The translations under genes and the position numbers were made by a program. A DNA stretch of 63,951 nt, filler included, from Globobulimina sp. (taxonomy: Eukaryota): NCBI GenBank assembly GCA_003354225.1. It is 6 parts of 6 records of this genome, joined end to end, with 100 filler letters (N's around TTAATTAATTAA, not from the genome) between each part and the next. Parts side by side here need not be neighbours in the genome. Positions count along the whole stretch, not along the records: positions 33,044 to 43,250 come from PIVH01000021.1; 5 more parts are not named here. One strand, written 5' to 3'. The notes under the pieces are model-generated. The model saw only the letters and a program-made list of their open reading frames with translations. It had not been told where the DNA came from and did not search any database. Within the stretch, counting starts at the first letter, position 1. Each line of letters begins with the position of its first letter. Below, in pieces: positions 1-63,951 of this stretch.

Positions 1-1906
1 GTTTTGATGAAAGTATCGCAACTAAAATACATAATAAACACTCCTTTTGTTGTTCATCGAGCTTATCAAATCTAGTTAATATGAATTTGAATTTATTTCG
101 GATTTGTTTTTCTAATGTAAGTAATCCCTTTTCTTCTAATGTTTTCAATGTATTAGTGATTGTATTAGCCCAACTACTAGCATATACTTTTATAATGCCA
201 TGACTTTTTTGTCTAATCTCAGTATTATAATTTATTGATTGGTTTGAAAAAAATGTAAAAAAATGTATAGTCATAATCTCTAGCTTTTCCAGCTCAGGCT
301 TTTCCAGCTTTTCTTCATCTTCATCACAATATGATATAAATGAACTATTTAATGTATTTACTAAATTACTCTGATTTGTTGTTTGTGTATCTGAAATAAT
401 ATGATCCTCTGGATATATATCTGTTAATATTGTAGCATATTTCATACATAATTCTTCAATTTCATTTGCTGCTATTGCTGCATCAGTATGTATTTCGAAG
501 TCGTCCTCTTTCATTAACAAAGGTAACATAGTATAATCATATACACCATCTTGTCCTATCCAACTTGTATCATTAATGCTATTCATTGCTAATCTTATTG
601 ATAATCCAAAAGCTTTAGAAGCCCATCTTTGCAATTTTGAAAATTTTAAACATGATTTGATAATATTTGATTGTGGCTGTAGTGATTGTTGATATTCTTT
701 CATTGAAATATCATAATATATATCATTAGCAGTACATAATGATCGTTTTAATAAACCATTTTCATCTAAAAAATGTTTCGGCCATATGACTTCACCTGAT
801 TCTGTTGTCTGTTGTTCTTTCCTTAATCTAATTTCTTCTTCAATTAATTGACTCTTCCATTGCATTGTAATTTCGGGGATTTTTTGTCTCCATACACGTG
901 TACCATTTTCTAGTTTAGTGTGTAAAAAAACCCAAAATGCTAAGTCTCTAGTTAATGTTAAATTGTCATTCTGGGTATCATCCTTTTTTTCTTCTGTGAT
1001 ATCATAATAATGTGTATCAGCCCATTCAGATGGATTAACTCTACATATCGCACATGGAGCAATGGTCGCTCGACGAAGAACGCCATCTAATCCAACTTGA
1101 TTCATTATTTCAGAAGTCGTTGCTGGTGTACATGCACCAATCAATCCGGTTCTTTTATTTGCAATAGATGGAGTGGATTTGTTATCACCAGAATAAAGTA
1201 ATGCAGCTAAATTATTATCAGATATTTTAATTAAAAATTGTCCACCACTTTTATCTCCACCAGCAGTTAATTCTTGAATTTTACTTTTCATTTCTTCACA
1301 AATATAGACACCTTGTCCACCATGTTTAATAATATCAGTTACAATGGCACGTATTCGATCGCCTTCTAATTCAAATAATTTATTTCTATTAATTTCATCG
1401 TTATTTAATACTTCTTTCATAGTGGATGCATTATATTCAAGATTTAAATGCCGAACTTTATCTAAATTATTTGTATTTAATTTAAAAGTATTTTTCTCTT
1501 GTTGTGTACATAAATGTAAATTATTGGCACGACAAAATTGTACAATATGATAAGAAAGCAATTGCATTCTTGGTTTAAATAAATTCATAATTAAATTCGA
1601 TTTTGCAGATCCTGATAAACCACATAATATAAGAGTTCCATGCACAGACATTGCTCCAGCTTTCTTATTAAATTCTGTGAAATAAATTCCTGATCTCATA
1701 CCTATTAAATTAATGAAATATATATCTACCATCATTACTCCAAAGGGTGCTGCTTTATTTATTGATCCTGTTTGTATATATGTTTTTTGTATGCATGGAT
1801 GTCTTGATAAAAACGTGATTTCTTTTAATTGCGTTGCGTGTTTCAGCATGAATGCTTCAGATCTTTGTTCCACTATTTTATTTATTTTATCTTGTTTCGA
1901 TGTCAT
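1..1906 (-). CDS. P-loop NTPase, DUF3987/AAA+ helicase-like, >=635 aa, runs off the window (absent from the ORF track)
   Basis: Manual translation from ATG 1906 (MTSKQDKINK...) shows no stop to base 1. Walker A-like LILCGLSGSAKS (GLSGSAKS at 1598-1621), Walker B-like GVYICEE (~1292-1312), TGLIGACTP, GLDGVLRR (candidate arginine finger), and a wHTH-like TLKTLEEKGLLTL near the C-terminus. Confidence 0.6.
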   Translation of the reverse strand, partial: MTSKQDKINKIVEQRSEAFMLKHATQLKEITFLSRHPCIQKTYIQTGSINKAAPFGVMMVDIYFINLIGMRSGIYFTEFNKKAGAMSVHGTLILCGLSGSAKSNLIMNLFKPRMQLLSYHIVQFCRANNLHLCTQQEKNTFKLNTNNLDKVRHLNLEYNASTMKEVLNNDEINRNKLFELEGDRIRAIVTDIIKHGGQGVYICEEMKSKIQELTAGGDKSGGQFLIKISDNNLAALLYSGDNKSTPSIANKRTGLIGACTPATTSEIMNQVGLDGVLRRATIAPCAICRVNPSEWADTHYYDITEEKKDDTQNDNLTLTRDLAFWVFLHTKLENGTRVWRQKIPEITMQWKSQLIEEEIRLRKEQQTTESGEVIWPKHFLDENGLLKRSLCTANDIYYDISMKEYQQSLQPQSNIIKSCLKFSKLQRWASKAFGLSIRLAMNSINDTSWIGQDGVYDYTMLPLLMKEDDFEIHTDAAIAANEIEELCMKYATILTDIYPEDHIISDTQTTNQSNLVNTLNSSFISYCDEDEEKLEKPELEKLEIMTIHFFTFFSNQSINYNTEIRQKSHGIIKVYASSWANTITNTLKTLEEKGLLTLEKQIRNKFKFILTRFDKLDEQQKECLLCILVAILSSK

Positions 1907-2021
1907 TTTAAAGTAATGTAAAGTTTAAAGCAATGTTAATTGACGTTAAATTTATTTATTATTCATAATTCAACATGTTAATTGACGTAAACAAAAATTA
2001 TATTTATTACTAGCTTACGAA

Positions 2022-2420
2022 ATGGATATTAATATTCCAATGAAACATCATTCAATTAAAAAATATACATTAAAACAGATTGCAGCAGAAACATGGCATA
2101 TACATCACAATACTGGATTTACTTTAACATGTGAAGCAAAAGAACCAGATAAAGAAGAATTAATTCAAGAATTGTTTAAACTTTGGGATAGATTAAAAGG
2201 TGATTCGACATTTTGTGGAATTGGAATATCAAAAAAAAAAAGAATACGAAGTTTTGAATCAGCGTTTAACGGATTTGAAATACAAAATAGTGCAAGGAAA
2301 AGAGTGCCAAGTTATGAGCCTCTAATGAAAAAAGTGAAATATAACATAGAACAGCAACGTGAGCTTTTAAAAAAGGAAACAAAAGAGCTTTTGAAAAATA
2401 TAAAGTATTTCTTAAATTAA
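2022..2420 (+). CDS. Hypothetical basic protein, 132 aa
   Basis: Clean ATG ORF, divergent from the NTPase gene across a 115-bp intergenic region; no recognised domain. Confidence 0.5.
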   Translation: MDINIPMKHHSIKKYTLKQIAAETWHIHHNTGFTLTCEAKEPDKEELIQELFKLWDRLKGDSTFCGIGISKKKRIRSFESAFNGFEIQNSARKRVPSYEPLMKKVKYNIEQQRELLKKETKELLKNIKYFLN

Positions 2421-2483
2421 ATTAATAAACCTATTAAAAGATACAAAGTAAGTAGTAAGTTACCGTAGTAAGTATTGATTTAA

Positions 2484-4408
2484 TCATTGAAATCTGCTGG
2501 TTCCATCATTGTATGGTCTAAACTCTACATTAACTGTTTGACCATTCATTACAATTCTGTTATATTGTCGATGACAAACATCTTGCGCTCGTACTGTATT
2601 TTTAAAGACCGCGCAGGTCCAAAATCTATATTTTGTTCTTGCCTCCCATCGAGAAAATCTTTCAATAATAGGGGTTAAACCTAATTGTTTTAACGTATCA
2701 ATTGCATCTTCTTCTGTGAAACACAGTTCGAATCCACCAACAAACGATCTAAGTAAGGTAATTTCTCTTCCGTTATTGACGGATGCAACAAATCGCCACA
2801 TATATAATTTAAAGGACTGATCATTAGGTGGTGGCGGCGATGGTTTAGCGGATCGACCATTAGGTGGTGGTGGCGTATCCTGATTCATATTTTTATTGTA
2901 AATAGTTAACAAATTGAATTTTTGTTCCAATTCATGAAATTCAGATTGTAAATGATAGATTTTCTGATTTTTGGACTCATTTTTTGATTGCAATCCATTC
3001 GCATTATCTTTTAATTTATAAATTTCTTTTTGTAAATTATTATTTTCTTCGATTTTTTCCTTTAATGTTTTTTTTAAATAATGTATCTCGGCCTTGGATT
3101 GTTTTATGGTGTTTTGTAAATTAGATAAATTATCTTCGCTGTCTTTCTTTTCGTCCTCTTTCTTTTCATCCTCTTTCCTTTCATGAGCATCTTCACAAAA
3201 TAACGCCTGATGGCAACATAACAGTTGTAACTTTGCATTTTGACTTACCCATCCATAAAATTTGCGTTTATCACCACAATAATACCTAATGCTCTTCGGC
3301 ATGATAACATGACCATCGTAATGATCACGCATTACTTTTGCAACGTAATCTAATTGGAATTCGAATCTATGAAACGTAAATAATGTATCTATAATAAATT
3401 TAATTGTGTGTGAGGAAACAGGGATTCTCAGGCGTAGTGCACATTGTATCGCCCTTACTATCATAGATGTGTTGAATTCGTCTGGACATAAAAAAGCAAT
3501 CGATATCAACTGCTCAACCGATAGATCTATGCCGCGTGGTAGATATGCTTTAATTTCAACTCGTGTCCCGTTAATATTTATAAAGTAGCTGCAACCTAAC
3601 TCCTCAGCGACACGACGTTCAATAAATGATCTAAATTGCGTATGCATTGTATTTTGAATCATACCCCGTATATAACAATGGTGTGTCAGGAAAATGACAT
3701 TGTAATTTAAATCATCACAATTATCATAACACAATGCGCTTTGAAAAAGCAATAGTAAAAATGTTTTGTTGGTTAACCAGAACCAAAGGGATATATCCTG
3801 TCTTGGTATTGTCACGATATTGTTGCTTACTGTAAATAATGTTAAAGTAAATGGATATATTGTGTCGCCATCCCCATCGCAACTAATTTGAGATGCACAA
3901 CTTTTATAAACCACACGTTTTTGATCTGTTGTTAAATCGGCTAATTTTGCGTTACCGGTTCGAAATAAATCAATAATTAATGTATATTTAATTAATTCTG
4001 AATGATAGCCATGCTCCCCATATTTAACTTTATCGCGTAATACATCTAAAATGAAATTAAATAATTTGAACGAATCGTTTTTTGTTCCTTGTCGATCCGG
4101 ATGACAATATCGCGCAATTTGTTTTAATTTCTCTTTTAATTTATTATCATAGCCATGAGGGCGATTGTTTAAATTGTATTTCAATAAATTGGGTAAACCT
4201 ACAAAAGACAAATGTATAAAGGTACAAAAGTATAACTGTATAACCTATAAAACATACCAATGATCTGATAAAAATTATAGGCAATACCGCTATCTTTACG
4301 GGTGACGAATGGGTAAAGATATTTTGTCTTTGTATTGAGTGTAAATACATAATCTTTAGTATTGAGTGTAAAAATGTTAGGTTGTGGCGGCGCCTTCTCT
4401 TCTGCCAT
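2484..4408 (-). CDS. Two-exon J-domain (DnaJ) / coiled-coil / RRM protein; intron 4199-4257
   Basis: Removing a 59-nt GTATGT...TTTTGTAG intron joins ORFs 4199-4408 and 2484-4211 in frame (NFYQIIG|LPNLL). J-domain HPD motif (ARYCHPDR), a coiled coil, a Pro-rich linker and a C-terminal RRM-like region (SFVGGF...MNGQTVNVEF). Confidence 0.75.
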
Positions 4409-4631
4409 GGAATCAAATGGATGCTTAATATGATGCTAAGGTTTTTATCTAAGTTAAATTTATTAATTACGATTAAGACTATCATGTCGCTAGAGAAGAA
4501 ATAAATTAATTTAATTTAAACAAGATACAATTTAATCAATTGATACAATTTCAATTAAGTATAATTGGTTATCAAATACAATTTTAATCAATTCGGATTA
4601 AACAATTTCAAGATATTCAACTATCAATAAG

Positions 4632-5012
4632 ATGAATGAAAGACATGAAGTTGATACAAATGGCTATTATAATCGTACTTACTTACTGACGCAAGTCCGT
4701 TACGACCGACATTCTGAGAATTATCGTCCATCACAATCTCCACCGCAGCCTGTTAAACCTGCCAAACGATCACAGTCAATTGCAATCAAAAGGGAACGCC
4801 AACATGATGAAGAACTTCCGTCACCAAAACGATGTAAATTAAATAAAAATAATAAAAATAAAAATAATCCAGATTCAAATTCAAGTTATGAACAGTATGT
4901 GGTACAATATGTATGGACACGCATTCAATATACGGATTCATATGAAAAATATGTATGGAATCGTAATAAATGGGATCCAAACTCAAAATACCAATCAAAA
5001 TATATTAAATAA
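4632..5012 (+). CDS. Hypothetical protein, 126 aa, with NLS-like PSPKRCK and a duplicated SYExYV motif
   Basis: ATG ORF from the track; low complexity; no recognised domain. Confidence 0.4.
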   Translation: MNERHEVDTNGYYNRTYLLTQVRYDRHSENYRPSQSPPQPVKPAKRSQSIAIKRERQHDEELPSPKRCKLNKNNKNKNNPDSNSSYEQYVVQYVWTRIQYTDSYEKYVWNRNKWDPNSKYQSKYIK

Positions 5013-5429
5013 ATACTTGCAAACAGATTGGTTCTATCATTTGAATTTAAAACTGAAAATGTAGCATTTTTTTTTTTTAATACTTATTATACATTAATTA
5101 AATTAATAGTAATTACTTTCTTCCATACGTATGTTATTAAACTAAAGTGTAGTGATAATATTAATTTCACTGAGGTTTTTATTTACGTTAAATTTATTAT
5201 TTACAATTAAGGCTATCATGTCGGTTGCATTTGTAGAGTATAAGGAGTGTAAGAATCATCCAAAGAGGGATCTGTTTGTCAAGGAGCGCAGTCTTGTCAA
5301 CAGTATGTGGCATTTGGGGGAGAATGTCGCGCTGGGTCTTGTTTCAAAGACAGGCAGCGTGTATGCATCAGATGTATGTCGTGAAGCATCTCAGGCATTA
5401 CTTGGTACAGGATATGTATTGCTTGCTGG

Positions 5430-5762
5430 TCAGTGTAAGACGTGGGATATACATAAAAGTGCGATTTTATATGAATGTTTATCATATCGTTTGTTCGATT
5501 TTTTGATTTGTGGATTAATAATATCATAAATATCATTAATTCTGAACATATTCATTGGATATTGTTTAGCAATGGATTGCCAAAAATAGCATCTTATTTC
5601 ATTTGGTTCTAAATCGCTTGCTTCTTTATCTGAAATTGTAATATAAAATCCTAAATCATTTGGCAATGTGTTGATATTTTGTATACATCCTTGCACAACA
5701 GCTATTTTGCTGTCTGATTGTTGTATAGATGTTATATTCTTGTATAAATATTTTTGTGCCAT
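5430..5762 (-). CDS. Stand-alone OB-fold protein resembling an RPA70 ssDNA-binding domain
   Basis: Pattern FYITISD...EIRCYFW...NDIYDIINPQIKKSNKRY...YKIAL parallels RPA70 DBD-A (F..L.D..GEIRATAF...NKVYY.S...LK.ANKQF...YE..F). Confidence 0.6.
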   Translation of the reverse strand: MAQKYLYKNITSIQQSDSKIAVVQGCIQNINTLPNDLGFYITISDKEASDLEPNEIRCYFWQSIAKQYPMNMFRINDIYDIINPQIKKSNKRYDKHSYKIALLCISHVLH

Positions 5763-5780
5763 ATCTTCAAATATGTTGTT

Positions 5781-5812
5781 ATCTTTAATTAATTTCTTAG
5801 TGTTTTGAAGAT
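5781..5812. repeat. Dispersed motif ATCTTTAATT(A/G)ATTTCTTAGTGTTTTGAAGA, copy 1
   Basis: 30/31 identical to 63695-63725. The core also matches the reverse complement of 55362-55382. Confidence 0.85.
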
Positions 5813-6190
5813 ATGTCGTTATGAGTATTATATCGTATTAATTATGAAAAAAATAACGTAAGCTTTCATCGATTGACATGTTCTATTTAATCGAATTTAA
5901 AGTTTTGAAATCTGTTTTTAAAAACCTTAGTTGATTAAATGAAAAATAGAAGAATTAGATTAAATGAAAAATAGAAGAATTTGGGTAGAATTTGTAATAT
6001 ACTTTTAAAAGTTTAATTATTGTATGAAAATGAGAAAATAAATATGTAAAAGTTTGTATACTTTATACTGATTACAGGAATTTAATTTCAATCTGTGAAC
6101 ATGCGTAAGCGTTATATTTTATATTTTTATTATCTTTATAGCCATACGGTGTAAATATTGAAAATGTTGTATTTTCCCTTTGATAATTAC

Positions 6191-9145
6191 CTAACATAAT
6201 AACAGCAGGATAGAATGCTTTTTTTTTTTAATTCTAAATCCAATAAAAGCTCCATCAAGCTCTGGTCCATAATAATCATTATGAATTGGTCTTGATTTTA
6301 ATAGTGTATGTGCAATAGTTGGTGATGTTTTATTGAATTTATATGTTTCCGCATAATATTGCCATTGATTATTTGTTACAATACTATCTAATAAATTATC
6401 ACAATTTGATTTATTATTAATATCTCCATTAATCCAACATGTATAACTTTTATCATTTAATGTAAAGTAGCGTTTCATTCGATCTTTATTAATGAAAATA
6501 AATTTGTTTTTTAAGTTTTCATCAATATCGGATTTATCATCTAAATTATTGTCAAATTTATCATCTAAATTAATATATTCTTCTGGATATGTGGCAGCAA
6601 ATGTTAATACTATATTACTTAAAAAATCTCGTTGTTGTTGAAATGATGGCTGTTCATAACGTAAATAGATATCTTTAAAATTATTAATTAAGTCCTTTCT
6701 ATGAGTACTAAGGGAAGCTGATCTATTGTAACATTTTGGATTTTTTTCACCATGTTTTTGTAATGTATCGTATTTAAAAGAGGCTATTGCATCTCTTCTG
6801 ATCCATGAATTTATACATCGATAAACAGATCGATCGCCTGCCATTTCATTTTGAAGCCAACGATTAATTATTTCAGATACATTTTGACATTCATCTTTTA
6901 ATCTAGTTAACATATTCCATTTTATTTTAGCGTAATACGAGTTCTTATTGACATATGTTTTCATAAATGAATTGAAAACAAGTTTCAATGAGATTATATA
7001 TTTTGCTTTACCTTTAATACTATTTAATGAATTAATTACATGCTTTTTTTGTTTTACTAAAAACTCATCGATCTCACTAATTCGTAACCAACAACAAGCA
7101 AAATATAATTTTAATTCAAAACGAAATAATCTGTTACCTAAATATAATTTAAGTAATGCATTTCTTTGTATTCTTCGAAAAAATATCATATTCAAATGAT
7201 ACAGACAGCCTAATTCCCTTGGTATATTCCATAATTTAGCAAATACTTCAAAACCTTTTTCAAAATCTAATCCAATTTCTGTAATTTGTAATTTAAATGT
7301 TTTATTTTGTTTTTTAAGTCGCGCAATATTTAATTCGATTATTTTACTGGCAATCTTTTTATAATCTGCCTTCTTTTTTGTCCTAGTAAATACTAAAATG
7401 CATTCCATATTCATAGATGTCCGTTTATTACATGGTGAATAGTGATGGGTGCTAAATATTAATAATTGTTTCCAGGGATATTGTCCAGTGTTTGCTAAAG
7501 GAGACATAGAGATTTTTGGAAATGTACCGTCTAAATTGATTCGACGACATTGTTGCATACGATATGTAGCATGCGGTGATTGAAATATAAAGTCGCCATC
7601 ATCAGTTCTACCTAAATAAATTTGTCCAAGCCACATTTTATTTAATTTCCATTGCCTTTGCATAGATAAATTATGTAATTTAATTTTTAATTTATTCATT
7701 TCGTAACATATATTATTCATCTCTTGTAAAGTATGATCAATTGACTGATTGACGTGATATGGTTTATTATGATTCAAAATTAAATTATCCAAATGAGTTT
7801 GTGTATCTGTTTTCTTTTCTTCATTCAATTGAAATTCATCTTGTTTCGATTGATGAAACGTTTTTCCATATTTTGTAGTTAAACAAATAGATTCCAATTG
7901 TTTAAAAGATTTTGGTAATTTAGGATGAAAATTATCGCGCGCTTTATATAATCTGTCACTAATATCATTAATATTTTCAAATAAACTGGCTTCATGTGGA
8001 AACTGTAAAATTGCATTTTTAATATTAGCGGTAACTTTAATATCAACATTTGATAAATTATGTAATATTAACTGGTTAACTAGCCATTCTTTGGTAGCAC
8101 GTTCTTTGGTCCATGAGGGTGGATGATCAGTATGATCTTTTATATTTTCTACATCATCAGCAATAATATAACCATATTGTGCCCATTCTTCATATTTAAT
8201 GTCATCGCAATGTAATGTTTTAAAATGAACTTTACATTTTCTGTGATTACAAGACCAATAATATTTTGTAATTCCATTTTTTGTTTTTTGACAATTTGTG
8301 TAATTATATTTGTAATCTAAAATGTTGATGCATTTCATGGTTGGAGGTATTGCAATATATTTAGTCTGACGAATTTGACTTAATATGTATTGTGTATATA
8401 ATATTTGTTGTGCATCTTGAGAAAAAAAGGATGAATCATCATCATTGGCATAGTCATCGTCATTTGTTTTGTTTAGTAAATTATTTAATTTAGATGTAAA
8501 TTGTAATTTTTCTTCTTCATCGTCATTTGTTTGTTTCAGGAATTTGGTTTTAATTACATTATTTAATTTGGATGTAAATTGTAATTCTTTTTCATTTATT
8601 TTCAGGGATTTGTTTTTCATTTCATTTATCATTACATTATTTAATTTAGATGTAAATTGTAATTTTTCTTCTTCATCGTTATTTGTTTGTTTCAGGAATT
8701 TAGTTTTAATTACATTATTTAATTTGGATTTGTTTTTCATTTCATTTATCATTACATTATTTAATTTAGTAAATTCTCTTTGTTTTTGTAATTCTTTTTC
8801 ATTTATTTTCATGGATTTGTTTTTCGTTTCATTTATCATTACATTATTTAATTTAGTAAATTCTCTTTGTTTTTGTAATCTTTGTTCATTTATTTTCATG
8901 GATTTGTTTTTCATTTCATTTATCATTACATTATTTAATTTAGATGTAAGTTCTCTTTGTTTTTGTAATTCTTCTTCATTTATTTGTTCTAGATCTATAC
9001 ATTGTGCTTGATTTTGGTCTGTAGAAACGATAAAAGATAAGGTACGTAGTAAATGTTCGGTAATATTCTCTGAAGGTTTAAAAAGTTTTTGCTTTTTATT
9101 TTCAGTTGAATACTGATTTGTTGGTGATCTTTTACGTTTTGACAT
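6191..9145 (-). CDS. MULE (Mutator) DDE transposase with WRKY/FLYWCH-like zinc finger
   Basis: Zinc finger YYWSCNHRKCK...DHTDH. Catalytic pattern INLDGTF, GLDFEKG, GCLYH (CxxH) and QNVSEIIN. Likely start is MSKRKRS (ATG 9145, NLS-like); the track ORF extends to 9304. Confidence 0.9.
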   Translation of the reverse strand: MSKRKRSPTNQYSTENKKQKLFKPSENITEHLLRTLSFIVSTDQNQAQCIDLEQINEEELQKQRELTSKLNNVMINEMKNKSMKINEQRLQKQREFTKLNNVMINETKNKSMKINEKELQKQREFTKLNNVMINEMKNKSKLNNVIKTKFLKQTNNDEEEKLQFTSKLNNVMINEMKNKSLKINEKELQFTSKLNNVIKTKFLKQTNDDEEEKLQFTSKLNNLLNKTNDDDYANDDDSSFFSQDAQQILYTQYILSQIRQTKYIAIPPTMKCINILDYKYNYTNCQKTKNGITKYYWSCNHRKCKVHFKTLHCDDIKYEEWAQYGYIIADDVENIKDHTDHPPSWTKERATKEWLVNQLILHNLSNVDIKVTANIKNAILQFPHEASLFENINDISDRLYKARDNFHPKLPKSFKQLESICLTTKYGKTFHQSKQDEFQLNEEKKTDTQTHLDNLILNHNKPYHVNQSIDHTLQEMNNICYEMNKLKIKLHNLSMQRQWKLNKMWLGQIYLGRTDDGDFIFQSPHATYRMQQCRRINLDGTFPKISMSPLANTGQYPWKQLLIFSTHHYSPCNKRTSMNMECILVFTRTKKKADYKKIASKIIELNIARLKKQNKTFKLQITEIGLDFEKGFEVFAKLWNIPRELGCLYHLNMIFFRRIQRNALLKLYLGNRLFRFELKLYFACCWLRISEIDEFLVKQKKHVINSLNSIKGKAKYIISLKLVFNSFMKTYVNKNSYYAKIKWNMLTRLKDECQNVSEIINRWLQNEMAGDRSVYRCINSWIRRDAIASFKYDTLQKHGEKNPKCYNRSASLSTHRKDLINNFKDIYLRYEQPSFQQQRDFLSNIVLTFAATYPEEYINLDDKFDNNLDDKSDIDENLKNKFIFINKDRMKRYFTLNDKSYTCWINGDINNKSNCDNLLDSIVTNNQWQYYAETYKFNKTSPTIAHTLLKSRPIHNDYYGPELDGAFIGFRIKKKKHSILLLLC
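8480..8985 (-). repeat. In-frame coding tandem repeat in the transposase N-terminus (TSKLNNVMINEMKNKS-like units)
   Basis: About seven KLNN-containing units visible in both DNA and protein. Confidence 0.9.
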
Positions 9146-9530
9146 GCAAATTGTATGACTAATTACGAAACTAAAAAAATATGACGCAATTGTAGGACTA
9201 ATTATGAAACTAAAAAAATATTTTACGTAACCAACAATAAAGCAAGAAATAGTCAAACAATACATATTCAAATCAGTTATTAACAAAACATAATTAATCA
9301 TCATTGATAATCCAGATAATCTGTATATTTGTTATCTTATTTCAGAATCCATTAATTTTAAAATACAAAGATCCATTCGTTACTTTGAATTAATTATTTC
9401 AGAATCCATTAATTATTCATCTAATATCCATTAAATATAATTTAATATGTTAAATATAATATTAAATTAAGTTATAACCAAATTATAGGACCAATTATGA
9501 AACCAAAAAATTATGAATTATGAATTTAAA

Positions 9531-9811
9531 AATTATTTTATGGAAATTTTTTTTCATGAAAATGGAAACGGAAATGGCAATGGAAAAAAAATTATTTTAT
9601 GGAAATTTTTTTTCATGAAAATGGAAACGGAAATTTCGTGAAAATTTCATGTAATTAGATGAAAATTACATGTAATTAGATGAAAATTAGATGAAAATTA
9701 CATGAAAATTAGATGAAAATTAGATGAAAATTACATGAAAATTAGATGAAAATTACATGAAAATTACATGAAAATTAGATGAAAATTACATGAAAATTAC
9801 ATGTAATTTTC
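9531..9811. repeat. Subterminal array: ~59-bp duplication, about 15 copies of GAAAATTA(C/G)AT, and a terminal 20-bp palindrome
   Basis: 11-bp units read directly at 9640-9811; GAAAATTACATGTAATTTTC at 9792-9811 is a perfect palindrome. Confidence 0.95.
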
Positions 9812-9827
9812 TTTAAACATTTATTCT

Positions 9828-10394
9828 TTAACCCCAATACTGCAATGTCCTATTCCTTTGATGCAGCTGCATTTTAATAATATCTCCTTCACTCCAATGC
9901 TGTCCATATGCATCGCCAGAGATTGTGTCTTCAAAACAGTATGTTCTTCCCGATGAGCCATAGCTATAATGCGCATTTTTATCATTATTAGTAAAATCTG
10001 CATTTTTATAATGAAACGGATGATGCGATGAATCAATACCGAGATAGATATTATATCCTCCATCGTGATGCAATATTTTTACAGTCCACGTATATATCTT
10101 ATTATGTTTAGCGCCAAATATTTCTATGGCTCCATATGCCGTATTCCGCTTTATTATTTTCGATGATAAACTTACTGTGTCCATCTTAGTATTGACGGTG
10201 ATGTTAGTTCCATATTCTTTGAAATGTTCCTTGACGAAATAAAATAAAAGACATGTGGTTGTAACCAAGTTTGGAATGTTTTGATACAGCCTATCATCGG
10301 GCAAATAATATCGCAATTCGTTAATGTATCCACTCACTAAATCTATTGTGCGCTGATCCACAAATTCCATGTTTCCCAAAGGAAGATCTGACAT
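9828..10394 (-). pseudogene. SPRY/B30.2-like domain protein, C-terminally truncated at the element end
   Basis: YTWTVKI...IYLGI...SYGSSG...YGQHWSEGDIIKMQL...RTLQYW pattern; stops at WG* exactly where the repeat array region begins. Confidence 0.6.
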
Positions 10395-10449
10395 AATATT
10401 GAAGTTTTTTTGAATAAATGATGATTAAAAAACATAAAGTGTTCGGGTA

Positions 10450-10830
10450 ATGGCGCTTACTATTTGGCATTTGTATGTGATCAGTTGGGTGTTTGTCCAC
10501 ATCGCACCGTTAGTGTATTGGGCATACGTTCACGTTTTATGTTGGCAACACGTCAATGTGAGTACCTATGCATTATATTCGCAAACTATTAAGAAATTGA
10601 TTATACTTCAATCAATTCAATGGATGGAATTGCTCCATACATTAATAAAATTTGTATTGCAATCAGCCAAAAAGATTCATAGTTTGTGTGGTGCCCTTTG
10701 TCAGTTAGAACCAACTAATTTGATTATGCAAGTTTTTCAATTAAGTGCGAGATTTAACACAGTGATGCTTTGTTTAGCATGTCGGTATTTTTTGTTATAC
10801 ATTTTTTGTTTTGCAATAAATACTGATTAA
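10450..10830 (+). CDS. PTPLA/HACD-like 3-hydroxyacyl-CoA dehydratase, partial or degenerate
   Basis: Hydrophobic; LQSIQWMELLHTLIKFV and QVFQLSAR resemble the PTPLA Q...E..H and Q..SR motifs. Confidence 0.4.
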   Translation: MALTIWHLYVISWVFVHIAPLVYWAYVHVLCWQHVNVSTYALYSQTIKKLIILQSIQWMELLHTLIKFVLQSAKKIHSLCGALCQLEPTNLIMQVFQLSARFNTVMLCLACRYFLLYIFCFAINTD

Positions 10831-10944
10831 ATAATGATAACAATCAGATGCATCGCCATGGTTTAATACAAGCGAAGATAAAATATCTGAGGAATTGTAC
10901 AGTAATAAATATTTACAGTTTGGATATATCACTTTATTATTAGT

Positions 10945-11044
10945 NNNNNNNNNNNNNNNNNNNNNNNNNNNNNNNNNNNNNNNNNNNNTTAATTAATTAA
11001 NNNNNNNNNNNNNNNNNNNNNNNNNNNNNNNNNNNNNNNNNNNN
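10945..11044. other. Artificial contig spacer N44-TTAATTAATTAA-N44; also at 21979-22078, 32944-33043, 43251-43350 and 53817-53916
   Basis: Identical 100-nt linker with stops in all six frames, five times. Confidence 0.99.
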
Positions 11045-11224
11045 GTCATGCATTTTTTGAATTTTTTCATTTACTTGAGTAAGATATTTAAGAAAGTAAG
11101 ATTTTTTAGAAAAACTTATACATACAGCTTGTGATGATACCGGACTTTTTAGAGGTAAAATATTCAGTCCTCCATTTTCGATTCCTATCCATCTGTAATG
11201 ATTGATGCTTCCATATTAATATAC

Positions 11225-11245
11225 AGAGGGGGCAACCCCTCTTTT
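11225..11245 (+). terminator. Intrinsic terminator
   Basis: AGAGGGG-GCAA-CCCCTCT stem with a GNRA loop, followed by a short T run. Confidence 0.7.
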
Positions 11246-11249
11246 AATT

Positions 11250-11774
11250 ATGGCAGCAAACTTTATAACGTTATCGGATTTTAAAGGCTATTACTCTATT
11301 GATTATAGTGATAGATCTGAAACTATGCTTAATACTACCCTTGAAGAAAGAGAAAAATATTATTTAGTTAGAGCATTAGGATTAGATTTATACAAATTAT
11401 TAATAGCTGACTTAAGTGGAGGCGTACCTCAATCTCAGAGATTTACTGATTTGGTGGATGGGAAAGAATTTACTGATTATCTTAGCAACAGTACTGAGTG
11501 GCTTGGACTTAAGCAAATGTTAGTTCCATTGTGTTTTTATGATTTGAAAAAGGAGTTAGTCTCCAATTCAACAAAGATGGGATTTCGCAAGCCAGATATT
11601 GATAACGGAACTATTATTTCACTTACTGAAACATATCAGTACATGAATGAGCGATTTAATAATGGTGTATCAATTTGGGTAGGCGATTTTTGGAACTTTA
11701 TGTATTCAAATAAGGATTTATATAGTGAGTGGTTATATACGAGGTTAGGCACAAAACAAGTTATTGATATTTAA
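11250..11774 (+). CDS. Putative phage head-tail adaptor (DUF6712-like)
   Basis: YLVRALGLDLY...GLKQMLV pattern, 174 aa, first gene after the terminator. Confidence 0.5.
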   Translation: MAANFITLSDFKGYYSIDYSDRSETMLNTTLEEREKYYLVRALGLDLYKLLIADLSGGVPQSQRFTDLVDGKEFTDYLSNSTEWLGLKQMLVPLCFYDLKKELVSNSTKMGFRKPDIDNGTIISLTETYQYMNERFNNGVSIWVGDFWNFMYSNKDLYSEWLYTRLGTKQVIDI

Positions 11775-11777
11775 GAT

Positions 11778-12347
11778 ATGAGTAATTACCCAGAAAATCA
11801 AGGTTTAACAGAAAAGGAATCATTTAATATTTATGATTTGTTTGAAGATGTTATTTTACCTGATATTAGATTAAATGTATCTGATATTGCAGTGTGTGCT
11901 GCCAGAGCTGGGTCGCCTTATTTTTATCTAGGTACTCAAAATGAGATAACGAGTGAGCTAAGAGCCATTGCGGAGGCTGGACAACAAAAACTAAGGTTTC
12001 CTATGTTTGCTTTTGAAATAAATGAAACATCAAGAAAAAGAAACATGTTTCCTGATGAGGGTATTTTCTTTGAGCAGCCTCCTGTTATATGGGTGCTGTA
12101 TGAATCTAATCCAAATTTAACAACAGCAAAAAGGCTCGATGAAATATACAAGCCTACTATATACCCATTATACAATAGAATGCTGACATCATTAAGTAAA
12201 TTTAAGGGGTATTATCAATACGAATATGAACTAGAACCTCATGATGTGGAGGACATGTTCAACACTTCAACTCCTGACGATTCTGTCGATGGGATTCAAA
12301 TAACAAATTTAAATTTAAAAATTAGAAAAACATACAATCATGAGTAA
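11778..12347 (+). CDS. Putative phage tail terminator/completion protein
   Basis: 189 aa, directly before the putative tail tube gene; positional call. Confidence 0.45.
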   Translation: MSNYPENQGLTEKESFNIYDLFEDVILPDIRLNVSDIAVCAARAGSPYFYLGTQNEITSELRAIAEAGQQKLRFPMFAFEINETSRKRNMFPDEGIFFEQPPVIWVLYESNPNLTTAKRLDEIYKPTIYPLYNRMLTSLSKFKGYYQYEYELEPHDVEDMFNTSTPDDSVDGIQITNLNLKIRKTYNHE

Positions 12348-13278
12348 TTTTCCAGAACAACAATTTCTTACAGAGGGAAATACTGGAGTCGAAGGAATTG
12401 GAACAGACCAGGGAATTGTAACTGGCTTAGTTCTTACTGACGACCCTCTAGGTATAGCCACTGCAACACTAGCCAAAGTATTAGCTACGTGGACTGAAAA
12501 TTTTCAGGCTGCAAGGGCTTTACGTTGGTACCCTATCGGCGACTTTAATATGTTTGAATCAGATGAGAATACTGACAACATAGAAGAAGGCGACTTGGGT
12601 AATGATGCATACCTTAATACGGTATCAGGTGAAAATAGATTTCACGCGTTTATTGAGCCAGACCAATTAAGTATTGGAGAAGTTTCCGACACAGCGAAAG
12701 TACTTAATTTTGGCAAAAAATATGCATACATCATTTATCAGTCAGGAATGATAAAAGGCTGGTCTGATGATGGTACTTATTTTAAACCATTCCCATTAGG
12801 TTATGCGCGTATGACTTTTGACAGTCAACCAACTAAAGATAAAACGCAGCACGGAATAGTAAGATGGAAACTAAAAGACTCAAACCTTGAGTTATACAAT
12901 TCAGTGCCGATTTATCCAAAGCCGACTTTTGATCCAAATATCGACTTCAAAGGGTTGATTAATACTAATATTGTAGCGACTGCAACAGCTCCAACGGTAA
13001 CAACTGTTGAAGTTGATGTTACTACTGATAACTCAAATACTGGTGTTTCTGGATTGGCAGCTGATGGCTCTGATTTTGTAATAACTGTTGATTTAGACAG
13101 TTCAGAGGTAACTCCATCTGGAGCAGTTGAGGACGCTAATGTATCTGGTAGATACGTATTAACATTTGCCACCCAAATAGCAGGAGGATATACCGCCTCA
13201 TTTGTTGCATCCAGCGCAATGACAACAGAAGGATATGAGCAAATAAGTGCAGCAGCCTCATTTACAATCCCAGCATAA
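12340..13278 (+). CDS. Putative major tail (tube) protein with C-terminal Ig-like extension
   Basis: 312 aa, acidic and T/G/A-rich, beta-rich C-terminus; position in the module. Confidence 0.6.
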   Translation: MSNFPEQQFLTEGNTGVEGIGTDQGIVTGLVLTDDPLGIATATLAKVLATWTENFQAARALRWYPIGDFNMFESDENTDNIEEGDLGNDAYLNTVSGENRFHAFIEPDQLSIGEVSDTAKVLNFGKKYAYIIYQSGMIKGWSDDGTYFKPFPLGYARMTFDSQPTKDKTQHGIVRWKLKDSNLELYNSVPIYPKPTFDPNIDFKGLINTNIVATATAPTVTTVEVDVTTDNSNTGVSGLAADGSDFVITVDLDSSEVTPSGAVEDANVSGRYVLTFATQIAGGYTASFVASSAMTTEGYEQISAAASFTIPA

Positions 13279-13532
13279 TGGAAGAAAAAAAAACAGTAAA
13301 GAAGGATAAAAAGGAGGTTGCTTTTAATGGCAGCCCCCTTTATGATAAGCTATTGAAATCATTAAAAACAGGCTTATTAAACGAAACTATCGCTAGGCTT
13401 TCAGATAATCCAAAGTTATCAAAAACAGAAAAAGAAAGCTTAATTTCTAACTGCCAAAGATACATGAGAGGTAAGCAAAGTTATGTCTTAGTTAACTACC
13501 GTAAAGTTGAGCAGTTGTTGAAAGGGTTGTAA
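13278..13532 (+). CDS. Phage hypothetical protein, 84 aa
   Basis: TAATG overlaps on both sides. Confidence 0.6.
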   Translation: MEEKKTVKKDKKEVAFNGSPLYDKLLKSLKTGLLNETIARLSDNPKLSKTEKESLISNCQRYMRGKQSYVLVNYRKVEQLLKGL

Positions 13533-13999
13533 TGACAATCCAAGAGCTACATAAAAAAACAAAACCTGCTAGGATAAGCAAAGAGGTAAAAAAAATTCTT
13601 AGCAGGTTATTGAAATCAAAAAACATTAAAGAATTAGCAGCTGATTTGAACCGAATTAGATTAGATGAAACTGGAAAAGATATTGACGGGCAGAGTATGA
13701 GAACATTTAACGCAAGAGGCTCGGATTCGTATTCAGATAATACGATAAACATTAAGGCAGGCAAAGGGCAAACAACAGATCATTTTACAGCAAAAGACAC
13801 AGGTAAGCTTCATGATAGTTTTAGAGGTGTTAATAGTGGGAATGGGATAAAGGTTACTGCCAACAATAAAAGAATGTCATTGCTTAGCGAGAATATTAAT
13901 ACCGATAGAATGTTAGGATTCTCTAATGAAGACATCTTGTTTTTAAAGGAGGAATTGCGACCAGAAGTATTTAAAGCGTTAAAAATTTATCTACAATGA
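13532..13999 (+). CDS. Putative phage neck/virion morphogenesis protein
   Basis: Basic; G.D.DG...YS..T...K..KGQ..DHFT.KDTG.LHDSF pattern typical of such proteins. Confidence 0.55.
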   Translation: MTIQELHKKTKPARISKEVKKILSRLLKSKNIKELAADLNRIRLDETGKDIDGQSMRTFNARGSDSYSDNTINIKAGKGQTTDHFTAKDTGKLHDSFRGVNSGNGIKVTANNKRMSLLSENINTDRMLGFSNEDILFLKEELRPEVFKALKIYLQ

Positions 14000-14502
14000 A
14001 TTATTACACCAGTCTTCGAGAATTGCCAATTAAAAACTACATCGAGATACTAAACACTGGTAATCTCGCTTGGCTTTTTAAATTCAAAGAGAATGGAGTA
14101 GATACGAAAAGAACTGTAAATGAAATACCAAAAGAATATCCTGATGAGTTTAATGAAGTTTGGGAAGAGATAAATTACCAGCACGATGTAATTGAGCTTG
14201 ATAAAAACACAATTGATTGCCTTAAAGCATTAGGTCTTAGAGATTTATACATACACACAGACAAAAGCGTTTATTTAACTAGAGCGAGGGAGTTAGAAAA
14301 AAGAATTGAAAACAGGATAAAAAACAGCAAGAAAGAAAAGATAAGCTTAGGTGATTTAGTAACAGATATAGAAGTTTATTTCAAAGAAGAAATTGACGAA
14401 TATACATATAGCTCACAGCGTTTTTTCAGGAGATTAAGAAAGGTTAAAAATGACAAAACTAAACAAAATGGAGTTATTGGGAAATCCGAAGCTAGAAAGT
14501 GA
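13996..14502 (+). CDS. Putative tail assembly chaperone
   Basis: YYTSLRELPI N-terminus; lies upstream of the tape measure gene. Confidence 0.4.
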   Translation: MNYYTSLRELPIKNYIEILNTGNLAWLFKFKENGVDTKRTVNEIPKEYPDEFNEVWEEINYQHDVIELDKNTIDCLKALGLRDLYIHTDKSVYLTRARELEKRIENRIKNSKKEKISLGDLVTDIEVYFKEEIDEYTYSSQRFFRRLRKVKNDKTKQNGVIGKSEARK

Positions 14503-15031
14503 TAAGCTAGATTTTGAATTTACAACAGAACTTAAAGGATATAATTTATTTTTTGCTGAAATAAATGAGGGTAAGGATAAATTTATAGTAGATTTTAATC
14601 CTTCCTTCAAGCAAGAAAGAAGAAATTTCGATACAATAAGATTGGCTAAAAATCATATTGATAAGTACTTTAAATTAGTATCAAAAGGCATCGATTTAAT
14701 CGAGAATCAAGAGGATGATATACGAAAAGAATCAGAGCCTATTGTCCTTGCATTCAAAGAAGCGAGAATAAGAGCAGAAAAAGAGAATAGAAAGATTTAT
14801 GTAATAATAGATATAGACGATATTCATGTGTGTAGTTATGAGGAGCTTAATAAATATATAAAGCTAATAAATATTGGAGTTACAGAAATAATTCACATTG
14901 CACACAATTATTATAACCTTAAAATACAACAAATTAAAAAATCAAATCCAAGCGAAGGAAAAAAGCTTGGTATTATAAGTAAAGTATTTAAGCGCATTAA
15001 TCAGATGTTAGTATGGCGGGAGAAGAATTAA
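14450..15031 (+). CDS. Phage hypothetical protein, 193 aa
   Basis: Overlaps both neighbours. Confidence 0.55.
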   Translation: MTKLNKMELLGNPKLESDKLDFEFTTELKGYNLFFAEINEGKDKFIVDFNPSFKQERRNFDTIRLAKNHIDKYFKLVSKGIDLIENQEDDIRKESEPIVLAFKEARIRAEKENRKIYVIIDIDDIHVCSYEELNKYIKLINIGVTEIIHIAHNYYNLKIQQIKKSNPSEGKKLGIISKVFKRINQMLVWREKN

Positions 15032-17661
15032 ATATTGATGACTTTTTTAATGGTCAAACAAAGAATTTAAAAGCTGTAAATGAGCAGCTAGGGCTCGTTG
15101 TCAAGCAGCTTTCTGAGTTGAAGAAATTAAGCAGTAAGACGGCTGAGTCTACTAATAAATTTGCAAATTCATTAGTAGTTACTGGCAATGAGATGAAGAA
15201 AGTAAATGCAACGGTTAATGAGCACTCCAAGATAATAAGCACGATAGAGACGCAACGAAAAGAAGAAAGGAGATTGCTTCAAGCCATCGCAAAAGAAGAA
15301 GTAAAAAGAAGTAGTTCAATAGAAAAATTAAATAAAAAATTAGAAGAAAATAAAATACGAAATAAGCGTGCGAATGATGAGATGAAGCGAGCTGCCAAAA
15401 TAAACGCCACTGCTGCTGGTAGTTATGATAGACTGCAAGCTGAATTAAGCGATAATATTGCAAAATACAAACAACTTACAGCCGCCGAAAGAGCTAATAT
15501 AGCTGTTGGTGGAAAGATGGTAGGTAATATTAAGAGACAGCAAGGTGCATTAAAAAGCATGGATGCTACTCTTGGGAACCACCAAAGGAATGTAGGTAAT
15601 TATAGAAGTGCTTTAGGTGGCGTTGGATCAAGTCTAAAGACTTTGGCGGGTGCTTATTTGGGTTTTGCAGGGATAAGACAATTTGGACGCTTCTTGTCAT
15701 CTAGTTTAGAAGCTTATGACAAACAGGTAACAAGTGTAAGACAGTTAACTGCTGCATTGGGTGACAATGAAGATGCAAGTAAAAGGATTCAGGTTTTAGC
15801 GGCTGAGCTACAAGGTAAAACGATATACGGAGACGAAGACACTATAACAGCAGCTAGGCAGCTTGCAGCGGCTGGTCTTCAAAACGAAAGGCAAATGAAA
15901 GCCTTGTTGCCATTAATTCAAGATATAGCAGCACTCGAAGGTATAAACTTAACCAAGGCAACCAAGAAGGTAACTACAGCTATCGCAACAGGTTCAACAA
16001 CGTTAGAAAAATACGGAGTTGAATTGAGTTCTACTGCTAGTTTGACAGAGAACGCAGATAAAGCTATCCAAGGCTTAACTGAATCAGTTGGCGGACAAGC
16101 CGAGGTTTTAGCTAGTGCTGGAACAGGTGAACTAAAACAATTCTCTAATACGTGGGGAGATTTTAAGGAATCCGTAGGAGGTGCGTTGAATGAAGTATTA
16201 AAAGCTTCTGGAATTATAGAGCAGACAAATGATAGTTTATCTGCAATGAACTCAATGCTATCAAATGACAGTATTCCTGCATGGGATAAGTTTTTCAGTG
16301 TGTTTAATGCTGGTATACTAGCCACAACATTAGCTAATGATAAATTAATAAGGTCGCAAGATCAGCAAATGCAAAAATTAAAAGAGCTTACTACTGATGT
16401 TTTAGTAAAAACAAATGATGAGGTAGAGGCATTTAATGCAGCGTTAGGTGTAACCGCAGATAAGATAGGCGAAACTGTTTTGGTTGGTGATAAAATGGTG
16501 GTATTTACAGCTGAGATGGCTAAAAATATAGCATTCGCAACTGTTGATGAGGCTAAGTTTAATTTAGCGCTAAAAGAAGTTAGCAATTCACTAGAAGAGA
16601 ACACTAAGAAAACAGAAACTAACACCAATAAATTAAAAGAAAGAAACGAGGAGCTATTAAGGGGAGTGTCTATCACAAAGACGATAGAACAACAGAACGA
16701 AGAGCAAAAGAAAGAGGCGCTAGCATTAAGAGATGCTATATTTGAGACCACTGACGCAACTAAAAATTTAACAACTGAATTAGACAACGTAAGTAAAGTT
16801 GATGTAAGTGGATCAGGTGAAGGGTCTGAAATGTCAATGTTTGAGCAAATAACCGGAGTAACCGATTCAGAAGAATTTAAAACAACCCTAAATGACACCC
16901 TTGGAGCTGCCATTAATTTTATAGAAACGATTGCAGCCGAAAGAACGAGAGCAGCAGAGGAGGAAGTTCAGCAAAGGGAGACTAATATACAAAGCCTTGA
17001 AAAAGAAATTGAATCAGCAGAAGCTAATAATGAGAAAAGAACTAGTCAAGGATTAGCTACATCAAATAAACTTATTGAGCAAAAGAAAAAGGAATTGTCT
17101 GCTGAAAAGCGAGCATTAGCAGAGGCAGAAAAGGAGCGAAAGAAAGCCGCAAGAAGCGAACAGCTAATACAAATTGGTCAGGCAATAGGAAATACTGCAT
17201 TAGGCGTAACCAAAGCTCTTACATTACCATTCCCGTTATCAGCTGTTATAGCTGCATTAATTGCCACTCAAGGATTGCTTCAGGTAGCCACAATTAAAAG
17301 GCAGAAATTTAGAAAAGGTGGACAATGGGTTGAGGATGGAAATCTACATTCAGAAGGTGGTAATGCTCACGGAAATAAAGAGTTTGAAAGAGGAGAGCAA
17401 GTCACAGTATTGAGCCGTAAAAACACGAGGAAGTATGGTGGGTTTATGAATAATATTGAGAGTTCAATAAGAAAAGGAACATTAGAAAGAGATTTTTCAA
17501 GTGGTACAATAATTAATGCATTTGACACATCTTCTCTTGAAAATGAAGTCAAGGGGTTAAGAAAAGACAATCGTAAGTTATTAAAACACTTGGAACAAAA
17601 GCCAATAAGCGAAACCAAGGACAAGAAAATATATATAGACAAAACTATTTATTACAACTAA
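15013..17661 (+). CDS. Tail tape measure protein
   Basis: 882 aa, Ala/Lys-rich helical coiled coil; GNHQRNVGNY motif; hydrophobic segment followed by KFRKGG...HSEGG near the C-terminus. Confidence 0.85.
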   Translation: MAGEELNIDDFFNGQTKNLKAVNEQLGLVVKQLSELKKLSSKTAESTNKFANSLVVTGNEMKKVNATVNEHSKIISTIETQRKEERRLLQAIAKEEVKRSSSIEKLNKKLEENKIRNKRANDEMKRAAKINATAAGSYDRLQAELSDNIAKYKQLTAAERANIAVGGKMVGNIKRQQGALKSMDATLGNHQRNVGNYRSALGGVGSSLKTLAGAYLGFAGIRQFGRFLSSSLEAYDKQVTSVRQLTAALGDNEDASKRIQVLAAELQGKTIYGDEDTITAARQLAAAGLQNERQMKALLPLIQDIAALEGINLTKATKKVTTAIATGSTTLEKYGVELSSTASLTENADKAIQGLTESVGGQAEVLASAGTGELKQFSNTWGDFKESVGGALNEVLKASGIIEQTNDSLSAMNSMLSNDSIPAWDKFFSVFNAGILATTLANDKLIRSQDQQMQKLKELTTDVLVKTNDEVEAFNAALGVTADKIGETVLVGDKMVVFTAEMAKNIAFATVDEAKFNLALKEVSNSLEENTKKTETNTNKLKERNEELLRGVSITKTIEQQNEEQKKEALALRDAIFETTDATKNLTTELDNVSKVDVSGSGEGSEMSMFEQITGVTDSEEFKTTLNDTLGAAINFIETIAAERTRAAEEEVQQRETNIQSLEKEIESAEANNEKRTSQGLATSNKLIEQKKKELSAEKRALAEAEKERKKAARSEQLIQIGQAIGNTALGVTKALTLPFPLSAVIAALIATQGLLQVATIKRQKFRKGGQWVEDGNLHSEGGNAHGNKEFERGEQVTVLSRKNTRKYGGFMNNIESSIRKGTLERDFSSGTIINAFDTSSLENEVKGLRKDNRKLLKHLEQKPISETKDKKIYIDKTIYYN

Positions 17662-17662
17662 A

Positions 17663-19549
17663 ATGCTAATACAGATAAATAACGAATATATTTCTAAGAA
17701 AGCAAATTATACTAAAACTAAATTTTTGGTTAAGTATGATGAAAAGCAGCGTTACTTTAGATATGAAATTATAGGAGATATACAATTTATCGAGGAGGAT
17801 TTTACTTATATTAGCGGACTAACTGGAGAAAGTGTCGAATCTGTTTTTAATTATGCAGGCAAAGACACTGATTTTCCAACCTTATCAGGAAAGTTGGACA
17901 TAGGAAGCCCAGTGTTTGATCCATTCAATCAAATGGTTTCGTTAAAATTTGTCACAAACGATGCGTATTCAATTATAGATTTAGTCAAAGATGTTGAAAT
18001 TAATTTAATAGATGTTTATGAATTAGAGTTTTTTAAGATAGAAAATTTTTTTGGAGACTCAGTTGACTATTTATTCCCTTGTCAAAATACAGCTTTCTTA
18101 TTAAATTCATTTCTTCAATCGATAACTGGAAAGACAGTCGAAACTGTTAATATCAACTTTGGCGATTATGGATGGCTACTGATTACAGCAATGACAAATA
18201 TGATTCTTAATGATGACAAAACTCAGAAGGAGATTTTTGGAACGACACTCAATATTACATGGGATAAGTTGACGCAATATTTAAAAGATAGGTTTGATAT
18301 TGTCTGGAATACCACTTATAATGAAAGCGAAGACAAAATATATTTAACTGCAATACAAAGAAAATGGGTTATTGAGAACGACATGGTATTTACAACGCAA
18401 AATAAGTTCGTGCCTCAAAAATATCAATCTGATAATTCAAAGCTTAAATCAGTAATAAAAAGAATTCAATCAGATAAAGGTAATGAAAGAGATTATGTTG
18501 GGTATGACATAACTATTCCTAATGTAATAACACCCAATGTAGACGAGTTAGAAACATCTAACTTTTATAGCAATATAGAGGATATCTTAAATAATCCAGG
18601 CGATTATCCAGATAGCATCTCAGATTATTTGATAATGTCATTAAACAGCCAAACAAGCGCAGTAAACGACTTGGCTGTAAATAACTTTGATTCAGGATGG
18701 CTAGATGTTGATGGTAATGAAATATCTGCTCCAAGTAGTTTGTCTTTATCTAGAACTGGGTTTTCTTTTCAAGCAGCAGAATCTAGTAAATATGCACTTG
18801 GGGAAATAAGGTCAGATCTTATTACTCCGTCCGCTGAAAATTCTTACTCAATAATATTTAAATATTTACAAGGATTTTCTTTTGGGTATGATTTGCCGCC
18901 AGGAACTACATTTGTTGAGTACAATGTTCTGCCTACTGTATATTATTATATATACAACTCATCGAATGCTCCATTGGCTGATATGGATTTATTTTCTACA
19001 TCAGGATTCGAAGAAGTTATTGCTAAAAATACATATAAAGCAAAAGAAAGTATATCTGAATTATTTGACGCAAGCATTTATATTAGGACAGATCAGCCAT
19101 TTAAGTTAGGGTTTCGTGTCTACGGCGGACAGATTAAATGGCAGACATTATTAGGTGGTGTAGGTTTTGTGAATGGATATTTTTATGGACTCGCAAATAC
19201 CCAAAATGTTTCTATAAATCAAAATGCCTTTTACAATGTGAACCCTTTAGAAAATTCTGTAACTGGCAATAGTATTCTTAATCTAAAGAACTCGCTAACG
19301 TATGTTGATGAAATTAATAAAAATTACTCATTATATCCATTATCTACGGCTGTTATCAATAAAGTTTCTGAATCTGGATTAAATGTCGAGAAAAGGAAAG
19401 GGGTTGAGTTTGATATTGATGAGTTTGATTTGAATGAGGTTGAAAATTACCAAACTATACCGACCAAGGAAGGGGTTATTGAGGTTGATGAAATAATTCA
19501 GGATATTCCTGCATTTGGAAGAAAAGCTAAAATAAAAGGACGTTACTAA
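17663..19549 (+). CDS. Putative tail tip/baseplate protein, 628 aa
   Basis: Follows the tape measure gene; aromatic and Asn-rich. Confidence 0.5.
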   Translation: MLIQINNEYISKKANYTKTKFLVKYDEKQRYFRYEIIGDIQFIEEDFTYISGLTGESVESVFNYAGKDTDFPTLSGKLDIGSPVFDPFNQMVSLKFVTNDAYSIIDLVKDVEINLIDVYELEFFKIENFFGDSVDYLFPCQNTAFLLNSFLQSITGKTVETVNINFGDYGWLLITAMTNMILNDDKTQKEIFGTTLNITWDKLTQYLKDRFDIVWNTTYNESEDKIYLTAIQRKWVIENDMVFTTQNKFVPQKYQSDNSKLKSVIKRIQSDKGNERDYVGYDITIPNVITPNVDELETSNFYSNIEDILNNPGDYPDSISDYLIMSLNSQTSAVNDLAVNNFDSGWLDVDGNEISAPSSLSLSRTGFSFQAAESSKYALGEIRSDLITPSAENSYSIIFKYLQGFSFGYDLPPGTTFVEYNVLPTVYYYIYNSSNAPLADMDLFSTSGFEEVIAKNTYKAKESISELFDASIYIRTDQPFKLGFRVYGGQIKWQTLLGGVGFVNGYFYGLANTQNVSINQNAFYNVNPLENSVTGNSILNLKNSLTYVDEINKNYSLYPLSTAVINKVSESGLNVEKRKGVEFDIDEFDLNEVENYQTIPTKEGVIEVDEIIQDIPAFGRKAKIKGRY

Positions 19550-20601
19550 TGGATAGAATTAAATTAATATTAAAGGATATACCCCAATTTCAAATAGATG
19601 ATATTCATTATATTGAGGGTCGCATCATTAATGAAGGGTCATATTACCCTGAAAAAGTAATAACATCTATTCCATTTAAAACTACTTATGATAAAACGCA
19701 AACAATACAAAGGCTTGCTCAATCAAGGGCTTATAAAAGATATTCTATAGTTGCTTATGTTGACGAGAGTGTTGATTTAGATTTGATTGAAGCATCAGAT
19801 AACATTAATGTTGAATATAATAGAAATGGGGATCCTGAACCATGGCAAATAAAACTATTATCAATAAGTGAAGGCGAATTATCTGCAACCAAAAATAAAA
19901 AGTATGAAATAGATTTTTATAGGCTGGAATCAGATAACGTAGTCAAGAATGATTACCTTGAATCGAACTATTTAAAAGAAAGGTTAGATAATGGTTATAT
20001 TTCTGAGTTGGTAGATATTTTTATTACATCGACAAAATTTAAAACAGCAGAATATTTGACCATGAAAAACGGTATTCTTACATTTACTTATACAAAGGAT
20101 ATGAGTTTGTTTCTGGATGCTGAATCTGTTACGGTTGACTACACGACAGAATATAATGAAAACTTTACGGTAACGGGTCAGATAATAGGAATAAACACTA
20201 AGGAAGTAATTATTGATACTAGATTATCTGCACTTAATTTAACTGGAGAATTTACATTCGAAAAAGAAAATGCTAATAATAAGGTTGCATTTCATTTATA
20301 TAGTGCTTTAATATCTGAAGTAGAAAGAGATTCAGGAAACCCGACAACAATATCAAATGAAGGTAGTGAGTATTATATAAATAAACTAACTTACAATCAA
20401 CTTAAACAAGTGTTGTATTTAAAGTTGGAGGATGTAAATTTGCTTGAAAAATATTTAAATGCAGATATAAAAATAATATCAAACGGCAGTACATACTATC
20501 ATAACAGGAATATGTTAGCGACACTGAGTAAAGATGCAAGTGGGTTAATAGATTTGTATAAGTGTGATTTATTGATTAAATTTGCTAAAGTAGTTATTTA
20601 G
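19549..20601 (+). CDS. Putative minor tail protein, 350 aa
   Basis: TAATG coupling; position in the module. Confidence 0.45.
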   Translation: MDRIKLILKDIPQFQIDDIHYIEGRIINEGSYYPEKVITSIPFKTTYDKTQTIQRLAQSRAYKRYSIVAYVDESVDLDLIEASDNINVEYNRNGDPEPWQIKLLSISEGELSATKNKKYEIDFYRLESDNVVKNDYLESNYLKERLDNGYISELVDIFITSTKFKTAEYLTMKNGILTFTYTKDMSLFLDAESVTVDYTTEYNENFTVTGQIIGINTKEVIIDTRLSALNLTGEFTFEKENANNKVAFHLYSALISEVERDSGNPTTISNEGSEYYINKLTYNQLKQVLYLKLEDVNLLEKYLNADIKIISNGSTYYHNRNMLATLSKDASGLIDLYKCDLLIKFAKVVI

Positions 20602-20615
20602 AATCATTCTAAATT

Positions 20616-21698
20616 ATGGAAAGTTTATTTAAAATATATAAGCAAGGAGAAGAAAAATCATACCAACGAGACGGTAACGATAATAATTTAGCAACATTTA
20701 TACAGCTAGGGGAGTCTGATTACATACCACAAGTCGTCACTAAATATTATGATTTTGACGAAACTCTCGAGATAACATCAATTAGATTATACAGATATAC
20801 AATAACTGAATGCATAACATCATACAGTTACCCGCAACTAATAAGCCATAGAACATTAGATCAAACTATCAGTGCATTCGGGTCTATCGCTAATGTAATG
20901 CCAAGTGATTCAAGCAAAATAAGGTTTGTTTTTAATCGAGTAAGATTTAATAATCCTATCAATGACGGATATATATATGAGTTGGTAATAGCGACCAATC
21001 AAGGTGATTTTGAAAGCGAATTATTTAGCACCTTTGAATCTTATGCAACAATAGCTTTGTTTCAATGTTCTAATGCAAGTATTTCAAACGTTGATTTTGG
21101 TGTTGATCCAGTATTTACAATAGATGTTGAAGAGCTAAATAATATTGCAGGTGATGCTACTATGGATATTAAATGGTTAGTTCCAAGTATTCCGACATTT
21201 GGCAACCTTTATTTTCCTTTCAAATTCGGCGGAGCAAAAGAGGTTGAAGACTCAGAAACAAAAAGCTTTGTAGGGGGTGATACAAAAACATATACATTTA
21301 CATATTCCGATTACTTAGCTCCTGGGGATTACTCAATTCAATATCAAGCTGATTTCGGCAGTTGTTCTGGAACATTGTCCTTTACTGTAGCCAGTTATTT
21401 TAGTATGGATGTTGGTAATAGTGGATGGGATATAGCCGGCGCAACTGGGCTAGATGAAAATAAGGTTATTGATTTTGAATTAACAGTTGATAATAGCTAT
21501 ACTTCTGCTAAATTATGTACAGTTCAATTTAATTGGAATGGTGTAATAAACGAGTTTACGGAATCAGTACCAGCAGGAGGCAGCTACGTGTTTACGAAGC
21601 AATACACAGTTAATAGATATATAGATAATAATATGAGTGTAACAGGTGACGCAGGAGCTAGAGACTTCTTATTGGCTGCTATACCTCCAATACCATAA
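20616..21698 (+). CDS. Putative tail protein with Ig/CARDB-like beta domains, 360 aa
   Basis: GGDTKTYTFTY...APGDYSI and VPAGGSYVFT repeats typical of Ig-like folds. Confidence 0.45.
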   Translation: MESLFKIYKQGEEKSYQRDGNDNNLATFIQLGESDYIPQVVTKYYDFDETLEITSIRLYRYTITECITSYSYPQLISHRTLDQTISAFGSIANVMPSDSSKIRFVFNRVRFNNPINDGYIYELVIATNQGDFESELFSTFESYATIALFQCSNASISNVDFGVDPVFTIDVEELNNIAGDATMDIKWLVPSIPTFGNLYFPFKFGGAKEVEDSETKSFVGGDTKTYTFTYSDYLAPGDYSIQYQADFGSCSGTLSFTVASYFSMDVGNSGWDIAGATGLDENKVIDFELTVDNSYTSAKLCTVQFNWNGVINEFTESVPAGGSYVFTKQYTVNRYIDNNMSVTGDAGARDFLLAAIPPIP

Positions 21699-22078
21699 TG
21701 TTATGACAATAGAGCAGGCTAAAACCATAATTACAGACACGCCACCATTAAAACAAGATTATGTAAATGGGGATGAATATACAATAGCGCAAGAGAATTA
21801 CGACAGTCAGCTGGTTGAGGCATTAAGAACACTGGTAGGCGCATTTCAAGTAAATCAGCTTTGCTGAAATAAGCCTCATCTCTTGTCAATTCTTCCGATT
21901 CGTCAATATCCACATAAGGAATCATTTTAGTTTCAACTGACAATTCCGTTTTAGGATATCTCCTCCCTTTAAATATTGNNNNNNNNNNNNNNNNNNNNNN
22001 NNNNNNNNNNNNNNNNNNNNNNTTAATTAATTAANNNNNNNNNNNNNNNNNNNNNNNNNNNNNNNNNNNNNNNNNNNN

Positions 22079-22676
22079 GGCAACAAATGAAAACTATAAA
22101 GAGTATATTCAATCAATGGTTACATTGAATGCTGGTAATATTGAAACGTCGGAATATATGGATGATATTTTTGATGTTTTGCAGAAAAAGAATGACAAAG
22201 TCCCCAATTATATGAAAAATATGCTTTTGCGATGGGCATTGAGTAGAGGTGATTGGTCATTTTGTTTTGATAAAATGAAGGAAAATGGATCCAAAAATGA
22301 AAGCAATGATATGGTGCGATTTGATGAAATTAATAAAATATTTCCAAACTTGTCAAGATTAGGAGTGAAGAATGAAAATAATGAGAATGAAGATATTGAT
22401 GTTTTGAGAATGAAGAATATTTTGTTTTTTTTTAAACGTTTCACATCTTTGAAAGAAATTTCTTTTATGGATTTCAAATTGAAATATGATACGAAAGATG
22501 AATTAAATGGAATGAAACAAATGGTTGAAAATGTGGGATGGGATATTGATGTAAAAGATGGATCGTTGGGACTCTCAAGCTATTGCTTTGTGACATTCTC
22601 CGTCAAAAAAAAGGCTTTCAATATATTGGAGGATATTCCTGGGATGCAACAATTTAAAGATATTTTAGAATATTAA
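22079..22676 (+). CDS. Hypothetical eukaryotic protein, 5'-partial
   Basis: Frame open from the contig start; IFPNL..L motif loosely resembles the ORF at 32651-32943. Confidence 0.5.
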
Positions 22677-22889
22677 ACTTTTATCACATTTTACCTCTTC
22701 TTTTTTAGAATATTAAACTTCTTTTTTTGCACACAATGGAAGGAATGCATTTAAGTCAGATGTTGAGACGTTGTGATGTTCGGAAGTTGGTGGATAAAAG
22801 TATCGCAGAAATGGATTCTTGTTTCATTAATAATTCAACTTCTGAACCTCTCAAACCTCTGACTTTAGGTTTTGCACTTTAAATTTTGA

Positions 22890-23790
22890 ATGGGCATTGA
22901 TGAAGGTTTAATTGTGGTGCGCAGAATCACGGACGAGGTGAAATGGGCGCATTTATTACGAAGAATAGAATATGAATTTAAAACAGAATCTTTTTTTGTA
23001 AAACATCATACATTTAATGATCTCTTACTTCATCCTAAGTTGATTCTGTCCATCTCCTGTAATTTGCCAAAATATTTTCAAGGCACAAAGCAATTTATTT
23101 CGATGATTATCGCAGATTATGCTCATAAAAACGTCTGCAGTGCGGAAGATATTATCAAAATGGAAATAGCAGATAAATATTACAATTTTTATGAAGGAGA
23201 TACAGATCATTGGTTTTTTAACGGCATTCAAAATCCCGAAAAATTTGACAAATCGTACGCTTCAAAGCAAGAAATATTACATTTTACCAGGTTATGTTTG
23301 AAGAGACCAGGTTATGTTTGAATTTATGCGACCATGGATAGCCTATGAGTTCACTGTTGGAGAACATCCGACATTACCATTATTTGCTCGACATTTCAAA
23401 GGATTCACGTCCAAAGTCTCTGGTAGTTGTCGTGCTGCATCGCCTGTACTTAACAGAGTGGCACAAATTATACAATCATTTTTTCCTGACAATGTAAAAT
23501 ATTTTTGGAATGAATATGAATTTAGTATTTTGCATTATGATAAGAATCGCGATCAATGCATTGATTTGTATACACAATTAGCAAATGGCACAGATCCAAG
23601 AATTGATTCTGTGTGTTCTTTTTGTAAAGGATCACCACAAAACAACCCGGAATTGAAGGTTTGTGGAAATTGCAGATTGGTAAGATATTGTTCTAAGGAA
23701 TGCCAAATTCAACATTGGAAATCACATAAAATGCATTGTAAGTTTAAATTAAAGATTAATCAGAAAGTCAATTATAAACGTTATTATTAA
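22890..23790 (+). pseudogene. zf-MYND protein split into two frames near 23300
   Basis: CSFC...CGNCRLVRYCSKECQIQHWKSHKMHC. A 17-bp direct repeat (ACCAGGTTATGTTTGAA, 23286 and 23306) lies at the frame break. Confidence 0.6.
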
Positions 23791-23887
23791 ATAATTAATT
23801 CAGAACAGATCTGAAAGTTGAAAACTTTTAAATGTCTGTGCTTTTTTATCTAACCATTAACTTTAATACAAAAAAAACGCGCAGATC

Positions 23888-25347
23888 ATGGTCTCTTCTC
23901 TTAATTTTTTGTTGCAAAATATTGCTCTATGTTTGGCACAAATTGGTTCCAGATCGTGGGTACCATTTTATTTAAGCCAACAAGTGATTTGCGAAGAACA
24001 GATGCTGTGCAATGGTGATATGTGCGTAGAAACCTGCATTCCCGGCACTGCAAAAGTCGATAACCATTCATCATTCAGTTTAGCATTCCAAAGATGGTTA
24101 CAATTAAACGCAGCATTCAATACCTACCAATTCCCCGGCACCCATAACTCGCACATTAGTGTCGCATATGGCTTTGCTATCGAATATCATTTGTAGATAC
24201 TTCTGATTTGCATATGGCAGAAGGCACTGATCAATATTTATCCGTCATCGACCAATTAAATATTGGCGTTCGACACATTGAAATTGATATAAACTGGGGG
24301 CCATATGTCACACTCAATTTATCCTCACACATTGTGGTCTGTCATACGCCGGTGGTCGACCCCATTATTCCCGCAACCATACAAATGTGGGCTAATAATA
24401 GGAGTATTCCACTTAACTATGATCCTTTGCACCTTGCTTGCCCCAAACAACATGTTTCGTTTATTGCAGCCATGCAGGAAATTAATGACTGGCTTCAGCG
24501 GCATCCCAATGAACTGGTCATTATATACTATGACACAAAATGGCCGATCGATGCCAGTCAGTCTGGCTGGGGCACTGCTGCGTTGTTAGATATTTTCGGA
24601 GATGCCATATTTACTCCCACCGACTATGAAAATAACAACAACTCCTTTCCCACTGTCAATGCCTTATTGTCCAATGGCAAAAATGTCATAATTGAAACAC
24701 AGACCGCTGGCTGGACCAAACCATATAATAATATGAGTAACAATGTCGTGTTTTATCCGGCGTTATGGGATAGTCCCAACGGACTACAATTTGGTCCGAG
24801 TGAGTTTGTTGAATTTCCGATGTGTACAATCAAGGGTTTATTTACTTATAATCAGCAGCTTAGTCGTGATTTGGGTGATGTTGTAACGGAGGCATCGACG
24901 CGACATCGTCAGTATCATAAAATTGTGGAATCTGTCACGAAATGTGGCGTCAATATCGCCTCCCCGCATATGGTAAATCCGCATGAGATGGATATGTTTG
25001 TCTGGAGCTTCGGCTATGGACAACCGGATGGAAAGTATAAATGTGTAGCACAGAAACCAAATTTGCATTGGGCTACGAAAGAGTGCAGCACAGAGATGAA
25101 CATTGCATGTCTTAATGTCAATGATAATACATTATGGTACGTGACAAAGGAGAAATATTCGTGGAATGAGGCAAATAAAAATGGTGCGACAGTTTGTGGT
25201 GTGAGAGATTATGTATTTGCAGTGCCAACGGATGGATATCAAAATGCATTGATTAATGTTCAATCGTTAGCCAAATATGTTTGGTTAAATGTAAACACTG
25301 ATGACTTTATCAAATATCGTCAACAACATAACATGAAATGGTACTGA
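23888..25347 (+). pseudogene. Secreted PI-PLC X-domain-like phosphodiesterase with C-terminal lectin-like domain; frameshift near 24185
   Basis: PGTHNS in the first ORF and DQLNIGVRHIEID in the second are consecutive PI-PLC-X motifs in different frames; WSFGYGQP...C...W...C C-terminus. Confidence 0.7.
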
Positions 25348-25746
25348 CTGTAACATATAGAAAATACTCAGATTGCATTGGTTCTAGATTGAGTTCTACA
25401 GTTTTCACCCAATTAACAGAAGCAAAGTTTTTTGCCACTGCTAGACATTATTGTCTGTCATATATTTAACAGCTGTGCAATTTGGGTGTTAACAATGAGA
25501 ATGGTTTAAATGATATATATATCAATAATAAAGATTATGGAAAGGCATTCAAGATAAAAAAAAAGCAAATACAGAGCAGCAGTCAGTATTTTCTGTCAAA
25601 ATACTTCAATTGAATTAATATCAGCCGTAGCTGTTATAATACTTCGTGTGTGTTTTTGCATTATGATAGAAATATGGAATATATCCGACAAATTAAGGGT
25701 GTTGGGTCAATTATAGATATTATTTCGGCAACACTCTGAAATAATG

Positions 25747-26723
25747 TTACAGTTCAATATCTCTGCCAACATTTGCAGAGTCTTTATATTCATTTGTTAT
25801 AAACTGCAATTTCAACGCATCAAATAACGAGACAGCAATGACGTATCTTGGGGTTAGCCATAAAACCCTCGCAATCACTCCATCAAAGAATGATAGAATT
25901 CCTTCCGACTTTAAAACACGCATAGCACATTGGAAAGAGTTAGAGAATGGAAACAACTCCGGATTTGCTTTTTGAACTTGCATCCTTGTCTTAACTAAAT
26001 CCAATGGAGACGTAATAACCGACGATGCTGTGCCAGCAATGCAGGATGAGAGTAAAAACGAATTATCACCAAAATATCTTTTGCTTTGCCCATAAAACAT
26101 CCAATAAAATCCATTAAAAGGAGCCCATGTAAATTGATGTATAAAATACGCTCTATAAATACCAAATATTCCTTCTCTTTGCAGGATTGATATAGCCGCA
26201 GATTTGGCTGAATTATAGTTGACATTTGTAGCGATTTGTCCTTGTATTTGACATCTTTCCTTTAATACATCCATTGGAACCCAGGCTAAACTGCCACAGA
26301 GTTGTCCTATTATACCAGATGAGAAATCAACTTTGTATTTGTATCCATTGTATGCGTATTATTGTACCAATTGTATACGTGTACAAACTACAAACCTAAT
26401 GCGGTTTGTTTGGACTTCTCAAATGTTACTTTGGTTGCTTCGACGCCAGCAAAATATAGCGCTGATGCAAAAGGCGCGCCATAGACTACTGCACCAATGC
26501 CCTGCCAAAATGACATGGGACCTTCATTGCGCATCATTGTAAAAGCTGCTTCTATCGGATTTTTGTATGCAATGGTTACCTCGTTTTTCAATGTCTCTGT
26601 CATTGCTTTCTGTGCACCTTGGACTTGCATACGAGTTTTAATTGTTGCTATTGGATGGGTTAATACATCTGCTGTCAAACCAGCAATGCCTCCAATCACA
26701 GGCGTCATATAATAACTATCCAT
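25747..26723 (-). CDS. Mitochondrial carrier (SLC25) protein, two exons; intron 26331-26395
   Basis: Three carrier signatures (PIATIKTRMQ, PMDVLKERCQ, PLDLVKTRMQ). A 65-nt GT...AG intron restores the frame (ALVDFSSG). Confidence 0.9.
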
Positions 26724-26909
26724 GTTTCAAAAGCTGAGTGAACCTTTTAGTAACACAGTTTATTGATGACTTAAAGTTAAAATCTTGTTTAGAAAGATGC
26801 ATAATATAACAAAGGAGACGAAACTTGACAATGAATCTAAACATTTTAAGATTTTCTTCAAGTATAAGTATAAAATATAATAATAAAACAGATTAAATAA
26901 CGTTGAATT

Positions 26910-28249
26910 TTAATTTTCAACATAGTTGTTTTGTTCATTAATTGTTTGTGCAATTTGTGTACACATTTTATCAGCAATATTCTTTTCATAGCAGTAACTA
27001 ATTGGTGCTGTCTTAATAGTGACAGCCATATTTTTCTTATATGTTTGCATCCAAATCACAAATCCATACTCAAAATCTGAATTCGAACGTGTGCTGACAA
27101 CCTCAAATCCTATTTCTTTAATATTGTTTCCTAACATCACTAATGATTCATGAATCGGGTCAGGATTTGTAACATAATTTATTGTCTCCATGTTGTGTTT
27201 AAAATTTAGCAGCGTTGATATGACGGGAAATGTTCGCCAGCTTTTAGCCTTTTTATGCCGCTGCATAGATTTGATAATTATTGTCAATCGCTGATCAAAT
27301 GATAACTCCTTATCCAACGGCAATAATACAGCAAAATAAGAAAGAACATTTCCAAAATCATTATATTCAGTTTGCTTATAAAATTTTCGCTGATTAACTG
27401 GAACTTCTATGACCTTAAATATTTTTGTAAGTTTTTCTTTTTCTTTGCAACCACTTATAATTTGTACCAATGAATGAGATAATACACATAAAAAATACTC
27501 CGCCACTGTTACATGAAATGAATATTTTTTTCTTTGTTTATTTATTAATTCCAATGATAAATTTATGTTACTTATCATTGGCAAATTATATTCTTTACAG
27601 GCTTTACTTTGTGTGAATAAATTGGCTGACTCTTGATTTGCGCGATTGATTCGAATGAAATGAATGAATAAATACATATTCGTCAATGCTAAATATATCA
27701 CCTCACACAACATGTTTATGATTGTTACCAATGAGAAAGAAAACGTTGGATCTTTGTTGTGTACTGTCTTGACTCTGAAAAAATCATTAAATTCATTATC
27801 ATTATTTTGATCATCATGCGAATCACATATAAGTTTAATGAATTTAACCACGGCGGCTCCATCCATTAAACAATGATTTATTCTCAATAATAAAACAGAA
27901 CAATCACTGAATTGAATTAATTTTGCGTCCCATAATGGACCACCATTCACGTGGGGGGGGGACCATTGAGATTGACTTTGATTAATATTTCGCGTAATTT
28001 TGTTGATGAATACTTTTCATTCACTGTAATTTCTTCAACAATGGATTTAAAAGAACTAAAATTTTCAATTGGTTGCAAGTATGTTTCATTGTTGATTTTT
28101 ACCAGTTGGGATTTTAATCCATTGACTTTCAATAATTTCGTGTCAAATAAATCAACCAGTTCTTCCAAACACATTTTTCTTTCAAATAATATCCAATGTT
28201 TAAGAATTTTATTTGAACCTGAATCAAGATAGTTCAATTTCGTCATCAT
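26910..28249 (-). CDS. WS/DGAT- or condensation-type acyltransferase, frameshifted at a G9 run (27953-27961)
   Basis: PLW...LLRINHCLMDG (HxxxDG) and VPVNQR...FGN motifs; one extra base in the homopolymer would fuse the two ORFs. Confidence 0.7.
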
Positions 28250-28475
28250 ATCTTTTGCAATCAGGTAGGAATCGTAGGATAAAAAAGTGAGTGTGTTATA
28301 ACTTTAGAGGTTAAATTTAGAGGTTAAATTTAGATGTTAGTTATAATTAGTTCATAATTAATATCCAAGCAATCGCAGCTACCTGGTACAAAATCAACAT
28401 CCCTAAAAAATATTCATATTTATTTAAAAAAAAACTTTATTTCTTGAAGTGAGCTATTAGTGAAAGTTTCAAATC

Positions 28476-30227
28476 ATGCCAACCACCGAAGAATGGGCAG
28501 CAGCTATTCTTTTCAATACTTTTCATATTATATTATGTTTCCTCATTATTTACTATTTCGTTCGATTTTGTCGGTTTCGTAAAAGCCAAGCGTTACAGAA
28601 ACGATATCCTCCATTGGTTTATCTTCAAACATTATGTATATTTTTTTATGTGGTTCAATGTATATTATACAAATTTGCCTTCATATATGGCGAGAACAAT
28701 AGTACAGGATATATATTAAAGCTATTATCTGAAATTTTTTACATATTCAGTTCACATGGAATGATGCTGTCCTTCGCAGCAAAATCCTATGTGATTTATT
28801 TCAATATAAATTGGGCGATTCAAATGCAAAATAGCCAATGGAGTGTTTATCTCAATTCCGATTTATCGTCGTTTTGGTTTTTACGGCATCACAACGATTT
28901 TGGTTCAAAAAGATATATATATTCATTTGTTTTCATATATTACATTTTGGTGAGCTGTGTGGTCAGTTTTTTATTGACTACAAACTACGGATTTGAAGGG
29001 ATTATCACCAGTTTGTTGTTTGCGATCGAACTTTTTGTCATCGTTTTTTTTTGGAACAAAATACCTCGATTTCATGACGTGTATTATATCAAAAAAGAAA
29101 TTCGAATTTGTAATTATTTGGCATGCACTGCGTTATTACTGTATATCATATGGGTCATTAAAGCCATGTTTGTAGGTTATCAGTTATGGCCTTTCATGAT
29201 TTTTCAATTTTTGTTTGGGTTTTTGACTGCTTCCATTGCTTTGGTAGCAAATACATATATATTTTCAGACAAATGTAAACATTTAATTTATGGAGAAAAC
29301 CCGATGGCAAATTTGGAAAATGCAGGCAAAGCTGTACCGAAAATCGAGAATACATTATGTAGCGATGAATTGCTTCCATTATTTTTTAAACATTTGAGTG
29401 ACGAATTTAGTGTGGAAGTATTATTGGCATTTGTTGAATTCATTCAATTTCAGAATGTGATGCAAACCGATAACGATTTTATGGCTGATGTAGTGACGAA
29501 CGGTTTGGAAGAAACGTTAACAGCAAATGTCGTATTTTCATCAGAGTTGCCTGAAAGTGACATTGTATACAGACAACATGGGAACATTGGCAACAATATT
29601 CGTCGATATTTATTTATTGCACATGATTTGTGTGAGAAATATGTAAGTTCTGGCTCAGAATTTGAAATCAATATAAGTTATAGTTGCAATCAAGCGATTC
29701 TTCATTTTGTGAGAAATTATTGTAATGCTTCGTATTGGTCTGAGGATAGCAGGGCTACCTTGAATATGGCGGAGAAGTCTCGATTGTTTGCATTGTATCA
29801 CAATGCGTCCACAGAACTTTATCGTTTGATGCTGTATTCGCACAGTCGTTTCATTCAAGCTATTTTAGCAGATAAAGACTTTCGTGTTGATACAAAACAA
29901 AATGCTGCACTCAAAAAAATCAAATCCAACAAATCATTGGTACAGTTACAGCAAACGGATTTGGCAAAAAAAGGAAATATTATGAAATCGCTCAGACATA
30001 GAATGAGCAGTTCAGGGAAAATTGTAAAGGAACTTGGTTCTTATTTGGTGAGTCACGATTCGATGGAAGATGTAAAGACTGACATTAACGAACTTCCTCA
30101 AATTTCACGTGCACTGTCCGCCCCATCTCCGAGTGCTGGGAAATATGCAACAAGAGTGGCTGTAAAAAGTTATGATGATATTGCAATTGAGATGGATGGG
30201 GCAAAGGTTGCATTTGGACAAAATTAA
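28476..30227 (+). CDS. 7TM-RGS protein (multi-pass membrane domain plus regulator of G-protein signalling)
   Basis: About seven hydrophobic segments, then FFKHLSDEFSVEVLLAFVE...KYV...SEFEINISY (RGS signature). Confidence 0.85.
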   Translation: MPTTEEWAAAILFNTFHIILCFLIIYYFVRFCRFRKSQALQKRYPPLVYLQTLCIFFYVVQCILYKFAFIYGENNSTGYILKLLSEIFYIFSSHGMMLSFAAKSYVIYFNINWAIQMQNSQWSVYLNSDLSSFWFLRHHNDFGSKRYIYSFVFIYYILVSCVVSFLLTTNYGFEGIITSLLFAIELFVIVFFWNKIPRFHDVYYIKKEIRICNYLACTALLLYIIWVIKAMFVGYQLWPFMIFQFLFGFLTASIALVANTYIFSDKCKHLIYGENPMANLENAGKAVPKIENTLCSDELLPLFFKHLSDEFSVEVLLAFVEFIQFQNVMQTDNDFMADVVTNGLEETLTANVVFSSELPESDIVYRQHGNIGNNIRRYLFIAHDLCEKYVSSGSEFEINISYSCNQAILHFVRNYCNASYWSEDSRATLNMAEKSRLFALYHNASTELYRLMLYSHSRFIQAILADKDFRVDTKQNAALKKIKSNKSLVQLQQTDLAKKGNIMKSLRHRMSSSGKIVKELGSYLVSHDSMEDVKTDINELPQISRALSAPSPSAGKYATRVAVKSYDDIAIEMDGAKVAFGQN

Positions 30228-30583
30228 GAGTGATATATTTGACTTTTTAGGTTCACACTTCTAACACTTCTTTTGTGATTGGCAAGGTTTTTGGGTTAGC
30301 TAGAGTGGTTTTCAACTTTGAATACTAGTCAACTTCGAATACTATGTAGTGATTCTGGTAATATTTAATAAAATTATACTCAAATATGAATGATATCCAT
30401 CATCAACACACAAAAAAATTTCGGGAAACACGAAATAATAAAAAAAAAGTTGCATTTAAAAACCTGACATTTATACTATTTTGTACATGATAATAATTAT
30501 CATGAACAAAATAGTAATGTCGGGTTTAAACATGCAATAAATGGCGCAATGTAAACGCACAAAATCCAAACAAAAAATAATGA

Positions 30584-32469
30584 TCAACACTCAAAAGAAA
30601 TGTCTGATTCTGATTCTGATCCCTCTCCATTATTATTATTGTCACTCCCTGGATTATTATTGTCTGTATTATTTTTTCCATCTTTATTAGTATTACTTGC
30701 ATTGTCTACAACGGGATCATTATATTTAACAATGGAATAAGCGGTATTAATATTAGGTTTATGTTTGCGTGTTTGTGCCATTTCAATTTGCTGTATGCTA
30801 TTATCTGCCAATTGTTGTTTTTGTTTGTTTTTAGTAATATCTGTAAAACAATATTTCATTATAATGAAACATAAACAGCCACCTACAACAATAACAGCAA
30901 ATAACATCACTGTTAATCCGTCAGAGTCCACTGCATTTTTAAATTGTTCTGCAACTCCCACCTCAGATTCAATACTGGTTACATCACTATTAAATGTTGA
31001 TTGTGTTGCAAATTGTGATGGGGCAGGTGTTGGCATTTTGGCTGGGAGCTTCAATTATCAATTTCATTTATTTACCCCTTTGTATACAGAAAATTCAGTA
31101 GCTAGTCATAAAACTGACAATGTCGACCAGAAATGAGGCAAATGCAGGATCATTTGTTGCATTGAAATGGTGGATCGAGGAACACCATAATGCCAGTTAA
31201 TGAACATGTTTATGACCTGACGAACTAGAGTTTAATATTAATGAGGATCTTATCCTTTGAATACAGCAAAACAAATCATTTATCAACATCAGATTATATT
31301 CTATTAATATTAACTGCCGTGATTTCATTTACAGTGCAAATTTGTTCAGTTCTTATTTGGTATCTTACTGAGCCTGATGAGGTTGATGAAACTGCAGTTG
31401 ATATAAAGGCAAATGGTGGAACTTTACTCCACAAAAATGCTAAAATCATTAATTCAATATTTAGAGGTAAAACATGATGTTTTTGAAGTATTTATGCGAT
31501 TTCTTGCATCGTCAGCCATTGTTGTTTACTCTGCGAGACAAATTACTGACAATTTCAATTCATATTTGTTGATGGGATAAAGGGTGAAGTATAGCAGTTG
31601 GCATTGGAGTTGGTTCCATGGTGGGGAAATTTGTAGGAATTGCCGTTGTTGGAAGAGGAAAAGAAATATGATTCGTAGTTGGAAACCCGGTTAGAAGACC
31701 GTAGTGATAACCAAGTTGATAATCTGAAGTACATGTCATATCTTATCCATTTTTACAAAATAACGTATTTGTTGCGCTGGGATTATCGTGGCATGAGTTC
31801 CAACTTAATGCAGTACACATAACTGTACATTGGTCATTATCTAAACCGCAATAAAAGGCCATATATGCACAAGAACCTGTAAGTTGAGTATGATGAATAG
31901 GCTGACATTCTAAAGATGCGCTATATATATCCAAATACCAACATGCTGCACAATAAATCATTAATTTAAGATCATTATTGGCTCCGTCAATATATGCTTG
32001 CATGTAATTACACGAGAAAACATACGCAGGGCAATGTAATGTTACATTTGTAAGAGCAATTGCAGTTAATTTCGATTGTTTACATGATTCGAAACCTGAA
32101 CACATGACAGATAATGATTTAATTACTGGCGATACGTTGTCATACGCAATACTTTGTATGTTAGAATAACTTCACGCTTCTCGTCCAGAACATGAAATGG
32201 AAGTCGTATCGGCATAATAGCTCTGAATGTCAATGTATTTGCAGGCATAATCTACTCTGCAATTTACAATGTATTCTTTTGAATGGCATTCGATGTACTA
32301 TATGAGTTTTGAGTGTTGCAAATGATAAATTTGTATTTGTAATGTAATAATCGCCAGTTGAATTGCGTATTGTTGGTGCAATGCATCCAGAACCGAATAA
32401 AGTGTCAACATTCAATGACAATGACAACGACAACCACAGAAACAAGAGTTTGAAAAGACTTGCCATCAA
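30584..32469 (-). pseudogene. Degraded Cys-rich type I surface protein
   Basis: Signal-peptide fragment (32230-32469), C-x-G-x-x-S-C fragment (31743-32105), P/T stalk remnants and TM plus tail (30584-31054), broken by stops and frameshifts. Confidence 0.55.
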
Positions 32470-32650
32470 TCAACAAAAAATCGCGACAAAAAGAGTTATT
32501 TAAGCAAAATTATTCAAAAAAAATGAAACTCAAAGAAGTAGGAATATTTCACAGACACAAAAATCAAAACCAATGAAAATAAAAATATGTCATACAGTCA
32601 TAGTCATAAACTTTTAATGATAAAAAAAAAAGAAAATTAAAAATAATTAT

Positions 32651-32943
32651 TCACGTTTTACAAATTGTTAATTCCTGTTTTCTTAACTCAACAAAAAAAT
32701 TACTCTCAACAAATTTACAACGCATTTCATCTGAAAATACACTCTCTAACCAGTTACCATAAGGATCTTTAATTATTATTCGATCAAATGTTTTTGGTAA
32801 TATTGCTGAATTAATAATTGATAATAAATTATAAATATTAAATGTATAATTCCAATCTGTAATAATTATTATTTCATTCATATTTGGAAATAATTCAAAT
32901 AATAATGGTTTAAATAAATCAATATTATTATCATCAATATCTG
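32651..32943 (-). CDS. Hypothetical protein, C-terminal fragment
   Basis: Frame open from the contig end (...LFELFPNMNEIIII...). Confidence 0.45.
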
Positions 32944-33078
32944 NNNNNNNNNNNNNNNNNNNNNNNNNNNNNNNNNNNNNNNNNNNNTTAATTAATTAAN
33001 NNNNNNNNNNNNNNNNNNNNNNNNNNNNNNNNNNNNNNNNNNNTCACAAAAATATTAACGATTACGATGGTATAACTA

Positions 33079-34140
33079 TTACAATAAATATGCAATCGAT
33101 GCTAACACCACTGCATAAAAATAGGCATATACTTTGCTGTCAGTTGCAAAATCTACATTATCGTCATGAGCACCTTCAGCTTCTTTCTCTTGCTGGACAG
33201 TAATATTTCTTGTTGAATCAAACAATTTATTAAATACTGACATTGATTCTGACCCAGTTACATCATTCCATGTCGTTAAAGTTGAATAATAAAATACATC
33301 AACAACTATCACAGTATTATTTGCATACAATTTATCATAATTTCTCAAATCAACATGACATTGACTGATATCCAATAAAATGGCTATCCAATTCTTAACC
33401 GCAATTTGAAAATATTCTTCCACATAATCTGCATCCACAATCCCTTCGATCACCACATTCAATATCCCAATATTCGCATCGCCATCGTCGTACTCAAAAG
33501 CTCCACCATCACAAATCTTATCTTTATATATACTCACACTGCTCATTGCCCTCATTGACACATCATACGCCTTTTTATTAGCTGCAGTATTTTCAATCGA
33601 ACAGTCAATCCCAAAATATCCCGGCGAACAAACACAACTCCCATTCAAAATGGTGCCATGTCCATCGCATATATACGGATTTTCATCATAACAAATATTC
33701 TCAAACACAGGGCAGAATATCTTATCAAATCCGTAATCCCAACCTCTTTCATACACATAGCCAATCTTTTTAGTTACATTTTGAGACTCGTCGCTAAAAC
33801 AGGTGACCACATCAAACAAAGTATGTTTATAATTTCTATAATGAGTCATTCTTGTGCCCACATACTGGCCAACATAATTAATAAAACATTCCATTGGAAA
33901 ACAAGCAGTTCCCACAGGGTTGACACTGCCCGAAAGCCGCGCACATTTCGAGTTGCCACTAGCGAGACCACCAAACGCTTCAAGCTCGAGATCATCGCCG
34001 CCCCACTCACTGCCAGTATTATACTCGCCATATAACCTACAATCCGCTGTCAATGTTTCCTCATACAATGGGCAATAATCAGGATAGGCCAAGTCTCCAC
34101 CAATGTTACCAGAGCTAAAGTACTGATATTGAGTTTGGAG
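33079..34140 (-). pseudogene. C-terminal half of a leishmanolysin/GP63 (M8) peptidase with EGF repeat and hydrophobic tail
   Basis: QYQYFSSGNIGGDLAYPDYCP motif; C.GHG....G.CVCSPGYFGIDC. The HExxH catalytic half is missing and the retroelement 3' end lies in its place. Confidence 0.7.
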
Positions 34141-34434
34141 ATTAATGTTTTAATTTATTCCTTATATATAAAGATATAAAAAAGGATTTAAAAATAAATT
34201 GATTGATTGATAATTATGACTATAATATGAATAACTAATATGGGGATATGATGAAGTAATATGTACTGTGAATAAATCATTCTGTAAAACGGGGGGGAAA
34301 CATTAATATTTAATTACTTGTATTATAACTAACAAACAAATACCAAACACATAATAAACAAATACATAAAAACATACTTGTAACAAATAAATAAATACTA
34401 AAATAATAACTCCCCTCCCGAATATTATTAATGA

Positions 34435-35712
34435 CTACAGTTTTAATGATTTAATAGATTTACTAAAATGTTCTAAATAATAATCAGCTTCTTCTTGATC
34501 AAAATCAAATTGTTTACTTAATTGAAATTTCGTATCTTGTTCTGCGTTAAAATAAATATAACTTAATCTCATCATATCCCCTTCCGGATAATTTACATAT
34601 ATATAATAACTATCTCTTAATTTCCAACGGCCAACCCATGCAATCAAACCACGTTCAACACCTAATCTACTTAGCTGTGATGCAAATCCTTTGCGAAGAG
34701 AATGTGGTTTCTTCAATCGATTGGATTGAAAGAAGCCAATAAATAATATTAAATCACCAAAAATTGTTCTAAAATCATCCGTGTTCATAGGTTTGCCCAT
34801 ATGCTGAAATAAATGTGATTTGGAATTCCATGTGAAATGTTGAGGAAATTTCTTTGATAGAAATTTCAAAGTATGATAAAGATTAAATAGCATCAAAGCT
34901 GGATCAATTTTATGCTCTGATCTGCCAATCATAACATACGCAGTCTGACCTGTATTACGCATTTTGCTGTTTTGTAAAACTAAGCGTAATCCATGAAATG
35001 TATCCTGATTAATTGAGGTGTTATCCTCTATAATAATAAATTTATCTGTGTTTGATGGATCAATCACTTTATGATATAAAGTAATATCACATTTTCTAAT
35101 ACCATACGTGTGATTTTTGTCTTTGAAAGGATGAAATACTTCACCTATTCGCATACCTGAGATAACCATAACATTCACCGCCACCAAGCTCATACGTATA
35201 TGCATACAAAATGGATAAAACAAAATTTCTTCATCAATAATCAAATAATTTTGTGCTGCTTTCTTAAAATTCGAGCATTGACGTTTTGCTTTGGCGTATA
35301 ATAATTTTTCTGTTACAAATTTATTAAATCTAAATAAATGATCGCGTAAAAAAGGAATTGCACTGTCATTTGGATCCGAGGCGTTTCTCTTTTTACCATA
35401 ATCGACTAAGTTTGTTAATGACGGATTAATTGACCACGATGTTGGTGTCATAGCCAATTTATTAAAGTGATCCACTGCGCACAATTTATATCTCATTGTG
35501 TTCCATTTATTAACTTTCTTTCTCACCCAAAGACAGTCAATCATCCATGCCATCAAATAAATATCTTTTGTGGGAAAAGTAAGAAATTCTTGTTTGGGAA
35601 TTTTAAGGCGAGTCATTGTATTACAAAATTCGCAGAAATTACTATAATATGTGTCTTCTGTGGATACTTTAATTCCTCTCGAAGACATTTCGTGTAATCC
35701 AATGGCATGCAA
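34435..35712 (-). CDS. Tyrosine recombinase
   Basis: SGMRIGE (R), NSKMRN (K), HSLRKG (HxxR), GRWK...YYIY (W, Y). Confidence 0.95.
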   Translation of the reverse strand: MHAIGLHEMSSRGIKVSTEDTYYSNFCEFCNTMTRLKIPKQEFLTFPTKDIYLMAWMIDCLWVRKKVNKWNTMRYKLCAVDHFNKLAMTPTSWSINPSLTNLVDYGKKRNASDPNDSAIPFLRDHLFRFNKFVTEKLLYAKAKRQCSNFKKAAQNYLIIDEEILFYPFCMHIRMSLVAVNVMVISGMRIGEVFHPFKDKNHTYGIRKCDITLYHKVIDPSNTDKFIIIEDNTSINQDTFHGLRLVLQNSKMRNTGQTAYVMIGRSEHKIDPALMLFNLYHTLKFLSKKFPQHFTWNSKSHLFQHMGKPMNTDDFRTIFGDLILFIGFFQSNRLKKPHSLRKGFASQLSRLGVERGLIAWVGRWKLRDSYYIYVNYPEGDMMRLSYIYFNAEQDTKFQLSKQFDFDQEEADYYLEHFSKSIKSLKL

Positions 35713-35922
35713 TGGAAGATATTGCCATATGTTATGATTGAAATTCGAATCTCGTGATCTGCCTAAAATTTGTTGTATAAATGAAGGGAAATATAATTTA
35801 AATTTGCTGAAAGTGTGTCAAAATTACTGTACATTTATCAAAATTTGTATTTGCAAAGTTGTGAATTATAGATACAAATGATGTGTATATTAATTGTAAT
35901 ATACTAATTCTGCAATTATTGA

Positions 35923-37805
35923 TTATAATAATGTGATATCAGGATAAATAAATGGAGTCGGAGAATTATCAAAATTTGTGAATTTACGTGATTTGCAATG
36001 AGCTAAGAATTTGGCGACATCAAAACGAGATAAATCATCAGCATACAGATTTTCTTTTGTTTTTATATAATTTATCTTGACTCTTAATTTATATTCAAAA
36101 CAAAACCATACTGTCCATCTAATGCAATCCATCAAAAATACATCGTCTGTATTTTTTGAACTAAATACTGCCTCACAATGCTGATTATCGCATCGTAAAT
36201 TAATATCAATATTGGAATCAAAATAATGTTTGTAAGTCCATAATGCAGCCACAATGGCAAGTGCTTCAAAATGAGCTATATGCTGCTCTTGTGTATAAAC
36301 CATAGATTTGTCTTTGTCTAAATATTTAGTATAAATATCCATATATTGATTTGGAACAATGTCAAACGACCAATGACCTGCAAAATACGCCCCAATGCCA
36401 GGTTGCCACGTTGGTCTTTCTCCGTTTGTGGCGCCGTCTGTGTATAAATTTAATTTCGGTCTGTTGCCGTGATTGACAACATCATAAATATTTACTCGGT
36501 CACATAAATACATATATTTAATCCATAAATTCGCATCTTTCACTTCACTGTCAATGAAGTACATCAACGTAGTGTCATCACCATGAATCCGTTTATGTGC
36601 TGTCAATTTCTTTCTCATTCTACGTAAAAATGCTGTACCGGGCCACATTAATGCTGCCATCCACGTTAAAGTGCCCATTAATGACTCATATTTATCACTC
36701 ATTAACATACGGCAACATACAATAATTATAAGTATTAACAATGCTTTCTTCTTCTTCTTCGGACCTGGACCCACTGTCATATCCGAAGTGTCGTATATCA
36801 ATCCACAAACCTCCATAATCCAAGATACTATTTTCCTTTTTTCTGCTTTTTCAATATATCCACATAACTTCAAAAATTCAAAGAATTTGTGCATCAAAAA
36901 CGTTTCTCTTTTTCTATCTGAAAATGGATAGGATTTTATAAATCCAATGTGATCATCAATATATACTAAGTTATCAATCCTTTCATTGTTTAATAAGTAG
37001 GGCTCAATCCATTGTTTGAAAGCCAATAATAATACGTTACCAAAATCTTGTGAATGCTTTGATGCTCCTTTACTTCCATAAATATCACAGGTATCAACTA
37101 ATTCAAGTCCCATAAATTTATAACCCATATATTTCCATTCACTTTGATTCATTCCTAATTGTCTAAATGCATCGGCGCCGTCTGTCTTAAACATGAGACA
37201 GAAACGTCCCATAATAATAATTTTATTGCAGAAATCTTTGCATAGAGGAACTTGCATTCTATAATCAATCGGCGCTGTCAATGCGTTAATGCTATAGGTC
37301 CACAATGAGGAAAATGTTGCATGTCTGCAAATTCTCGCTTTGCTGTGTCTTTGTGTCTTAATTGTAACGGGTTTACCCGTTTTCTTGTCAACGGCGACTA
37401 ATTGGATGAAATTCAATATTCTCTGATTGTTATGTAATAATTTGTGCTTTGGACCAATTTTACCTAATTCTATCTGTTCAGACAGGTTCCTACCGACCTC
37501 AATCAATTCTAAAATATTAAAATCTTGCATTCTTTTCACTTTTTGATTCATTTGAATATTATCATTATTTGTAATGCCTAATTTCCAGCCATGTTTTAAG
37601 CAAATAAGTGTCTGATTAATTAAAATGTGCAATTTTCTATCATTTCCAACAGGAATTTGTTGAATTGCATGAATTACAAATTGATTAAATGGCTGACGAT
37701 GCAATTTTGATTTGACATATTTAAAATTCTTAATTGCTTTATCGAATCTACATTTTACAATGTCCCACAAAATTTTATTCCATAAATATGGATTTAAATA
37801 TAATT
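35923..37805 (-). CDS. DIRS-type reverse transcriptase / RNase H
   Basis: KTDGADAFRQL, YGSKGAS, YIDDHIG; RNase H LYTDGA, HFEALA, LRCDN, NLYADDLSR. No ATG at the conserved N-terminus. Confidence 0.95.
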
Positions 37806-38339
37806 CTATATAATATTTACAATTTACAATAATTAATATTGATATTTAACTACTTAACAACATCCGGTAATGATGTGTTAGTATATTGTGAATTTGACTG
37901 TGATCATTTGTACATATTACGCGTCGGACGTAAAAAATGATCTATATTCATTCTAATATATGAATATCAAAAGCTTGTGTCCTGAAAGTGTGACTTTATA
38001 CTTGTTTACTAAATAAACTAACTAAGAGTTTTTACGCTTACTAAGTGTTAAAAATAAAGGAGAAACTACGAAATATTACAATACCTTGTAAATATTGCGT
38101 ATAATGATAACAACCCATCCCTGAGTTTATTAATATCAATTTTAATGTGAAAATTAAGGATAAAAAATAAATAGTCCACAAATCAAATATCAATAAACCA
38201 AATTCAATTAAAATTGTCTACAAATCAAAATAATATATAAAATATATAATAAATATAAGTGATAATAAATGTATAAATTAATAGAATATAAAATAAATAA
38301 TTTAGTGAATATACTACGAAAAGATAAGCATTTCGTTTA

Positions 38340-41236
38340 CTATCCATATCCATATACATTGCCACCGCCTCTGTTGTCGCATTTATCCGAGGTATGGCGA
38401 TCTACAATGAAACAAAATCTACACATATGATGCCAATCACATTTCTCATGGCACGAACTGTAATAACATCTACCTTTCTCGCGATAGCCACAAATATATT
38501 GCACCAATTCCGGTCCACCATAATATACACCATTCTTCGTATGATAACAATTCATTTTCTGTACATTTACTTTCTTGTCCATCGGTGGATGATTATTGTT
38601 CTGGTTATAGCGATTTTGTTGATATCCACCATGACTCACTTTTTGTCGTTTGAATGGTGGTTGGTTTGCATTTCCATGATTTTGTTGTTGATTATTTGTC
38701 GGTTGATACATATGTTCATAACGAGACGGATCATAATCGCCTTGTTGTTGTTGTTGATAGTTACCATTCATTTGTTGTTGTTGATAGTTACCACGTCCAT
38801 TACCACGCGAATTACCACGGCCATTGCCTCGATAGTTACCTCTGCCGTATTTGTTGTACCTTCCTCTGAAGTTACCACGTTGTGGCTCGCCGTTGTAATT
38901 ACTATTGTAATCATTATATTGTCGTCCACCATAATTACCTCTACCACCACGATGGCGATATCTTCGTTTATATCGACCGCGACCTCTGTAACCTCTCACG
39001 TTCTGCCTTCGTGGTATGTAATTTGTTGTGTTTTGAGTTGGTTGATTATTATTGTTCGTTGTTGGCGTATTCGATAAACCAGCATCATACGAACGCGATT
39101 CTTTGGAATTGTAATGTTCATTGGACAAAATTGCTAATTTCCATTCATTTAAAATATTGCGATCGCTTAAATTCTCTCCTGCGCTCACTCCGCGTTCTAA
39201 AACTTTCTTTCTTCTTTTCATCAGAAAATGATTGAAGGCTTTTAAACCTTCGTTACCTCTCAATTTATCTGTTAATTCATGTTGGATAAATTTGGCAAAT
39301 TTCTGCCATTGCAAACCTTGCGCCGTCAAATATGCGCTTTGTATCAATGTTTCTGTTTTTTCGGATTTATTTCTATGGATATCTGCCAATTCCGTGATTG
39401 AAGATGCTATCATTACTACACATTGATAAGTTGCATTGTGTTCAGATTGCAATGCTTTTATTGCTCCGTCAATCGTTGTATGCTTTCGCGACCAATCAAT
39501 TTCACCAATTAATGCAAAATAACGTAATAAATCCGTGAGCGGTGCACCTCCGGTCGTGCATAATCGATAAAAACTAATCTTAGCCGCTGACCGTTTTTTG
39601 CGTGATAAGTTTCCATTAATAGCCGTATTTAAATCGTCCTGATCCTTTTTATACTCCATATAATTATAATAATCTAAGTTTAAATGGGGATATCAGGGAT
39701 GGTATGATGTGTATATTAATTAATGAGTTATATATAAAAACAGATTATAGGACATAGTTAACGCGTATTTGCGTGAATTCAGTCAGATTACACAACAGAT
39801 CTGACACTAAAACAAATTTTATAAAGGGGACAAATGCACACTACAAAATATGGACACACTCAGAGCAACTAAAGGGACATAATACACATACTCTGCATTA
39901 TAGATTGTCGGATATCATCATCCGTTACATGGCTACCACCATATTTGTTCATTAACTCTGTAAAATTTATTTGATCATCCTCTTCATCACTATTTGGATG
40001 CATATGTGTTAAGCCACTGACTAATGCGGCTTTGTTGTTTGATGCAATATCTTTCATTACATCTTCTTGCACATTGTTTGCGTTATTAATAATCTCTTGA
40101 TTGTAATCATCATTTCTTACATTGACGTTAAGGTTGCGATCTACAGATCTTTTATTGCGAAGATTTGATGTAAGTGTTCTTTGTCTGTTATTTGCATTTA
40201 ATTGTGTTAATAATGAAGGTTTGTTATTAGTGTTGCTGCGATTTCTTGTATTTGTGTTTCTGACTTTGCCTAAATTTAGCAACCAATTATTATTATGTTC
40301 ACTGTTTGTATCACTGTCATCTGCATCTTCTGTCTCTTCTTTCTTGTTCTCTGCCTCTTTATTCTCATTCGTGTTGTTGCGATTGTTGTTATTGCCCTGA
40401 TTTGATGGCATTTTATTTAATATTTTCTCTTTATATGCATCATATTCATCATTTTTATTTAATGCACTAATAAAAGTCTGGATAACTGCGTCAATTTTGG
40501 ATAAGTCCGGATTAAATTTAGATGCCTTGAATGCGACGGACGAGTTTGTTAATCCGTAATAATGGTATCTTTGTGCCTGCGGTGAGTTCTTTAATGTCAC
40601 ATTTTTGTTCGGATCCGCAATAAATTGATTAAATTGATTTATTCCTTCATCCCATATATAGATCGCATAATTTATAAATTCAGTCACTTGATCTTCGTTA
40701 TAATCGCCAGGAATTCCTCTCGCGGACACTAATAAACTTTCCATTAATTGTAATGTGGCATAATCTTTAGTTTGTAAATAATCCGTTAATTTGCATGCAA
40801 TTAAATTAATAGCTTGTTCTTTCACTGTCTTCATGAATTTGTACGCGAAGTCATCCGCACAATCCGGAAAAGCCCGGTTATTCGCATCTGTTACTGACCA
40901 TAATGGATCATTCTCGTCATTGATAATAAGCGAATTTGTATTCAATTGTCTCAATCTCTTGAATGCCAATCTCGAATCACTCTCTTTTGATATTTTAAAA
41001 CCAATATGCTTGCCCTGTGTTGCATCCGTTGCCGTGATTACTTTCTCTGATTTAATGAATTTAAATCCTAAATTAATATTATCGTATTGATCAATTAATT
41101 TCTTACTAATCGTTGCATACGGTTCGATTGATGATATTTCATGCGGTGGTTGTGTAATATGGACAAGTCTTTGTGCCGCAATTAATTTAAGATTGACACC
41201 ATTGAGTGCCTTTCTTACATCGAAGTTAAATGACAT
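38340..41236 (-). CDS. Gag-like protein, predicted two exons (intron 39674-39891), with RGG tract and Cys/His zinc fingers
   Basis: CAG A|GTATGT donor and CTTAG|AT acceptor join the 455-aa and 439-aa ORFs in frame; C-terminal CGYREKGRC...CDWHHMCRFC....HTSDKC. Confidence 0.75.
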
Positions 41237-41410
41237 AACGATTGCTAATCGTCTTTTGCTACGTTAATATACTTTGCTAATATACTTTTAGTGTTTCTGT
41301 GTCGAGACTGTATTTAAAACAAAAAAGAACTAAAACTTAAAAAACTTAAAAACTTAAAGTAAACTGTAAATGTAAACAAATATAGAAACGATATAATATT
41401 AGTCACCAAC

Positions 41411-41998
41411 TTAAAACCCTTGTTCCACGAATACAACATAGTGTTTAATATTTTGTTGTTGTAACATTATATTTGAATGTTGTTGAAAAAATAGATATTG
41501 TGCATTTATTGCAGAGATTTGATTTTGTAGTGTTTGTATATTTTGTTTCGATACCGATGAAATATAATCAATCTGCTCATTTAAGCGTGCTTTTTCATTG
41601 TAAACCTGGAGTGATTCCTGTATTGATGCCTTATTTTCCGTTTTCAACGATTGATTCTCTTCAACTGATACATTATGTGCAGATTTTAATTTATTTGCTT
41701 GATTTTGCAATAATTCATATTTTTCGCAATGTTTTTCAATTTGTTGGGTTAAATATTTGTTTTTGTCTTGTAACACTTTAATATTTGTTTCTTGATCATT
41801 AATTGATTGTGATTTACAATTTGATTTTAATTTGCCTTTATGGAGTGCTTTTAATTTGCAGTTGCTTTCATAAACTGATTTCATCGGTTTTTTAATCAAT
41901 TCATGATCAATTTGCATGAAAAGCGGTGAAGCCCTCAAGAACATCTCGTTAATAACTTGGTTAATTTGATCATGACTTGGTTGTTTCCAGGTTGCCAT
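41411..41998 (-). CDS. Coiled-coil protein, 195 aa
   Basis: Q/N/K-rich heptad ORF co-oriented with the retroelement. Confidence 0.5.
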   Translation of the reverse strand: MATWKQPSHDQINQVINEMFLRASPLFMQIDHELIKKPMKSVYESNCKLKALHKGKLKSNCKSQSINDQETNIKVLQDKNKYLTQQIEKHCEKYELLQNQANKLKSAHNVSVEENQSLKTENKASIQESLQVYNEKARLNEQIDYISSVSKQNIQTLQNQISAINAQYLFFQQHSNIMLQQQNIKHYVVFVEQGF

Positions 41999-42514
41999 GC
42001 GATGGCGAAGTTTGATTAAACGTTAAAATGAGTTAAAAAGATTGATTACATTTTTACAAGTTCGAGTTTTCCCAACATTTTTGTCAATTTTGCTCTCCAT
42101 AATAATTATTAGCAACGATGACCTTTGCAATGGTATACTGTCGCGCGAATATAAGTAATTCTAAGAAATTTTAATAAATTTAATACTATGGAAATTATTC
42201 ACAACACACAAAATATTTTAGCATTTTAAAACAAAAAAATTAAAAGATAACTAGCCTCATACGACTAAAAAACAAGAAACTAAAATAAAAAAGAATCAAC
42301 AAAAAACTACAACAAAAAAAAATACATTTTAAAAATAATTTTAATTGGAAAGCTACAATGCTATTTTTCTAAATAATAAAACTAAAAAAAAATTAACAAA
42401 ACTCGCTTTATTATGGATGAGATTTATACGGAACTATATTTTCTTTATAAAAAACTAATTATAAAAAAAATTAATTATCAGAACTTGTTTTTTCATCGAT
42501 AATTATCAACATAT

Positions 42515-43189
42515 TTATGAAACAAATATTTTCTCAGTTCCGGTATGGTCCGCTTTAAGAAATAAATATTTTGGATTTGATTCAACAATTTCTGTCAAAT
42601 CAGTTCCCGATATTCTATGTGAAAATTGTTTGAATAAAATTGGTTGAATATAACGGATTGATAACCCATTTTTTTTATTTTCTTTTTTCGATAACAATTT
42701 AATCATTGCTGCTAAGATACGTTTATCGTTTGGTTTCTCTTTCTGTTTATCTCTATTTATAAATGGTCGCACATCGATATTATTGCCCTTTATTTGCAAA
42801 GGTGATAATTTAATCAATTTATCCGCTTCTTTTGTGTCCGACAATGTGACCCAAGAAAAGCCAAACTTTCTATATTTCATCTCAGTGCATTTTATAACCA
42901 CAACGCCCAACGTAGCCAGTTCTTTTTTTATATCCTTGATGGTTGTGCCGTGACTAAAACCACCCATAAATACAGAACAATGATCCTCGCCAAACGGAGA
43001 TTTATTATTTTGAGTGTTCTTCGTATCTGAATCTGTTTCTTTGTGCTCTGTCCATGTCTCACTGGTTTCTGTCCGCTCTGATTGTATACATTGCATTTTC
43101 TGCACAATACGTGCGATATACGGCGCCTCGCTGCAGATTTTAGACTGGTATTTTAAGAAGAAATCGTTTTCAAATTGCTGTGGATTCAA
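42515..43189 (-). CDS. RRM-domain protein with possible C-terminal winged helix
   Basis: SVFMGGF (RNP2), FGFSWVTL (RNP1), IKGNNIDVRPF. Confidence 0.7.
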   Translation of the reverse strand: MNPQQFENDFFLKYQSKICSEAPYIARIVQKMQCIQSERTETSETWTEHKETDSDTKNTQNNKSPFGEDHCSVFMGGFSHGTTIKDIKKELATLGVVVIKCTEMKYRKFGFSWVTLSDTKEADKLIKLSPLQIKGNNIDVRPFINRDKQKEKPNDKRILAAMIKLLSKKENKKNGLSIRYIQPILFKQFSHRISGTDLTEIVESNPKYLFLKADHTGTEKIFVS

Positions 43190-43486
43190 ATATATATTTA
43201 TAAACTCAAATAATTGTTGATATCCTGCCGGTTTGGTGAGTATGAGCGTGNNNNNNNNNNNNNNNNNNNNNNNNNNNNNNNNNNNNNNNNNNNNTTAATT
43301 AATTAANNNNNNNNNNNNNNNNNNNNNNNNNNNNNNNNNNNNNNNNNNNNATATGTTTGCTTGATATTGAATTAAATAATGCATTGTTTTACTATATTAA
43401 TTATTTACAGATAGTATACATTTCATTCAATTATATTTCTTATACAGAAATGGTTTGTTATGTGTGGGAATGTGCACGAAAAATTA

Positions 43487-44854
43487 TTAGATTGTAAATG
43501 TAGGAATTTGTACAATGGTGCTACTTCTCATTTTTTCAACACTCATTTGTTCGGGAGTCGGATTATAGAGTTTAGCTCCATTTCTTCTGTCTAATTGTAA
43601 CAAAACAACTAAACAAAGGATTGCCATCATTGGCAACGCCATTTCAAAATATTGTACTTTTTTATATTTTTCATTTCCATCTATTTCTTCCGTCAATGCT
43701 CCAACAACAACATATCCAATAGCAACTAATGTAAATCGCGATGAATTTACGATGCCATATGCTGTTCCAATCAATTTATCTGAATTTGAATCCAATACAA
43801 TTGGGATTGCTGGCCATATCACAGAATAAAACATTGCACTCGATGTTGCAAATACAATCTGAGTAAACACTGTGAAATATATATTAATATGTACAAAACC
43901 GAACAAATAATGTGCTACACAGATCAATATATTCGCAACTATCAATAAATAACATTTCTTACCAAATCTGTCTGTCATATATCCAAACAAAGGCAGTAAT
44001 AAAGCACTAGAGACACCATCAAATAGTGGCAATAAGGAAGCCACAGCATAGCTATATCCATACATATGATGAAAAAAACTAACTTTTACATTCCCAAAGG
44101 TTTCAAAAGAGACCATATATAAACCCGAAACACAAATTAATAACCAAAATATTAACGGAAATTCTTTCAGATCAGAAATCTTAAAATTATTGTTATCTTT
44201 GCTTGACTCTTCAGTTACAATCAAATGCGTCAATTCAACTGCTTCTTCTTTCGCAAATATCTGAACATGTTCACAATGTACACAATATGCGGAATGTACA
44301 TAGTATACAAACAACGGTATAGCTAATATATGATAAGCGATGATTGGAATAGCCAATGCAAATTGTATTGAGTTAAAAAACGAATAGATTTGATATACAA
44401 ACACAGAATTTAGTGTGGCAGCAGACGCGTAAAAAGAAATTAACACCGCTAATACCAGCGCATAATGCTTTTTATCCACAGTAGCGAGAGCCATTACCTT
44501 CAATGCAACGTTGAATGGTTCATTGCCAATGCCGGTCACTACTCTGCCAACACAGAACATTGTGAATGATGCGGATGTGGATGTTGCAGAGAATACGACA
44601 ATGCCACATCCAATGATTGTAATCATCCATAGTATACACAACATTCTATTTACACCAATTTTGTCCATCAAAACACCGCAAAATAGCGATGTTATGGAGT
44701 TTGGCCACGAATATAATGATTGTAACAAGTTATAATCGATAGCATTGATATCATAATATGATATTAACTGATCTTGTATTGGCATCAGATTATTTCTCGT
44801 CATTGAACTAGCCATTACTAACAAGCAGAGGGCCAACACGAAGAACCATTTCAT
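43487..44854 (-). CDS. MFS transporter, MFSD1-like
   Basis: YNLLQSLYSWPN, GVLMDKIG, GRVVTGIGNE, GYMTDRFGK, IGTAYG; about 12 TM segments. Confidence 0.85.
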   Translation of the reverse strand: MKWFFVLALCLLVMASSMTRNNLMPIQDQLISYYDINAIDYNLLQSLYSWPNSITSLFCGVLMDKIGVNRMLCILWMITIIGCGIVVFSATSTSASFTMFCVGRVVTGIGNEPFNVALKVMALATVDKKHYALVLAVLISFYASAATLNSVFVYQIYSFFNSIQFALAIPIIAYHILAIPLFVYYVHSAYCVHCEHVQIFAKEEAVELTHLIVTEESSKDNNNFKISDLKEFPLIFWLLICVSGLYMVSFETFGNVKVSFFHHMYGYSYAVASLLPLFDGVSSALLLPLFGYMTDRFGKKCYLLIVANILICVAHYLFGFVHINIYFTVFTQIVFATSSAMFYSVIWPAIPIVLDSNSDKLIGTAYGIVNSSRFTLVAIGYVVVGALTEEIDGNEKYKKVQYFEMALPMMAILCLVVLLQLDRRNGAKLYNPTPEQMSVEKMRSSTIVQIPTFTI

Positions 44855-45035
44855 TATTTGATGTTCTCTTATATTTCACGAAGACTAAAAACTTCACTTC
44901 AATTAAACCAGGTTACAATCACAACCCTGTATTAACGGAAACAAACGACCAAGCTCATAAAAATAAATTAATTATTTAAATTAATTGTGTACATGTATCT
45001 TGTGATAATTATAAAATATATCAGAGGTCAACCTA

Positions 45036-46457
45036 TCATTCTGATTGCAATAACGGTTTGTTACTAACATTACTTATCTGAGGTAACACCGGTGTATCAT
45101 CACATTCTTCTTTGCTTTCTTGTGTTTTAATTGCCATATTCAAAGGAATACACATAATAAATCCCATAAAAGCCAACAAAAAACTAAATAAAAATATGAC
45201 ATATTCCATTGAATGAATCTTTAAATATTGATAAAGCAATGCAAATCCAAATGGCGAGAATATATTTGTTAATCCATTGCAGGCGAACATAACTCCCAAA
45301 CCAATGCCTTTCTCGTTTTGATTGCAATACGATGTCAATATACTATTATAAGCAGCTAAACTTAACCACGAAATTCCACTAATAAAAGCACTAAGACCTA
45401 TCAGCCACATTTCTTTTAAAAGCAAAGCCAAACACATTCCCAAACTATTTAGCATCATTAAAACAATTACAATTAATAATATTTTCTGCTGCGAAATGCC
45501 ACATTTCTGTAATATGGGTAAAAGAATAAGCGGTCCTGTAATTAATCCAATTGTCGATCCAATCGAAAATATCAGAGATATCACGTTTGATTCTTGTTGC
45601 GATGCATTAAACGAATCACAAAAAACAGGGAGAGCAATATCTGCCAATCCAGTCGCTTGTAATGAGACTAAACTCGAAGACAAACTGATCCATAAAATCA
45701 CTGGATTTGAGCACAAATATTTGAACGAATTGCACGGATTTATTTTCCATGGATTGCAGCTCTCCATTTCTTGTGTTTTTGTATTAATTTTTTTGCTGTT
45801 TTGAGTGTTTCTGATTGGTTCTTTGACAAATACTGTTAAATAAAATAGATTTGTGATAAATAAAGCATTTATAACATAGAAATTAAAGTAATCGTTGACA
45901 TATTTTGATATTATAAAAGTTAGAAAAGTGCCAGTTAATAAGGCACTGCCTCCCATAACATACACAGAGCCAAAACCATATAATCGTTTATTGCATGGCA
46001 GTGAGTCTGCAATGTACGAATTATGTGCTGGGCATAAAATTGATGTTGAGCCATTTAAACCTTTCAAAGCCAACAGAAACAAAAATAAAAACATATTGTT
46101 ATACAGTAATATGGCAATATATGGTATCCAATTGGTAAATAATTGAAAATAAAGAAATATTTTCCTGCCATATACATCACTTAAATGGCCAATCATTGCT
46201 GCGGATATAAATGAGAATAAACCCATTAAGGAATTGCTAATTTGATAAACCAAATTATATTCACCATAATTTAAATCTTTATGGCAATTATTATTTGCTT
46301 TTATCGATTTGCATCCACTGAACCAGGCTGCTGCATATCCGCTGATAAATGTACTTACCATATTGCTGGATAAATATAATAAACCATTAAATGGCAAAAA
46401 TCGAATGAAATTTTTGAATGTGCAGATCATGGGCTTTTTATTGCTATTTTCTGCCAT
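45036..46457 (-). CDS. MFS transporter, TetA/MFSD14-like
   Basis: MFS motif A GHLSDVYGRK; SYIAD; about 12 TM segments. Confidence 0.85.
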   Translation of the reverse strand: MAENSNKKPMICTFKNFIRFLPFNGLLYLSSNMVSTFISGYAAAWFSGCKSIKANNNCHKDLNYGEYNLVYQISNSLMGLFSFISAAMIGHLSDVYGRKIFLYFQLFTNWIPYIAILLYNNMFLFLFLLALKGLNGSTSILCPAHNSYIADSLPCNKRLYGFGSVYVMGGSALLTGTFLTFIISKYVNDYFNFYVINALFITNLFYLTVFVKEPIRNTQNSKKINTKTQEMESCNPWKINPCNSFKYLCSNPVILWISLSSSLVSLQATGLADIALPVFCDSFNASQQESNVISLIFSIGSTIGLITGPLILLPILQKCGISQQKILLIVIVLMMLNSLGMCLALLLKEMWLIGLSAFISGISWLSLAAYNSILTSYCNQNEKGIGLGVMFACNGLTNIFSPFGFALLYQYLKIHSMEYVIFLFSFLLAFMGFIMCIPLNMAIKTQESKEECDDTPVLPQISNVSNKPLLQSE

Positions 46458-46485
46458 ATTAATAAGGTAAAAAGTAAAGTAAATA

Positions 46486-49400
46486 ATGATAATAATAGAT
46501 TATATTAATAGATGGACATCGCCCGAAAAATTTCGTGGTAAAATATCATATAAAATATTATGGAATAACGAGTTATTGGGAGTCACTGAGAAACCCTTTG
46601 TGGACTTAGGCGATAAATATCAGGTTCGCATGAAATTTGAATATATGCAACAAAGGAAAAGCTCGCAGCACGACGACGATAGCATGGCGATGGACGATGA
46701 CGATGATAGCAACGATGGCGACGAAGCCGACGATTACAAATATAATCATAACATGTACAGCAACAATAAGAATAATAATAATAATAATCGCTTGCATGAA
46801 ATCAAATTGACACTTAAATCCAAAACATTTTATAAAGGCCAAGCGGCAGAATCGACGGAGAAATGCGAAGTCAAACTGGAACAACCTTTTATTAACAATG
46901 AGATCGAAGGGGATATTAAATGGGAGAACATGTATCCGCACGACATGGATTTGGAGCAAATTGTAATTTGGCTATATTTGGAGACAAAGTCGACGGATAA
47001 ATGGCAGGTCCAACCGCAAAAAAGTTATGTTTTGTTATTTGAATGTAACTAATGTTGTGTGACTGTGATTTTTCATTTGTTTGTTAGATGAAGAACAAAA
47101 CATTGCATTGCGTAAAATCGGTAATATTCTGAGTGTGAATGAAGCATTGTTTGTGGCTGTATGGCGGAAACCATTTTGCCGCCATTTGCATAATTTCTTT
47201 AATATTGGCACCAAACAAGAACACTTAGAACAGCAACAAGTTGAGGATCAAGTGGATGATGATGAGGCGAAGAACAATCAATATGACGATTTGGACACGA
47301 CGCCATCACGCGATCCGAGTATGGGTGGTTTTATTTTGCGCGCCAAGCAAAGGGCGATCGTCATTCAATATTGCCGCAAAACTTGGCGGTTTGGCGGCTT
47401 CTTCGGCGGTGCGGATAAGCGCCGAGAGGACATTTTCAATGCAATGCTGAAAACAATGTTGCATAAAATGAGGAATGATGATGACGAGAAATATAATGAG
47501 AGCAATGCAGATTTATTTACCTTTCACGATTGCAATGCAAGCATCGAATGGATATTTGGTGCGGAATGGAGTGCGAATCGGGAGTCATTAGAAGGTATAT
47601 TACATTCTGTATTTTCAGCAGAATTGAAAAGAATGTTAGATCACACATGGGATGACAGTGAATATTGCGATAAAAGTATCAAACAATTATTGTTGATGTT
47701 TTATTGGTTATTTAAGTTATTCGCACACAGATTCCGCAGTTATTGGCTGATTGGCATTATGCGCAAATTAGCAAAATATATAAGTTTGCAGAATAATAAT
47801 GAGCATAATATCACTTTGTTTGAGTATTTAAATAAGATATTTGGAGCGCAGTTGATATGGAAGGAAAAGCGAAATTGTATCATGAAGTTTGTAGCAACTC
47901 ATTCGAGGAAGAAACAGCAAACGTTTATTAAGGAGTTTTTGCCCGCGGTGCTGTGGTATAATGTGTGTTGGAATTGTGCATTGATTGAGGACACAGCGAA
48001 AAATGTGGCTTTTTTGACTGGTATACATGGCAAAGATAAGCTTGATTTGCAGCAAAGATTTGCGAGCGTTCAGGACAAATTAAAAATGGATAAGAAGTTA
48101 TTTGATGACATTGTGGCTTTAAATGATGTCTGCGATTATAAGGAAAATGAACAATGCATTGATTTTCGAAGTGTGTATCTCAAAGAGATATTATTCAAAT
48201 CAGCATCGGGATTACATGAATTTATTACGTATTTGAAACATGTGTATGCTGTGGCGGATATTGCGTCATTTTCAAACTTATTAAATGTATATTGTTCCAG
48301 TATAAGTAATTATATTCGCAATGATTTGGATAAATGGAGAGAATATTTGAAACAGATTTATTTATTATTACAGTTAAATGGACAGATCAATGAAGAAAAA
48401 ATAGCGGTTTTAAACAATGCGATAAAGCCAATTTATGCAATAATTGGTGCGATTTGTGGTAGTTTGGAAGCTGACGGATTAAGCAAATTAATATCAGAAT
48501 TACCAGCGTCTTATGACAAAACCAACATTTTAGAGCAGATCTTATTGAATAATAACAGTTATTTACTATTCAAACATGCGGATAAATTCATTGACTTAAT
48601 CGTAGAAATATTATTATTGCGCAAAAATAATGTCCAACTCCGCAAAACATTGAGTGTCATACACGCAGTGAATGGGAAGAGCATAAATCTAAAAACATAC
48701 AATGAATTCGCCGAATATCATTTGCAGCTCGCCATTGAACATTGGACATCGTCGATAAATAAAAGATATGCCATAGATATGGTGAATAAACACAACATCG
48801 GTTGGAAGGTCTTAGCAAATACCTTTCATTTAATAATTGAGAAGAAAACGCAAGAAAGATTTGGTTCGCAGCAGACAGACAACGACGATTTAAGTATGAA
48901 GTCGTTTGGAGCGATGATAGATTTTATGGTCGATACTGACATTCCAATCGTTGGCAGAAAAGCAATGGTTTTTGATTTGATATCGTTTTGGAGGGAAAAT
49001 GTGAAAAAGAAAAACAAGTTTCTAAATAAATTGTATATGATATTATTCCAGTTATTATTTGGCCGCAATTGTACGGATAAACACAGTGAATTATACGATG
49101 AAATCATCAGACAATTTCGAAGTATTTCGCCATATAATCAGTACTTTTACCAACAACAAAGTATAAACACAATGGGGATGGATTTGGATGAGGAAGAAAA
49201 AGAGGATGAAAAAGATGAGTCGTGGGATGATGAGAAATTTAATAATTTTCAAGAGACCACGTTAAGTCCTCAATTTTTACGTATTTCGTCATCCGATTGT
49301 CGGTTGTTAATGAATCAAGAATCATTTTACCGATTTGGTAAGACATTGCAAGATGAAACCAATCCATTTCGACAAACATTATTGTTAAAACAATCGGGGA

Positions 49401-50287
49401 TATATTATTTGATGGCCATTCTAATGAATCGCCTCAATGAACATAAGAAATCTGCATTTTTCTTGCAAGAATGTTTGCGAATTCATATAAAAACAGAGAA
49501 AAAAGAAAAAAAGATTGGGAATAATACATTGAAAGCGTTTTGTTTATCCGATATTGCATTGGCATATTATTACAATAACAAACAACAAGAATCGATCAAA
49601 TATATCAGAGATGCAATGAATTTGAGTGGTGAGGGATATGTAAACTTAATTAATTCGGTTATAAATGGCAAGGAAGAGGCAGTTGTTGATGTTATTAAAT
49701 ATTTGGATACAAATACAAATAATGAACAATATGAGCATGAAATGGAAAATAAAGAGAATAAAGAAAATGAATCGGAAGCGGAATATAGTAATTATTCCTT
49801 TTTTGGTCGGTTTACGTATTGCCGATGGCTGACAAAACGTGGCCAATATGATAAAGCTAAAAAGGAGTATGGAATTATTATGAAATATGATGAGAATAAA
49901 AAAATAAATGTGATGAATGGTTTGATATATTATGAATATGGCGAATTGCTATTGAATCATAAGCAAACTGATGAAGCTAAAAAACAATTCCTTACTGCTT
50001 TAAAAATTAAACCGTGTTTGCCAAATATTCATGAAATGTGCAATGACAAATTAAAGGCATTGGATGATAAACATAATCCAAAGCATTATCCCTATAATGA
50101 GCATATCATAAATATGAATCGGAGAGATTCTGTTTCCGATATTCAAGATGATAATGATGATGATAAGATTGACAATGATGACAATGATGTTATCAATGAT
50201 TTGAATGATAATGATTCAGCATTTATTGATTCGCAAGATGAAGAATCTGCGATTCCATCTGTACAGCAAACCACATTATTAGTATAA
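46486..50287 (+). CDS. Large helical protein with C-terminal TPR-like repeats; intron 47024-47087
   Basis: A 64-nt GTTATG...TTGTTAG intron joins the 188-aa and 1068-aa ORFs in frame; YYEYGELL...DEAKKQFLTALKIKP is TPR-like. Confidence 0.7.
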
Positions 50288-50909
50288 CAGGAAAATAAGT
50301 CGGGAGTGGAACTTTTCATCCATAATCTTTTTGTTTTGTAAAATGTAAATTTTAATTATTAGGTTGTATGTGCTATATATGATAGTTTATAGAAAGAGTT
50401 GAAAGGGTAATTTGAAAAATCTACTTCAACCGCCCCGGTTGATAAGTTGTATACATTTTATTTAATTATAGTTTGAGCGAAGAATTATTACATCCACCAA
50501 TCTGAAGGTACTATAAATTGAGTATTACCAACATGTGTCCTCTTTGCAATATGCACATTCAAAAGAAACATTCGTTTATATTTAAACGGAGTGAAACTGA
50601 CACAAAAGTTCACAATTTAATTTAATTTAATAATAAGAAAATGGAGAAAAAACGAAGTAATGTCTACAAACACATAGCGACATCACTGGAAAAAAAATGC
50701 AAAAACACAAAAAAATGCACATTAATATAGAATATGAGTATGAGTAAAAAATATTATATATAATCTGTATATGTACAACAACATCATTAACAGTCTGAAT
50801 ACGAATGCATTTTGTTGTAAATTGTTGATATTAATTTGCAACAATCTACGTTTAAAATAAAAAAAAAGAATTCAATATTAATGAATACAGATTATAATTA
50901 ATTTTTAAA

Positions 50910-52064
50910 TTAAAATTGTTTGATTTGGGCAAATTTCTTTGATATTTGCAATTTATATTTTTTAAAATACATTTTAAAGTAAGGATGGCATATTACATTC
51001 ATTAGTCGATGCCTTTCATCAATATTTAACAAACTATTTAGCAATGACAATGAAGCAAAACTAAAATATCTCAGCATGCAATTCATCATCAAATATTCTC
51101 TTAATTTATCATTAAACAACGCAGAATATCCACTGTCTAATTTATAAATTTCCAATGGTTCATATAAATGTTTGCCGACTGTCATAACCTCAAAAAAAAT
51201 CATCCCTAATCGCCAATTGTCGGCACATCGCGCATCGTAAATATCGCCGGCAAATACTTGTGGCGCGAAATAGCCTTCGTTTTCTAAGGAAAGTCCTTGT
51301 TTTTCACATAAAAAGGCGTTTATATTTGTATTTGTATTTATATTTATGTTGAACAGCTCAGAAACCCCAAAATCTGTCAATTTTATTGATATCTTGGGAT
51401 TGATACTCATGCCACGTTCAGTTGCCACAAAACCGCCATTAATTAACATTATATTTTCAGTGCACAAATCCAAATGACAGCATTGCATACAATCATGCAG
51501 CCACTGAATGGTTACAAACAGCTGAAATAATAAATATTTCATAATTTTATGATATTCCTTGATGGCTAACTGTCCATTACCAATATATCCATTTGCTGTA
51601 TTTATAAATTGTTTTAAATTCATCCCAGATTCGATATATTCTGTTACTAAATAATAATAATGGTTTGATTCGAAAAAATCAATATATTTCACGATATAAT
51701 CACCAATTGGCTGGTTGTCAAAAGTTAAGAATTTGAGGATTTGAGATTCTTTCAGTATATTCTCAGAAACACAAAAATTAATATCACCTTGGATTGCAAT
51801 CTTTTGTTTTAACAATTCTTTGCTCGTTTTTTTAATTGCTACATAACTATGCTCTGTTTTTTTAATTGTTTTGGCTCTCCATAATTCGCCTTGCAATGTG
51901 TCACATATTTTGTTGATTTTCTCAAATCCGTTTTTACGGAAAATAATATCTTCATCAAGTTCTGAGATGTTGTTATATAGCTGCAATACAGGGATATTCT
52001 CCAAAGAATCATTGGAATCCCAATCGATCGATGAAATTGAATCATATTCTAAAGTAAACGACAT
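50910..52064 (-). CDS. Ser/Thr protein kinase domain (non-RD, HLD)
   Basis: VAIKK, HLDLCTEN, DFG, FAPQ, DNWRLG. Confidence 0.9.
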   Translation of the reverse strand: MSFTLEYDSISSIDWDSNDSLENIPVLQLYNNISELDEDIIFRKNGFEKINKICDTLQGELWRAKTIKKTEHSYVAIKKTSKELLKQKIAIQGDINFCVSENILKESQILKFLTFDNQPIGDYIVKYIDFFESNHYYYLVTEYIESGMNLKQFINTANGYIGNGQLAIKEYHKIMKYLLFQLFVTIQWLHDCMQCCHLDLCTENIMLINGGFVATERGMSINPKISIKLTDFGVSELFNININTNTNINAFLCEKQGLSLENEGYFAPQVFAGDIYDARCADNWRLGMIFFEVMTVGKHLYEPLEIYKLDSGYSALFNDKLREYLMMNCMLRYFSFASLSLLNSLLNIDERHRLMNVICHPYFKMYFKKYKLQISKKFAQIKQF

Positions 52065-52085
52065 TAGTAAGTAAGTAAGTTTATC

Positions 52086-53816
52086 TCAAAGTAAAATTGT
52101 ATAATCATCATCTTGAAACTCATAGTCTTCATTGACATCACACATTGTTGTTGTTGTTGATATGGATCCCTTTAATATACCAACACTTTCGTCGACCATT
52201 GCTGACTCATCCTCTGTTCCACACATATGGACAGCATTATTATTTGATTCATATTCACATTGTTTTAATTCCGAGTCTTCTTCGTCAAAATCATCTTTTA
52301 GTTTTGCTAAGTTATGCATTGTAAACGTATTACTGTCGTTATTGTGTTTTGTATAATTAACATATCCACTTTTATTCCATTTTTGTATTGCCTCACTATC
52401 ACATTCCACGCATTCCACTTCCACGGTTTTGATACGAAATATATCCAAATTAAATACTGAATTACCATTTATTTCCTTTGAATTCTCATTGTTTTTTAAC
52501 TTTTGTTGTCGTAAATGTTTGATTGCTCCAATAATTATTATACACAAACAAACTGTAATTACGCACATTATAATTGCTATCCATTCTGCTGTGGAAAGCG
52601 TCGTTGATTTATCCTTGTCATTTTTTATTGGAATGATTGCATCCAAACTTGTATACGTACTCGCAATCAGATCATATCTACAACTTATAATTAAATCCAT
52701 TTTGAGGTTTGAAATACTGTCAATATCTGTTATCTGTTGCGTTAATATTTGCAGTGTGTTATTTAAGCAAACATATATTTCTGCGGTAACCGCAATTTTA
52801 TTATCTATTAAAGAAACGTTGACAGAGTAGTCTTCTTCAATCGTTTCTATATCGATACAAGTCACAGAATTAATAATATCCAAAATATCATTGGTGATCT
52901 TGTCCATTTCGCTCTGATTTGAATCAATTGTGCAGGTAATATCAATGCACATTTTATAAGACTTTGGCTGTGATGTACTAAATATTGGCTTATCTGTTGT
53001 TGATGTTGCATTTGTTGATAACAACGGAGTTAATGGACACGCATTAAACTCTAAAACAATATCACTGTGATTCAAATCGATAAAGATCGGTGACCCTGAA
53101 ATATATAAATATTTTGAATGCATTTGTGCATTGTCAATGGCTAAGCCAATAAAACCAGAAATATTTCTCATTGGTTTCGTTATTGAGCTATTAAACATAT
53201 CGTCATTAAATAATATATATTGGATGTTATTTAATTTAATATCAAAATAAGTGCCATTCGTAATCTTAATGTTTAATATATAAAAGAATGCATCTGTTTG
53301 ATTGATATAAACTGAATATATTTCATGTTGCATATTTTCATAACATCGCATTATAAATAACTTCTCATTCTTACTAATTCCAATAAAATAATTATTGCAA
53401 ACTGATTGAGGGAAATTATAAATGTAAATGCCTGCAGTTCCACTTCCGAACATATATTCAATTACTAATACACCATTATTATTTACCCACTGTTTCCCCG
53501 AATTAATAATTACTTTTTCATCATACAAACTCTCCCAATTTTCAGCATAACATAATTCATTGGGCATACCGCATACAATCCGCTTCTTATCACCACATGA
53601 ATCCATTTGCCACAAATAACTCTCATCTGTGCTCATTGCACCGCAGCTATGTCGATCAATATTATTATTGTCAGTCCACGGATATTTATTTAAAACCTTG
53701 CCATAATCCCAAAAAGTGCCGTCGTTCCAAGTGATATCGACACTGATACCTAACCAACAATCATTTTCTGCATTGCTTCCAAATAAACATAACAATTTTG
53801 ATTGGCTGTAATCATT
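52086..53816 (-). CDS. C-type lectin-like ectodomain plus TM; probably the same gene as the kinase; 5'-partial
   Basis: CWLG...WNDGT...W...CGAM...WQMDSC....IVC; TM WIAIIMCVITVCLCIIIIGAI; same frame as the kinase. Confidence 0.7.
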   Translation of the reverse strand, partial: NDYSQSKLLCLFGSNAENDCWLGISVDITWNDGTFWDYGKVLNKYPWTDNNNIDRHSCGAMSTDESYLWQMDSCGDKKRIVCGMPNELCYAENWESLYDEKVIINSGKQWVNNNGVLVIEYMFGSGTAGIYIYNFPQSVCNNYFIGISKNEKLFIMRCYENMQHEIYSVYINQTDAFFYILNIKITNGTYFDIKLNNIQYILFNDDMFNSSITKPMRNISGFIGLAIDNAQMHSKYLYISGSPIFIDLNHSDIVLEFNACPLTPLLSTNATSTTDKPIFSTSQPKSYKMCIDITCTIDSNQSEMDKITNDILDIINSVTCIDIETIEEDYSVNVSLIDNKIAVTAEIYVCLNNTLQILTQQITDIDSISNLKMDLIISCRYDLIASTYTSLDAIIPIKNDKDKSTTLSTAEWIAIIMCVITVCLCIIIIGAIKHLRQQKLKNNENSKEINGNSVFNLDIFRIKTVEVECVECDSEAIQKWNKSGYVNYTKHNNDSNTFTMHNLAKLKDDFDEEDSELKQCEYESNNNAVHMCGTEDESAMVDESVGILKGSISTTTTMCDVNEDYEFQDDDYTILL

Positions 53817-53916
53817 NNNNNNNNNNNNNNNNNNNNNNNNNNNNNNNNNNNNNNNNNNNNTTAATTAATTAANNNNNNNNNNNNNNNNNNNNNNNNNNNN
53901 NNNNNNNNNNNNNNNN

Positions 53917-55283
53917 GGCCATTCATAATATAACAACGACATAAATGTGACAAATAAATATATTCTAATTTATACAATGGATTGGCGATTAATAATAATA
54001 TATTTTCTGCTTCTTTGTATCGACGACAATAAATTAAAAATATCTAAACTTTGTTGTGTGGTACCAATATATTCACGGATTGATTCCAAATAAATCAGAA
54101 CATCATCAAAGGACTTATTTAAAATATGATAGGAAGCCATTGATTGCCGACCTGGAATTGTATCGCATTCCGATTGCGAATTACCAACCAATTCAAAATA
54201 TTTTATTGCTATTTTTAACTCATTCTCACTTTGTTTAATTTGCCCAATGCAACAACAAACAATTGCTTTTAGTATATATTCAATGGCTGATTTTGGTTTT
54301 GTTAAATATTTACTTAAAATCTGATACGCTTCAATGTATTGACAATTTTTGAGATGATAAATACATAAATTTAATCGCGTTTCATTCACAATATTTATTA
54401 AAGGCGGTAATATTTCCAATGCATTCTCACCGTCACTAAATACACATAAATTATGTCTGACCATATCAAAAAACGGATTCTCACAGTTTGTAATTTGCAT
54501 TACATCCAAAATATTTCTTACCTCATTTTCGGCCACTTTCCCATTGTATAAACGATAGTTATTACAGGCTCGCAAATTTAAAGCAATAATTGATTGCGGA
54601 TATTTTGCTAAATATGCTCCAATGATATCATTTGATGTGTCATAACGATCTAATTCAAAAAAGCAATATGCGACATATATTTGAATGGCAATATTTAATT
54701 TCTTATTTTTCATCCATTCTTTCTTATAAATATCTGTCGCATTTTGAAATTTCTGACGGAAAAAATGGATCGAAGCTAATGATAATTGATCGCATGTTGA
54801 ATCACTTAAATTTTTTATATGTATTAACATCTTATTTTCATCGTTATAATGACTATATGCAATATGTAGCAATAAACGGTTTTGTAATCTATTTTTTGGT
54901 GATTTTGACAAATATTTTATACATTTCTCGTATTTCCCTAAATGAAATAAACAACACGCTATAAATAAATTGTATATCGGATCTGACGATTCATTTTCAT
55001 ATAAATCGGAATAAAATGATATTGATTTTTTGTAATTTCCTAAATGAAAATGGCAATATGCTAAATTCTCAAATTGTTCTATTTTATTATTCTTATTTTT
55101 ACTTTCTTTCCTTTTATTTGCTAATTCTCTTTCAAATTCAATCAATGTAATTGCACCCAAAAAATCACGCTTTTCAATCAACGACGAAACAGAATATGAC
55201 TGTTTATTTCCTTTTGTCGCACTCGCACATATTCCATCATCGGTTGTTGTATTAGTAATTGCACTATGACGGCGATAATGCAT
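53917..55283 (-). CDS. IFT56: Intraflagellar transport protein 56 (TTC26/DYF-13); frameshift near 54030; 3'-partial
   Basis: RDFLGAITL, QLSLASIHF, NLRACNNYRLYNGKVAE, VRHNLCVF..GE.AL..LPPL, ECDTIPGRQSMAS. Homology continues in another frame (YKEAE...LCRCYIMNG). Confidence 0.9.
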
Positions 55284-55362
55284 TTTCTTTATAGTTTTAC
55301 ACTTCAAAATCAAAAAAATCTTCACTTTATAAATAAAATCATTACGGAGTGCAACACATAAA

Positions 55363-55383
55363 TCTTCAAAACACTAAGAAATC
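55363..55383. repeat. Dispersed motif copy 2 (TCTTCAAAACACTAAGAAATC)
   Basis: Perfect reverse complement of 63705-63725. Confidence 0.9.
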
Positions 55384-55695
55384 TCTTCCCCCCTCAAGGA
55401 CAATCCTCGAATGCTATCATCTTACTTTGTTCTAATTAATATTTTGTTATATATACTTGTTGCAGCCTCAAAAGGTACAGTCTTGCTCTTCGCCTTTGTT
55501 CTTACAAATGAGTATAAAACTGCAATACTAAACTTTATAATAAATCCAATAAATATACATATAAAAAATACAATAAACTCCTCCAATAATTGTTTAAAAA
55601 ATTGGAAATGCTCCCTCCTATATAAAAACAATAATATACTAAATAATAATAAATTGTATACTGTTTATACAGATTACACGCAATCCCGCATTACA

Positions 55696-58600
55696 ATGCT
55701 CCCGAATGACTATGATAACCAAGCAAAAGTAAACCATATTAAAAATAATACAAATAACAGACCGCAACCAACTGGCATTCAAAAAAATGACATTATTACG
55801 GTCAAAATCCAATTACAACAATCTAGATTCCAGCGTGATACCATACCGATCCATAAACAAAAAGTATTCCATATTAATGATAAATTCAATGCAACCAATG
55901 ATGAATCCATATTGGTGACCTTTACGGATGTCGTTACTGCCCCGAAAATACCACCGGTTTGGCACAATGTTGAGGCATCATACAATATCAACGTGATTAA
56001 AAAAAATGGTGTCTTGTATTATAAACAAGATTGGGAGCATTATTATGATGAGAAAGAAAATAAAAACGATCCCGGACATATTAAACCTGCAATGCCTCCA
56101 TCGACACCAAATACATATACCAGAGGTGACACATTTTTCCCTGCGATGCTCGTTCGCCATCCAGACTCATTGAAAAGTAATCAATATCCTTTGCCGCGAA
56201 GACCCCGCTCCAACCAACGTCGACGAGAGAAAAAAAAGAGAAATCCAGAAAAAAAGCAACCAAACAAAAAGGCCGAAATAATTGCGGATCAAATCAAAAA
56301 TATTAAACGTACCAACTCCTGCATTGATTATGAAATTAAAAACGATGAAATATGGGATAAACGAATCGAAAAAATAGATTTAGAGAAAGAAGCCGCGAAT
56401 TTAAATGATTTTAAGGAATTATGGCGATTAGAAAACGACTGCAATATTAGTAACGTTCAAGTCTCGTCAAACTCGCTCAATATTTATTCGCCGACGTATA
56501 AATTCCAGAATTTAATTAGTGGAAAGAATCCGGACTTTCACAAAGCGATACAAATAATTTATCAGAATGCAAATACAGAGCATCCAATCCATAGATTAGT
56601 AATACGCCATTTAATTCCATCAACGATAATATTAAACGACAAAAGAATGTTACATTTGGACCCAATCATTGGCTCCACCACAGAGTCGATTTTAATGGAT
56701 CTCGATTGGGATATTCCGTTCCCGCGATTTGAATATAATGACATTGAAATTAATTATATTAAGAAAAGTTTGATTTGGCGACCAGTCAATATGTGCTTAT
56801 TTAATATACCATTAACAATCTTAAATAATAATTCATTGCCGCGAATCATCACCGATACCATTAAAAATAATATCCATTCGACCTTTATTCTATATACAAT
56901 CCAAAGGGCGATGCAAAGTGATTATGATATGACGAAAATTGACTATGTCCCGCTATTAATTGAATTAATTAAACCGTATGAAATTAAATTTGAACGACTC
57001 AAATTGGCCCAAATTGAATTAGAAAAACAAAGATCGCGTCCAAGTCCGATGAATGAAGATGTAAATAATAAACCGGAGGCATTAAGTGATGACTCAGCAA
57101 ACTCCGAATTATGGTTTGATGAGTTAACAAATGAAATTCATACACAATGTGATGATATCGTGAAATTAATAAAAAAGTATGCAGTCAAAGCAGAAGATGT
57201 GAAATTTACGAATATAATCAAGAATAGACAGTGGTGCAAGAATATATTATACCAAATGAGTAATGAGACCGGCTGTGAATTAGAGATGCCACGGTGGGTA
57301 GATCCGATTAGTTGGAAAAGAATGATTGATTTTGTTGCCGCCGATGACTGCGTACAAAGTATTGACAAAGCATTTAAATCGGACTTATTATATGACAATA
57401 AACCCGTTTTTATCACTCCAGTAACAATGAAAGGAATTAATCCGAAATTAATAATTGGTGATGAATCATTAAATTGCCCTGCTATGAAATTTACATTTGG
57501 CGCCACCGATAAATATATGTTATTATTGAGAACTAATTTATATTCGGAGTTTGTCGCAACTGCACCAACCTGTGTATGCGGAAAGAAATTCACGGTCCAT
57601 TTTAAATGCCCAGAACAAGCCAATTATGTGAAAAAAAGAATAAATGCAATCAAACAAAGATGTAAAAAGGGCAAAATCACCCACAAACAGGCGGAGATTG
57701 AGATACATAGAATATTATCGGTCAAATGCATAAAATGTGGATTCTGGGGCCATTTTATTAATCAATGTAAATGTGAGGAGCCGTCTTGTATTTGCTGCCA
57801 TAAATCGCGCCATATTCGGACTTTAAATATTTTAGTTTGCTCAGATTCGTATAATTTGGTAAAATTATTTGAAAATTTAGATACAATTATTATGCATTGG
57901 AAAGATGTTGATTTTGGCAAAATTGATCATTTCAAATTAATTCATTGTTTATTATCCAATGAGTTAACATTATCGGACTTATATAAAGAAATTAAATCAA
58001 AACCAAGTAATCAAATTGCATTAAAGCCAAACAATCAAAATAAAGACCACAAAAATGCAAATTATTGCGATGCTGCCCACCATAATGAACGCGAACAAAT
58101 AACAAAGGCGCGAGACACCAACAAAAATAACAACAATTCCGCGCCATTACGGACCGATGTATTATTAAAATCTGATATTTTATCGCCGGCAGATGAGCTA
58201 TTATTAAATCATGGTTTGGTGGCGGAGGACTTTAATAATTCTCCCGCACAGAATATTGAATTTGATGAGGCAAAATTTATTGAATTGCCAGCCGAAGAAA
58301 CAGTGACCGAGAAACAAAGCAAATCCACCAATCAAAACATCCCAACCACACCAAATCCGTACATTGATGATAAATTATTAGCAGCCATCCAAAATGAGTT
58401 ACTTTCGAGCGCACAAAACCAAGATATCTCCGATAATTTTGCGCATTTAACAACAAACAATCAACCAATCACAACCAATAATACTCCACTCTCTGACGCT
58501 GAAATGTATTCCTTCGATGAAGAGCCACAAACAGATACCAACAATAATAATGTTCAGAAGCCTAGAAAACCTCAACCAAATCAAGTGTTACACTCAGTCC

Positions 58601-58815
58601 AGATCTCACCCAAAATGCCGAAATATGTCAAACCAAGAAGCAGAGCGGCGGAATCATTTCATGTCAATATCCAAAATGATAAATTACAGAAATCTGCCAA
58701 TCAAAATAATAAAACACATTTATTGCCATTTAAAAATAAACGACAAAAGAGACAAGACAGAAATCCAAAAAAACGCTCTTCCAAAATTCCAGTTAAACGC
58801 CGACAAAACAAATGA
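55696..58815 (+). CDS. LINE ORF1 (gag-like) with CCHC knuckle
   Basis: CIKCGFWGHFINQC followed by CICCHKSRH; basic tail. Likely start MLPNDY at 55696; the frame is open from 55411. Confidence 0.8.
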   Translation: MLPNDYDNQAKVNHIKNNTNNRPQPTGIQKNDIITVKIQLQQSRFQRDTIPIHKQKVFHINDKFNATNDESILVTFTDVVTAPKIPPVWHNVEASYNINVIKKNGVLYYKQDWEHYYDEKENKNDPGHIKPAMPPSTPNTYTRGDTFFPAMLVRHPDSLKSNQYPLPRRPRSNQRRREKKKRNPEKKQPNKKAEIIADQIKNIKRTNSCIDYEIKNDEIWDKRIEKIDLEKEAANLNDFKELWRLENDCNISNVQVSSNSLNIYSPTYKFQNLISGKNPDFHKAIQIIYQNANTEHPIHRLVIRHLIPSTIILNDKRMLHLDPIIGSTTESILMDLDWDIPFPRFEYNDIEINYIKKSLIWRPVNMCLFNIPLTILNNNSLPRIITDTIKNNIHSTFILYTIQRAMQSDYDMTKIDYVPLLIELIKPYEIKFERLKLAQIELEKQRSRPSPMNEDVNNKPEALSDDSANSELWFDELTNEIHTQCDDIVKLIKKYAVKAEDVKFTNIIKNRQWCKNILYQMSNETGCELEMPRWVDPISWKRMIDFVAADDCVQSIDKAFKSDLLYDNKPVFITPVTMKGINPKLIIGDESLNCPAMKFTFGATDKYMLLLRTNLYSEFVATAPTCVCGKKFTVHFKCPEQANYVKKRINAIKQRCKKGKITHKQAEIEIHRILSVKCIKCGFWGHFINQCKCEEPSCICCHKSRHIRTLNILVCSDSYNLVKLFENLDTIIMHWKDVDFGKIDHFKLIHCLLSNELTLSDLYKEIKSKPSNQIALKPNNQNKDHKNANYCDAAHHNEREQITKARDTNKNNNNSAPLRTDVLLKSDILSPADELLLNHGLVAEDFNNSPAQNIEFDEAKFIELPAEETVTEKQSKSTNQNIPTTPNPYIDDKLLAAIQNELLSSAQNQDISDNFAHLTTNNQPITTNNTPLSDAEMYSFDEEPQTDTNNNNVQKPRKPQPNQVLHSVQISPKMPKYVKPRSRAAESFHVNIQNDKLQKSANQNNKTHLLPFKNKRQKRQDRNPKKRSSKIPVKRRQNK

Positions 58816-59232
58816 TTAAAAAGTATTTAATTTTTAAACAGAAGTTTGCAACCAACCAAGACCCGATTTGTAGTATATATAATAATTTATTCTATTCCCC
58901 TTTAATTATCTACTTAATTTTCTTAGTTTTTTACTTAAATTTGTGTATACTGTGCCTTTCTTTTAATTATGTGATTGATAGTAATAAAGCCAGAGACCAT
59001 TTTATTTTTACGGATTTGCAATATGAAATTTTATTTCAGTGCAATCCGATTACAATAATAAAATACTCTACTTTCCCATTTGTTTTTTCTTTTAAGCCCC
59101 CCACAATTCTGTATAGCACATTAATAATTCAATTACAAATCTGTGACTATTATGGCACTGACTATAGATACAAAAGTCCTATACAAAGCAAACAAAAACC
59201 CTCTTACTTAAGTCTTGAAACTAAAAACGAAA

Positions 59233-62200
59233 ATGGTAAAATATAATATATTACAATATAATGTGAATGGGATCATTAGCCCTACAAATATGTCCCAAGA
59301 AGATAAATGCCGTAAAATCAACCAAATCCTGGATGCAAAACAAATTGATTTCCTATTGCTCCAAGAATGGAGTGCCACTTTGAGATATGCACTATGTCCA
59401 AATGACTCCAAATATATAGATAGTAACAACAAATCTCACTCAATAAATTTCCCAATCCAATTTTTCCCCAAATACAAAGTTCATTTCACTGGCACAGAAA
59501 CAGCAGTGCTATATAGAAACACCTTGATAGTAACTCCGATAAAATCGCCTCCAAATTATAACCATAACATCCGTACAAAAAACTGCCATATAACCAGTGT
59601 AATATTGCACTGTGGAGACCAGGACATAGGAATCCATTCATTATATAATTGTCCTAGGAATCCAAATATAGACCAATTATTTGACTATCCTCTAAATGTT
59701 GATAAGAATATAATTGCTGGCGATTTTAATGTCCGAAATATAATATGGGGCAGTAACCAATCCACAAATGAGTCAAATAACTTTGTTGATGGCCTGAACC
59801 ATATTGGCCTACAAATTCTAAACATAACAAATCCGTCATATACTCATATCCATAAATCCTATCAAACCAAATCCGCAATTGATCTGACATTGATATCCAA
59901 TAACCTGAAACATATAAGTTGGTCAATTCTCCATTCCATGTATGATCCAAATTGTTCAGACCACATTCCCATTGCAACCACCTTTGAAGTTGAGAATGTT
60001 TTTGGATTCAGTGAAACAAAAAAAACGTGGAACCTATCTAATAATTATAAATGGACAAAATACTCAGAAAACTTAGATATAAACATAAAAGATACAGTGT
60101 TTGATAATGATCCGAATGCATATACTGAGCAGCTTACGTTCCTCATACTATACACTGCAGAACAATCCATTGGATATAAATATTATTACCGTGGCCATAA
60201 ACCATGGTGGAACAATAAGATCAAAAAACTAAAAAAAAGATGTAAACGTTTCCGCCGCAGAATTCAGAGAATGAAACGGAAAGCAAAGCGGCACCACACG
60301 GACTTTCACCTTTATCCTAAATATAAGCGACTAAGAAAGGAATTGAATGCATTGCAATCTGCTAAACTAAGAGTAATACAATCCGCCAAATCCAAATATA
60401 ATGCCAAGATAAATAAATATATACAAAATTGCAAAGACTATGGCCGCCGTTTCTGGCGTACCATCTCAAACAATAAAACAAATGATATAAACACTAATAA
60501 TATTCCCCCATTAAACTTTAAAAATAAAACTAATATAATTAACCCCCACAAACAGGCGAAGGCATTGCAAGAGGCAATGACAAGACCGCCAAAACCAAAA
60601 GCGAGTCCTAAACATAATGAATGGCACAAATATATTGATTCCTTCGTCCCCAAATACCTTAAAAAACATAGAGAATCACCGATAAATGATGTGAATGATA
60701 TACATAATATTAAAATTGACAAAATAAAACAAAATAATGACTCTAAAATCAGAGATCCCTCACAGATTAACATAAATATACCAATACCAAATAATGAATA
60801 CAAAATATTGAATGACCCAATACTAAAATATGAAATCCGATCTGTAATAAAAAATCTAGATACGCATAAAGCGTATGGTCCCGATAGAATCCATAACCAA
60901 ATGATAAAGCATGGAGGTGAATCCCTCATTGACTGCCTCGTCCCTCTGTTCAATAAATGTATGACGAATGGAGTATTTCCTAATTATTGGAATTTCTCCC
61001 ACTTACTACCAATTCCAAAACCTAAAAAGGACCACAGCAATCCCAAGAACTACAGACCCATTGCAGTATCTTCGTGCCTAGGTAGAGTTTTTGAAAAAGT
61101 TTTAGCAAATAGACTCCAACACTTTTGTGTGACAAATAAAATATTTGATAACCACCAATGTGGTTTCCAAATAAATCGCTGTTGTGACGATGTGTTAACA
61201 ACTTTTATAACTGACATACAAACTTCTTTTGATATGGTCAGTGACACGGATGTTGTTTTCACGGATTTTGCAAAGGCGTATGACAGTGTGTGGCATAATG
61301 GATTATTATATAAATTGATTAAAAATAACATAAAAGGAAATATGCTGAATGTTCTAGCATCATTTATCCAAACTCGATATACAAAAGTCATTGCAAAAAA
61401 GGCTGAATCCAATTGGGTTGCTCAACCGATTGGAGTCCCACAAGGCTCTGCATTATCGCCTATCCTTTACATCCTTTTCACAAATGATTTCCGAATTAAA
61501 TATCCTAATTTTATCCACTTTGCATGCTTTGCAGATGATACTGCATTTTGGACGAGCCCTGGCTCAAAAGACCCACTCCGATATAAATTCCTCCAGAAAG
61601 AAATAAATAATTTTGGTGACTGGTGCGAGAAATGGCAGTTAATGATAAATCCATCAAAATGCCTTTCAATGAACTTCTCCCACGGAAATCCAATCAAATT
61701 CTATCCAAAATATAAAGATAAAATTGATCCAATTACTAATAAAAAAAGCCAAATAAGTAAATATTGTATACAATCTTCCCCAATAAAATACGAAAAAACA
61801 GCTAGATATCTGGGTCTATGGTTTGATGAACGCCTTAATTTCCACGCGCATTTCGCCAAAATAAGAGCAAAATCCATGCGCAGTTATTGGAGGTTGTTTT
61901 TTACCATGAAATCAGGCGTAAAATTAACCCCTCATTCAATAGCAATCCTATATAAATCCTTGGCGCGATCTAGAATAGAATATGGATTGTCCCACTATTT
62001 CCCCTATGACTCCAAAAACTTATTAAAAGTCCTCCAAAATAAATTCCTCCGATTAGCAATTCCATGCCGGTTAGACTCACCAATGGATGTCATCCAATTC
62101 CTTCTAAAAATAGAACCAATACAATACAGGGCCCATTACCTAACAATGAGGCAATTGGCCAGAGTTTATTATAATGATTCATATCACCCATTAAATAAAA

Positions 62201-63549
62201 CGTATAGAACCCTAAATAAATATAAACAAACAATACAATCCCACCAATATCGAAAACCGAATAAAAAAACACCAAATAAATTAATAAATCTCGATAAAAA
62301 TCCCTTAATCATAGCATCCAAATATTGTGAATTAAACAATGAAATTAAAGCATTATCACAGAACTTTGATAAAATGAATAAAATTCAGGTGACATCCTCT
62401 CCTGCATACAATTTAAAATCATTACCAATAAACTTTGATGTCATACTCTCTCCGGCAAATCCAACCATTCCTATTGATGACAAAATAACCATTGCCTTTA
62501 CAGATGGTTCCTGTGACCCAAATCCAGGTAAAGGTGGTGCTGCGGCCTACATTCCTTCCCAACCATCGCATAGATATCCATTTAAACAAATTTATTACTT
62601 TAAAATACCAGTAACAATAACTACAGCGGAGATAGAGGCTGTACATATAATTCTAAATCATATATTGAATAATAATAAAAATACAGACATCCATTATAAA
62701 ATTTACATCGATAATCTTCCTCTCCTCCAATTTATTAATGGACAAAACTTCCCTAAATATAATGATACAAAATTATTAATTGAGAATATTTTTATAAAAT
62801 TACTACAAATAATGCAAATAAATCCAAATGTTTTTATTTCATTTATTAAAATAAAGTCACATAATAATAATATATTTAATGATGAGGCTGATCGCATGGC
62901 CAATTTTGCAGCAAAGCATGCGAAATATGACCAAACATTATTCAACCAAATATCGTACAATACCACAATAACACAGCTACATAAACAAATCCATTTCCAT
63001 TGGAGTAAACAATGGAAGAATAGAAATACCAAACCTAACCAAGACAGCTACAGAATGTACCAAATGAACCCAACACTCCATGGCAAATTCAGTAAAATAA
63101 TTAAATATCTAAATAAAGACGAAACTGCTATGATGAATAGAATTATTTCTGGACACATTGAATTAAATGCTTTTTTGTTCAAACATAAATATAAAGACAC
63201 CGATAAATGTGATATAATCTCTCCAAATTGCCAGCAATGCAAAACTAATAAAATTGAATCAATTTATCATTATTTCATTAAATGCCCAGAGTATAGCCAC
63301 CAGCGTCGACGAATGATTGCATCTCTTCGTAATACCTGGATAGGATTCCGTGATGGCAATGGAATTAGTTTGAATGACCTATTCTTTCCATACACAATCA
63401 GAAAACCTCCAGACATTGACAGAGAGCTAAATGTGATGACGCAAGTAGAAATATGGAAAAACCTTCTTCAGTTCGTAAAAGAAACAAAAAGATTTAACTA
63501 CCTATACCAAGTGGACCTAGCAAACCTATCACCAATCCTATTGGATTAA
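59233..63549 (+). CDS. LINE ORF2: APE endonuclease, RT, RNase H, zinc finger
   Basis: QYNVNG, LLQE, AGDFN, IDLTL, SDHIPI; YRPIAV, DFAKAYD, GVPQGS, FADD, YLG; FTDGS, AEIEA, IDN, KSH...NDEAD; CQQC...HYFIKC. Confidence 0.97.
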   Translation: MVKYNILQYNVNGIISPTNMSQEDKCRKINQILDAKQIDFLLLQEWSATLRYALCPNDSKYIDSNNKSHSINFPIQFFPKYKVHFTGTETAVLYRNTLIVTPIKSPPNYNHNIRTKNCHITSVILHCGDQDIGIHSLYNCPRNPNIDQLFDYPLNVDKNIIAGDFNVRNIIWGSNQSTNESNNFVDGLNHIGLQILNITNPSYTHIHKSYQTKSAIDLTLISNNLKHISWSILHSMYDPNCSDHIPIATTFEVENVFGFSETKKTWNLSNNYKWTKYSENLDINIKDTVFDNDPNAYTEQLTFLILYTAEQSIGYKYYYRGHKPWWNNKIKKLKKRCKRFRRRIQRMKRKAKRHHTDFHLYPKYKRLRKELNALQSAKLRVIQSAKSKYNAKINKYIQNCKDYGRRFWRTISNNKTNDINTNNIPPLNFKNKTNIINPHKQAKALQEAMTRPPKPKASPKHNEWHKYIDSFVPKYLKKHRESPINDVNDIHNIKIDKIKQNNDSKIRDPSQININIPIPNNEYKILNDPILKYEIRSVIKNLDTHKAYGPDRIHNQMIKHGGESLIDCLVPLFNKCMTNGVFPNYWNFSHLLPIPKPKKDHSNPKNYRPIAVSSCLGRVFEKVLANRLQHFCVTNKIFDNHQCGFQINRCCDDVLTTFITDIQTSFDMVSDTDVVFTDFAKAYDSVWHNGLLYKLIKNNIKGNMLNVLASFIQTRYTKVIAKKAESNWVAQPIGVPQGSALSPILYILFTNDFRIKYPNFIHFACFADDTAFWTSPGSKDPLRYKFLQKEINNFGDWCEKWQLMINPSKCLSMNFSHGNPIKFYPKYKDKIDPITNKKSQISKYCIQSSPIKYEKTARYLGLWFDERLNFHAHFAKIRAKSMRSYWRLFFTMKSGVKLTPHSIAILYKSLARSRIEYGLSHYFPYDSKNLLKVLQNKFLRLAIPCRLDSPMDVIQFLLKIEPIQYRAHYLTMRQLARVYYNDSYHPLNKTYRTLNKYKQTIQSHQYRKPNKKTPNKLINLDKNPLIIASKYCELNNEIKALSQNFDKMNKIQVTSSPAYNLKSLPINFDVILSPANPTIPIDDKITIAFTDGSCDPNPGKGGAAAYIPSQPSHRYPFKQIYYFKIPVTITTAEIEAVHIILNHILNNNKNTDIHYKIYIDNLPLLQFINGQNFPKYNDTKLLIENIFIKLLQIMQINPNVFISFIKIKSHNNNIFNDEADRMANFAAKHAKYDQTLFNQISYNTTITQLHKQIHFHWSKQWKNRNTKPNQDSYRMYQMNPTLHGKFSKIIKYLNKDETAMMNRIISGHIELNAFLFKHKYKDTDKCDIISPNCQQCKTNKIESIYHYFIKCPEYSHQRRRMIASLRNTWIGFRDGNGISLNDLFFPYTIRKPPDIDRELNVMTQVEIWKNLLQFVKETKRFNYLYQVDLANLSPILLD

Positions 63550-63694
63550 TGGTAAACTATATATATCTCTGATATATTAGTTTCAAATATTTTTATTTAC
63601 CTTTGTTCATTGGCTTCGCCCCCAAATAAAAGGGCCTGTATCCTTGTATTGTTTATACTATTTATTAGTGTTCCTTGCTTGTGTATTAGGTGAA

Positions 63695-63725
63695 ATCTTT
63701 AATTGATTTCTTAGTGTTTTGAAGA
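63695..63725. repeat. Dispersed motif copy 3
   Basis: 30/31 identical to 5781-5811; inverted relative to 55363-55383. Confidence 0.9.
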
Positions 63726-63951
63726 AAATTGATTTCCTTTTAATACGGATTCAATGCGTAATCTGCTTTCCGCGAAATATGGAGATTAATTTCTACGCAA
63801 AAACATGTCAAAAAAAACTCAACCTTCAGTCAAGATATCCTTGCAACAGAGAGTTTTTGCTGAATTATCCTTGCACAATTTTAAACAGAAAATGATAGAA
63901 AAAACCAAGACATAACGAGAGCTAATAAGTCACATTTGTTGTTAGCAAATC

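Follow-up and report, generated by a model that had tools for sequence, protein, structure and literature searches.

A very divergent tyrosine-recombinase retrotransposon from Globobulimina with a start-less reverse transcriptase frame and candidate splice acceptors

Elements of the DIRS order are commonly portrayed as having ORFs that overlap or adjoin, those of DIRS-1 being overlapping, and the production of their proteins has hardly been studied. DIRS-1/PAT-like elements, as characterized in the relevant parts of PMC3783388 and PMC7192593, encode a reverse transcriptase (RT), an RNase H, and a tyrosine recombinase (YR) that replaces the DDE integrase. According to PMC3783388, DIRS elements also carry a methyltransferase-like domain, and their inverted terminal repeats are accompanied by an internal complementary region. 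Ngaro elements, in the definitions given in PMC8547959 and PMC3783388, are composed of a gag-like ORF, RT plus RNase H, and YR, with no methyltransferase.

The window is a stretch of 63,951 nucleotides of Globobulimina sp. DNA. Within it, a 10.2-kb contig (33044–43250) carries on its minus strand ORF0, gag, RT–RNase H, and YR, in that order (Table 1). Its ORFs, domains, and stop-rich spacers bear out the original prediction of a YR retrotransposon with separated ORFs, and its sequence identifies the locus as a coding-intact, very divergent tyrosine-recombinase retrotransposon with an Ngaro-like gene order, spanning ~5.3 kb from gag to YR. As in Ngaro, a gag-like ORF is followed by RT plus RNase H and then by a YR with His-x-x-Arg and the catalytic Tyr, and there is no methyltransferase domain. 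Unlike in Ngaro, the split direct repeats (A1-[ORFs]-B1A2B2) are not found in the contig, the RT is too divergent for Pfam RVT_1 to score, the ORFs are split by stop-rich spacers of 105–494 nt, the RT has no ATG, and an extra orphan ORF lies upstream. With DIRS-1/PAT-like elements it shares an RT, an RNase H, and the replacement of the DDE integrase by a tyrosine recombinase, the residues R...HxxR...[H/W]...Y being present where a DDE integrase would stand, but has neither a methyltransferase-like domain after RNase H nor inverted repeats in the contig.

Table 1 Coordinates of the element, its candidate splice sites and repeated motifs, and the flanking gene, ordered along the minus strand
Feature	Positions	Strand	Remarks
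ORF0, 455 codons	39869–41236	-	ATG 41236 to TAG 39871–39869
Candidate 5' splice site A/GTATGT, phase 1	39886–39891	-	7 codons before ORF0 stop
Exact 18-mer AATTAATATACACATCAT, copy 1, ORF0–gag spacer	39704–39721	-	Longest word common to both spacers
Candidate gag acceptor AG (cttAG/AT)	39674–39675	-	Sole AG between in-frame stop and gag ATG
gag-like ORF	38340–39659	-	Own ATG 39659, A at -3, G at +4
Putative local RT exon–intron alternatives	37806–37951	-	ATG 37863...A/GT 37853 (48-nt intron) or ATG 37951...C/GTAATA 37920 (115-nt intron); both to AG 37807–37806
Variant motif ATATACTAACACATCAT, gag–RT spacer	37870–37886	-	Contains TACTAAC; next ATG downstream, 37863
RT–RNase H open frame, 640 codons stop to stop	35923–37845	-	YIDD motif; RNase H D-E-D-D
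Candidate RT acceptor AG (tatAG/AA)	37806–37807	-	Sole AG between stop 37848–37846 and conserved start
Exact 18-mer, copy 2, RT–YR spacer	35878–35895	-	Next ATG downstream, 35834
Putative local YR exon–intron alternative	35763–35834	-	ATG 35834, TAC, A/GTAATT (donor G 35827), 65-nt intron to AG 35764–35763
YR open frame	34435–35817	-	Catalytic R...HxxR...W...Y present
Candidate YR acceptor AG (ttttAG/GC)	35763–35764	-	Next full codon is conserved Arg, 11 residues before conserved Trp
Leishmanolysin-like/EGF open frame, flank	33079–34149	-	Starts at Pfam Peptidase_M8 profile position 391 of 529

In the RT–RNase H frame, residues Y295, D297, and D298 of the YxDD motif and residues D470, E527, D553, and D603 of RNase H are invariant in nine aligned sequences, and a C-terminal PDLxx[FW] is kept right up to the stop in eight of the nine. 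Pfam RT_RNaseH matches seven of nine members, and Pfam RVT_1 gives no score on the element's RT. The nearest atlas clusters of the RT bear RVT_1 (score 0.98), and the RT profile matches the PDB RT/RNase H chains 8r0s (4e-5) and 4ol8 (0.31). The frame closes ~37 residues past the last RNase H Asp, with no Dam-like methyltransferase match in Pfam. Residues R223, H372, R375, W398, and Y407 of YR are invariant in seven sequences. Pfam Phage_integrase reaches an E value of 5.6e-4 on the window's YR, below the family cut-off, and PF00589 is recorded for its relative P0015. Gag has a helical N-terminal part, an RG-rich middle, and a C-terminal Cys/His cluster; its Pfam search returns zero matches, and its similarity to the gag of locus L003 is not detectable beyond composition. 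The relatives come from a foraminiferan transcriptome and metagenome contigs (in the order gag, RT, YR in L003 and RT, YR in L002 and L004), and by sequence the element is a member of a rare, very divergent lineage.

No terminal repeats marking the ends of the element were found by direct and inverted repeat searches and self-BLAST of the contig. Direct repeats of at least 40 nt are absent from the window, self-BLAST of 33044–43250 returns no direct repeats, and, apart from the assembly linkers, the contig has only short inverted pairs attributable to chance. Where the sequence beyond YR resembles that upstream of ORF0, the resemblance consists of T/GT-rich low-complexity DNA. The 5' end of the element may lie beyond the end of the contig. 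Self-BLAST detects a single copy of the element in the window. The leishmanolysin-like/EGF frame in the flank lacks its 5' part in the contig, i.e., the neighbouring gene is truncated. In addition, the assembly contains at least one frameshifted host gene, and single-base assembly errors may be present at the element.

The ORFs were predicted to lie apart, with spacers of 200–570 bp, rather than to overlap. The distances agree: 209 nt lie between the ORF0 stop and the gag ATG, 534 nt between the gag stop and the RT acceptor (~570 nt when measured to the conserved W27; 494 nt from the end of gag to the opening of the RT frame), and 234 nt between the RT stop and the YR Met. The last interval contains five in-frame stops, indicating that YR is not produced by fusion or read-through. 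Together with the conserved RT C-terminus and the distance from gag to RT, these stops close alternative routes to RT and YR. An exact 18-mer occurs in both the ORF0–gag and the RT–YR spacers, whereas the longest common word in shuffled spacers is at most 13 nt (0 of 200 shuffles reach 18). The first AG after copy 1 is 39675–39674 and the first ATG is that of gag. The S1–S2 and S2–S3 spacer comparisons are each not significant alone.

The absence of an ATG at the conserved start of RT, also predicted, holds: the first in-frame ATG (37551) is codon 99 and is preceded by seven out-of-frame ATGs, and residues 19–98, ahead of this ATG, are conserved in homologues. The first Met of YR (35688, codon 44) lies downstream of a conserved R-x5-FN-x2-[ILV]W-x3-P segment, and conservation reaches 24 codons upstream of it. 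Three independent loci have no RT ATG by DNA (the window, L001, and L002, the latter two with no ATG ahead of the conserved start), and two more by protein start (P0001 and P0003, which begin only downstream of it). These start-less ORFs are otherwise open for 527–735 codons, indicating that the missing ATG is not simple decay. Judged from the reading frames, RT is not translatable from an ATG of its own, and the same applies to relatives. At the conserved start, some relatives have an M in RT (L003 by DNA; P0006–8 by protein only) or in YR (P0013 and P0015), indicating that direct initiation works in the family and that no added N-terminal domain is needed there.

In both RT and YR, the onset of protein conservation coincides with a candidate AG. 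The RT AG is positioned 14 nt upstream of the codons CCA TAT (Pro-Tyr), and R-x5-FN-x2-[ILV]W conservation starts at the first full codon past the window's YR AG (window, P0004, and P0013). L001 has an AG at an offset identical to that of the window's RT AG, 38 nt before the Trp codon, for which the chance is roughly 0.1, and L002 and L003 have a common AG 14 nt before GCAAAAGAT, with diverged flanking sequence. All six AGs of four RT regions are in phase 1; for the first AGs before RT in four elements, phase agreement would arise by chance about 1 time in 10. Pyrimidines occupy 13 of 20 positions before the gag AG (8.5% of contig AGs score equal or higher), 12 of 20 before the YR AG (15% score as high), and 9 of 20 before the RT AG, a weak tract (59% score as high). 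Before the YR AGs in L002 and L003, 17 of 20 positions are pyrimidines, which ranks each AG within the top 0.6% on its contig (156 and 174 AGs), and the tract is retained despite differing sequence; however, the two loci are close relatives (76–78% mean column identity in aligned regions) and thus not independent. Immediately ahead of the same YR position, the Nonionella transcript P0004 encodes a run of residues rich in Cys/Leu/Val/Phe (T-rich). These comparisons lend modest support to the RT and YR acceptors.

One GTATGT donor at 39891 had been proposed to fit three acceptors (39674, 37806, and 35763), and the frames are as claimed. The donor is in phase 1, the exon would end at 39892, one base into the codon AGT, each next exon would start at codon position 2, and the joins create no stop. 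Between the last in-frame stop and the start, there are one candidate AG for gag, one for RT, and four for YR (phases 2, 1, 2, and 1). In the coding sequence of these elements, 420 of 935 AGs (45%) have the matching phase; with G at codon position 1, this is the commonest class (79% in L001, 47–55% in the other three). The chance of the triple match is estimated at ~0.25–0.3, and the match is thus no more than expected by chance.

ORF0 encodes an orphan protein with an N-rich C-terminal half. No homologues are found at E ≤ 0.01 among 4899 candidates, the only match among 1.84 billion representatives is spurious and repeat-driven, the best score in the atlas search is 0.75, and the AF2 model has a pLDDT of 34. 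ORF0 is possibly part of the element, but nothing found ties it or the donor at 39891 to the element: the searches gave ORF0 no homologue, and no terminal repeats bound the element. For comparison of the donor, the available DNA of relatives extends no farther upstream than gag. Two host introns were found, of 43 and 65 nt. The longer one, in phase 1 (G/GTTTGT...ACAAAG/TT), splits a mitochondrial-carrier gene, indicating that the host contigs do splice.

We give even weight to the proposal that RT and YR are expressed via splicing of some kind. The RT–RNase H frame and the conserved N-terminal part of the YR frame, having no initiation codon of their own, would be 3' exons, with AG 37807/37806 and AG 35764/35763 as the acceptors, whose use we infer. 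An upstream exon would bring the ATG and end after the first base of a codon. The donor may be long-range, as in retroviruses (39891 or a phase-1 GT in gag), or local, in mini-exons 48–115 nt upstream. For gag, translation from its own ATG would be the simplest route. The original prediction was a shared leader, all or part of ORF0, that ends at 39892 and is spliced to 39673 (gag), 37805 (RT), and 35762 (YR), so that three proteins would share an N-terminus, in the manner of retroviral subgenomic mRNAs. All frames would fit, and GTATGT at 39891 is the sole GT[AT]TGT upstream of RT within ORF0 or gag, resembles the host donor GTTTGT, and is soon followed by the ORF0 stop. The gag acceptor would be the first AG past the 18-mer, and an in-frame ATG at 39898, two codons upstream of the donor, permits a very short coding leader, which would make the N-termini similar in length to that of P0013. 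If long-range splicing takes out gag, the introns would also stay stable through retrotransposition; spliced RNAs would found no autonomous copies, and acceptors would therefore be kept, as they are across 41% protein identity. We nevertheless regard the shared leader as quite unlikely. ORF0 is an orphan that no repeats place inside the element, the gag ATG, in good context, lies 14 nt downstream of the candidate gag AG, and there are many other phase-1 GTs (15 of 44 in ORF0 and 43 of 65 in gag, 58 upstream in total). A 448-residue N-terminal domain is absent from those relatives whose RT or YR begins with an M of its own. The introns would measure 218, 2086, and 4129 nt, as against 43 and 65 nt in the host. 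What stands of this interpretation is that RT needs a foreign start and that the RT and YR AGs lie at the onset of conservation; a link of the donor and ORF0 to the element and a need of gag for a leader are not supported.

On sequence fit, local introns of 48 or 115 nt ahead of RT and of 65 nt ahead of YR would do as well as the donor at 39891. Each start-less ORF would then be preceded by a small 5' exon, made up of an ATG and several codons and ending N/GT, and by a short intron; transcription of these units may begin internally, at the repeated motif ATATAC(TA)ACACATCAT, a putative internal promoter. The sizes match host introns, the YR intron having the very length of that in the mitochondrial-carrier gene. 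A solution of the form ATG...N/GT is present in all four start-less ORFs examined and in neither of the two whose AG is closely followed by an ATG (window gag and L003 RT); shuffles yield one at frequencies of 0.44 (window RT), 0.19 (window YR), 0.45 (L001 RT), and 0.52 (L002 RT), with a product of ~0.02. However, this grouping of ORFs was drawn up post hoc, and over all nine cases there are six solutions against ~4.4 expected. The 18-mer unmatched in 200 shuffles favours such units, as does the first ATG past the motif being the productive one in all three spacers, a pattern noticed post hoc, but L002 and L003 show no repeat of the motif. Moreover, there are poor donor hexamers (GTAGTT, GTCTAC, and GTTCTT), the L002 YR, with the best acceptor, has no local solution, and a short intron within the full-length RNA should vanish on retrotransposition. 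We estimate local exons to be unlikely. Expression with no splicing at all, which we consider somewhat unlikely, would have RT made at a low level by non-AUG or unconventional initiation and YR made from Met 35688, or the element would be an inactive relic, and the AG/GT frame matches would be chance. Retroelements require little RT, and inefficient initiation could be enough. The frame match arises easily by chance, the pyrimidine tracts in the window are unremarkable, and the unfound terminal repeats, truncated neighbouring gene, single copy in the window, and M at the conserved start in some relatives fit as well. On the other side are the five cases of long open RT frames with no ATG, the out-of-frame ATGs ahead of the first in-frame one, the YR conservation upstream of its Met, and the L002 and L003 YR AGs with the top pyrimidine tracts of their contigs.

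Literature searches yielded no study of natural splicing among tyrosine-recombinase retroelements. If a shared leader holds, the element would resemble retroviruses with subgenomic mRNAs in having one donor upstream of gag and acceptors before the downstream genes, with unspliced RNA staying the template for new copies; it would differ in that the spliced products are the enzymes themselves (RT and recombinase). In deltaretroviruses, the upstream exon of tax donates the start codon plus one base. Penelope-like elements are of a different class with a different enzyme set, and their introns are not known to distribute a start codon among ORFs. They are reportedly, from work of Arkhipova et al. 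in 2003, a precedent for retroelements that keep spliceosomal introns. On the sequences compared here, it is improbable that a lineage of YR retrotransposons of foraminifera-like protists makes RT and recombinase from subgenomic mRNAs by joining one coding leader exon to conserved phase-1 acceptors. Were this true, it would be a retrovirus-style expression not described for the DIRS order, with replication enzymes dependent on host splicing. A lineage whose RT, and probably also recombinase, cannot initiate by itself would clearly exemplify a retroelement dependent on introns that it retains. It would demonstrate convergence with retroviral gene expression and account for a gag:RT:YR ratio that is fixed in the absence of frameshifting. 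The element itself widens the known range of the DIRS order to a very divergent branch. Since the Pfam RT model misses it, standard annotation pipelines may overlook such elements.

Every long ORF on the contig that carries the element (33044-43250) lies on the minus strand. The leishmanolysin-like frame lacks its 5′ part, as it joins the Pfam M8 model only at position 391 of 529. The ORFs terminate in TAG, TAG, TAA, and TAG, and a variant genetic code is not required. Rfam and tRNA scans of this contig gave no match, and the window contains no second copy of the element. The window is built from six contigs of ~10 kb each, which stand side by side with neither genomic adjacency nor even a common organism given.

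Features of the window, with the linkers between its contigs, the introns of the host contigs, and the frame-compatible local splicing solutions (slashes mark exon-intron borders)
Feature	Position	Strand	Remark
Linkers N44-TTAATTAATTAA-N44	10945-11044, 21979-22078, 32944-33043, 43251-43350, 53817-53916		
RRM-like frame		-	open at contig end
Coiled-coil-like ORF	42022-41411	-	
ORF0	ATG 41236, TAG 39871-39869	-	
gag	ATG 39659, stop 38342-38340	-	
RT-RNase H	37845-35923	-	open frame
YR	35817-34435	-	open frame
Leishmanolysin-like/EGF frame	34149-33079	-	
Host intron, 65 nt, phase 1	26331-26395	-	G/GTTTGT...ACAAAG/TT; verified by the three-repeat structure of the mitochondrial carrier
Probable intron, 43 nt, phase 1	47045-47087	+	T/GTAACT...TTGTTAG/AT; joins two abutting ORFs
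Local RT solution, 48 nt	ATG 37863 ... A/GT 37853	-	frame-compatible
Local RT solution, 115 nt	ATG 37951 ... C/GT 37920	-	frame-compatible
Local YR solution, 65 nt	ATG 35834 ... A/GT 35827	-	frame-compatible

The locus holds a Ngaro-like element that is very divergent and has its coding frames intact. The Y-x-D-D and RNase H D-E-D-D residues are invariant in an alignment of nine RT sequences, seven of which match Pfam RT_RNaseH. The RT profile search reaches solved RT/RNase H chains, and the atlas clusters nearest to RT carry RVT_1 (score 0.98); Pfam RVT_1 itself gave no score on RT. YR carries the R...HxxR...W...Y residues, and a methyltransferase domain is absent from the element. The order of gag, RT/RH, and YR is the same as that of the Ngaro architecture as defined in parts of PMC8547959 and PMC3783388. 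Ngaro ends are defined by split direct repeats, whereas a search of the element's contig found neither these nor other terminal repeats.

Relatives of the element are few. The RT search yielded nine proteins among 4391 candidates and the YR search four among 1794; one relative is the protein P0004, derived from a transcript of the foraminifer Nonionella stella. A metagenome scan with RT identified four loci (L001-L004), and no RT relatives were found among the viral contigs and genome contigs searched. The gene order is gag, RT, then YR in L003, and RT then YR in L002 and L004; L001 carries RT only.

As originally predicted, RT has no ATG at its conserved start. Its first in-frame ATG (37551) is codon 99 and is preceded by seven out-of-frame ATGs, and the ~80 N-terminal residues ahead of this Met are conserved. 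The DNA of L001 and L002 is also devoid of an ATG before the conserved segment, and the database proteins P0001 and P0003 start only downstream of it. Within the closest subgroup (window, P0001, P0002/L001, and P0003), the frames are open and none of the four has an ATG at the conserved start. ATGs are present there in the DNA of L003, and the proteins P0006-8 open with M at the same place, in protein sequence only, where M may stand for GTG or TTG because gene callers write M, as judged from P0005 versus L002 and P0010 versus L001.

Fusion to a neighboring gene does not supply the missing start. The gag stop and the opening of the RT frame are 494 nt apart, and a gag-RT fusion via an intron at the gag end is rejected since the GTs there are in phase 0 (GTATAT, 38357) or phase 2 (GTAAAC, 38340) and the sole RT AG requires phase 1. 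An RT-YR fusion or read-through is rejected as well: the RT C-terminus is conserved right to its stop, and five in-frame stops then separate RT from YR. Splicing of RT to YR fails in that the last ~20 codons, after 35987, contain no GT.

The original prediction was that a donor at 39891, close to the end of ORF0, may be spliced alternatively to gag, RT, and YR, and its coordinates are all correct. The exon would end at 39892 after one codon base, with GTATGT next; beyond the AGs ending at 39674, 37806, and 35763, the next exon would enter the gag, RT, and YR frames, respectively, at codon position 2. The triple frame match is not remarkable, its probability by chance being about 0.25-0.3 by our own estimate. 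Between the last in-frame stop and the start there is one AG for gag, one for RT, and four for YR (phases 2, 1, 2, and 1). The proposed phase accounts for 420 of the 935 AGs (45%) in the elements' coding sequence; phase-1 GTs amount to 15 of 44 in ORF0 and 43 of 65 in gag.

The RT and YR acceptors find some support among relatives. The window's sole RT AG is positioned 38 nt ahead of a Trp codon, a spacing matched exactly by an AG in L001. For L002 and L003, a common RT AG is found 14 nt before GCAAAAGAT, with different intervening codons. Their YR AGs follow stretches with 17 pyrimidines in 20 nt, the top score among the 156 and 174 AGs of the two contigs, and the tracts differ in sequence. 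In the translation of P0004, a T-rich stretch runs to the same point as the YR acceptor. The conservation of YR (R-x5-FN-x2-[ILV]W-x3-P; window, P0004, and P0013) sets in with the first complete codon that follows the AG of the window, 24 codons upstream of the window's YR Met. Against this support, the phase null for AGs is 45-79%, L002 and L003 are close kin, and the pyrimidine tracts of the window's own acceptors are ordinary. We give about an even chance to the best reading, in which RT, and probably YR, would acquire its start codon through splicing. Expression with no splicing seems rather unlikely. The literature searched yielded no paper that describes natural splicing of tyrosine-recombinase retroelements; the splicing in the relevant part of PMC7192593 is that of an artificial marker intron.

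If splicing supplies the start codon, the ATG could come from a shared leader or from local mini-exons, in which each start-less ORF would use its own short 5′ exon and a short intron. The shared-leader model would need introns of 218, 2086, and 4129 nt. Two introns are seen in the host contigs. The 65-nt intron, which splits the mitochondrial-carrier exons 26726-26396 and 26330-25750, is the only homology-verified host intron of the window, and the candidate 43-nt intron connects an ORF at 46483-47052 to a 1072-codon TPR-containing ORF at 47069-50287. Local solutions comparable to those of the window's RT and YR are found for RT of L001 (70 nt) and L002 (123 nt). They are present in all four start-less ORFs (shuffle product ~0.02); across all nine cases, six were observed versus ~4.4 expected. 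Intron size and the pattern of local solutions count against a model of the shared-leader type. In its favor, we infer that retroelements would keep long-range splicing more stably over evolution than they would short internal introns. The mini-exons are unlikely and the exact model with the donor at 39891 is more unlikely still; both estimates refer to sub-cases of splicing, and the estimates do not sum to one.

No link was found between this donor and the element, and both large searches left ORF0 without a homologue. The word-based search found none, and the single match of the exhaustive HMMER search, P0017, is rejected as a homologue, since it aligns through a 40-residue repeat motif and belongs to an unrelated repeat protein. 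The missing homologues are weak evidence, since gag likewise has no detected similarity to L003 gag; the relatives' sequences cover nothing upstream of gag. The only Pfam hits of ORF0, DUF4923 and Toprim, are both sub-threshold, its atlas score of 0.75 is a lead only, and a single-sequence AF2 model is unusable (pLDDT 34). Base composition at the third codon position separates ORF0 neither from the element nor from host genes.

An exact 18-mer, AATTAATATACACATCAT, is common to the ORF0-gag and RT-YR spacers and was reached in 0 of 200 shuffles; the gag-RT spacer has a variant that includes TACTAAC. No repeated spacer motif was found in L002 and L003, and the 18-mer itself is absent from both. 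The 18-mer or TACTAAC as a branch point in the gag-RT and RT-YR spacers is rejected, as the next AGs (37853 and 37850; ~35829) run into stops in every phase.

RT and YR share a reading frame in the window (35923/35817), L002 (2487-2490), and L003 (3524-3572), not in L004; P0004, the Nonionella transcript, has them fused, and a single TAA lies between them in L002. The common frame may be left over from an earlier state in which RT and YR formed one frame. Tandem repeats occupy the spacer ahead of RT in L002 (1-275; two units of ~137 nt) and L003 (~910-1060; three units of ~60 nt); the corresponding spacer of the window is free of them. P0016, a database protein of 349 residues, matches the window YR C-terminus at 72% identity over its last ~110 residues; its N-terminal 240 residues are unrelated. 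This protein probably stems from a chimeric gene call or chimeric contig that contains a closer copy of the element.

Elsewhere in the window, ten consecutive ORFs at 11220-21698 (+) have abutting or overlapping stop and start codons (TAATG, ATGA style). Neither of the two largest has a Pfam match, and the region resembles the tightly packed genes of bacteria or phages, not those of eukaryotes. The 1445-codon ORF at 59212-63549 (+), with Exo_endo_phos_2 endonuclease, RVT_1, and RNase_H domains, is a non-LTR (LINE-like) retrotransposon, and overlapping ORFs lie upstream of it (55378-59246). A lone in-frame TGA (52086-52088, -), with no GT...AG around it, separates two ORFs that share a frame, one of 592 codons and a protein-kinase ORF of 391 codons. 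A PI-PLC X-domain gene shifts frame at ~24150-24170 (+; ...GFAIEYH / SFVDTSDLH...), too tightly for an intron, and is either a pseudogene or affected by a single-base assembly error. At 23300-23340 (+), a direct duplication of ~17-20 nt (accaggttatgtttgaa twice) coincides with the frame switch between two ORFs of a zf-MYND gene.
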